A DNA stretch of 64,000 nt, taken from the NCBI GenBank assembly GCA_036172245.1, contig JAYWIR010000008.1, forward strand, positions 5,084,001 through 5,148,000. Reading direction: 5' to 3'. The translations under genes and the position numbers were made by a program. Origin of the DNA: Raillietiella orientalis. Lineage: Eukaryota. The notes below the pieces were generated by a model, which was given only the letters and a program-made list of their open reading frames with translations, searched no databases and had not been told where the DNA came from. Shown here piece after piece: positions 1 through 64,000 of the stretch. Every line of letters begins with the position of its first letter. Within the stretch, counting starts at the first letter, position 1.

Positions 1-879
1 GTTGCCGTGATATTTCGTGATACTCTTTTCCTGCAATCTTCCCTCCTCTCCCCTTTTCCATCTTCCTTCTTCTCCCCACCCGCCAAGGTCACCTCTGGAG
101 GTTCTCTGCGTGTGCACACTCTCAGAAGCACCCGATTTCTTCTTCGACTTGGATTGCGGACCCTGCCCACGTCGACCAGCTTTCTGCTTTTTGTAATCTT
201 GATACGGGATGGCACGCATGAGCACGGGACAGAAAAATGCCTTCCCGTCCACTTTCCTCGTACTCTTCTTTCGGCTGCTGCTAACTCGGTTGCCTCCTGC
301 CAGTCGACCGGGAGCAGTCCCGAAGGAGGTCACGAACGGTGCTCGCGGCGGAGAGGGATACTGTGTTCTGTCCCTTTCGTTTTCCTGGTTGCCTGGGATA
401 ATTTTTCCAAGGTGTTCAGGAACCCTGCATCCCCCGTCGTTGCGTTTATTCTGTCGTAGGAGGAGGAGAGGGACGGACTGGGGAGAAGACTGAATGAAGG
501 CCTGTGGCTCCCGTCCTTACCGGGTAGACAACCAAGCGGAGGCCGAAGGTTCCTCTGACTTTTGCTCAAATGTTATCGGCAAAAGAGCGGGGAGGTTTTT
601 CGGGTGCCACTTCGGGTGATGCCACCCTCCCCTTTCGCGCTAGTAGACAAAGTGGGAACTTTTCGAGCAAGAGGGGAACCCCAGGTGCCTTCCCCATTCG
701 TCGCGTAGTTGGAGTTTCACCCTTAAAGTTGGTGCCATAGGGAAGTGGGGAAGAATACGCAGACCCGGATGCCAACTCGAAAAGCTTTTCCGAGCAACCT
801 TCGCTGACGACGGCCTCCGAGTCGGCGGAGCACCAGCGCAGCCATGCGGAATCATTTAGCACGAGCCAGTCAAGCGAGG

Positions 880-3300
880 GCGGCTGCTCGGGACGCCTCC
901 GGGCATCCCGTTGGCAACGGTCGCCACTTATGTCTCCTTCACTTCGAGGGGTTTCCCTGTAGGTGGGCACTGCCGGCACCTGCAGACCCGGGGCTCATTC
1001 ATGCCGGCCACGGGAGCCTGCGTTTGTCCAGAGGAGACCGTTCTTGCGCGGGAGTATTTCCAAAGTCGCAGTTTTCAGCCTGCCCTCGCCGCCTCCATCA
1101 CAGCTGGCTGGCAGGAGGTGTCTTCGTGGCGCGTGATTTTCTTCCGAGCGCCCGTCGTCGCAGGCGACGTGGGTGGCGATGAGACTCCGCGCTCGGGTCT
1201 TAGCAGCAGCAGCGGCGGCTGCTGGCACTTCCAGACCTGCGGCCGGATTGCCGGCATGGTGTCTGCGAGTTGAGGGCAGCGCCGTGACATTATCCCTTCC
1301 CGGGGAGAAGCTGCGCCAGCCGTCTCAACCCAGGAGCCTCCTTGCCTGTCGTGCCCTTCCGGCAGATCTCCCGGTGCTTTGCAGCGGTGCTGCTTTCCCG
1401 TCCCTGCTTTTCTTGCAGGTGAAGCGGCAGAGTGGACGAGAACAGTGGTCGTCTTCTGGAGAGACCGCGCCGTGAGGAACTCGGTCCAGTGCGGCCGCCA
1501 TCCGGAGCGGGGCCCCTCGGTCCCGTTTCTTTCAGCACCATCTGGCACAGAGGAGCCAACTGCTCCACCTACGCGGTCGCGGAGGTCCCACGTCCGTACG
1601 CGGCGCTTCTCCTGGAGAAGCAGTCAGCGGCGAATCTCTCACCGGTATGCGCCTGCAGAGGACCTCCCAGTCCGCGTACATGGCATCGGGGGGGGGAGGG
1701 GGTCAGGTCAGGTGCGTTCGAGGGAATGATCCCGTACGCACTCCCTTTCCCTGTGCCTCTGTGGTTTTTCGGGAGATTACTTCATTCGGAATTTCCTGGA
1801 TCTCGTTCGAACCAGATCTGAGGGATCCGGGCTAGCTGATAAGAAAGGCAGTTCGGGCTTCAGCCCGTTTCTCTACATTCTCATCCGGAGGGATTACAGG
1901 ATACATCCAGATCTGACCGAAACAAATGCACCTTAATAAATGCGGCAATGTTTTGTTCCTCCCTGAATTCCCTTCTCACAAACTCATCCTTGTTTCGGGG
2001 GGGGAAGAGGGAGGAGGAAGGGCGTGAGTGTGAACTGCTGCAGGGCTGAGGCGCGCCTTTCGGTGCGGGCGAGCAATTTCACGCTTCGGAGGTTCTTTGC
2101 GATGCGGTCCTCGGTTTTCCGCCACGGCCCTTTGACGAAGACGTCGCACTCCCTTGAGGCAGCTCTGGGCTGCTTCCGGCTTCTAACTGACAAGTCCTGT
2201 GTTCCGCCCTCCGTGTTGCCCAGCCGAGGTAGGCGCACTCCGAGCTTCTAGTGTGGCTGTTTCCGGCGGGATCGGCGGTCTTTGATCTGGGACGCACCCT
2301 GCGAGATGGTGATGGTGCTGCCGACAGAAGAAGGGGAACTGCAGGGGAGGCTGTCCCACGCCTTCTGCAGGATTGGTTGACCTTGCAATGACCGTTTTTT
2401 TTTTTTTTTGAAGGAGGGAAGGAGGAAGGGGGGGGGGGGAGAGAAGTGCGAAGCAAGGAGTCTACTCGAAGGCCAGCGCGACGCTAGCCAGCAGGGCATC
2501 GTGCTGCCTGACGTTCTTGCTCTTCGGGATGACTTCCGGAAAATCAGCTCGACAAAAACTCTCAGGAAGATCCGGGGAACCGTTGAAAGTTGAGACACTT
2601 AGACCATTCGGGGAGGAAGAAAGAACTCTTCCTCTCCAAACGGGTTAGTGGTGCACCCCCGGTCTACAGGAAAGAGCACAACCACGTACTCAGGATGCTG
2701 CCGATCAGTGAAGTCGGGCACGAGAACTCTGGAACGCTCCGAACGAACCTCTTCCTTTTTCGGCAGGGTGGGAAGAGGGTCCGGCAAAACGGTCCACTTT
2801 TCTCCAGGCCCCTCCTCCTTCCTGTGGATTTAATTTCTGCTGTTATCGGACGGGAAAATAGAGCAGAAATCTCCCCAGGACCCCTATTCTCTGACCTGGG
2901 AGCGACGACTCTTCTACAGGGAAGGGTGCCGACGGCTTGGACGGCGGCGCCCCTTAGCACTCCGTGTGCAAGGAGGACCTCCTCGTTCCTTCGGTTCCCG
3001 GAGGTGTTCGCCACGTGCTCACTGTGCGGGCATCCTCGGAGCCAGCGCTTTCGGTCTTCCTCGCACCCTTCCACATCCCTTCTCTCTCTCTGGGGACAGA
3101 GAGGTAGGAAAGGAACGACTTGTCAAGGGAAGGTCTCCTGATAGTGCTCTTCCCAACTCCCTCTTGCGTACGCGCTGCCTCTTCCTGGAAAGGAGTATCA
3201 GAAGAGAGATGGTACGTGTGACTGGAGCCAGTGTGATGGAGCACGAGATGAACGGTCATGAACCCACCCTCCCGGAGTCATCCTTTCGTAGAGAGTAGGC
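880..3300 (+). mobile_element. Degenerate L1-clade LINE ORF2 relic (RT through C-terminal zinc finger)
   Basis: Corrupted motifs occur in correct order across frames: APADPG (~KAPGPDG, ~975), REYFQSRSF (~EFFxSG), RDFLPS (~DFRPIS, ~1130), AIRSGAPRSRFF (~GIRQGDPLSPFLF, ~1500), ISHRYAPAEDL (~ISHLQYADD, ~1640), LPFPVPL (~LPFxYLGVPL), KCTLINAAM (~GRxTLIxSVL), LLQGRVPT...CSLCG (zf-RVT, ~2910-3030). Many stops and frameshifts. Confidence 0.65.
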
Positions 3301-5449
3301 TGTCCGGCGAAAGGGGCTGCGTTCTCTTTCACCTGTTTCGAGAGGCCCGGTCTTCTCTCGAAGGCGTTCAATTAGGCTTTCTTCCCGGTCACACCAGGGC
3401 GTTTCTCAAAAATAAACAAACCGGGAACTCTGTTCCCAAGGGAAACCGCAAGAAGTTCGAGAGATCGCCGGCACGCAGCTCGTTCGCACGGGAAGTCCGC
3501 AGAGGGAGGGAAGGGGACAATAGGTGCGTGAAAAAGGAAAGGGAAGGTAAGGACAGGGGTCTTTGACACGAGCCAATCCTTCCATCCTTGAACCGGCGCA
3601 CGAATACGGGCAATCTCCCTGAGGACTTCTTTCGAATAAACCATTTCTCTGCAGTCCTCGCTGAACGCGGTGGACCTCCCAACGCTACGGCAAGAGGTCG
3701 CGATGGGGCGGGTGGAAATCGCTGAACACGGTCCCTGGGGGAAGTCCGCCGCGCGCAAAGGATCGCCGCGGCGAGGTCCTGGAGGTATCCTGTGGGTGCG
3801 GCAGCGCTGAAAACAGCCTCCGGCCACGGGTTCTTGGAGAGCACCTCAGTTCAGCATCAGGTGAAGGAACGATTGTATCGTCCCGCATTGGGAGGGCAGC
3901 TCGGAGATTTTACTCCTGCGCAAACGAGATCTCGACTCCCGCTGCACTGGAGACGTCGGTGCACCACATCCTCACCGTTATTATTTGTAAAATTAGAGCT
4001 ATGCCAGCCAAAGAGCCCCGAGGCATCCGAGCACAGGGGAGGGACATGAGTTCCCCAAAGGGCGCACTCGGCAAGAGCCATTGCCACCAGAGCGCTCCAT
4101 TGACCAGAGGCTGTGGAGTGGCGGCATGCACCACCTCGCTCGCCTCCTAGCCGTCGAGTCGCGTCACTCCCTCGGTACGGGTGTTTCTGATCCGCCAGTT
4201 GGGAACCGTCGTTGTTTGCCTTTAGGGCAGGAGACGTTGAAGTTGGCGGCAAGGGGAACGCTTTCCTGCCTTCTCTTTACTTGCTTGCCATGGAAGCTGA
4301 GGGAACGGTACGTTCTGGAGGGAAGAGGGGCGGAAGGGGGGGGGAAAGGAGGGTTCTCGGCGCACCTTATATCAGAGGCCGTGACATGTCCCTCCCCCAG
4401 TGCATGCTATCCGGAGGAAGAGTGGCGAAGTGGATGGTGCCTCTGTCATCCTGGCCTCTTTCGATTTTGGCGTTACAAGCAGCAAGCAGCTTCTAGGAAC
4501 AAGGCTGGCTATAGGGCGTCGCGTACGAAGAGCCGCTGACCGGAGGAGGGGGAGGAGGCAGGAAGAAATGCCTCTGTCTATGCCTCTTTTCCTTCCCTAC
4601 CCCAATAGCAAGAGCTCGGAAAAGGGTACCATAAGTCACTGTGCAGGCAGCAGTGCCCCTATCGAGTGAGGATTTCACGGATATCAACTGCTTTTCCCCC
4701 TTTAAGAGAAGACCCGACTCGGCCAAAGCCCCAACCCTGGCAAAGATGCATGCCGCCGGCTGCCACACGAGTGCACTGAGGTACAGCCCGGCCACTACTG
4801 ACTCCGCGGTTTAGGAAACCACGGAAATAACCCGAATGACCTCCATGTAGCGAGATCCGAGGTGGAAAGGGGAATGGAACGCGAACAGTCGGGGAGGAGA
4901 AGGGGGAATGGAGCCGTCTTCCTCTTGCCTCTCTTCCTCGAGGACGATGAGAAGCCCCGCCCAAGCTGCAGACGCACCTCGTAGAGGCGCAGCGACCGGG
5001 TCAAAAGTTTCCTCTCCCCCCCCCCGCCCATCCCTGCCTCTGGACAAGCACGCTGCATGTGCCGGCGGTTCCTTCGGGGCACCCAACGCTTGGCTTCCTG
5101 GATCCGCCGTCGGAGGCGGAGGCGCTCGCTACCCATTCCAGGAGGTGGCTCCCGCTCGCTTGCAGAACTTCTGGCGCCGTCTTTGGGAGCTCCCGGACTC
5201 TCTGCCTTTGTCCGGGAGCGGTGCGTTGAGGGACGAAGACTGCTGGAAAAAGCGGTAGGGAGCGGGGAAATTGGCGGAAGGGAAAAAGGGGAGTAGTTGG
5301 ACGGAAAGAAAGCACGGGGGAAAGGGGCGAGAGGGGGCAGCGGCCGGGAGACAGGGGGATGGAAGAGACACAAGTGATGGGAAGGGCACGTTAGCAAGGC
5401 GTGCGGAAGGCCGGACACGCCAGGCAAAAGGCTGCCGCCACCTGGCGGG

Positions 5450-7150
5450 ATGCCACGAGGTGAGGGAAGCGGAGAGCGCGTCGGGAGGAACAGACCGCTT
5501 GGAGCCTCTAAACGTTGGGACACCCCCTCCGGCAAACAGGGATCGCAATTCGGCGCCAGTCGTGCCGGTTGCTTAAGCCTCGGTTTCACGCACAGGACGT
5601 CGAACGGAAGAAGCTCCTTCCTTTCCCCCGCATGGACGCTGCTGCTCATCCCCGATTGTGTGTCCAGATCTCGAGACTTTCCTCCGCCCCTTGCTACTTG
5701 CAGGGGTTGTTGACTCTCGCTCTTCCTCAGGCAGCCTTTTCCCGCGCTCTCTGGACTAGTCTGATCTTCCCCTTTCTCCATGTTCACCTGCAGACAGGTG
5801 AGCTATTTTCCCTCCCAACGCAACTTTTTCCACTGTTCCAGAGCTTGTATCCTTGGAGCATTCATTCCCTGCACTCCGGGAAGATCGGCACTTGCGTGGC
5901 ATTTGCCTTCTCTTCTGAATGGGGTAACCCCTAACAGTGCCCGTGGAGGCTTCTCCACTCGGAAGGAGGGGGGAGAGAGAAGAGAGATCTTTTCTAGAAA
6001 AGGGTTTGGTGCCTTTGCCCTCTGGAGAAGCCCTTCCCGGAAGACGAACGACCTCTGGCGGGAAGTTTCCGATCGAGGATTCCGGGCGTTGCCACCCGGT
6101 TGCGCCGGGGCATTCGCTGGATCTCGGTGGACGTACAGAGAAGGAGGTGGGCAACAGCACTCTCGGCCCTGACACACCCACTGAGCAGGGAATCTGTCGA
6201 GACGCCGATGAGGTTTGCCCCGGCAATGCACGAGAGGAAAAAAAAATCAATAAAAATCGACGGGAAAACTTTGGATGGTTTGGGAAGGGACCACGTTTTG
6301 CCAGCGAACGTCCTTCCAAGGATGCTTCCATGCTGCATCCATCATTACTACCCAGACGGGTGGTCATCCTGAAGAAGAGATGGAAGAGATGACGACCTGC
6401 AAAAGTCCGGGCCTCTTTCGGTTGCGGCGCTGCGGGCAGCCACAATGCCAGAAAGGCGGCTGCTGGGCACGCGGCTGGCGGTAGGACGTTGCGCACGAAG
6501 AGGCGCTTGCGAACGTCTCCGAGGCTGCCCACCGGCGTTCCTATATGGGGCCGGAGGGCGGCACGACCCGCGAGAACGCGTGCCGGAGGGGCTGTCGTTC
6601 CCCGCACCTGCGGCAGTTCGGGCTCACCCGCTCCCGAGTCCGGTAGTGTCGGCGCGTGCCGCAGGGAGGACCCTGGCGCTTCAGCAGAAGCGCCGATTCT
6701 TGCCACACGTCAGAGGAAGGAAGGGTGAATGCGCCTGTCAGAATGGCGTGCAGCAGCGCCTTCTCTGGGGGACTCTCCAGCAGCTGGACCTGGCGGAGGC
6801 AGTTCGCCCACTGGGAGTGGGATGCCGAGAGTCGCTGGGTCGGCTAGCCCTCGCGTGCTCCACCCAGCAAGGGGTTTCGATCTTCCCTCGATGAAGCAGG
6901 TGATATCCTACCTTGCCGGTGTGCCACTGCCTTAGGCACTGCACGACTTCCTGCAACGAGCGGCGGGCGTAACTGGGAAATCGCAGGCACTGCGACTGCT
7001 TCGTTCTCGTGCCATTCATCTTCGCCCACGCACGATCTGTTTCCTGTTTCCATTCACTGCGGCTCGTGGGGCAAGCAGGAGATCCAGACGTTCGCGCTTG
7101 CCAAAGCAATCACCCGCCGAAGCTGGCATCCGCGATGGGTCAGACTTCGA
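5450..7150 (+). mobile_element. Degenerate L1 LINE ORF2 3' half (contains the left copy of the 1-kb inverted repeat)
   Basis: EPLNVGTPP (~PxxYLGxP), ISRLSSAPCYL...LP (~LIxSxLSSxPxY..LP), and GCRESLGRLALAC (~zf-RVT ExxxHLxxxC, ~6820-6860). Confidence 0.5.
5904..6924 (+). repeat. Large inverted repeat, left copy (near-identical to 44761-45806)
   Basis: Direct comparison: the reverse complement of 44761-45806 matches apart from a few substitutions, a 2-bp indel and a 27-bp indel. The ORF track gives identical peptides (6445..6894+ and 44791..45240-). Confidence 0.97.
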
Positions 7151-7299
7151 TGAAAAACGAGGTCAGCCCATCGCAGCCGGCTGCTCTCTTGAGGATGCCG
7201 GGCGAGGGAAGACCATCCTGACGGGTTATGGTCGAGAAGACCACCTGGATATGAGGAGAAGCCACCGGCAATTTCGCGGAGTCTGGCGACTGCCGGTCT

Positions 7300-10200
7300 A
7301 GCTGCGGGTGTCCTGCGAAACCGGGAAGACTCGGTGAGCTGCGATGGGACGACGAGAGACTCCGCGTCGTCATGGTGCCGGCGATGTCGCCGCTGCCACC
7401 TGCACAGCGTCCGCAATCCATCCGTCCCCCTCTAGCTACGTTGGTCTTAGGAGCTATCCGAAGCGGACTGCACACCCGGGCCTGCTCGTCGTCCGGGAAG
7501 CGGGCCAGGCCTGGAGGTGGTGCGGAAAGCGAACGGGGAGGATAGGGAGGAGGAAGAGGGACTTCTCTGGAGAGGAGCCATCTGGTTCGAAATCGTTGGC
7601 AGTTGAACTAGTGCACGGATGCAGTCGCCAGGGCGCGGACCGAGGTCGACTCTGGCGCCCTTCCCTCGCTGTCGGATAGTGACAGGAGGAGCTGTGAACG
7701 GCGGTGGACGCCCCTGCGCCACCCTTCCGAGATGGCGTCAGAGGGAGAGAAAGGCAAGCCGCCTCGAAACTCGCGCCGAGGAGCGGAGGGAGAGGAACAG
7801 GAGGGGAAGGGACAGGCAGGTGCCTTTCTCCCAGTTTCAGGAGAACCTGCCCGCGGAGCGGCTTAATTTGCTCGCCGTCCTGGGAGGACCACTGCGGTGT
7901 CCCGTGGGCAGGGAGATTAAGCTTCGGCAGTTAATAATTGATCCTGAAGGGCGGAATGCGGACAGGATGCGAAATCCATCGAGACGCCCGTAAAACACTC
8001 CGTGAGGTAAGATTAATGGTCGGCGGATCCCAGGGAAACGCGATCCCTTCCAGCTTTCCGGTTATGTCTGCACATCGGAGGATTCGGCGGAGAGCAGTTG
8101 GTCCGGAAAAAGATTGCAGAGCTTCTTGTCAGGACGCGGTGATGAATGGAAACAGTTCTTGGATGCACCACCGAGCGGCGCGCACAGATGAGGCCCGAAA
8201 ATGGATCGCGCCGCTGCTCCGGGCGAGGCGCCCGATCTCCCGATCACACGTTCCGGAGGAGAGGGAGCCAGATCCAGGGAGAGTAAGAGAGGGGCGAGGC
8301 ACAGGTCTCGGGGAGAACTCGAAAAAAGCGTCACCGCGGTCGGCGTTCCGCTCATGTTAGCCGGCGGCGGACCCGAGGAAAGCCCGGAGCAGCCGGCTCA
8401 CTTCGTGGTGGAAGCTACCCGGGACTTGTCGGGCACGCCAGCGCCAGCTCGCCCCTCAAAACCCATCTGTCTCGGAGAGGAGAGTGAAACCAAAGAACTC
8501 TGTCCTGCAGACGCTGTCAGGTGAGTGGATGAGACTTGCTGCACGTCTCGCACCACGCACGCTGCAACTGCCTCGTCTTCATAGCGAGGGGCAGGCCGGC
8601 TGGTCACATAGTTTGAGGAAGGTTATCACCGCTCCGGTGAGTGCTTGCTTCCCGGAAGTCAGAATCCTCCTGGTTCGACCGGAAATCGAATCACCGCCAT
8701 CTTGAATCCGTCAGCCATCGTTGAGCGCGCGGCTGCGCCGTCCCGCCGCAAGCTCGAGGAGAAGGAAGGGAAGAGCCCTCCCGGGATTGCTCTCTTCCTC
8801 TCCTCTTCTGGGATCCAGTTCTGCTTTTGGGCCCCGGTTTTCGGCTCTCCAAGATCTTGAGGTTCCTCCCCGGTCTCTCTTCTGCTGACCCCTTTCCTCC
8901 CACCGCGCGAACACCTTTCCCCGCGACCGGCATGAACTCTTTCGCGTGTCCGAAACCTCCCGTTTGCTTCCTGCGGAAGCCCCCATTCTACTTTTGCGCT
9001 TCTGCCCGAGTCCTCGCCATCTCTCTTCGATATCTTCGAAGAAACCAGTTGTCGTGCTCTGTTCATCCAGCCCTCGGCGGCCTTCCAGCCAGAGTCCTCT
9101 GCTCCCCTGCCCTTGAGCAGCTTCACAGCGAGCGTCGAAGGCAGTCGTTGGAATTTCAGCTCCATTTTTCACGGTCATTCGTCTCACTGTAGTCTCCTCT
9201 TTGCTTGAGGTGGTCAGTTGCGCAAAGGTCTTTCTCTCGTGGCCGCAGGAAGCTGTTGCCCGGAATCGTCTCCGGAAACACCAGAATGCCGTGTCTCCAG
9301 AGACGAAACTTGCCATAAAAACAAGAATGCCCTTTCTCGCAGATGGCTCCTCTTTTGGCCATTTTCTGTTTTTTTCTGCTTCGTCTAAAGAGGGAGGCTC
9401 CCTGCGGTCCACGTTTCCTGCGTTCGGGGACTCAAAGAGTTACGCGCCACACGCACATTCAGTTGATTTTGGATTTTGGTATCTACCTTGCTTGGAGGTG
9501 CCCAAAGATCAGTAAAGACGAGAGTTCCTTCTACCCTGTCGAGGATTCATCGCGTTTCTCTAAGAAAAGGGGGTCCCATAAATGCACATGCAGTTCGCCT
9601 CGTTCCAGATTCCAGTCCCAAGGTCACCGTGTCCTCATCACCATCAGCGAAAGCTCCACCTTGTTCGTGTGTCCACTCCAAATCTCTATGTGGAAGAAGA
9701 GGGCTATCCCTGCTTTGCAAGGAACTGTGGGAATCTTCAGGCTTTTCCGCACTTTCAGTTCCGAAAATCGAGACATCTTCCAGTGATTCCATCAGTGGCT
9801 AAAATATCGCAAGTCCGTTTGGACTTTGGAAGGATTTTTTGTTTCCATAGTGGCTGTCGATGTGCTCTGACGTGACCAGTTCCAGACGCCTCGTCTTGGT
9901 AAAGAAGGTACCAAACTCTTAAACATGCGAGCCAAGTCGGAAGCAGTTCGAATGTTTAGCATCTTCAGAACTCAGAAAAGGAAGCAGCCGGTGAAACGCT
10001 ACCAGACTAAGTTGCCTCCAGCTTGCAGTCCTTTCGGAAGCGGCACCACAACTCCCCGCAGAGAGCACGTGGAGCAAAAGCGGTGCAAGAGGGAAGCTGA
10101 ATCCAGCGAGTCCACGGGAGGCAGAAAGCCAATGGCCGGAATCCTTGAGACTCGTTCTCTAGGCGACGTTTCGAAAGGATGCTTCGCCCCTCCACCAAAG

Positions 10201-10950
10201 CAAGAGCAGACTACAAGTCCTGAGGAGTCCACCGGTTCTCAGGTCTCCTGTTCCATTTTGAGGCCCGGTCACCTCCTTTCTCTGTCGGAGTCGCTTTGCT
10301 TGGAGTCTGGGATGAAGCCGCCTGTTCGACCCCATCGTTTTGCCACGAGCCTTTGGCGACGCCGCTCTGCTGCCATCGCGAGATGCAACGCAGGAAAGAC
10401 TCTGTTCGTTCTGCGGAACGCCGGAGGGTGAGGCGAAGTCTGCTTGCCTATGACGGCGCCTCTTTGTCAGCAGCTTCAGCAGCGGTCCTGGTCGAGATCC
10501 CGAAAAACTACCATCGCTTTCAGTCTGAAGGATGGGTCTCTATTCATGAACACCACTGACCAGTCTTCCTGAGTGGTTTCCTCTTCTTTGTCTTCTGATT
10601 TTCACTTTGTTTCATTTTTTCAAATCCGTTCTGATCCTTGGTGACTGCTGCCGCGTACTGGTGAACTCTGCAACAATCACTCAGATCTTTCACCTTGCTC
10701 CCGAACAGAGTGAATGACCTGAGTTTTCGGTGCTCATCTACTCTTAAAGTGCGGATTCTACAGTCGATGATGGACCAGCGTTCCCTCTCCCTTTAGCCTC
10801 TTCGGGATGGTTTCTGCTTTGAACTTGGAAAACTTTCGGCACCGTCACTGGATGCCTTTACTATTCAGTCCAGCAGCCACTACGTCCAGGACACCTGCTG
10901 GACAAATCTGAGGGAGGATGTCCTCTCCAAGCGACCGAGAGCAGATCGAC
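7300..10950 (+). mobile_element. Degenerate L1 LINE relic spanning ORF1, endonuclease and start of RT
   Basis: Weak ORF1-like RGAIWFE (~GPWxF) and LGGPL; EN-like WESSGFS (~WxxxGDFN) and RLDFGRIF (~RLDRFL); RT-like FTLLPNRVNDLSFR (~ITLIPK..DFRP, ~10690) and KTFGTV (~KAFDTV, ~10830). Confidence 0.4.
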
Positions 10951-11439
10951 ACATGGAGTCGCCGGAAGAGATCTGCAACTTTTCAGCCACTCGGGACGAA
11001 AGGCAAGCAAGCAGGTGAGCTGAGGGGCGGAAATCCAGGGTAAGACCGCGTGGGTTCCGACAACGGAGGCGAGCCCGTCCTACAAGGTCCCACAGGAAGC
11101 ATCCGGCAAAGCCGTCCGTTCCCTCCCGGCAGCAACACGCAGCGATGATCTTCCTGCACTAAGGTTCCGCCGCGCAAGCAACACCGGCAGCGCTGGAGAC
11201 GAGAGGGAAGCTCACGCGTCCTCGAATTTTGCGGGGAGACTGAACTACCCTCGAACCTACTTCCTGGACTGCAGGTTTCCCCTCAGGGAATGGCAGCTTC
11301 CGCGGCGGTCCTTCACAACACAAGAACCACAATCCATCGCTGGCCCACAGGTGCTGACGTGCTACATCCGAGCTGCTGTCGCGACTGCTTTGGATGATGA
11401 AAATCCTTTTAGGTTCTTCTATTTTCGTTGCTTTCCTTC

Positions 11440-12250
11440 TAGTTTTTACTTTTTTCAAGTTCTTTTTTTCTTTTTGGTTGTCAAAAAGTGCTGATGAACC
11501 GTCCACCTTCTTAGAGGGGAGAGTCCCAAAAAACTCTTTAACGTTGCCCACGCCACCAGAGGATGTGTGCCATTCTTCAAAGTTGAGGGGGGGAGGGTTA
11601 TCATCTTATGAATCCAGGAAGAGCTCTAGAGGAAGGAGTTCATTCCTCTCACGCTTGGGAGGGAACCCTCGTCCCGGTTGTCTCCGAAGGGAAAGAAACA
11701 TCTTTCTCATCCTCTCCGGAGGAACCCCTGGTTTGTGGAGACCGCTCCTCATTTCTTCTCCTGAGGGGAACCCGGAAAGAATCCGTCCTGGAATTTCTTC
11801 TCCGGAGGGAACGCACGCAAGAGAACCGCTCCTTGTTTCCTTCTCCTCTGTAGAAGAAGCTGGAGGGACGCTTCCCAATTTATCTGAAGGGCACTCCCCG
11901 AAGGGAACGGCGAGCTTCTGATACCATGGGGAGGTACCAGTCCACCAGCTCCATGGTACGAGATGAAGAATCCTCCCTCTAAGGAAGGAGATGATGGCTC
12001 CATTTTCACAACCTTGATTTCTGGAAGGACCTCCGAGGTTCACTTCCAATCCAGACCAGTCAACCAGGGGTTTCCGCTTCCACCAGTGCCGCACCCGAAG
12101 CCTGTCAATCAACCAGCATCATCCTGTGGGAGGACTCGAAACCCACGACGTACCCGTTTCTCGGCATCAATCCATCCCTGGGTGGGATTCGAACCCTCAA
12201 CATTCGATACCATGCGCAGGGACCGTACACACGGCCCACGTGGCGAGGAC
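11440..12250 (-). mobile_element. tRNA-derived SINE-like element, copy A
   Basis: B box GGTTCGAATCC on minus strand (GGATTCGAACC at 12185-12195), body shared with five other copies, A-rich tail (T-rich on + at ~11440-11475). Confidence 0.8.
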
Positions 12251-12329
12251 GTCCAGATGCTTTTACGCCGTTCATGATGCAGAGGGTGGCCAAACTTCCT
12301 CACCGCTTCACCGGGATCAAAAAGGGAAA

Positions 12330-13750
12330 TAAGTGGTGACCCCCCTCCTCCTCGCTCTCCGATTCCTCACAGACACAGGGTGCAAGCGACGAGCGTTTGT
12401 TCTCTATGTTTCCCCGCATCATATCTTTATTTATCTTAGCCACCAGCCTGTGTCGACGTTCTCCGAATGAGACCCCGAGTCTTACATTGATGTGCGTCCA
12501 TTCCCATCGAATCATCGCTCCGGCGTGACTGGGGGCTTGAAGTAAAGGCGTTCGAGGCGTGGCGTTCCTGTAACTTGCGAGCTGATGCGCACACGTGAGC
12601 TGCCGCTGCCAAGCTGAGGTGACTGAAGGGGGGCCGGATCTCCCAAAACACCTACCCACGACCCAGAGTTTCGCCGTTTTGGACGGATTCCGTTCGCCTG
12701 GAAAGTTTTCCGTGCGACCCCGAAGCACGTTGAGGAAGCTCTCAGGTCTCTGGATCTCCAGCCGGTCCACCCTTCGTTCTCCGGACGAAGATCGGTGCAT
12801 TCCGTGGTTCTGCGAAGAGCGCGCATGCATGTTCGGATCTTCCCTTCCCTGGTTGTGCTTTCTTGCAATCATCGACCAGGTGAACTTGGTATCAGTAGAT
12901 CGGATGGCTGCTCTAGTAAGTCCCGGTTAGAACGCAGGTTGTCCGCAGACAATCTGACACCTCCGCCTTTGCCATATGGGATGCTGAATACGATCGGAAT
13001 GGCGAAAGCGCGCGCGCGTCCCCTGGCGGAGTCGCTCCGCACGGACGTTCTGTGCGCTGCGGTTTTCGCTTGCCGGGACTTGACGGCCGCGAAGCAGGAC
13101 CCGTCCCCACAGAACAGAAGAAACTTCCCAGAGCGTCAGACCTGTCCACCCTACACTGGAGGTGCTCTCGACTAGGACGGATTCTGCCTCAGAGGCGTTC
13201 GGTCGTAACCCGTCGGATGACAGCTTCGCCCCGCCGGCCGGCCGACCAAGAACGTGTGTCAAATGTCCGAACCTGAGGTCCCTCTCGCATCGAGCAGAAC
13301 CTTTCCATCGCAACGACCACTCATCAGTAAAATAAAACGAACCCTCTCACGATGGTCTAATCGCGCGAGGTCTCTGTACTCCTTCGGAGAGAGCCCAAAT
13401 ACCTAATCACAGGAAACACTCTCAGCCCGAAAGCAAGGGACCGGCGGGTGGATGCACGCTCGTGGCCTTCACATCCCAGCCACGAGTGGCTTCCCTGGAA
13501 ACTCAGTTGACACCCTTCGCTAATTAATGCTTTTTCAGTGTCCTTGCCTAATAAGCGGCTCATTCGTGTTGTGGCTCATCAAAGCGCATTCTCTAACTAA
13601 TCTCTCAGGGGTCCTCTCAGCACCCTCCGTGGCTTTTGCTACCTGATGGTGATTCCCGGTGCAGTAAGCAAGATGCCGAGGCAGAAGGCAGTGTGCCACT
13701 CGAGGTTGTTGGTGCCGCACTCCACCGCCCGAGCACAGAATTCCTTCCAG
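12330..13750 (-). mobile_element. Degenerate L1 LINE RT relic
   Basis: Minus strand, in order: LLGKDTEKA (~KLDxEKA), LTHVL (~LTHLxFADD), PFRSY (~PFRYLG), DGNGRT (~GNGxxT of the post-RT region). Confidence 0.45.
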
Positions 13751-25750: not shown

Positions 25751-27699
25751 CGGAACACTAAAGAGAAGACTGTTTAAGTCTCTGCTGGTCGTCTGAACAT
25801 CTGCAGTATACAGGGAGGCGGCGAGGTCTCTGCATCTCGTCCCCGTGGTGGTGTCATCCAACTTCCACTACGACGAGGCACCAACGGCTAGGACACCTCC
25901 CCGAACGACCTAACACAGACGTGCACGGTCGAGCCTCCAGGAAAAAAAACACCCACCTTTGCATCCCGTCAGTACCGAACATCCAGATAGCAGGTGAGGA
26001 GCGACGGCGAAAACCTCAGTTGCCGAGCGGAAGGACCGTGGTTCGAATCACGATGATGACTCCGCAGCAACTTGACGGGCACTCTCCGCTCGTGAGTCCC
26101 CGCTGCGGACATTTCCAATAACGACGGAGCTGTTCAGATCGAGAGGAAACAGCGGCAGCTGGAGCTGACCAAATCTCTTAGGTAAAAGAGGCTCCAAGAG
26201 TCTTCCTCTAGCTCAATGGACCTTTTCCTCGCAGCAACGCTTCGGGATGAGTAACTTCAGCTTTTAGAGGTGATCTGTGGGCTAACGTTTTCGTCATTCT
26301 CATCCCACGGAGATGCATCAGTTCGTTCGAGCGAAAGAAGCAGCAGCAGCAGTCGTCTCAAGAACTCATCCTTTAGGATCTTTTCTTCTCATTCCTCAGT
26401 GGGTTTCCTATTCTTCTGATAGTCCTCACAAAAATTGCGTGTCTGTCCTGAAGATCGAGACTCGAGAACCCGGAAGTTCATTGCGTAGTCATTCATTGGC
26501 GCACACGTCATGTGGTCTCGCCTTTCGCTTCATCGAAACGCCCTGCTGACGTTCCGCGCTCTTCCGGGACCTTGGAAGCTGGTGTGCATCCTCGAGTAGG
26601 TCCACCGGATACTCGCAATCCACTCAACTCTTATTGGTTTTCTCCCGAAGGAAATCTCCGGGCGAGCCGTTCTCCCGAACCCTTCGGTGAAGCGCAGAAT
26701 GAAGGATGAAAGTCATCCGGGAACGGTTTAAATGCCTGCCATCCCCTCCCCTCCTCCTCCCCCTTCCCAGGCACACAGCTTGCAAAGCATCTGCAGCATC
26801 ACGCGCGCGAGAGCTACCGCTTCCGCAAAAGCTCCACTGCCGCACCTCTTCCTAAATCCCGGTGATGATCTTTTATTGAAGCACTCCTGTCAGGATGCCA
26901 ATGCTTTCGAAAAACGTCAGTCAGCGTTCCCTGACACGGTCCATGCGCCCTTCAGTCGGATCAAAGAGGCAGACAGCTTCATTGTCATTCCGCTGTCTGG
27001 CAGGAAAAATACGGATGAAGGTGGAAGCGGATACTCGACTTGTTGCGGTGCTCGCATTGATTAGTAAGAGATCCTACAGCCTCCTTCGGCGAAGACTCTC
27101 TTCATTTTTTTCATTTCGTTTGGTTTGGTTTTTTTTTTCTTTTTTTTTTTTTTTCCGTTTCTTTTGCGCTTTTTTTGTGTGTCGATGTGATTCACCACGT
27201 CGGTGTATCAGTCGATAGAATGAAGCATGCGTCCCGTACCAATGCCACTAGCCTCCTGCAGATCAATTGCAGACTCCAAATCATGAAATGATTGGTTTCT
27301 CCTGGATATTTGGGGAGATCATGACGATCCCGCACTCTTAGGATCCGCTTTAAGATTGCGTTCGGATGTGTGTGCAAGCACTTTTCCACGAGCGTTCCCG
27401 GAGCCTGGAGTTTCGAAACAGCTTCCCAACTTCCTCGCATCTTTCCTTCTCGCTCTCCTTGAAGATGTGTTATCGTCTAAATGCCTTGCGGTTCGGACTA
27501 CTCGAAAACACCGACCTATTCCTGAGATTACATCCTTGGGTTTTTTGCTTGTTTGGTCTCCTGAGCGTCCCAGCATCTTGTTTTTTTTTTTTTTTTTTTT
27601 TGCCTACTATCGGATACTCGCGATAAAAAAGCAATGACAATGAAATTCCTTCTTTTTTTTTTTTCTTTTTCTTCCTTCCATTCTTCGCCACTTTCCAAA

Positions 27700-28660
27700 G
27701 TAGCCAAAGAACGCACCCACTGGCTAACGTCGACACATCGCCACGAAATGTGAGCGACACATCCGCAGGCTCTTCAGGTACCAGGGTGCTCGTTGGACGA
27801 AGCTGGAACGGGATTTCGTTCCCGGAAATCTGCTCTGGAACGAACTTGCAATCGTTCGCCTCGAAGGAGAGGTGGCGTCTTCCCTTTCCGTCCCCAGAAC
27901 AGGCCAACACAAAAGACAGATCAGCTGTGAGCAAACACGGGAGAACAACGCTGAAACATCACCGAGCTGTCGTACAGGACAGCCGAAGGATCAGCTTCCA
28001 TGCACGTCGGCTTGCCAAGCCGCCAGTCGAAACGCTGTGAAGATGCATCTGCAAAGAGTTCTTTGGCATACGAATGCTCGAGTGATGAAAAGAGGAGCAG
28101 CTCTGCAACGCGCGCTATAAGAGATGCAGCTCTGCAAATCGCCTCCGGGATAAAGTGCCGCTGTCTTCAGCCAGGGGCATTAGCACCCAATTACAGTAGA
28201 GAGCCGCACGTAGCAGTGGACCAGGAGAATTGCGGCCCCAGAGTGGGCAGGTACAGCGGAAGAGAAAGCTTGCAGCACCTGCTTTCAGAGTGCGCTGCCC
28301 TTCGGCGTGTGTGGGGACTCTTGACCGCGTCCGTGAGCTTCCCAGAAAACTAACCGAAGGCCCTATTCGGATGCCCCTTTGCGCATGGCGGGATGTCTCC
28401 TGCCGCGACGTCCACGTGAGCGTCACGGCGGGCGACATTCCGGCCATCCTGGAGGCTGCTGGAGTTTTTGTGCTGCGTCCGCCGGAACATGGCGGCTGGA
28501 GGTCCCGACGATAGAGGCGGCCGGAACAACAGAGAGGTCACCTCCTTCGTCTTCTCGTTCCCGAGGATCGCCGCGAGACAGCCGCGATTGGACCACAATC
28601 GGGAGGAACTTGCCGGCATCCTTGAGAGAAATGCAGAGGCCGCCAGGGAACGATCTGTGA
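27700..28660 (+). mobile_element. Degenerate L1 LINE ORF2 C-terminus (zf-RVT)
   Basis: RESLQHLLSECAALRRVWGLL at ~28260-28325 matches the ExxxHLxxxC...W zinc-finger end of L1 ORF2. Confidence 0.7.
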
Positions 28661-28919
28661 CCCTTTCCCTTCCCCTCCTCTTAAACATTTTAGCATTCTT
28701 TTCTTAAATGTTTATTTATTTTTTTCCTCCTTATTTCCCTGCACGACGTTTTCCCGTTCGCGACTGCTTCCGAGAAAAGCACTCCTCCGGAACATGAGGA
28801 AGTGGTGGCACTGTACTAGCAGTAGCTAGTACAGAAAGACTGGAAGATTTATTGATAAAAGATGTATTTCTTATAATAAACGCGCCGCAGTGACCGGTTG
28901 AAAATGCATGGCAATGGAA

Positions 28920-29335
28920 AGAAGGCTCTTGGATTCTTTCTTACGCGCTTCTCGCACTCTGGAGACGCAACCTCCGAGGAGGGTATCAACCATCTCCATG
29001 ATACGCGCTGGAGGGTTCCCCCCGAAAGGGGAGGTGGGAGGGACGGCTCCATTTTCACAACTGGAGGGGAACCTCGAAGGGAAGCGCCTTGATTCCTGGA
29101 AGGGATCTCGGGAGGTCGACTTGCAATCCCGGCCAGTCAACAAGTCAACAGGGCAGCCGGTTTCCACAGGTGCTGCACCCGAATGGGCCAAGTCAGCGTC
29201 ATCCTGCGGAGGGGGGGGGGGAGCTCCAAACCCACGACGCACCCATTTCTCTGGCGTAGATCGCTCTCTAGCTGGGATTCGAACCCGCAGTGCTCGGTAC
29301 CACGCGCCGTAGGTTGTGATCACACGGCTGACAAC
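28920..29335 (-). mobile_element. tRNA-derived SINE-like element, copy C (lacks the tail-proximal part)
   Basis: GGATTCGAACC at 29275-29285 and a body collinear with copies A, B, E and F down to ~28940. Confidence 0.8.
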
Positions 29336-31899
29336 GTGAGCAGATCTCTCTCTTTCATCCTTGCTGATAGTTACTGCAGGACTGCTGATGTTCTCTTATC
29401 GTCTGATCCAGGAAGAGGCATATCACAGATCCCTAGTTTCCTGGGGGATGTACTCGAAGAAATCTTTCCTGCCGGAGGAGCCTTTGAGAAAATTGAGAAA
29501 CCTTTGAGAAACCACCTAGGATTTCAGATGAGTTAATCACCGTTCTTTCATACTCTTGCTCACCTTGAGGGAAAAAGGAGATTCTTTCGAGCTAGGGTCC
29601 AAAGGATGGGTGGCGTCCTTCTTAGCAAGGATTCGAAGAGTTCGCGGAGAGCTGGACAATGGCACTGGCGGACGAGATGAAACGATTGGACCACCTCCTA
29701 GAGACGATCCCCGCGTTCGATGAGCCGAAAAACTCAAGGTCATGTGCCGATTACTAGGGAAACCCGACTGAACGAACTGGGATCACCGGGAAGATGTTCA
29801 TTCTGAGGAGGGGAAACTGTTCAATTACTATCGGGTTCCCTCACGCAATCGTGATATTCTTCCCGTCTCAGGGCAAAGTCGAATTTCCTTCTCTCGTCCC
29901 ATTCTTCTGGGACTGCGATCTTCCTACGGAAGCGCAAGGCCAGGAAATCATGAGATGAAGCTCCCAGACATGTATCAAGTGCCCTGTTCTAGAGGAGGAA
30001 GGATTCCGAGGAAATTCGGATTCTGCCTCTCTGCTCGATGGATCTTGAGGGGCGTCTGCGTTCCACAAAACAAACGCCGAAGAGAACGATTTCGCCTCCC
30101 CTTCCCTGATCTTCAAGTTTTAAATTTAATTTCCTTTTTTTATTCTTATAGATCCAGGTTTATTTGCATGACAAAGAAACTGGATTGAAAGGAACAATCA
30201 CTGGGAATCAAGAGTCTATTTTTCTGTGGAATTGCCACTCCTTTGAGCCGGGGAGGAAGAGTTCTTTGCGACGCGGAGTTCTTTCACGAAGTTGCCTGTT
30301 TGTAAAGTAAATAAGACGCAAAGTTTGTTAGGGAAGCATCGAACGAGCGCACAGGCGCGCGTCGACATGCCAACCGAAACCGGGAACGGTCAGTCGAACC
30401 GCAACTTCCGGATTGTTCGATTGTTTTTGCGCTTGTTCTCCGTTTTTTTCCTCTCTTCTTTCTTTCTTTCCTGCAGCAGCGCCCATTTTCTTGATTGCCC
30501 GAAGAGAGGACGAATTTCGTCAGCTCATCGGAGAGCGCAGGCAGTGCCACGGGGGTACCACAAGTTCCGCTAGCGGCTCCTCTCTCGGATGCGGTAGTGC
30601 GTGGCGGTGCGCAGGCAGAGCGCATCCACACAAAAGGACCGTGTGTGCCTAAGCATCATTCCGGCTCCTTTCCTTGCAGCTTCCTCGTGTCTTTTTTTTT
30701 TTTTTTGCTGTGTGTGTGTGTGTGCATTTCCGGGAAGTAAGGGGAAAGCGTCTGTTTTTTTTCCGATCCCTCATGTCATCTTCTCCTTGTCAACCCACTG
30801 AGCGAAGGCTTACGGCGCGAGATCCCATGCAATGCGTCTTGGAGACTTCGTCCGAAAGGGACGCTGCATTGGCTTCAGAGGGGTTTTGGGTAGAAATCGG
30901 GGAGAGGATCCTCGCCAATCACACGCAATGTGCCGCCGAAGGTCTGAAAATTCGAAAATTCCAGCCAATTTTTGGCTTCGGTTGTCTCGGAGATTGGGCT
31001 CTCTGAGCCACGAGGATGCCTGCAGCTGTGCTCTTGTGCCTTCCCCCTCACTTAATTGCATCTTTCCCGCGGTCCAGAAACACTTTGGAGCGAGCGTTTT
31101 TGAGGTGAGTTTTTCTCGGAGGACCCACCCCCTCCGCGAGAAACTCACCCGACTTGCCTGTCCTCTGCGAAGCAGCAGCGCCATTCCCCTGGGTTCATCC
31201 TTGTGCTCGAGGGACCCTCCTGCCTGCCTTTCGCTCTCGCTACCCCCTTTCGCAGCTTGGCGATGGCGCCCGTCTCGGTCCAGCCTTCGGAAGTGCGAGA
31301 ACGCCCTTCCGCGGCAAGCTCGTTCCCTCTTATCCCAATGATCCCTGGCAACTCCGTTTCTCCTATCGTTTGCAAGTCCCCTCCCATCATTCTCTCATCA
31401 GCAGTATATTTTCATCCTTCGCTGATCCCCACGTCGTTAAGGCATTGTTGACACCTGCTCTCCCAATCAATTCCTCCACGCTTCAGATGGACCGTTCCTT
31501 GGTCGGGCCGAAAAATTTCGGGGCACAGGAAAGAAGGGCTTTACTTTCACGGGCTGGGTGGCTCCCCCTGAACTCGTGTCCGCAATCCTGCGTGCCGTAA
31601 TCGACATTACCTACGTTTCCGGGAGTGAAAGAACAAGCCTCTCCTGAAAAATCAAAATCCCGTGAGAACCCGATTTCCCCTCCTTGCTCTCCCCACGATC
31701 GCGTTCCCTCCGCCTTGTCCTCGAAGGTTTGGAACGCATTTCGTGAGAGAACGGAAATCCCGAAGCAGCAGCACCACTCCTCGCTTCCTCCATCCTCATC
31801 CCGAAACTTCCAGCGATGTCTTCGACTTACCACTGTTGCTCATTGCTATTCAAACCATTTGCATTCAGCTCGTGTAGCGCAGGCATTAGTGAGGAGGTC

Positions 31900-32400
31900 A
31901 CGTTTTCCTCACTGTTAAGAGTTGCCTTCCTCACGTCCGCCTGCAACAACTCAGAAATTTCTCCAGAAAGCGTCCAGGGAGAAACTGAATTCATTAGCCG
32001 TTTCCGAAAGAATTTCCTGATGAACCAGGAATGGTTCGGGCCGATGCATCAACAAAAAACCAGAGGTCGCAGAGGGGCATATTGAGCCAGAGGTCCAGAT
32101 CAGGGGGAGACCACGTCCTGAGCTGGAGGCATCCCGTGTCAGCTCACCTTCCATTCGATGGTGGTGTCCACCATCGGATGGGCGGACCTGCACGCCGTGG
32201 ATCCATCCATGAGGCACGACTTCACCTGTGCGGAAGGGGGTGCAGTACATCCAGGATTGCTGAAAGACGAGATGAACTCCTTGGCCCTGGTAGCGCCGTT
32301 GCTGGGCGTCCATGGTGTCAGGCAACGTCCGACAGATCAAGGACTCCACCAGGTCCACCAGGAAGCTTTGGGAGCCGGTGGTCGCTCTGAGGATGGACGT
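31900..32400 (-). mobile_element. Possible L1 ORF1 relic
   Basis: LQLRTWSPP (~LxLxxWxP of DUF4283-type ORF1). Weak. Confidence 0.25.
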
Positions 32401-32984
32401 GGGGTGGCAACCCGGTCCAGGAGCACGGGAAGAGAGCGTGCCGAGGACTGGCCCTCAGCTCCGCCCGCAACGGAGTGTCGGCAACTGGAAGAGCGCGCTC
32501 GCCGTAGGATCTCAGGGGTCTTGGGCACCGGGGGGTGGAGGAACGCTGAAGGAGTCGCGGATTCTCAAGAAACCGGAGGGCCGACCGGAGAGAATGGGAT
32601 GCGACACTCACCGGAAGCATAGGGTAAGTTGCCGCAGGCACCCTCAAGAATCCAGCTACTTCGTGAGGAAGAGCTGAAGACACGTGCAGAGAAGATGCTG
32701 GCAAAATGCTCCTCCTTCGCATCTGTCTGTGCCTTCACTTTCTTCTCTCGTTTTGACGTGATGGTAAACGAGAAAATGAGGATGAAGATCGAACTGGTCG
32801 GAGATGAACATCCAAGCTATCTGGTCTTTGTGTGCTGATGCACCGAAATTCGACGCCCAAGAAACAGGCGGGTCGATCGGTGAGAATGGGTGTTCTCCAG
32901 CATTCAGTACACCCCGGGCACGTACTGAAAGCATAGGTTGGACCACCGTACTGAAAGAGCTTTCAAGAATCACAGCCTCGTTGT

Positions 32985-34300
32985 GAAGGATTGAAGAGAT
33001 GGCACAGAAAAGATGGTGGCCTTTACCTGGACAGGGCGAAGCCGGAGGAAGTTACGGAGGAGGTTCCCTCTGGCTATTCCAACGTGCAAAGGGGTCGTAG
33101 GGGCGAGAGAAGAATCGAACCATCTAGCAGCAGGTTCCCGCCCTAGTTTTCCTCAGGATAGCTGGTGCTCGTAGAAACGGAATGGGGAAGGTGAAGCGAA
33201 TGATTGCAGCCCCGGGACCGGAATGACCTCGAACTATCAATAAACACCAAGCGGGTCCAGCATCCTTGAACGCTGAAGCTTAGACTAGGTGAGCGTGTCC
33301 AGTGGGCCAATTTCGGTAAACAGAAGCGACACTGTGGGGTGAACCCAACGCAGGGTTGCAGCTCCCACTCATTAGATACCGTGGAAGGCGTTGGTTGCTA
33401 TGGACAGCAGGACGGTGGCCAAGGAAATGGGAATTCGCTCTACTCCTTGGAGAAAGCACCTGCAGAAACAGCCAGTCCTGGAGACGAATGGCGCACAAGC
33501 GTCGGGTCTCCGTCCAACCAACGAAACAGAGCCGTTCCTGCCTTCTGGCGCACTGACGCAGGAAAACGACAGGTTCATGAGGGTTTCGGAGATTAAAAGG
33601 GTCCACAGTGGGTGCAAAAACTTTGAGCTCCAGCTTGTCAAAAGCGGCCGCCGCTGCCGTCGGTGCGGAGCTTAATGGAAGCAGCAGACACTCCAGTGAG
33701 ATCGTGGATGTCTATTGTGGAGGAGAGCTCCACGCGGACAGCCTCTGAGCATAACTCAGCTTATCGCAAGTCCCTGGAGAAGATGGTGGAAATCGCTCCT
33801 TTTCCCTCGTTGGTTTTGTACCCCCTTCCTGTTTGCGGATGAAAGCAGCAAGAGGTGGGTGGATGCCGAACAAAGGGGAAAAAGAGGAAAAGCAGCAGCT
33901 GCAAATATCGGAGAAGATGAAAACGAATTCTAAAGCTGCAAAAGACGTGCATGCCTGGCGCGCGTGGCAACCTCGTAAATGTCATCGGAAATGGTGGTGC
34001 TCTTGCACGGAACGCCGTCCCGAGCGACACCGCTCTGAGCAGAAGGATTTGTGTGGAACAGGGTCCATCTATGTCTGACATGGGAACTGAGGGAATGCAC
34101 CAGGAGAACACCACGGTTTCTGCTCGCGGCCTAGCCGCCCGTGGAAGAAGAAAGCTGTGGGACAGCCTCTTTCGCGTCCGGGCTAATCATCCGAGCGAGT
34201 GCAGCCAGCACGTAACAACAGGCGATGCGCTAGGAGACTCCGCGATATCCGAAAATTTTAGAAGGCAGGGCCGATATCGTCTTGACGTGGTTCGCTGGCA
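32985..34300 (+). rRNA. Degenerate cytosolic large-subunit (28S-type) rDNA fragment; core 33005-33770
   Basis: Collinear universally conserved LSU blocks: AAAGATGGTG (~33010), AGGGCGAAGCC, ACGTGCAAA, TAGGGGCGA..AATCGAACCATCTAG (33098-33127), CCTCAGGATAGCTGG (33151-33165), AAGCGAATGATT, AGTGGGCCA (33301), GACAGCAGGACGGTGGCCA (33403-33421), CACCTGC, GGTGCGGAGCTT, ACAGCCTCT (34162-34170). Substitutions and deletions in invariant positions indicate a pseudogene. Confidence 0.9.
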
Positions 34301-34439
34301 CGCTTCCCCGAGAATGCAGAGACAAATCCCAATCTTTCCTTGGACGCGGACGGATGGATGTGGGTGCGGATTCAATCCAACCGCCGGCAACCTCTCCTTA
34401 TGGATTTAAGCGGTGCACATGCCTCACCTAGGCGCTTCT

Positions 34440-34760
34440 GCTTTTGCTTCTTGCCCTCCAGCTTTTTTTCCTTTTTGGTTCTCAAAGAGTGCTGAATAAC
34501 AGTTGGCCTCCTCAGGGGCTCACAAAGCTCTCTAGTACCGTATGCACCACCCGAGGGTGCATGCGACTATCCAAATTAGGGGAATTAACTCCGGAGGGAG
34601 GCTTCCAAATTCCCGGAGCCTATAGACCACCCAGCGTTATTCCGCTGGGGAGGAATCGACACCCGCGACGCATCCATTTCTCGGCGTCGATCCTTTCCCG
34701 GTAGGATTCGAACCCGCAGCTCTCGGTGCCGCGCACAGAGACCGCAGCCATGCGGCCATC
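34440..34760 (-). mobile_element. tRNA-derived SINE-like element, copy D (internally deleted)
   Basis: GGATTCGAACC at 34704-34714 with A-box-like TGGCCGCATGG upstream on the minus strand. Tail block TTTTTGGTTCTCAAAGAGTGCTGA matches copies A and F; the middle of the body is missing. Confidence 0.75.
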
Positions 34761-35149
34761 AACTTAGGTTTTTTGAATCTGCACTCGAGATGGCAACCTT
34801 CCCTCTCCCCATCCTTGTATGCGCCCATGAAAATAAAGCACTTGATGAACCTGCGAGATGAGCTCAGAGCGCGCGACAAGAGCATGTCGAGGAAGGTCTC
34901 AGACGGGTGTGTTCCTCGAGTAGGTGGCTGCGAATTCATTCACAGTGCCTTCAGAGATCGAAATTCACCTCTTTCAATTCTTTAGGTGAATTCCGAAGCC
35001 ACTGACCCCTTCTAAGAACGCTTAAGAAGAGCACAAGCGTCTCAGAGTCCCAACGAATCGAGAGGAAAGGGAAGGATATTCCTGTTGTTTCAGCGTCTAT
35101 CCTCACTGAATGCAAACGCAGATCTCTGGCGAGCTCTGGTGAGCTCCAG

Positions 35150-36050
35150 TGCTGAAGACTGATGATCTCGTTCTCTGGTGATCTCGCCCTTTCCTCTCTT
35201 TACATAAGTCATAGGCCAAGCCCTTATCTTGGCACGGCTTCCTGGAAGGTAGCAAGAGGTAGAGGAGAAGTAGGAACCCATGCAAGACGGCCAGCTGGGA
35301 ACGTTCTGGATCACTCCTCCAGTTGATGCCGAGGCCATCTTCCTGCAATTTCACGGGGCATTTTGCTTGCACTTTCTTGGATTTTTCCGTGCCTCTTCCT
35401 TTCCTCGAGACCCCTTACAGCAGATGAGCAGCGCTCTCAATTCAAAGACAGGACAGTACCTGTTGAACTCGTCCCTTAATCTGAATGAATATAGTTTTCT
35501 CCTTTCTGTTCCTCTAGTCCTCCAGCAGCAGGTGACCTCGTGCCGCAGGCAGCTCCGCAGCTGCACCTCAACTCAGAGTATGAGTACGGAGCAAATAAGA
35601 ACGAAAGGTAGGGGAAGACGAGAATTGCTGCGACTGCCCTGGGGCACAGCTTGTGACTCCGTAGACCAGACACTCGTGCGTTCGCACTCTCTCCGCCTCA
35701 CCTCGGTGTTTCCAGTAGAGTGGAACCACGAGGTGCTGCTGTTTCTGCGCTGGGGATTCCAGTGCAATCGGCGCCTGAACCTCGCCTCCGGGGGAGCTGC
35801 ATCCCTGGACTGTGCCAGGTGCGAGTCGGGGGAGTCGATCCTGCACCTGCTATTGGACTGTAGTGCCCTCCGCAAACTGTAACGAAGGCTGATTTCGGCG
35901 TTCCTGCACCCGGAGGACTCCCCGTCCGTGACCTGCTGCGGTAGTTCTTCGTGCGGCGGACTCTCTGCTGGTGCAGCGAAGGAGGACCACCTACATGAGC
36001 ACGGCTGCAAAGTGGCCCTACCTAGAAGAAGAAGGTATAGTGAAGATCCA
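35150..36050 (+). mobile_element. Degenerate L1 LINE ORF2 C-terminus (zf-RVT)
   Basis: FLRWGFQCNRRL...DCARCESGESILHLLLDCSALRKL (ORF 35280..35882) is a CxxC...ExxxHLLxxC finger. Confidence 0.75.
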
Positions 36051-36649
36051 TGATACCCAGTGCCGGTTCTAAAGAGAAGAAAAAGCCGAGACCGAGAACC
36101 CCTGTCCCCGCCCTCCCCTTATTTGTTTACTTTTTGCCCCTTTCCACACGTTCCGGGATTTTCCCGGTTTTTCCTTTCCTAGAAGGAACGGAACGAACCA
36201 AAGACACGTGTTCCCATCCCCTCCTCATTTTGTTATTCGTCTATTGTCCCCTCCCTTTCGTTCCCTACTTTCAGATGTCCCGACTCGCGTGCCGATGCGT
36301 CCTCCCCTTGAACTCGTTTTGCCTTCGGCATGTTCCCAACTGGTTTCTTTTTATTAAATACCCCCTGCCGCGACCGATCGACACATTCTTCCGCCTCGAT
36401 AGAATCCGGCACGCATCTTGCGGGTGCGATGGCGCATTCTGCGCTCACCGTTCAGCTGGAGTTCAAAGCGCGTTTCGAAAATCTCTTCCAGGGGAGACTC
36501 CTCATCCCACCCCACGGTAAGGGAGTGACTCCGAGGCATCTTTGGCTCAAGTGGATGTGGCGTCTGCCACTCTCGGAAGAATAGGGCTGAAGGGAAGAAC
36601 ATCTCACCTCCTCAGGACTGACCTAATAGGGAGGAAAGGACCTCCCTCG

Positions 36650-38700
36650 CGGCTGTGGTCGCGGAAACCGCTGCAACCTGTCGCAGTGGCTTGAGAGCAC
36701 TGCACACCTGCAGGCAGAGAACGAAAGCATGACCATGCTCCTTCGCTCTGAGACGGAGAGATCCCCTTGCGTCCAACCCCGCTGCTCGTGGATGCGGACA
36801 TCGCTTGCGAGCTCATCACCGGTAGGGCAGCCCGGAATTTCAACAGAGCCGCCGCTGACCATGGCGGATGTCAGGTCGAGGAAAACGAAAGTCCTTTTCA
36901 TGTTCCTGGGGTCCGTCCATGTCTCCACAGCCTCCTCTTTACCTTTCCGCGTGGGGCATCGGGTTTTCTGGAGAGCAGGCAAATGCTTGAGCTCTCATCA
37001 GCCGTCCCAGATTTCCCACGTGGGGGCATGGACATCCTGAGAACTTAGGTGTGGCTAGGATTCCTGGAATGATGTTGAGATTGGGATGATTTTTTGTTGA
37101 TGAGGACGGTGGCAGGATGCTGTGGGCCTCGCTTGCTCGAGGCTATGGTAGCATCTACGCCAGCTTCCATAAATCGGCAGTCCCTGAGGCTTTATCCGGT
37201 TTAATGAACTCGGCGTGTCGGTTGAAGTTACAGGTTGCATCGGTGTGCTAAGAGTGGTCATTTGCGACTGCTAAGGTGAAGTAAAGCTGGCGCGAAGAGG
37301 ATAATAGCGGATTCTGGTTGACAGAGTTGAGCAGCATGAAGCCTGTGGGATTGATTCCGAGTGGAAAATCGGGGTATTCCACGACGTTCTCGTGATCTTC
37401 AAAACATCAGGAAGAGGAGGCTATGAAGGATCCTGAATGTCATCGACATTCGGGACCTCGGAAGAGGTCTTTGGCAGGTCTCCGCGATTCGTCTTGGCCC
37501 TCAGCATGAATGGATACTACGCCCTTTTCCTTTGCCTTACTTGGCGTCTCGCTTGCTTGCTCCGCGGAAGGATAAGAAACTGGGACTCCTTATGCTGGAG
37601 CGGATGGAGCGTCAGCTCCAGATTCGAAAACTCGCCCTCGCGGCGAGGCTATGGACAATGCCTTGGTGCACACCAGCACGCCTCCTCGCCAAGAGAGCTA
37701 CGGGCTGAGAGGAACTGCCTTCGGTCCTCGTGGACAACCCTGCCAGTTTGAGGCATTGTGGACTTCAAATCGGACAAATGTTTGCCTTGGTGAAGGAAAA
37801 CACCTAGATTTCTTGCTTCCCAGCAAACTGCACTGCTTGGCTTCAGGGGTCAGTTACCTTATGGGGGAAGGATCCACGGCTCGAGCAAGGCGAAGTGCGC
37901 TTGCGTGCAGGGATGCAGATTCTCTCGAAAGCCGCTGCAGGAGATCGTGTGCAACCCACGATATCTGCTGTGGGTTGCTATCTTCATCCCCTTTGCCCCA
38001 GTACTGCTCCTCTTGAAGGACGCAGAGGACAACGACCTTCCGGCAAGGTAGGAGGAGGTGTCCTGCTGCATCGAAGGCCGGAAGAAACTTCTTTGCGCAT
38101 CGACAACTCGTCAGCTCACGGACGCTGAGGCCCCGAGTGTCCCTCTAAAAGGATTTTTACTCTGGAGTGAGCTGCTCGCAATGCCTCCAGAGGGGATGAC
38201 TTGTCCTCCAGGTTGCTGAAACAGTAGCACCCTTCCCCTCGAGTGACACGAGTCGGAGTTGCTGGTGTTGCATAGGGGAATCCCATGCAAAGCACGCCTC
38301 CATGATTGAACACGTAGGAGTGTGAATGCTGGATGTGATGAGTGCGGCGAGAAAGAAACCTTCCCACACCTTCTGCTGGACTGTGCCACCCTCCATCCAC
38401 TTTGAAATCGCTTCTCGGGGTCCCTAGGAATCCCGGTTGTCGGCCTTAGGGACATTTGCAGACGCCTCTTCGCGCGTGCCGCACTGCCGCCAGCCGCGTC
38501 CCTCGCAGTGCGCTGTCTTCGCGAGATCGTGGCGGCGTGGAAGGTTGGGAGAAGAGCCCGAAATGGAAAGGATGCCATCCACTGGGCGCGATCTTCTTGA
38601 AGATCTCGAGATGATCCCACCTGGGAGAGATCCGGACAGAACTTTTCAGCATCCTGGACAGGATGCTCAGGACGTCTCCCAGAGAAGTGTGATGCCATCT
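36650..38700 (+). mobile_element. Degenerate L1 LINE RT relic
   Basis: In order: LRPTPLL (~FRPISL), ENESPFHVPGVR (~NQSAFVPGR), VFHDVLVIF (~FADDxLIF, ~37375), FPLPYL (~LPFxYLG, ~37530), MLERMERQL (~LEKIxKRL). Confidence 0.6.
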
Positions 38701-41700
38701 CCGGTCCCATTCCCCTCCCCGGTCAGAGTTTTCCTCCCGCTTTTCGTTTTTTTTTTTCTTTTTGTCTGTTTTTCCCGCTTTTTCCTTCCCCGTTGCTGTT
38801 ATAACGGACCTCATCGGTCTACGTACCGGTCGTGGAAAGTTCCGAACAGGTGGTGCAATCAAGCGTTTCACCACACTTGAACATCTCAGTGGACATCTTT
38901 TATTACTGTCATTATAAATATTTTGTTCAATAATTAATTCTTCGGAAAAACCAGGTGGAAAACTTGACGTCTTGCGTTTCCAAGAAGCCTTTGTCCCGTT
39001 TTGTTTCCCCGGCCCCGTTCCCGGAAGAGCAGACTGCCAAGCAGGGTCCCGAGGAAGAGTTCCTTTTCATTCCCTCTCGTGCATATTCTAGATGCACCCA
39101 ACACGAAGAACGCGCTCCTTTTCTGAAAGGAAGGACCAGAGTTCAGGGGTACGACGTTCCCTTCCTGATCTTCCTGTTCCTCCTCGCTTGCCACCCCGCC
39201 CAGCTTTCCTAGCACTCGCCGTAGGTGTAAGGAAGAAAAAGCAAGAAGGAGTCTCTAGTTCTCACGAAGAAGGAACCGGGTTCACGATTTCCGTAAGGTC
39301 TTCTCGGACGAGTGACTCCTCCCCTTGTCGGTTCCAGGTCTTCCGAAAAGCAGGGCGGCGCCGCTTCCTCTGCCGCGAAAGTTCCCATCTTGCTGCATGG
39401 GGAAGCCCAGGAATTCGATCTGTCTCGTGCTGGCTGTCCTGGATATTCCAGGAACTTGCAGTTCTTCCCAAACGACGGCGGAGGCGGGAAGGAACGGGTC
39501 CACTTTACGGGGACTGGCATGCTGCTTGCCGGCCACCTAACGGCTTCGGTCAAAGGACCTCAAAGACTCCAGAAGGCTGGAAAGGGTTCCCTCGAGGGGG
39601 CTTCCGTGGCAGCATTGCATAGACCTCTTCCCGTGGCATGGGAATGTTTGCTGCAAAGGGATCACAAGACGCTTCTTCGACATGCGAAGAGCAGCGCAGA
39701 GCGCCCTCCCGTGCCGAGTTTGCGACCAGACAAGCGGGTCCACGAGTTCAGCCACGGTACCTGTTGACGCGCGTCGGTGACCTCGCCAGTTCCTGTCGTC
39801 TTTGGACGGAAAGGAAGGGGATAAGGATGGGAATTTCTGGAGAAGAAGAGGGAGGAAGAATGGATGGGTCCTTCGCCGGAGGCCCTTCCAGGAGATGGTT
39901 CCCGAAATTCTCCCAGATGTCCACGTGTGGGAGGCGTGATGCGAGGATCCTCCACGCGCAGCTTCTGCGGAGACCATTGTTCCCGGCTCCTCCTCCACCC
40001 CTCTCTCCGCTTGGATTTCACACTCCGGGAGGACCCGTCTCTTGGACCGTTCCGGGACGGAAGAAGGAACGCAGAGAAGGAGGGTCAGACGAAGAGGAAC
40101 GCAGAGGGGGGGAGGATTCATTACATCCCGGAGATCGCATCTCGTCTCCGGGATCGGGAATCCTTTGTGTGGAGGAGGATTCCAGGCTGCGTGGCCGTGC
40201 GCCCCTGTCCCGTTTTGTTTCCCTGGTCCCCACGGGAAATTCCCCTATTTTCCATTTTTATTGAAAAAGAAAGGTCAGGAGGCGTTCGGAGCCTCCCTGC
40301 CTTCCCCCTCCCCCACTCCTTCCTCCTAGGACTGCTGCTTCCGCGGAGTCGCAAGCCGTGTCAGTAGCATTCGGAAGCCTGGAGCAAGTGAGTGAGCGCG
40401 TCCAACTAGGAAGAGGTCGAAGGCGACGAGAGAGCTGGTGGGGAAGCGTGCAGAGGGAGAAAAAGGCACCCTTCTTCTCCTTCTCCTCTCCTCTTTGCCT
40501 CACTCTTTTCCTCCCTCCCGGACCCCACCACTCGTAACTCAGGATGCCTCTCCTTCCACTTTGCTCCTCATCCCCAGATTCCTCCCATGTAAATGCCTGG
40601 AGGTAAGAGGTTTCTTCCCTACATCAGGAGACATGGCGAATCTTCCTCCGGGACACGCTCCCTCCCCAGGGACTGACCACACGCTGCTGCCCCCTTCACA
40701 CCCTCCGCCGCCACTGCCGCGACGGGACGCAATGCCGTGACTGGGAGTCAGAGCAAGTGAGACTTCTGTCGGAGGCGAGGGATCCTCGCCCCCAGGCTAC
40801 GCGGACTTGAGGGACTGCTCCCATCCCCCTCCCCTTCGGGAGTTTGAGACACCCTGATTCTACCCACCTCACTTTTCGAGCTCCATTCTCCGAACCTCAC
40901 CCGGTTCCCCTTCGAGCGTCCGGGAGGCTGACTCCCCAGAAAGGAAAGAACCAGCAGTGGTCGCCGATGCCACGAAGTCGTGTCTTGGGGGGCACCCAGG
41001 GTCGAGGAGCGAAGGCGATCTCGCAACAGCCGCCTGGCGGGGAAGGCCGCCTTAGGCGTTCCGGTAGAGCGAGCCCTTTCCGCCCTGCGTTGGGTGCGGA
41101 GGACAAAAGCAAGAAGAGGCGCTGCTGCGCGCTCTCCAGATCGCTCCCCTCCCCTCCCTTCCCCCTTTTCTTGTGCCTGAGGTGGCGGAGATAATAAAAA
41201 AAGGGGGGATGGCGTGAAGAACAAGGCACTTCTCGTGACCTTCAGTAGAGTCGCCGCCTCCAGAGGGAGCGGGCGAAAGCCATCAGCGTTCCTGTCCATC
41301 CTTCACCCCAGCCGATCCATGGCTGCCTTCACTCGACTCGACTGCCTTCCGGTGGCTCCGTCTATCGATCGGCACGTGGCGACCCCCAGGATGCGTTAGT
41401 CTGCACAAGGGATGCCAGCCGGCCATCTTGCCGCGTGGACCAGCAGCGAGAGAAAAGGGAACGGGAGGGGGGGCAGGAGTTAAGGGAGTGACTAACCTCT
41501 GCCCCCCTCTTTTTTTTCTTCAGCATCCAAGAAAACAGGAAGGGGGAATGGCCATGCAGGGAGGGAGCCTAAAGAGGACCCGGTAATCGAGCATGGTCTG
41601 GACCTGGGCCTGAACTCCAGTAGGCATGGCTGGAGATGGAGTGTGTGTCTGAGGAGAGGGCGTAGGAGGATGGGGTTTTCGAAAAGAAAAGTTTGGGGAG

Positions 41701-42133
41701 TCAGAAAAGACTCCAGAAACGCAAAGAGGGAGGGAAAAGCTCTGCTGCCTCCATTCCTTCTTCAGGAAGCCCTTTCTTTCCTTTTTTCCTTCTTTTCTTC
41801 CTCCACTTCCCCTTCCCCGCCCCCTTCTCCCCGGATGGAACCCTTCATGATCATCCACCAGCACGCCACCTCGCTCCAGATCAAGCAGTAGCTGCCCGGT
41901 CTTCAGTTACCCAGTTCCGGTGACTCCTCCTCCAGTGCTGCTGCTGCGAGACCCTCCGCCAGGAGAGGCCGTCGACTCTTCTCTTCGAAAATTCGGGGAC
42001 CCAATTCCCCCCCAATCAGGACGGAGTCACGTGGGTTTGCGCGCCACCTGTGCCCGCAGGAACCCTCCGGGAGACGCCTTCCGGAACTTCCGGGAACGCT
42101 CGCTCACCGTAAATCGCAGCCCGCGTCGCCGGC

Positions 42134-42372
42134 CCGCTCCTTCCGCGAAGCCGGACGCGCCCGCTGGCAGCGGCAGGGCCGCGCGAGAGAGCGATTTATG
42201 ACCCCTTCCCTCTCTTCCTCCCCCTTCCCTCCCTTCCCGGAATCCACGAGGGGAGAGAGCAGCGCCTCGCTTCGCAGCAGTGTCCTCTAGAGCCTCTCCT
42301 CTCCGCCTCTCCCGACAGCAGACGCGTCCGTCCTCCCGGCGACGCACCCGTCTTTCCCGAACGTTCCCTCCG
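42134..42372 (+). repeat. ~240-bp dispersed direct repeat, copy 1 (copy 2 at 45971-46235)
   Basis: Shared blocks CGCTCCTTCC.CGAA.CCGGA, GCGATTTATGACCCCTTCCCTCT and CGACGCACCCGTCTTTCCCGAACGTTCCC. Confidence 0.85.
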
Positions 42373-43149
42373 AGCCACCGGTGGCTCCTGACGCGAGGGA
42401 AGCTTAGAAGCGGGGAGACTCCCACGCAAGAAACAGGCAACAGCTCTTGCGAAGACTTCGGACCTCTCCCAAGGTTCTGCCAGGACCAAGGACGCAGATC
42501 GGGAGGTACCCCGAGCTACCTCCTCCCCTTCCTCGGAATGGCCGCGTCTCCTCATCTTCCGATGCCCTCGATCGGATAGGAGGAAGCTGCGACGCGTGCA
42601 AAGACCAGGGCTGCCCTCCACTCCCACCCGCCCCTTAAGGGCGCCGTGCAAGAGAGGCCTCGCCGTAGTGGCACGCGCTGGATGTCCCATTGGTGCCGCT
42701 GATGCGCTCGAGACCCTCGGCGGAGCTGACGGCATGCACTTCGGGACGGGGAGGTCGGACTGCCTCCCCCTCTTTGACGGCATGCTGCTCGAAGCTCTTC
42801 CCGGACCTGATGAGAGGGCTTGAGATCCCCGTTCCCATGCCAGGAGGAGCGTCAGGAAGAGAAAGAGGCTGGAAGAAGGAATGAGGGCAGAAGGCCGCAA
42901 GCGCGCGCCAAGGCATCCCTGGAAACGCAGGCGTCCTCTTTTCGAGCACCACGACTTCCTGTCTTCGACCGCCTCTTGTCCGGCATCCCCGTTTGGTCTC
43001 TGAGCACAGGAAGGCGTTCCTTCCCGCAGAACGAGAAGGAAAAGGAAGGAAAGGACGGGAAGGGAAGGGGGAGGGAAGATAGAGATGGAAAAAAAAAAGA
43101 GGCAAGTTTTATTCTGTGGAGGGGGAGTTTACGATTCCTTGGGTGAGGA

Positions 43150-44400
43150 GGATCTCAAAACTCCCTCTGGGAATCCACCTATGCCTCCGATATGGTTCAC
43201 CGAACAATCAGTTCTTTCTTGGATATCGCAGGAAAGTCTGAGTTCCCCTTTAATTAATTCATTAGGAGGAGGAAGAAACGGATATGGAAAATTCCACGAA
43301 GACTGCCTCCTTGAAATAATCTGAAGAGGACGGGGAGAACGTCATGCAGATGTGACAACCAATCTGGTAGCATAATAGAAACCTGCGTACTTGACAAATC
43401 TTGTAGATTTGTCATGAATGCTTCTTGGAGGGCAACCCTAATCGGAAGCTCCGAGCCCTCGAAGCATCTGACGGTACAGCGGACGCCTGTGATTTCGCTG
43501 GGGCCTCGCCTTCCCCCGAGGATCGGCGGTGGCTTCCAATTAACGGCTGAAACCCTCTGATCCCGATCCGCTGTTCTATTTAATCTGGGTACGGTGGTGG
43601 TCAGGCCAGCCGGAGAGCGGGAATCGCCCTGGGAGCAGGCAGATGCGCTCGATCGTGAGGGCAGAATCGTTGCCACACCTCTTCGAAGTCTCCGAGGCGG
43701 AAGCCGGGGGGCAGCTGCCCATTTTACCGACGGGACACAGCTCTGCTCTTCCGCCTCGGAGCGGCGAGGATGGGGTCCCGGAGGGCTGCGGAAACGTCAG
43801 GCAATCCATCTTCCGGGATGAGTCTTGGCGGACGAATCTGCCGCTGTGCTCCAGCCCGTGCGAGCATCGAGCCGTCCGAACGAAAGAGTCCCGTCTGCTC
43901 GACGACAGAGAGCCGCCGTGGAATTATCCTTTTCGTGCAAGGCCTCCCGGACCTCCCGCCCTCCATGCCACCCCTCCGTGGTGAGGACCCAAGCCGATCA
44001 TGACGAAGGCATGCTGCTGACGCCTCCGAAGAGACAGGAAGCAGCGCTGCTTGGGAACGTGGAAACGAGTGCAGGACTTCTTGCATCCAAAGCCCGCCGG
44101 CTTTGCTGCGTCTGCATGCCTGGAACGTGCTGCATGTCTGGAAATGAGCTGTGAAGATGCAGCAGCTCCTCAAAGCATCTTCGTGTCGAATGATGCCGAG
44201 GATTACCCCCCAAACATTGACGGGAAGATTCGAATAGATTCCCAAATAATGCACTGATCCATATCTTGTGATGAATTTTCTCAGCTCTAATGCTTCGGAA
44301 ATTTACATCTCTCAGAGTGTGCGTCGCGTTTCGGATGAGCAGATGTTTGCAGAAGGATTTATCTAGCATCCACTTTTGGTGTCTAAATTCTTCTTCAAAG
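43150..44400 (-). mobile_element. Degenerate Ty3/gypsy pol relic (protease ... RT/RNase H linker)
   Basis: MLDKSFCKHLL (~LDSGxxHxFI) and VWGVILG (~DVILG), then QEAFMTNLQDLSSTQVSIMLPDW (~QEAFxxLKxxLxxxPVLxxPDW). Confidence 0.55.
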
Positions 44401-44760
44401 GAAGCACGCTGCTACTTTTGCAACACACCCTGGGAACGGGGTCTATAAGTAAGCCAAGAGGGAAAAAAAAATTTTTCTTTATTTTTTTACAAAAAATTCT
44501 TGCATGCTTATATGCAGGAAGAACAGGAACAAGGTTGAGCAAGAAAAACACGACCAGGAATGGGCAAGAACACAAACAAGAATGAGAAAAGAGAACAGGT
44601 TTGTCTTTCGAAACATTCAAGTGGCTTCTCACCATCGAAAGGAATTAAAGATGCAATTGGAGAAGTGAATGTAGACTCGGCTCGGGTCCCGCATCGGGTC
44701 CAGGAAGACCCTCGAACCACGTGCGATCATAGAGGAGGAAAACCGTTCTCCATGAAAGTA

Positions 44761-45806
44761 GCACACCTGCAAGGTAGGATATCACCTGCTTCATCGAGGG
44801 AAGATCGAAACCCCTTGCTGGGTGGAGCACGCGAGGGCTAGCCGACCCAGCGACTCTCGGCATCCCACTCCCAGTGGGCGAACTGCCTCCGCCAGGTCCA
44901 GCTGCTGGAGAGTCCCCCAGAGAAGGCGCTGCTGCACGCCATTCTGACAGGCGCATTCACCCTTCCTTCCTCTGACGTGTGGCAAGAATCGGCGCTTCTG
45001 CTGAAGCGCCAGGGTCCTCCCTGCGGCACGCGCCGACACTACCGGACTCGGGAGCGGGTGAGCCCGAACTGCCGCAGGTGCGGGGAACGACAGCCCCTCC
45101 GGCACGCGTTCTCGCGGGTCGTGCCGCCCTCCGGCCCCATATAGGAACGCCGGTGGGCAGCCTCGGAGACGTTCGCAAGCGCCTCTTCGTGCGCAACGTC
45201 CTACCGCCAGCCGCGTGCCCAGCAGCCGCCTTTCTGGCATTGTGGCTGCCCGCAGCGCCGCAACCGAAAGAGGCCCGGACTTTTGCAGGTCGTCATCTCT
45301 TCCATCTCTTCTTCAGGATGACCACCCGTCTGGGTAGTAATGATGGATGCAGCATGGAAGCATCCTTGGAAGGACGTTCGCTGGCAAAACGTGGTCCCTT
45401 CCCAAACCATCCAAAGTTTTCCCGTCGATTTTTATTGATTTTTTTTTCCTCTCGTGCATTGCCGGGGCAAACCTCATCGGCGTCTCGGCAGATTCCCTGC
45501 TCAGTGGGTGTGTCAGGGCCGAGTGCTGTTGCCCACCTCCTTCTCTGTACGTCCACCGAGATCCAGCGAATGCCCCGGCGCAACTGGGTGGCAACGCCCG
45601 GAATCCTCGATCGGAAACTTCCCGCCAGAGGTCGTTCGTCTTCCGGGAAGGGCTTCTCCAGAGGGCAAAGGCATCCATCCGGTAGTTGGTGGGGCGAGCA
45701 CCAAACCCTTTTCTAGAAAAGATCTCTCTTCTCTCTCCCCCCTCCTTCCGAGTGGAGAAGCCTCCACGGGCACCGTTAGGGGTTACCCCATTCAGAAGAG
45801 AAGGCA
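44761..45806 (-). repeat. Large inverted repeat, right copy (near-identical to 5904-6924)
   Basis: Reverse-complement match to the left copy, with an extra 27 bp at 45674-45700. Confidence 0.97.
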
Positions 45807-45970
45807 GCTGCTGCCGTCAACCGCGCTGTGTACGCCACCAGCTCCATCGGAGATCGTGCACGCACCGGAGGCACCAGTGGGACGTCTGGAGCGTGCTACC
45901 ATGGTAAGGTCTACCTTACACTGTGTGCTTGAGGTCAGGAGTGGGTAGGAAGGTATCTGAGGTCTTCGCG

Positions 45971-46235
45971 CGCTCCTTCCTCGAAACCGGAATGCATTCA
46001 CTGGCAGCAGCAGGGCCGGGCGCGCGCGCGATTTATGACCCCTTCCCTCTTCTCCCCCTTCTTCCCTTCCCCTCCCGGAATCCTCGGCGCCTCTCCCCGC
46101 GGAAACGTACCCGAGGGTTTGGGGGAAGAAGAAGACCTGCCAAGCCCCCGAGAGTTTCTCCTACCCTCCTCGTCTCCCAGACGGCAGGCGCGCGCGTCCT
46201 CTCGACGCACCCGTCTTTCCCGAACGTTCCCCTCG
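45971..46235 (+). repeat. ~240-bp dispersed direct repeat, copy 2
   Basis: Matches 42134-42372. Confidence 0.85.
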
Positions 46236-46379
46236 AGAGCAAGAAGATGCAAGCGCATGGATCACACACGAAGCGGGAAAAGAAGGCGTTGCCAGGGAAC
46301 CGTTTCTTCTGAATTGGTGCGCTCATCCTGGAGTTCTTCACTTGGAATCGAACCACTTTCATCTCGGAGAGTTTCAGGC

Positions 46380-47200
46380 CCAGTCCACCCTGACGACGGC
46401 TCTCCAAGAGAAAACAACAGAGCTGCGAGTCCTCACCGCAGAAGCGCTGAGGACGACCCCCGTCGGATCGACATGGCCGAAGATTCTGTGCGCTGGAGAT
46501 TCCCTCCCGCGAGAGCAGACCGGGATCCTGAAACGTGCTCGTTGCGGAAAATCTCCCTCTAAGGAAATAGAGTCCTCCCCCTGCTCCCACCGTTATTCTC
46601 GCTTCCGCCCTTCCAGCTGAGATGAAAGAGGAATCCGCCCCTCACAGATCTGGAAGAAGGAAGGGACAGGTTGCTGTAGGCGCGTTCGAACCGTTGGCAC
46701 GGCAACGTTCCTTGGCGCGTCCGGGACGCACGAATGCCAGCTCCCTCGCAAGCTGTTTGGGTGTCTCGCCTGTCCGTGCCCTTTCGTGGGTGTCTGCTTG
46801 GAAGAACTCACACGGGAAGAGGATGGCCGCGTACGAAAGACGCCGGCGCTGCGAGAATCACTCTGCAAGAAACGGCATTCATCTTGTCCGGAACAGGAAA
46901 GAAGGAATTTGCTGGACCCGCGACGTGAAGCCGTGTGTTTCCCTGGACGCGCCGCCCAAAGCCACGCAGTCCTGCATCGCGACCGGCTGCGAGGCTCCGG
47001 GAGAGAACAAGCGGCGTTGGTCTGCGCGCACCTGCACGTCCCAAGAACTGCCAAAATTTGGGCTTTTGAAAACTGGAACGGAAGAAGAAGGATTCGGTTC
47101 GAACTTCAGCATCTTGCGAAAGCATCAATCCGTTCCTTGCTTCCTCTCCCTTCCTGAGAGAATCTTCATCACTCACCAGTTTTATAGGAATCCTGCACGT
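46380..47200 (+). mobile_element. Possible L1 RT relic
   Basis: KILCAGDSLP (~KAPGPDGxP), AFEPLA (~FRPIS), HGKRM (~GRxI), in order. Weak. Confidence 0.3.
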
Positions 47201-47449
47201 TCACGCTGATGACTCTCCCTCCCTTCTTTTTACCTCCTTTCGGTGCCGTGGATCCCCATTCCTCGTATCCCAGCAGCACACCGGATTTCCTTGAGATATG
47301 GCTCTGCCGATATCTTTCGTTTCGAAGATTTCGTGGGATAATGCCGCCCTCCTGTGAGCCACCCTTCTCGATTCTTTTCCGCCTTCAAAACGGACGAGAG
47401 AGCACCGAGGAGCATGGCATCAGCACATTGAGGAGGCGTTCAAGTGTCT

Positions 47450-48010
47450 CTCGGCAACGCACCCTGATCCAAGAAACACTCTAATGCATCCCCGAAGGCC
47501 ATCTGCATCGAAAGTGCATGCTGGTGGAAGTCTTTGCGAACGCACGTCACGAGAGGAATTTCACTTCCTTGGACGCCAAGGTTCTCCCCCCCAGATGAGC
47601 ACGCCCGAGTTCCGGCTCGGCAGCCGTGCCCCGGTGTTCCCGATCCGCGCATATTGAAAGTATTCACCAGGCTCAGTCCTCGAGGGATCATTACGCGCAA
47701 TAATCAGTTTTAACTTCCTGGGCTTTGGGTGGTGACGAATACCCGGAACTGATTTCCGTCATGCTGCTACGCTCCCCGGCACCTGGCTCCTTCATTGATG
47801 CAGCGCGCCAACATCCAGCTCCCCCTTCCTTCGCCAGTGCTCCGATTTCGTGCCGTTTCCAAAAGCGGATTTCTGCTTGCCCTCGGGATGCTGGATTCGG
47901 CATCCTGATGCTGGAGGATGTCGGACTGCGGGCGCAGTTCCGCAGTGCCGTACCCAACTGAAGACTTCCCAGTAAAGCGCTTACCTCCGCCCCGGCAGCG
48001 AAGAACTTTC
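47450..48010 (-). rRNA. Highly degenerate small-subunit (18S-type) rDNA relic
   Basis: Minus strand, collinear with 18S: ATCAGGATGCCGAATCC..GAGGG (~ATCAGGGTTCGATTCCGGAGAGGG), GAAACGGC..AAGGAAGG..GGCGCGC, AGCAGC..CGGAAATCAGTTCC..GTTAAAA (~CAGCAGCCGCGGTAATTCCAGCTCC..GTTAAAA), GTGAAATTC..TCGCAAAGAC. Confidence 0.5.
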
Positions 48011-48999
48011 ATCGTCGCTGACGCGCTTCCGCTACAAGATGAGGGCATTCGGCTTCCCGTTGAGTCAGTTGGCCTCGCGTCTGGAATCCCCACCAATGCA
48101 CATCTTGCCTCCCGATGGATTTCATTGCCTGAAGGCAAGTCGGCAGTCGTGTCCCGGGCCATGCACCTGTAAGTAAGCCCAGAGGAACCTCCCCTTTTTC
48201 TTGAGCCATCCTCTGGAAGCGTTGATGCAGCACTCGACGAAGTGGTCCATTCTGACCTCCACAGTCCTTACCTCAGAGCTGTCTGCCCGACGGGCAAGTA
48301 ACGGAGGGGTGAGAGTTCTGCACCGCTGCAGGAGAGTTCAAAGTCCTGGGCGGCTGGAAGACGCGCGAGCTGGCCTATGCTACCACTCCACGTTGTAGGG
48401 ACAAAGGACTCCTTCGACGGGAGAAGTGTCGTCCCCGAAGAACTTGCGATCTCTCTTCTGTGCTTGGACACTTCGGTGTTCCTGTTGCGGTGTTGTGCTG
48501 CTGTTTCCGCACTGGGGTTTCCGGTGCACCCAGAAAAGAGTAGGCACCCGATTTCCGGGGGGGCTGCGTCCCCGAACTGTTCAAAGTGCGCTGGTGGTGA
48601 AATCGATCCCGCATCTGCTTCTGAGCTGCTGTGCCCTCCTGGAACTGTGGCGGAGGCTGGAGTCAGAGCTCCAGCAACGGGACGCCACCTCTAAGGACCT
48701 GCCTCAGCGATTATTCTCACAAGGCGAATTCCTGTCAGGAGCGTGATTTCACACCCGGGTGCGCCGGGCTGTTTATCCTCTTACAGGAATCGATGGAGCC
48801 GATGGCCCACCAATTCCAATTGCTACACTACAAAGAAAGGGGTGGCGGGAGAGGGAGAGGTCCATCACGTCCACGAAGGGGAAGGGAGATGAAACAAAAA
48901 TAGAAAATGAGAACAAATTATAACAAACAAAAAAAACAGAAATTAGTTGGAGGGAAGGGAAGGGATCACACTTTGTGGTGGGTGAGGCCTCTGCATCCG

Positions 49000-49990
49000 T
49001 CGAAGGATGCCGGCGAGCTCCTCCTTCTCTCTTTCCAGGTAGGGCCACCTTAAAGCTATGAAGCTGTTGGTGTGCAGGACAGCCCCCTCGTCGCTCCATG
49101 CGTGATGCGGCCTCTCGTGATGCGAGACCGTGCACGCAGCACAGCGCTGCGATTGCGGCTGCGGGAGTCATGGCCTCGAGCTCGGAAAAGGACCTCAAAG
49201 AGTCTCTGGGATCGTCTACGGGGTGTGAGAGGGACGCAGAGAAACGTTCCACAATTCCCGGAGGGCGATGCACTGCACTATGAGGCGGGGAAGTGTCTCC
49301 TTCTGTCCACACCTGCCACAATCCGGCGTTGCGCTTCCCCTTGTCCAGTGGTGCCGGCTTTCATTGCACGGGAGACCCCAGTGCAGTATCAGCAGCGCCG
49401 ATTGCTGCCACTTGAGGGAAGCAGCTTCCTGCCCATAAATACGGGGGGCACTTCCAACTTTTCGGGATGAATGGAGAAGAGTTCGCCCCAATGTTCCAGT
49501 CCTTTGGAGACGGTTCTTGCTGTTGCTGCGTCAGCCAGCTGACGCAGAGTCCAGCCACCGATAGACTGCCTGTAAGTCGAGATCTCTCAGGAATCCTCCC
49601 ACGTCTCCGGTAGCTTCCACGCCACCCGATAGCAGTGGACACCTCTGCGGCGAAGGGAGTGGCTAGCGGGTAGGCCAACATAATCAGCTCACTACCCACC
49701 GCATCTAGTGTTCTTCCGCTGTTTTGAAATTCTCGGCAGCGGGTGACTTTTGGCGGGTTCCAGGTGAGCTGGGCCCACGTCCTCACTTTCTCCTGCCTCC
49801 AGGATGGAGCATTTGCAGGGCGGCAGCAAATCCACGTGTTCGCTCTCACCAGAGCAGTGACACACCGGAGAGGGAAGCCGCAAGATGGGAGCCAGCCGTG
49901 ATACACGCAAACAGGGTTGAGAATCCTTCCCCACCGGCCGCCGGCCGGGAGAGCAGACGTGCAGGGGCGCACCTATAGGTGGTCCAGTTC
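49000..49990 (-). mobile_element. Degenerate L1 LINE ORF2 C-terminus (zf-RVT)
   Basis: LLILHWGLP...DCGRCGQKETLPRLIVQCIALRELW (ORF 49216..49491). Confidence 0.75.
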
Positions 49991-50049
49991 TGTGCCACAA
50001 AGGCCAGTTTTCGAAACTTCAATTGAACTTCGATGCGCTCCAACATCAG

Positions 50050-50420
50050 GAGTCCAAGTCCTCCGTCGCGACGGAACCGCGTTCCCTACTTGTTTGTTCA
50101 TTTTCCTTCCCGAATAAGCGTCCCGGATTGACTGGATCAAAAAAAAAATCTCAGGTTCCCCTTCTTCGTCTCTTTCCCTTCCTCAACCCACTTTGGCTTT
50201 GGCAAGCGTCAAGCATTGACGTCCATCGATGCGCTGCATTTACCCTCGAAAATTTAGCACGCTTGATGGACACGGGGGATGCAGATTCCTTGACCCACGA
50301 CAAAATCTCTCTTTCCAATCCCAAAACTCCGAACCTGCAGCAAGAGAACCATGTATGGCACTCCAAAAGGCCGGTATCACTCTACCTTCCTTTTCTTCTT
50401 GCCGCACTCCTCCCTAGCAC
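50050..50420 (+). mobile_element. Possible Ty1/copia RT relic
   Basis: WQASSIDVHRCAAFTLENL (~WxxxQLDVKxAFLxGxL) then ENHVWHSKRPVSLY (~ENxVCxLxKSLYGL). Confidence 0.45.
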
Positions 50421-51379
50421 CACGATTTGAAAAGCCAGCTCGAGCCTTGGACTTCCCGCCGCCGCCTTGGAAACGAGAAAGGGGGACTTGATAGGCCACA
50501 TCACATTCTTACATCGAAGCTGTCCCCACCTTCCTTCCTCTGAGCCTGCCTTCCCCATTCGAGGCGTCCAGGGCTGATCCGACGCCCTCTGCAGCTCCTC
50601 TCTGTTGGCCTCCATTTGGTCTCCCGTCCTTCCCCCTCGCTCTGTGGGAATCCTCTGCAGGGAATCCTCTCATCCGAGCTCCATTTGCTTCGCTCTCCAG
50701 CTTCGCTCAGATTGCGGGATGGCACTTTTTCCATTATCACCCCTAAACTCCTTTGTTTCTCCCCGCCGACGACCCCACTCCTCGCTTCGGGCAGCGCATC
50801 CCGGTAGCGGGAGGAAGGCAGGTAGCAGGGCGTTTCTTCCTCGCTTCCGTGGTGGGACGTCCCTTCGATCCTGGTCTCGTGGACGCGGTATTACGAAGGG
50901 CTTTCCCCGGCGTTTCGTTCCCAGGATCCCGGAAAGTCTGTTCTGACCAGAGGACGACTCTGAAGAGCGGAATCTTTTCCTGCGTCCCGGACTCCCTCCC
51001 TGGTTTCGCTTAATTAGGATCGAAAAGTCGAAACAGCAGCGGACTGATGACGCTCTTGGAGACAAGAAGTCAGCGCAGTATTGGATGTAACCGATGGAAG
51101 CATCTCTCCCTCCACTCCTGCATCCCGGTTTAATTAGAACGTAGAAAAGAATTCCGGTTTGGATTTCGATTTGCTTCTTCATCGGGATTTTACCCCGTCC
51201 TTCCCGCAGCGGCCCAAGGAGTTTCGAAAGGAGTTCTTTCTGTCTTGGGGCCCTGTGATGGCACAGGGCGCTTATGAAACACATCAGGGATGCACGCTCA
51301 GCTGCCTTTTGTGGTGACAGGAGAATCACCCTGATGGAAGTGAAAGGGAACCGGAAGGAGTGTATCCAAGCCACCTCCA

Positions 51380-52050
51380 GCTCCCTAGCCGCAGGGTGTC
51401 TTCACTGCGGGAAAGCAGCAATGGTTGCCAATCGGCAGTGTGGGTGACCTCGTAGCAGGAGCGACAGGGCTGGTGGGCCGGTGGGTGACGGGCCAGAGGG
51501 TTAATGCAGCGACACCTGCTGCCCGTGCTAAAGGAGCGCTTCGCTTTGGGCAAGATACCTGGGTGTTCCGCCATAGGAGACTGCGCCTCCCCCCCTCCAT
51601 CTGGACAGTTCTCTGCTCCCCGTCAGGTGGCAGAATGAAAAGGCTTCGGTGCTCGCGCGCTGGGGCTTCCCCTGCAGCCAGTGGAGACGTCACTAGACGA
51701 GGGGGATCCGCGTCAGATGCGAGCAACCAGACATTTCCGCGCACCTACTATTAAAATGCAGTGATGTTCGAAGCACGCGGAAACCCCTCGGGGCTGCCCA
51801 ACCACGATCCGAAGACACCACTCTAGAGCTTCTTCTGCTCCAAGCAGCACGGGGCCTTTGTCTCCTGCTTCCTCGATCTCTCCGTTCTGTATTACGTCAG
51901 GAGGATCATGGAGTTTTGCAATACTGAGACGCACCAGCAAGGAAGAAGGACCACTCGATTGCTGAGTGACGAGGAACATGGCGAAGAGGTCTCTGAAGAA
52001 TGCCAGAATGGAGTAGGACGGAGACCTTCTGCATGGCACGCAGGCTCAGA
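51380..52050 (+). mobile_element. Possible L1 ORF2 extreme C-terminal relic
   Basis: The peptide loosely resembles the post-zinc-finger segments at ~6930-7100 and ~28370-28600, and is followed by the same TGAC/pyrimidine tract. Confidence 0.25.
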
Positions 52051-52899
52051 AGACGCGGAGAATATGACAGGTGACTCCCGTCCCTTCCTCTCCTGTTATT
52101 TATTTATTTATTCTCGTCTCCCCTACACCCTCCCTGCTCTTCTGTGCAGCCAGCCTACGGATCGGCGGTTTTCTTTCCTTTTTTTTTCTCCTCCCCCTGA
52201 ATTTTTTTGTGGACCGATGCATTTCCGATCTGTTTGTTTTTCTCTGTTTGGTACGGGAACGCCTCGGAGCAACGGGAAGAAAACGGTGATGGGCGAGTTT
52301 TCCCCAGACCAGTGGTTCCCTCCCCATCCTTCCCTCCCCTTCTCAGGGCAGCAGGTCAACTCTTGGACCCTTCCACGGCGAATGTCCTTCCTCTCCTTCC
52401 ACGATCGCATCTATTCAAAGTCACTCTGTGATTCCGTCTCCGCAGAAGCAACTTCCGCTGCTTCAAAGGGTTTCGAGTCGTTTTCTTGCTCCTCCCTTTG
52501 CCGTTTCTTCCCTCCGCCTTACCACCTCTCTGAGTCCAGAGAGAAATTCCTTCGCACTCAAGACTGCCTCAGGCCGTTATACTTCATCTGCAGATTTGAA
52601 CATTCCCACCCGCTTCCGAGTAAGCTCTGGAGTTCCTCGTTGACTTCCTGAATCCCGGTCCTGCTTCTTCGCGGGGGACGGTTCGCTCGCTTTCCCGAGA
52701 ACCGAAAGAGAAGCGTTCGGGAGAAGGAAAGCCAAAAGGAACGGGAAGCCGGACCCACGACCCTGTCGATACGCTTGCGACCGGATCTCTTGAAGCGGGA
52801 AACGACCCTCGTTTTGCGCGCGGACCTCTTCGGCAGCTGTCACAAGAAGCTTCACCCCCCCCCCCTTCCTTCCCTGTGTTAGAGCAACTGCTTTCGTCG

Positions 52900-55100
52900 T
52901 GCTGCTTGGCGTCGCGATGGAGACTGCAATTTCGAGTCCTGTGAATCTTCATGATGTTTCCCGGTCTTGATTACTCTCGCCCCACTGGGATACTCCTTTT
53001 TCCTCCTTGCAAATCGAGACATCAAGGATTTCTTATTTACTGTTCCAGAGGAAATCTGGTGCACGCTCCCATGCAAAAGACAAGGAAGAGCAGGTGATTA
53101 TCATTTTTTTTTCTTTCATCTGAAAAACTCCTTGAACACGCGCATCTACTATGACGGAAGCAGATGACCATTCCTGTTTCTATCACCAATCTGGTCGTCA
53201 TGAAATGCTGATTGGAGAAGGGAGTAGTCTTCTGTCGAGCGCCCTTGAGCTAAGAACCAGAGATCCATACCGAAAGCGACGCACGAGCGCCCTGGTTGCG
53301 AAAGGAACTCTGAGAAGAAAAGGGAAGACGTTTGCCTCTCGAAACATCTCTTTTTTCACATCAGACAGATAGGGAAGAGAGCAAACAGCAGCATTCCACA
53401 CGTTCCGTGGACCCACACTGAAAGATTTTCCAAGCAGGGTCAGGAAGGGATCCCAGAAGCAAAACAACACGGACACCACTGCTGATCTGCCGTGCGCCCT
53501 TCTCCAGCCACGAGCTTGCGTTGCCCTCTGGCGTGTTTCCGGGAACGTTCTGCAGTGGCCCTGCAGCACCCACCGGATAACCCGAGAGACAGGGAAGTTG
53601 CCTCTTCGAGAGACACGCAATGTCTCCTGCCGCGGAGATCTCAGCGCTCGGCCGTCTCCGTAGAATAGCCGTGGCACGACGGCGCAGCTGAAAGGAAAAG
53701 GAGAGACAGGGATGCCATTACAGACGTGAAGCTCTACTTGGAGAGGACGAAGAAATGGTCTCGTCCGGAGAAGCACGAAGAGGAGCTGTTCAGAGGATGC
53801 AGAGGACGCCAGGGATCCCTGCCCTGCCCCCCCACCCATATGTAAATAACTTGGTTCATTTCATTTTTTATTCCCACCCACCCATCCAACTCACTGCTCT
53901 TCCCTCAATTTTCCACAGCGGACCTCCCTGGGCAGCCTGCTGGTTAGCAAGGACGCCACCTGGATGTAGTGAGACTAAGAATCTCATTGTCAATGCGTGT
54001 GAGAACCTCATTGCTGGTATGGTTGCTAACGTGTAAAGAGGTTTGTGAATGTCATGATAAACGTTCCGGCGTCCCAGAACAAGAAGAATTCTGCTCAAAA
54101 ACCCAGAAAACCACACCTGTGGTTCTTCCGACGCCCGTCCGAGTGCGGATGGTTCACTCGGTCCTTTCAAGCAAATGGGAAGATGATGATTTCGCCATCC
54201 GGACCGTCTAAAGTTCACAAGAGAACCCGTACCAAGTGAATTTCATCTTTTCGGCACCTGTTTGCTGGAGGGAAGTCTCCTCCGCGTGCAGTCCGTCGCT
54301 GGAATGTCAGAATATGATGCAGGATGGCAGACAGCTTCCCTGGGCGGTTTCTTTTGCGGAGGTCCCATCAGCTTCCGGGAATTATTTTTGAAGCTCGGTG
54401 CCTGCGCCGGAGCTTCCACCAGCATCCCAGTGAAACAAACGGGTCCATCGCCTGCATCTGTCTCCTGCAGGACTCGTTCTCCTTCTCGCCATTCGCGAAT
54501 CGAGCCTTCCGAAGAGAGAGATCTCTGGCAAGCGACGTCACTCAGCTCAGACACCCTGAACCGTGGCGACGTGATTTTATCAAGACCTGCGCGTGCTCCG
54601 GACAGCCCATTCAGCTGGGAATTCAAAGGACGCGTCCGAGGAGTATTGGAGAGTCCTCGACGGAGAAGCGGTCCACTCGAAGTGCACCCACTTAATCCGG
54701 GTACCAACTTCCAAGAAGGAATAACGAGGACACGGTTTAATTGGAGCCTGAGCACAACAGATAGTACTCGGAGCCACGGTGGAACATCCGCGAAATGTAC
54801 CTTCCCGAATCACTTGTGCGCCTCTCTTAAGAGTGCTTTAAACATCAAATATTTGTTGTCCTGTCCCGAAAATTGGAGGAGCCGAGCTTGATTGGTTGGA
54901 TGCAGGCGGATCCTTGGCAGAAGATTAGTCAGCAGAGGAGTGTAACGAGAACAAACTCTGGAATCATCTGTCGGGAGTTCAGAGCCTCCCTTCGGTGGTC
55001 TGGCGATGCGCAAAGAAAGAACGGAGCGGTGTTCGTCTTCCCTGTCAAAATTCTCGGACGAAATCGCGCTGAGTGAAAGGATCTATCGCCTCGCTTTCCG
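52900..55100 (-). mobile_element. Degenerate L1 LINE ORF2 relic (endonuclease end through RT)
   Basis: Minus strand, in order: LQLNRVLVIPSW (~RLDRVLVNxxW), PRFRVSE (~PFRFxN), GF*AEFFLFWD (~GFxAEFFxxxW, ~54080-54110), SPFPFSCAVVP (~LPFxYLGVP), HGRSAVVSVL (~GRxxLIxSVL). Confidence 0.65.
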
Positions 55101-55424
55101 GTCTCGTGGGCCGGAAAGTGAAAAAGGATCGTCATCGTCGTGGTGCTCCAGCCGCGTTTCTCGAAGGATCCTCGCAGGACTCGAGCTGTCCGCGAATTTT
55201 CATTTTCGTTCTCTCTCTTTCCCTTTGCAGGTTCCACGCGTCATCTACGTTCGCCTCCCCCGCAGTCAGTCGGTCCATGGCTGCCCTCCAGGTGCCGCGT
55301 TTGCGGACCGCGGAGAAGGTGACTCGAGGTGTTCCCGATCTCATTTCGTTGCTCCCATCTCGTTGCCTTGTAGTCATTCCAATGACATCGTCCGAAAGAC
55401 TGCAAGACTTGAAAAGATACCGGC

Positions 55425-56185
55425 CTCACAGACCCCTCTGGCTGCGGTCTCCGCGTGTAACGCCAGGCATCACGGGTTCGAATACTTGGAAAGAATCGAC
55501 GCCAGAGAAATGGGTGAGTCGTGGGTTCGACATAGTCCTGCACGATGACGCTGGTCGGCCTCATTCGGGTCCGGCTCCTGTAGCGTTAAAACCGGATTCC
55601 CCCGATAAGTGCCGGGATTGGGTGTCGACCCTTCGAGGTTGTTCTGCAAAACAGAATCAAAGAGTCTGTTTCTCTTTGGAGTTCTCTTCCGACCAAAGGA
55701 GCAGAGGAAAGTACGATGTAGCTGGTGGATTGATGATGCTTCTCCAGAGTGCAAAAAAGCGAGACTCACCCTTCGGGGAGCACCCTTCTGAGAAATTTCA
55801 GAAGTGCCCCTTTGGAGTTCTCTTCAGAAGAGTAAACAGGCGTGGTTTCCTTACGGGCTCCCTCTGAAGAAGAAATTCCTATTAGCGGATCCTCTCCGGA
55901 GAAGAAAATTGGGGTGGACCCTTCCGGGGATCCTTTCGGAAAGGATAAGGAAGGGGATTTCCTTCGGGGATCCCTCCTCACGCGTGAGAGGAACGGACTC
56001 CCTTCTCCAAAGCCGTTCCTGGATTCACAGGTTGGTCCCCACCTGGGGTACCTCCTTTCCTCAAGATAGAATGACACGCACTCTCGAGTAAGGTGGAGCA
56101 GTGTGAAAGAGTGTGAAAGCTGCGTGAGTCTCCAGGCAAGCAATGGTTCTTGAGGTACTTGGCGAACCGAAAAAAAGAAAATGTG
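55425..56185 (+). mobile_element. tRNA-derived SINE-like element, copy E (opposite orientation)
   Basis: TGGCTGCGGTCTCCGCG head, GGTTCGAATAC at 55475-55485, shared body, and an ending of GGCGAACCGAAAAAAAGAAAA. Confidence 0.8.
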
Positions 56186-56899
56186 CCTGGAAGAGTTGTG
56201 CATCCCTCAGCCGGCATGGCATTCTCCGAACAAGTAAGCAAAGCAGCACGCACCATCACAACCTCCTTCAATGCTGGGACAGAGAGCTCGCGAAATCAGG
56301 AAAAGAAAAAAAAACACACACGCACACGAAGGCGGAATGGTAAAAGAATTCGAAGCGATTGCTGTTGGTGTTTCATGCGCGCTTGGCATCCAAGGGAAAT
56401 TGGACCCCGTAGGTAGGTGGAATCTTCCACAGGTTCCAGCAGTCAACCTCCTCCTAAATGCAGGGGCGCGGATAATGAGCTCCTCCCTCTGTCTGGAGTG
56501 GTCGGATCCTGGTTACATGCTGATGTCTGGACATGAGCAAACAGCTGGCCCATCGTAACGACTGCTTTTAGAGCAGGACAAACACTCAGGGAACACGGAC
56601 CTGGCTTCAAGAGGAGCGCTGAGCAAACAACCACTGAGAGCGAAGTGTCCAAGAAAATGGTCTCAGGAAGGGGTCTGTCGCTCGACGGACATAAAGGAGG
56701 ACCCAGACGGATGCACCCGGTGGAAACGGAACCATGTACGAATGGCGACAGGACGCAAGTGTGCCCGGGAAAAAGGTCTCTTGAGAACCATCCGAAAACG
56801 TCGAGTGGAGTCAAAAACGATGCACCCCCCTCACACACACAAAAGTGAAAAATGCTCCAGGATTCTTTTGATTGGTCATCACGAATCGTGATATACGGC

Positions 56900-58900
56900 C
56901 TCCTGCGTCACTGGGACCACGCAGCAATCCTTTTTGAAAATGCTGAACACGCTGAACCAGTCGGTAGTCCCCAGATCTCCTGTCGCAATTCCACGCACTT
57001 TGCTTCGAGCCTGCAAAATGCTCTTTGTCGGCAATTGATGTTCTTTCCGCTGTTACCATTTTTTTTAAAAAATAATAAGATGCTAAAGAGGATCGGTGAA
57101 GAAAGAATCTTCGCCTGATCGCGGGTGTGGGCTTCGGCAATGCCGGACCCTAACACGTTGCGCCGAGTTGCATTGATTCTCTCCTCTGTGCATCCTGGGA
57201 AGGATACAGAGAAGAGAAAATTCTTTGAGCAGGATGAAGGCGGTCGTGTGCAGGTATGCTCGAGGAAGAAATCATGCTTATCGATCAGGACATCCGAGAA
57301 GACTTTGTGTACTGATTGGTTCGGCTTTCCTGTCGCCTCAACAGGGAGCATCAGCAGAACCTAGGCAAGAAAGAGTTCCTAGGCAATTGGAATTCTGGGA
57401 GACTGATGCTGAGGGAGACGTTTGAAATTCAGCACAAAAAGGAAACCGAAACGACTGGGTACCGATGTTTCTCTTCTGCACCGGAACGATTGTTGATTCG
57501 AATAAACCTGCAATTCTTTAATCTGGAAACCGACAAACAAAAGAGAGGAATCGGAAGGGATTGAGTTACTTCTTTTGCGCAGCTCGTTGCATATTCTGGC
57601 AATGGTTCCGTTCCTCACCCTTCTAAGTGAGACTGCACATCTTCCTCATTGCCAGGAATCAAGTCACTTGAGAGCGTCATTGTGGGCGCTTATTTTTTTT
57701 TGCTGCTGTCTTTCGGGGAAAGTTTGCCGAATTCTAACTTGAAGCACAGAATGTTCCTCGAGACGCTCTTGGACGACGGTTCCTGAACTATTTGTAAGTT
57801 AAGAGACTGATAAACTTACCTTCTCAAACAACACTTCCCCAGAGGGGAACACTAGATTGCTAAGAAAGTGTTCCTACCCTTGGAGTGTTCGAGTGAGATT
57901 GATGCGCAAGAGCAAGAATGGATACTTTGCAGCACGAGAGCGCTGCGTGATGGAGCGACGTGAGGTCGGCGGCAACATGCCCTTAAAAGCGTTCCGGTCT
58001 CAACTTGCATCTCTCTCAAACCTCCATCATGAAGCCACTTCAGCGGTGCTTGAGGCTGAAGAGGACAGGTGATGCCATCCGGGACGACCGCCCTTCATGA
58101 GCGCATCGATTGCGCAATCTTAAATGCCGGTACCTCGTTAAATTTTTGTGGCTAGAGAGGTCACCAGGAACAAGTCCGTTCTTGCCTGACTTTTGAGTAT
58201 CCAAAAGTTGGGACGTTCTAACTGCCTCCAGAATGCCACCTCTTTCAGAGTCCATACTTCAACGGAAACGAGTAGAACCAGAAGTCCTTCGCCCCGCGAA
58301 GACTTTTTTTAATAGGTTTCGTTTCCTCACATATTCCCGAATTCTGATCTCAACAAAGCAGGAAGCTGTCACATCACTAAGGTTTGCGAGTAGTGAGATG
58401 AAGACTGCTAGTGCGGTGCACGTCTTGAAAGCGATTTTGAGGCTGTAGCTCCCTGCCATCTCTGGCTGTCGATCTAAGGCATCTTTTCCACGAATCTAGA
58501 AGCTTTTTCTGACCCCCTTTATCCTGCTGATATGCCAAGACGATTAGTGCCACATGTAACATGCCCATGCTGGTGAGCATCAAGTGTCTCATCCCGCCAG
58601 CGTATAGCCACAGCACCTTCAGTTCCCATCCTGGGGATCTTAGAGAGCCCCAAAGAATCCCAAAGCCCCCTTAGAGCTTCAGTCGACTGCATGAAGCTGA
58701 CGCCAGAAGCCTGCATGTCGAGAGGAGTGCCACCGCACGTCTCCTTCTGTGTCTTCCGGAAACTCCTGAACGTCACTGTGGCAACTTCTAATAATCAGGG
58801 GACTACCCAGAGGATCCCTCTATTGCTTTTGGAAGACGAAATCAGGCAGATTTCTCCCCTTTTCCATAGTCCCCCTTTTCCCTTTCTAGAGGGACTCCAG
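56900..58900 (+). mobile_element. Degenerate Ty3/gypsy pol relic (RNase H-integrase)
   Basis: In order: TLCTDW (~VxTDH), LMLRETFEIQHKKETE (~LQEFDFEIxHKKGxEN), KSKNGYFA (~HxSxxGGHF), STKQEA (~SKWVEA), EHQVSHPASV*PQ (~KHxxSxPYHPQ). Confidence 0.6.
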
Positions 58901-59859
58901 GCATAATCCATGTCCGCATTAGAGTGACTTTGGATGTTTGTACAGGTGAAGAGTTCTGGTCATGGATGGGAGATCACTAGCTCCAGACAAAATCCCGTGC
59001 CCGCAACAAGAGGAGAAAACGAGGAAAAGTTAATCCACGGCAGTAGCCCTGCAAGAGAAAGCATCCGTGCACACCCCCGATGGGTCCGCTTGCATGGCTG
59101 CCGATCGCTGCATACGGACGACATCGCGCATTGAGGAATGGCTGGATCGTGAAACTCACCACTCGCCGTTCACCACATCCGTCACTTTTCCTGTAAGGTG
59201 TTTTTCCAGCAGCGATGCTAGCTGCACGTGGGTGAACCTGCTCCTGCTTCGACCCTTGACCTTACCATCGAGGCGTTTACTAAGCGGATGAAAGAATCGC
59301 CCTCTTTCATGCAGGACAGAGGAGCCCCAGGGAACAAGTCGTGTGTGCACTTCCGCATTGGATACCTATTGGTTGCTGAGCCTCAGATAGCAGCTGCAAT
59401 GAAGGAAGGAAGCAATTTTCCACAACAAGAAGGAACTGCTTTTGCTTTAGTTACAGGGAAAGAGATACCAAAAAGCTGGAAGCGCCATCCCTAGCCTGGT
59501 TTACCTTGGAATTCCAAGGCGCCTGCGGTCAGCGGCCGGAGGAACCCCAGGTCGCCTCTGTGGACTAATTCGTTTTCCGTTCCTTCCGATGGGGCGAAGC
59601 CGGAGGGACCTGCTTTAGTTACAGGAGTAAAGGGAATCTCAATGTGCAAACCAGACGTCGCATCAGTAAACCAGCCAATGGAAAGACGCAAAGCGGCAAA
59701 CTTTTTTTTTCATTCCGAAAAACTACTTCAAGTGCTGGAACGCTGTTTCAGCTTACTAACTACACTAGTGTAGTAGCTCCTCTTAAAGAATTCAGCTTAT
59801 AATTATTTCAGCACGCAGGGGGGGAAAATTCATTTTTCTCCTGTTTTCGCTGCTTTCTT

Positions 59860-60440
59860 TCCAGCCTTTTTTTCCCTTTTTGGTTGCCAAGGAGTGCTGA
59901 AGAACCGTTGCTTCACGAAGTTCTTTGATGCCATCTACGCCATCCGAGAGTGGGTGTAACTCCTCAAGTAAGGGGGGCAACCCCGAAGGGACCACCCTAT
60001 GAACCCGCAATGGAACCACTCCTTGTCTCCTCTTTTGTAGAGAACTCCGAAGGGAAGCATCCCAAAATCTCTGAAGGGTGCGCCTCCGGAAGGCAGTAGC
60101 GCGCTTCTTAGCACTCTGGAGAGGCAACCCCCCGAAAGGGTATCAACCAGCTTTATGGCACGCGGTGGGGGGAGATCCCCGAAGAGAACCGGCTCCTTGA
60201 TTCCCGGAAGGATCCCCCCGGAAGGCCAACTTCCAAATCACAGCCACTCAACGGGGCATCCGGGGGTTTCTGGCCTTCACCAGTGCCGCTCTCGAAGCCA
60301 ACAGGACAACCAGCGTCATTTTGCGGGGGGCACTCCAAACCCACGACACACCCGTTTCGGCTTGCCCGGGCGGGATTCGAACCCGCAACGCTCGCTGATA
60401 CGCGCGCGGAGACCGCAGCCACCCGGCAGCCAAGGTGGGT
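59860..60440 (-). mobile_element. tRNA-derived SINE-like element, copy F
   Basis: GGATTCGAACC at 60373-60383, A-box-like TGGCTGCCGGGTGG, shared body and tail block TTTTTGGTTGCCAAGGAGTGCTGAAGAACCGT. Confidence 0.8.
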
Positions 60441-60549
60441 CAAATAATTCTTAATGCAAATTTCGTAGTCTGGCATTGGTCTCACGGGGCGAGGTACTCA
60501 AAAGCCTTCAGGCTATAAATATTCTTCAAAAATCACTTTAAAGGTCCCA

Positions 60550-61950
60550 AGCCTGAATCCAAGTGCTGACAGTGAAGAAGGCAGCCCCGTGAACTGTTGT
60601 ACCTCCCATTTCTCAAGCACGGTGAACAAAAACCTTGGCACAATATTTCAGAAACGAGGACTCATGCGGCGAGTCCTCCTTACTAAAATGTATCACAAAA
60701 CGCATCAACACAGGATGCAAAGTGCATTTCCAATTTGGATATTCAATGGTCCAGCAATTCGTGGTCCCACGAGGAAAATGGCTCCAACCCGATAAAGCTC
60801 GAAGTTGCTCCAATCCGAATTCAAGGGACAAAAAAAAAAAACATTCATCAGGAATCCCATAATACATAACAACCAAAGGTACAGGATCAGCTGATTACGG
60901 TTTAAAATAAAAGATTGATGATCGCGCATCTAGCAGATAATCGGGGCAACTGTAGATAAATGCTGGTTTTCATTCTTATCTGCGAGGCGGTGCTGGAAAC
61001 CGAGGTGCCAGAGTTTGCTGAAGGAGACCGGAGCATCACTAAAGCTATCATCCCTTCCCGGAGCATGCCCAGAGATTCAGCAACGAGAGGAGCAGTGAAC
61101 GTGGACTGCAACTCGTTTTGATTGTTTTGCCGCCGGCAAAAGATGCCGCGCTGACAACCGAACGAGGAGCTTTGCAGTGGACCCGAAACAAAGATCCAGA
61201 ACGGATGCTGGACAACTGCAGCCGTCTTCTCTCGAGGTAGATTCTGCCGGATATGCGAAATGGTGTATGTGTGTGCGTGTTCTTGAATCTTTGCTGCAAC
61301 GAATCCAGAAATTATCGTTCAGTACAAGGAACAGGAACTTTTGGAAATCCTTTCACCAAAATTCCTCTTCATCTTTTCTTCCCCGTCATTAATGAGATGA
61401 ATTGATAAATAATCCTTCGCCGTTACTGATAAAGCATCACCGGATTGATGGAAATGCACCGTTAGCTTGCAGAGTTTCTCATCTCCTCTCGTGTGTGTTC
61501 TTTTTTTTTCTCAAGGGCTGGAGGGATTCCACTTGCGGTCTGAGGGAAAAAGTGGTTCCATTCTTTAAAGCTGCTTTCCTGAGAAACGATCACCACCCAC
61601 TAACAGTCAATTGATCATAATGGGAACGTAGGGAACTCTTTCTGATGCATTCTGCACTTTCATCCTGTGATGACCGAAGTTAATAGAATGATTAATTCAA
61701 TGCAACGAGTGCGTAATTAATAATTAGTTGTAATAAATGCCAGGCCAGATCGAGGCATTCATTTGATTGCCTGATAGATGGAGAGCGCGTCTGCAGTTTG
61801 ATTTGATATTTCAAGTGGTAATAAAAGAACGGATCTTTCGAATCTGTTCCCATGGGACCCAGGCTGATGTGTCTGCAACAGCAGTCGTTCGAACCGCGCC
61901 GATCATTGCGTTTCCAAGGATTGCCAGCCTCCCCTACGAGCGCATGCTGA
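60550..61950 (-). mobile_element. Degenerate Ty3/gypsy RT-RNase H relic
   Basis: Minus strand, in order: YQIKLQ (~HxIxL), KAALKNG (~KLDLKSG), FLVLNDNFWI (~VYLDDILI), VVMYY (~GxxYY), YPNWK / FASCVDA (~PDFxK..ETDAS). Confidence 0.45.
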
Positions 61951-62799
61951 AGCCGAAGGCGAGGGAAAAATGGAAGCTTTGAGATGAAACCGGGACGGAT
62001 TCGAGAATCCCGGCACACGCTCCGTGGACATCTCCAGAGAGAGGAATTCTGCTGAGGATTCAAGTGGCCCCGGTGGTTGGTTTTCGAAGGAAGATGAGCT
62101 CTCGCGCGCTCATTGCTTCAGCGCGAGAAGCCCGAAGCACGCTTTTCGGGAACCATTTCCCCGCGGAAGAGGAACGACAGAGCGACAAGCTGAGAGCGCC
62201 CGTTCCAAGGTAATGCAGACATAAAACTCTTCTTAGTTGCTGATGGGGGGATGGAAAGGCAGTTCTCTGCTTCAGCTGCCGAAGATCCAGTCCTCGGCGT
62301 GCTGACGCAAGCACACCTGCATCGGGCGGAAACTGCCTGTCGGGATTCGGTCTGGCTTGCATCCCTTCTCCACCATGGGAACGTCTGTGATGCGGAAACG
62401 CAGAAAGATGCTCTTCGTGCCGTTTCGGCGCTCTTGAGTTCGGAATCTTCGAAGGAAAGTTGGATCCCTGCCGACCTTTCGGCGTACTCGCCCCCGAAGT
62501 GCCTGCAGCTCTCCTCGACGCCTGGAATGCTCCCTCCTTTCCTCGACGTCTGAAATGTTCTCTCCTTGGTGAATGCGAGCTGCTTGCCAGGAGCTCGCGC
62601 TCACCAAGCCGACGTGACGGCGGCATCGCTCCGCCGACCCTCCTCATTTCGTGCTGCATCCCATCGGTCTCTCGATAGCCCTCCCCAGCCAGGTTGTGCG
62701 GAGGAGAGGTGAATTCGGCGTTCGATCCGACGAGTCTCGGGAAGAGGTCGTCAGAGATCGCGGTCATCTCTCCCGCGTCCAGCCGATTCGGTCTCCAGT

Positions 62800-63600
62800 C
62801 AGTCTGTTATCTTGGAGAGCGAAGACAACGGTGGATATCAGATCGCGTCCTGAGTTTCCTCTTCTTTTCCTTTTTTTTCAGGAGGGAGGGGAGGGTGAGA
62901 TTTGCTTGTAGTGAACTGCCACCACCATGCATCTGCAGATTCCAGAGAGGGATGAGAGAGAGAAAATTGGCATCTTCCTGGCGAAAAACGTCACGCCCAC
63001 TTGCCCAAAGGGAGAGGACCAAACCCAGAGATTCCGCATCATCAGCTATGCAGGGGCTTCATTCCAGATGTATCGCAGGTATTCCATCCGATCGGGAACG
63101 AGTCTGCGGGCAGGCTCCTCGCAGCCAAGCTGGGCAAGATTCCGAGCGAAGAGTCCCCTTTCCCGAATGAAGTTCCCCAAGGTTACTCGCATCCTGGTTC
63201 CATCCCTATTTCGATCGAAAAGGCGGAAGGGGAACTTGAAGCATCCCTCAGGACGGACGGCATGCCATCCGCGATCGTTAACGGTCTCTTTTCCTCCTCC
63301 TCCTTCTCCTGTTTTACTCCTCCACCCTTTCTCTTTTCCTCCCTTCCTCCTCCTCCTCCTCCTTTCTTTTCCTCCCTTCCTCTTCCTCTTCCCCTTCATT
63401 GCAAAGATGGAACAGTGCAGTGCATGACCTACGTGCGACCGTCAGACTACCTCTTCTCAGCACTACTTCGCTGATTATTTCCATTTTCCGCTAGATGCTA
63501 GAAAGTGGAACGCAACCAGCCGCTCAGCGCGGTCCCTTAGAACCTCGGTAACCAGGGGCTGCCCTTGGTTGCGGGGGCATCACCATAGGCGCTCCCTGGA
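62800..63600 (+). mobile_element. Degenerate non-LTR RT relic, interrupted by a pyrimidine tract
   Basis: TPTCPKGEDQTQRFRIIS (~TLIPK...FRPIS) and VTRGCP (~VRQGCP, ~63550). Confidence 0.45.
63285..63397. repeat. Polypyrimidine (CCT/CTT) low-complexity tract
   Basis: Read directly from the sequence. Confidence 0.9.
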
Positions 63601-64000
63601 ATCCGACCCTCTTCTCGTGTGTGAGGGAGGAAAGACAGTTTCCTTCTGAAGCCAGGGGTGGGTTCTTCGCGAACGCCCATCACCGGGAAGTTCTATTTCT
63701 CATGGCAGCACCGCTTCCCTGAGGCCTTCGCGCTGGAGTGGGAGGCCACGGATGAAAGAGAGGTCCATTAGCGTGGGCACCCCCGCTCCTGCAGAGGGAT
63801 CTTCTTCGTCCCACCGAGGATCGGTGCACGGACTGGCCGGCGCAATTTCCTGGAATCTGCGCCGTTGTCCTCCTGGAGTTTCGTCGTGGAGGGGAGTCGG
63901 CTAGAGAAGGTGCGTCGTTCCCTGCAGAAATGCTCGATTCATTGCTCCTGTGGAGGGAAAGTGCAGTGAGGGCGAGTTCCTTCTCTGGAGGATGCTGAGT

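Follow-up and report, generated by a model that had tools for sequence, protein, structure and literature searches.

Two decayed fragments of LSU ribosomal DNA in a 64 kb window, probably remnants of the host's own rDNA

Two decayed pieces of nuclear LSU rDNA, denoted here as relic 1 and relic 2, lie in the 64 kb window (the whole stretch of DNA that was analysed). They are ordinary and very old rDNA pseudogene fragments. We infer that they quite probably stem from the host's own rDNA, and the host would accordingly be an arthropod-like animal whose genome is rich in GC; because the source would then be the host itself, no horizontal transfer is needed to account for them. The two pieces are located as follows.

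32897..33803, plus strand: relic 1, decayed nuclear LSU (28S-type) rDNA fragment (Rfam model positions ~675 to 1560)
13172..13360, minus strand: relic 2, decayed LSU fragment near the sarcin-ricin loop (model positions ~2990-3170; 0.19 kb)

A first-pass annotation, made from the letters alone, had read this region as fossil LSU rDNA and had proposed searches with Rfam LSU_rRNA_eukarya and nhmmer, both of which bear the reading out. Rfam cmscan of the 64 kb window matches 32897-33657 (+) to RF02543 (model 675-1445 of 3401; 162.4 bits, E = 7.8e-40). In an nhmmer search, the profile of 57 real eukaryotic LSU loci (L002-L058) matches 33009-33803 (257.7 bits, E = 3.5e-79) and nothing else convincing in the window. 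The core of relic 1, from cmscan and nhmmer together, is 33009-33803 (+), and the fragment measures ~0.8-0.9 kb in all. Its 5′ limit is perhaps 32897 rather than 33009, the segment 32897-33008 being recognized by the covariance model only and at lower posterior probability. The LSU profile, run apart on 31501-33010 and 33790-35500, yielded no match at E <= 100, and 33830-34300 is without support as rDNA. Thus, of the ~1.2 kb of collinear LSU blocks described initially, the LSU homology stands and the length does not, as the homology stops short of 34300.

Relic 1 is a non-functional, dead LSU copy, because it has lost universally conserved positions, carries gaps in conserved helices and has a low score per nucleotide. 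Its identity to real LSU sequences is 55-68% over ~740 alignable columns, and it is changed at 22.6% (56/248) of the columns that are invariant in 26 distinct real eukaryotic LSUs (31 transitions and 25 transversions). A 13-nt deletion and further gaps fall within conserved helices. Many base pairs of the LSU relics are non-canonical, and the helices are partly kept. Relic 1 scores 0.21 bits per nt, compared with ~0.5-0.86 for real LSU loci covering the same part of the gene.

The base composition of relic 1 has drifted toward the local make-up. Its GC content is 0.548 against 0.543 for the window, and its TA observed/expected ratio of 0.55-0.58 lies between the 0.42 of the window and the 0.73-0.90 that 10 functional LSUs show when the same columns are compared. 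Since the GC content is close to that of the window, the TA ratio is shifted toward it and the flanking repeats are similarly old (65-80% pairwise identity), the fragment has resided here for a long time. Recent contamination is excluded as its origin, because it is both decayed and compositionally drifted; the argument made at the outset, that heavy decay speaks against simple contamination, is confirmed by the loss of invariant columns and by this drift.

Relic 2 represents another segment of the gene and lies on the opposite strand, 20 kb from relic 1. Its RF02543 match covers 13177-13300 (-) (model 3022-3145; 58.9 bits, E = 2.8e-11), and blastn against two real LSU 3′ regions (L059, L060) gives 70-71% identity over 139-192 nt. 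Both relics exceed the RF02543 gathering threshold of 50 bits (162.4 and 58.9 bits). The sarcin-ricin loop motif in relic 2 is mutated. No SSU, 5.8S or further LSU parts were detected by cmscan in the whole window at E <= 1, where the only matches beyond the two LSU pieces are two weak and unrelated ones. Each relic is therefore an rDNA fragment outside its unit, without adjoining SSU, 5.8S or the rest of the LSU, which is what defines an orphon.

Both pieces are dead nuclear LSU rDNA fragments (rRNA pseudogenes, or 'orphons') without a present function. In the favored account they left the rDNA array long ago and then decayed neutrally inside gene-free, repeat-derived DNA. Dispersal may have occurred by DNA-level break-up or transposition of rDNA units, or by reverse transcription of rRNA by a non-LTR enzyme.

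Compared with the functional LSU (RF02543), the relics retain collinear homology and partly kept helices over model positions 675-1560 and 3022-3145. They differ in covering only ~30% of the model, in their mutated conserved motifs and in the lack of a nearby 5.8S or SSU. This partial coverage, together with the 56/248 altered invariant columns and the altered sarcin-ricin loop motif, sets them apart from a working gene. To the extent described in the available text of PMC5555474, they resemble the rRNA pseudogenes of filamentous ascomycetes, which are non-functional partial copies outside the array that have escaped concerted evolution and carry substitutions and indels. Measured against the pseudogenes in that part of the paper, the relics are far more decayed (22.6% at invariant sites) and comprise only two short pieces from different parts of the 28S, and we infer rather than observe their escape from a host array.

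To place relic 1 among eukaryotes, we searched a collection of prokaryote genomes for a 26-nt LSU motif drawn from the Rfam consensus line and so obtained 57 reference contigs of eukaryotic LSU (L002-L058), all of them contaminants of bacterial assemblies. When 20 kb of the window was compared with five contaminant-bearing genomes, the only match was at the LSU relic. Relic 1 was aligned with every reference covering the region (31/57 loci), and 746 columns were kept. Two references (L002, L034) were dropped as assembly chimeras of two LSU types; these contaminants in bacterial assemblies switch between plant-like and arthropod-like LSU within 1-2 kb. Removal of the duplicates L045, L003 and L055 as well left a 27-row tree. 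Identical arthropod-like LSU also occurs in several unrelated bacterial assemblies (L033, L045, L037).

A metagenome scan with the first of four motifs quoted in the first-pass annotation (motif 1, CCTGGACAGGGCGAAGCC) returned 119 loci, mostly LSU-like but non-eukaryotic; 14 were taken as eukaryotic LSU (13 scoring > 430 bits and one short locus at 267 bits). Six of the 14 had enough coverage for the tree. The first 81 nt of an IMG/VR 'viral' contig (L001, 1-81) are eukaryotic LSU (model 874-954, 82 bits), and the contig continues as non-rDNA; it may be chimeric, or it may hold an element that inserted into rDNA. The 18-nt motif CCTGGNCAGGGCGAAGCC occurs mostly in metagenome loci (L066-L184) that match the eukaryotic LSU profile weakly (70-380 bits), many of them on long contigs, and these weakly matching loci are probably archaeal LSU genes.

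Among the references, we take L011 and L030 to be insect-like, L028, L036 and L049 to be plant-like, and L005 and L021 to be fungus-like. The arthropod-like, plant-like and fungus-like labels come from likeness to well-known sequences, backed only by primer matches, and they are a lead, not a test. Exact sites for two published invertebrate 28S primers, rD5a and the reverse complement of rD5b/28SBout, are present in L033, L037 and L045, and each of the two sites matches only a minority of the 71 references. Both primers are listed in PMC2854684, and papers that use the rD5b sequence include studies of spiders, scorpions, a centipede, a springtail, earwigs, a flea, a bivalve and a leech.

In the 27-row ML tree (GTR+F+G4), relic 1 groups with L017, L033 and L037 (97/86), and with these three plus L011 and L030 (100/99). 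When the six environmental rows were added (33-row tree), relic 1 still adjoins L017, L033 and L037, and the smallest well-supported set that contains it consists of L017, L033, L037, L011, L030 and M144 (98/94). AU tests reject a grouping of relic 1 with five plant-like rows (p = 0.0038) and with five fungus-like rows (p = 0.0097). A grouping with L053 is borderline (p = 0.05), and one with M144 is not rejected (p = 0.19). The exact position of relic 1 is unsure because its branch is very long (1.16-1.24 changes per site; 1.16 in the 27-row tree). It attaches by short-branched rows (L033, 0.005; L037, 0.019) and not by the long rows L043, L026, L013 and L039, which argues against simple long-branch attraction.

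Individual sites and the length of an expansion segment give the same affinity. At 24 sites diagnostic for L033/L037/L017, relic 1 agrees with this group at 14 and with the majority at 6, and it has neither state at the other 4. It carries few of the states diagnostic for other groups (plant-like, 3/22; fungus-like, 1/6; L053, 3/19; L024+L025, 3/27). The variable stretch between the anchors GGATGGCGC and GAGTAGG is 94 nt long in relic 1 and 77-105 nt in the five arthropod-like rows; every one of the 10 plant- and fungus-like rows has 48 nt there. Relic 1 thus has the enlarged expansion segment that marks arthropod-type (invertebrate) 28S. The initial reading of an animal- or arthropod-like rather than plant affinity is therefore supported by the ML trees, the AU tests, 14/24 diagnostic sites and the expansion-segment length. 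A safe statement is that relic 1 looks invertebrate-animal-like and closest to the arthropod-like references, whose labels come from likeness to well-known sequences and from primer sites.

The four motifs on which that initial reading drew are all present where they had been reported, and they differ in value. Motif 1 (CCTGGACAGGGCGAAGCC) is not diagnostic for animals as had been proposed: it is identical in nine environmental eukaryotic LSUs (M144, M105, M113, M142, M118, M087, M183, M075, M150), which had been fetched by that very motif, and the arthropod-like rows differ from it. Four of the five placeable carriers (M105, M113, M142, M118) fall outside the animal-like rows. In the helix GAAGCC.. 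/ ..GGAGG adjoining it, relic 1 keeps the general eukaryotic C-G, and the arthropod-like rows have T-A. Because motif 1 and this helix differ from those rows, the source of relic 1 may lie outside the sampled arthropod-like sequences.

The other three motifs agree with the affinity of the trees. Motif 2 (CTGTGGG..) is matched at 17/19 bases in L037, L033, L011, L053, L039 and M144 and at 13-15 bases in plant- and fungus-like rows. Motif 3 is the strongest of the four, with 23/25 bases matched in L037, 22 in L033 and L017, and <= 19 in every row outside this group. For motif 4, the TCCA/TGGA pairing is kept in relic 1, as in L033.

That relic 1 is instead the own rDNA of a non-animal host, its arthropod-like placement being an artefact of a very long branch, a small unlabelled reference set and labels assigned by likeness, we consider improbable. 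Such an artefact would be favored by the end branch of 1.16-1.24, by references that are contaminant and metagenome contigs without eukaryote names, by the occurrence of motif 1 in scattered environmental lineages and by the possible absence of apicomplexans or dinoflagellates from the reference set. It is opposed by the attachment of relic 1 through short branches, unlike long-branch attraction, by the agreement of three independent kinds of character (substitutions, a compensated stem and expansion-segment length), and by the AU tests that reject the plant-like and fungus-like groupings.

The annotation had further described flanking L1 and gypsy relics with plant-type motifs. We translated all stop-to-stop ORFs of >= 70 aa (597) and scanned 594 against Pfam; the other three lie at 63428-63995. 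None of the 594 scanned ORFs matched an RT, endonuclease, integrase, protease, gag or chromodomain family, and these transposable-element (TE) domains are likewise absent from the read-through frames (stops as X) of 31801-38902 (+) and 49001-52602 (-). The plant-type relics are therefore not reproduced in either set; all that emerges is sub-threshold zf-RVT. The sole TE protein signal comes from the zinc knuckles of non-LTR relics, where zf-RVT is below the Pfam cut-off (E = 0.0017 and 0.0047). These relics, and the SINE-like repeat nearest to relic 1, are located as follows.

35696..35950, plus strand: non-LTR copy A, 3′ tail (C-x2-C-x7-H-x4-C knuckle at 35811-35861; zf-RVT E = 0.0047, below cut-off)
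37567..38464, plus strand: non-LTR copy B (knuckle at 38334-38384 by motif scan; without a Pfam domain)
49219..50100 (upper bound approximate), minus strand: non-LTR copy C (CCHC-type knuckle in ORF 49219-49530; zf-RVT E = 0.0017, below cut-off)
34435..34756, plus strand: REP-A copy, SINE-like (self-blast and repeat finder), between relic 1 and copy A

Copies B and C share ~300 residue-equivalents (best segment 59% identity over 49 aa, E = 2.7e-11), and the homology of copy A to both is confined to its last ~85 residue-equivalents. Copy A is separate from relic 1, being 1.9 kb away from it in the downstream direction. Because the nearest ESM-Atlas clusters of the copy-A ORF, which carry zf-RVT, are recorded from Rotifera and Mucoromycota, the zf-RVT knuckle, judged by these records, is not plant-specific. 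Protein searches with the two best TE ORFs returned no match, and a second ESM-Atlas query returned no usable match. A phmmer search of 1.84 billion representatives gave a single match, to a 7223-aa protein in 25 stretches, which was taken as low complexity.

REP-A is present in six dispersed copies with 65-80% pairwise identity, five on the plus strand (11609-12225, 22226-22686, 28944-29309, 34435-34756, 59838-60427) and one on the minus strand (55474-56027). Its core has two B-box-like motifs, and the tRNA-type B-box motifs lie on the minus strand, which suggests that REP-A is an old tRNA-derived SINE. We also considered whether relics 1 and 2 belong to one composite repeat with REP-A; this was ruled out, as orientation and spacing differ.

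As to how relic 1 arose, a free retro-insertion of an rRNA fragment and DNA-level rDNA fragmentation are both possible. Non-LTR reverse transcription of 28S rRNA, which fits either kind of host and would have left relic 1 as a free retro-pseudogene or a 28S/LINE template-switch chimera, seems rather unlikely as the route. Chimeras of 28S and LINE-1 are documented in primates, where PMC13174262 lists 18 loci with fragments of 50-482 nt, 83% of them in the orientation of the LINE. Like these, relic 1 comprises an internal rRNA part only and is oriented as nearby non-LTR relics, which lie downstream on the same strand; an A/G-rich stretch (~33868-33950) also follows it. Unlike them, it has no LINE junction. 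Copy A starts at ~35696, 1.9 kb past the end of relic 1, and in the intervening DNA there is neither an RT nor any similarity to what lies upstream in copies B and C.

Neither a target-site duplication nor a clear poly(A) tail was found for relic 1, and it thus lacks the features that define a 28S/LINE chimera (direct same-strand fusion to a truncated LINE 5′ end, target-site duplication and poly(A)). At ~0.8 kb the fragment also exceeds every one in the catalogue of PMC13174262, and relic 2 has no adjoining non-LTR relic. Relic 1 and copy A as a single 28S/LINE chimera were rejected on the 1.9 kb gap without LINE-body homology.

The weakest of the alternatives is the one originally favored, an ancient horizontal transfer in which a non-animal host, for instance an arthropod parasite, symbiont or pathogen, took up nuclear rDNA from an arthropod or another animal, and this rDNA has since decayed. 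It is very improbable. The arthropod-like affinity of relic 1 is real, the GC of 0.54 and TA ratio of 0.42 are unlike most arthropod genomes, and decay and compositional drift exclude recent contamination, all of which a transfer would accommodate. Against it, nothing in the window points to a non-animal host, GC-rich arthropod genomes exist, and relic 2, from another gene part, on the other strand and 20 kb off, better fits a genome shedding its own rDNA than two captures. The prior for eukaryote-to-eukaryote rDNA transfer is also very low. The transfer step is unsupported because it leans on a plant-like host, for which the window has no evidence once the plant-type TEs are not reproduced. 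The alternative named alongside it, an animal host and a mistaken assignment of the TEs, is more economical.

If the relics are the host's own, as is most likely, they are ordinary genomic debris. They then serve as a caution: where weak TE motifs are the basis for guessing the host, old rDNA in decay may pass for foreign DNA, and contamination screens that rely on rDNA can be led astray by such relics. Were the host truly non-animal, they would be evidence that arthropod DNA entered another lineage long ago, a rare documented instance of ribosomal DNA moving from one eukaryote to another.

Over its 64 kb the window has a GC content of 0.54, a TA observed/expected ratio of 0.42 and a CpG ratio of 0.87, values unusual for most arthropods. 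This composition is compatible with an arthropod host and does not exclude one, because GC-rich arthropod genomes exist among barnacles; a barnacle identity is not claimed. The GC content of barnacle assemblies is 46.1 to 52.3%, and one such assembly is 2.44 Gb in size (PMC12767199, Table 3); barnacle coding GC is given as ~64% (bioRxiv 10.64898/2026.04.27.721231).

The entire 64 kb appears non-coding. The window has no detectable coding exons, no 3-base periodicity anywhere and no credible Pfam domain; nor does it contain a tRNA, another informative RNA or telomere-type repeats. A Sof1 match at 17566-17808 is spurious, a lysine run translated from poly(A), and matches to LLCFC1, Thioredoxin_2 and DUF6206 were dismissed, all being below cut-off.

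Two features of the window are of more recent appearance. In a 47% GC patch at 17583-17961, two intact poly(A) runs of 15-16 nt and an (AC)16 microsatellite look like younger insertions. An inverted duplication of ~1 kb (5899-6928 and 44757-45811) has arms 37.8 kb apart that are 100% identical over 767 nt and 97-98% identical elsewhere, and it is far younger than all other features of the window. Possible explanations are a segmental inverted duplication, an assembly artefact, or a very large element of which these arms are the ends.
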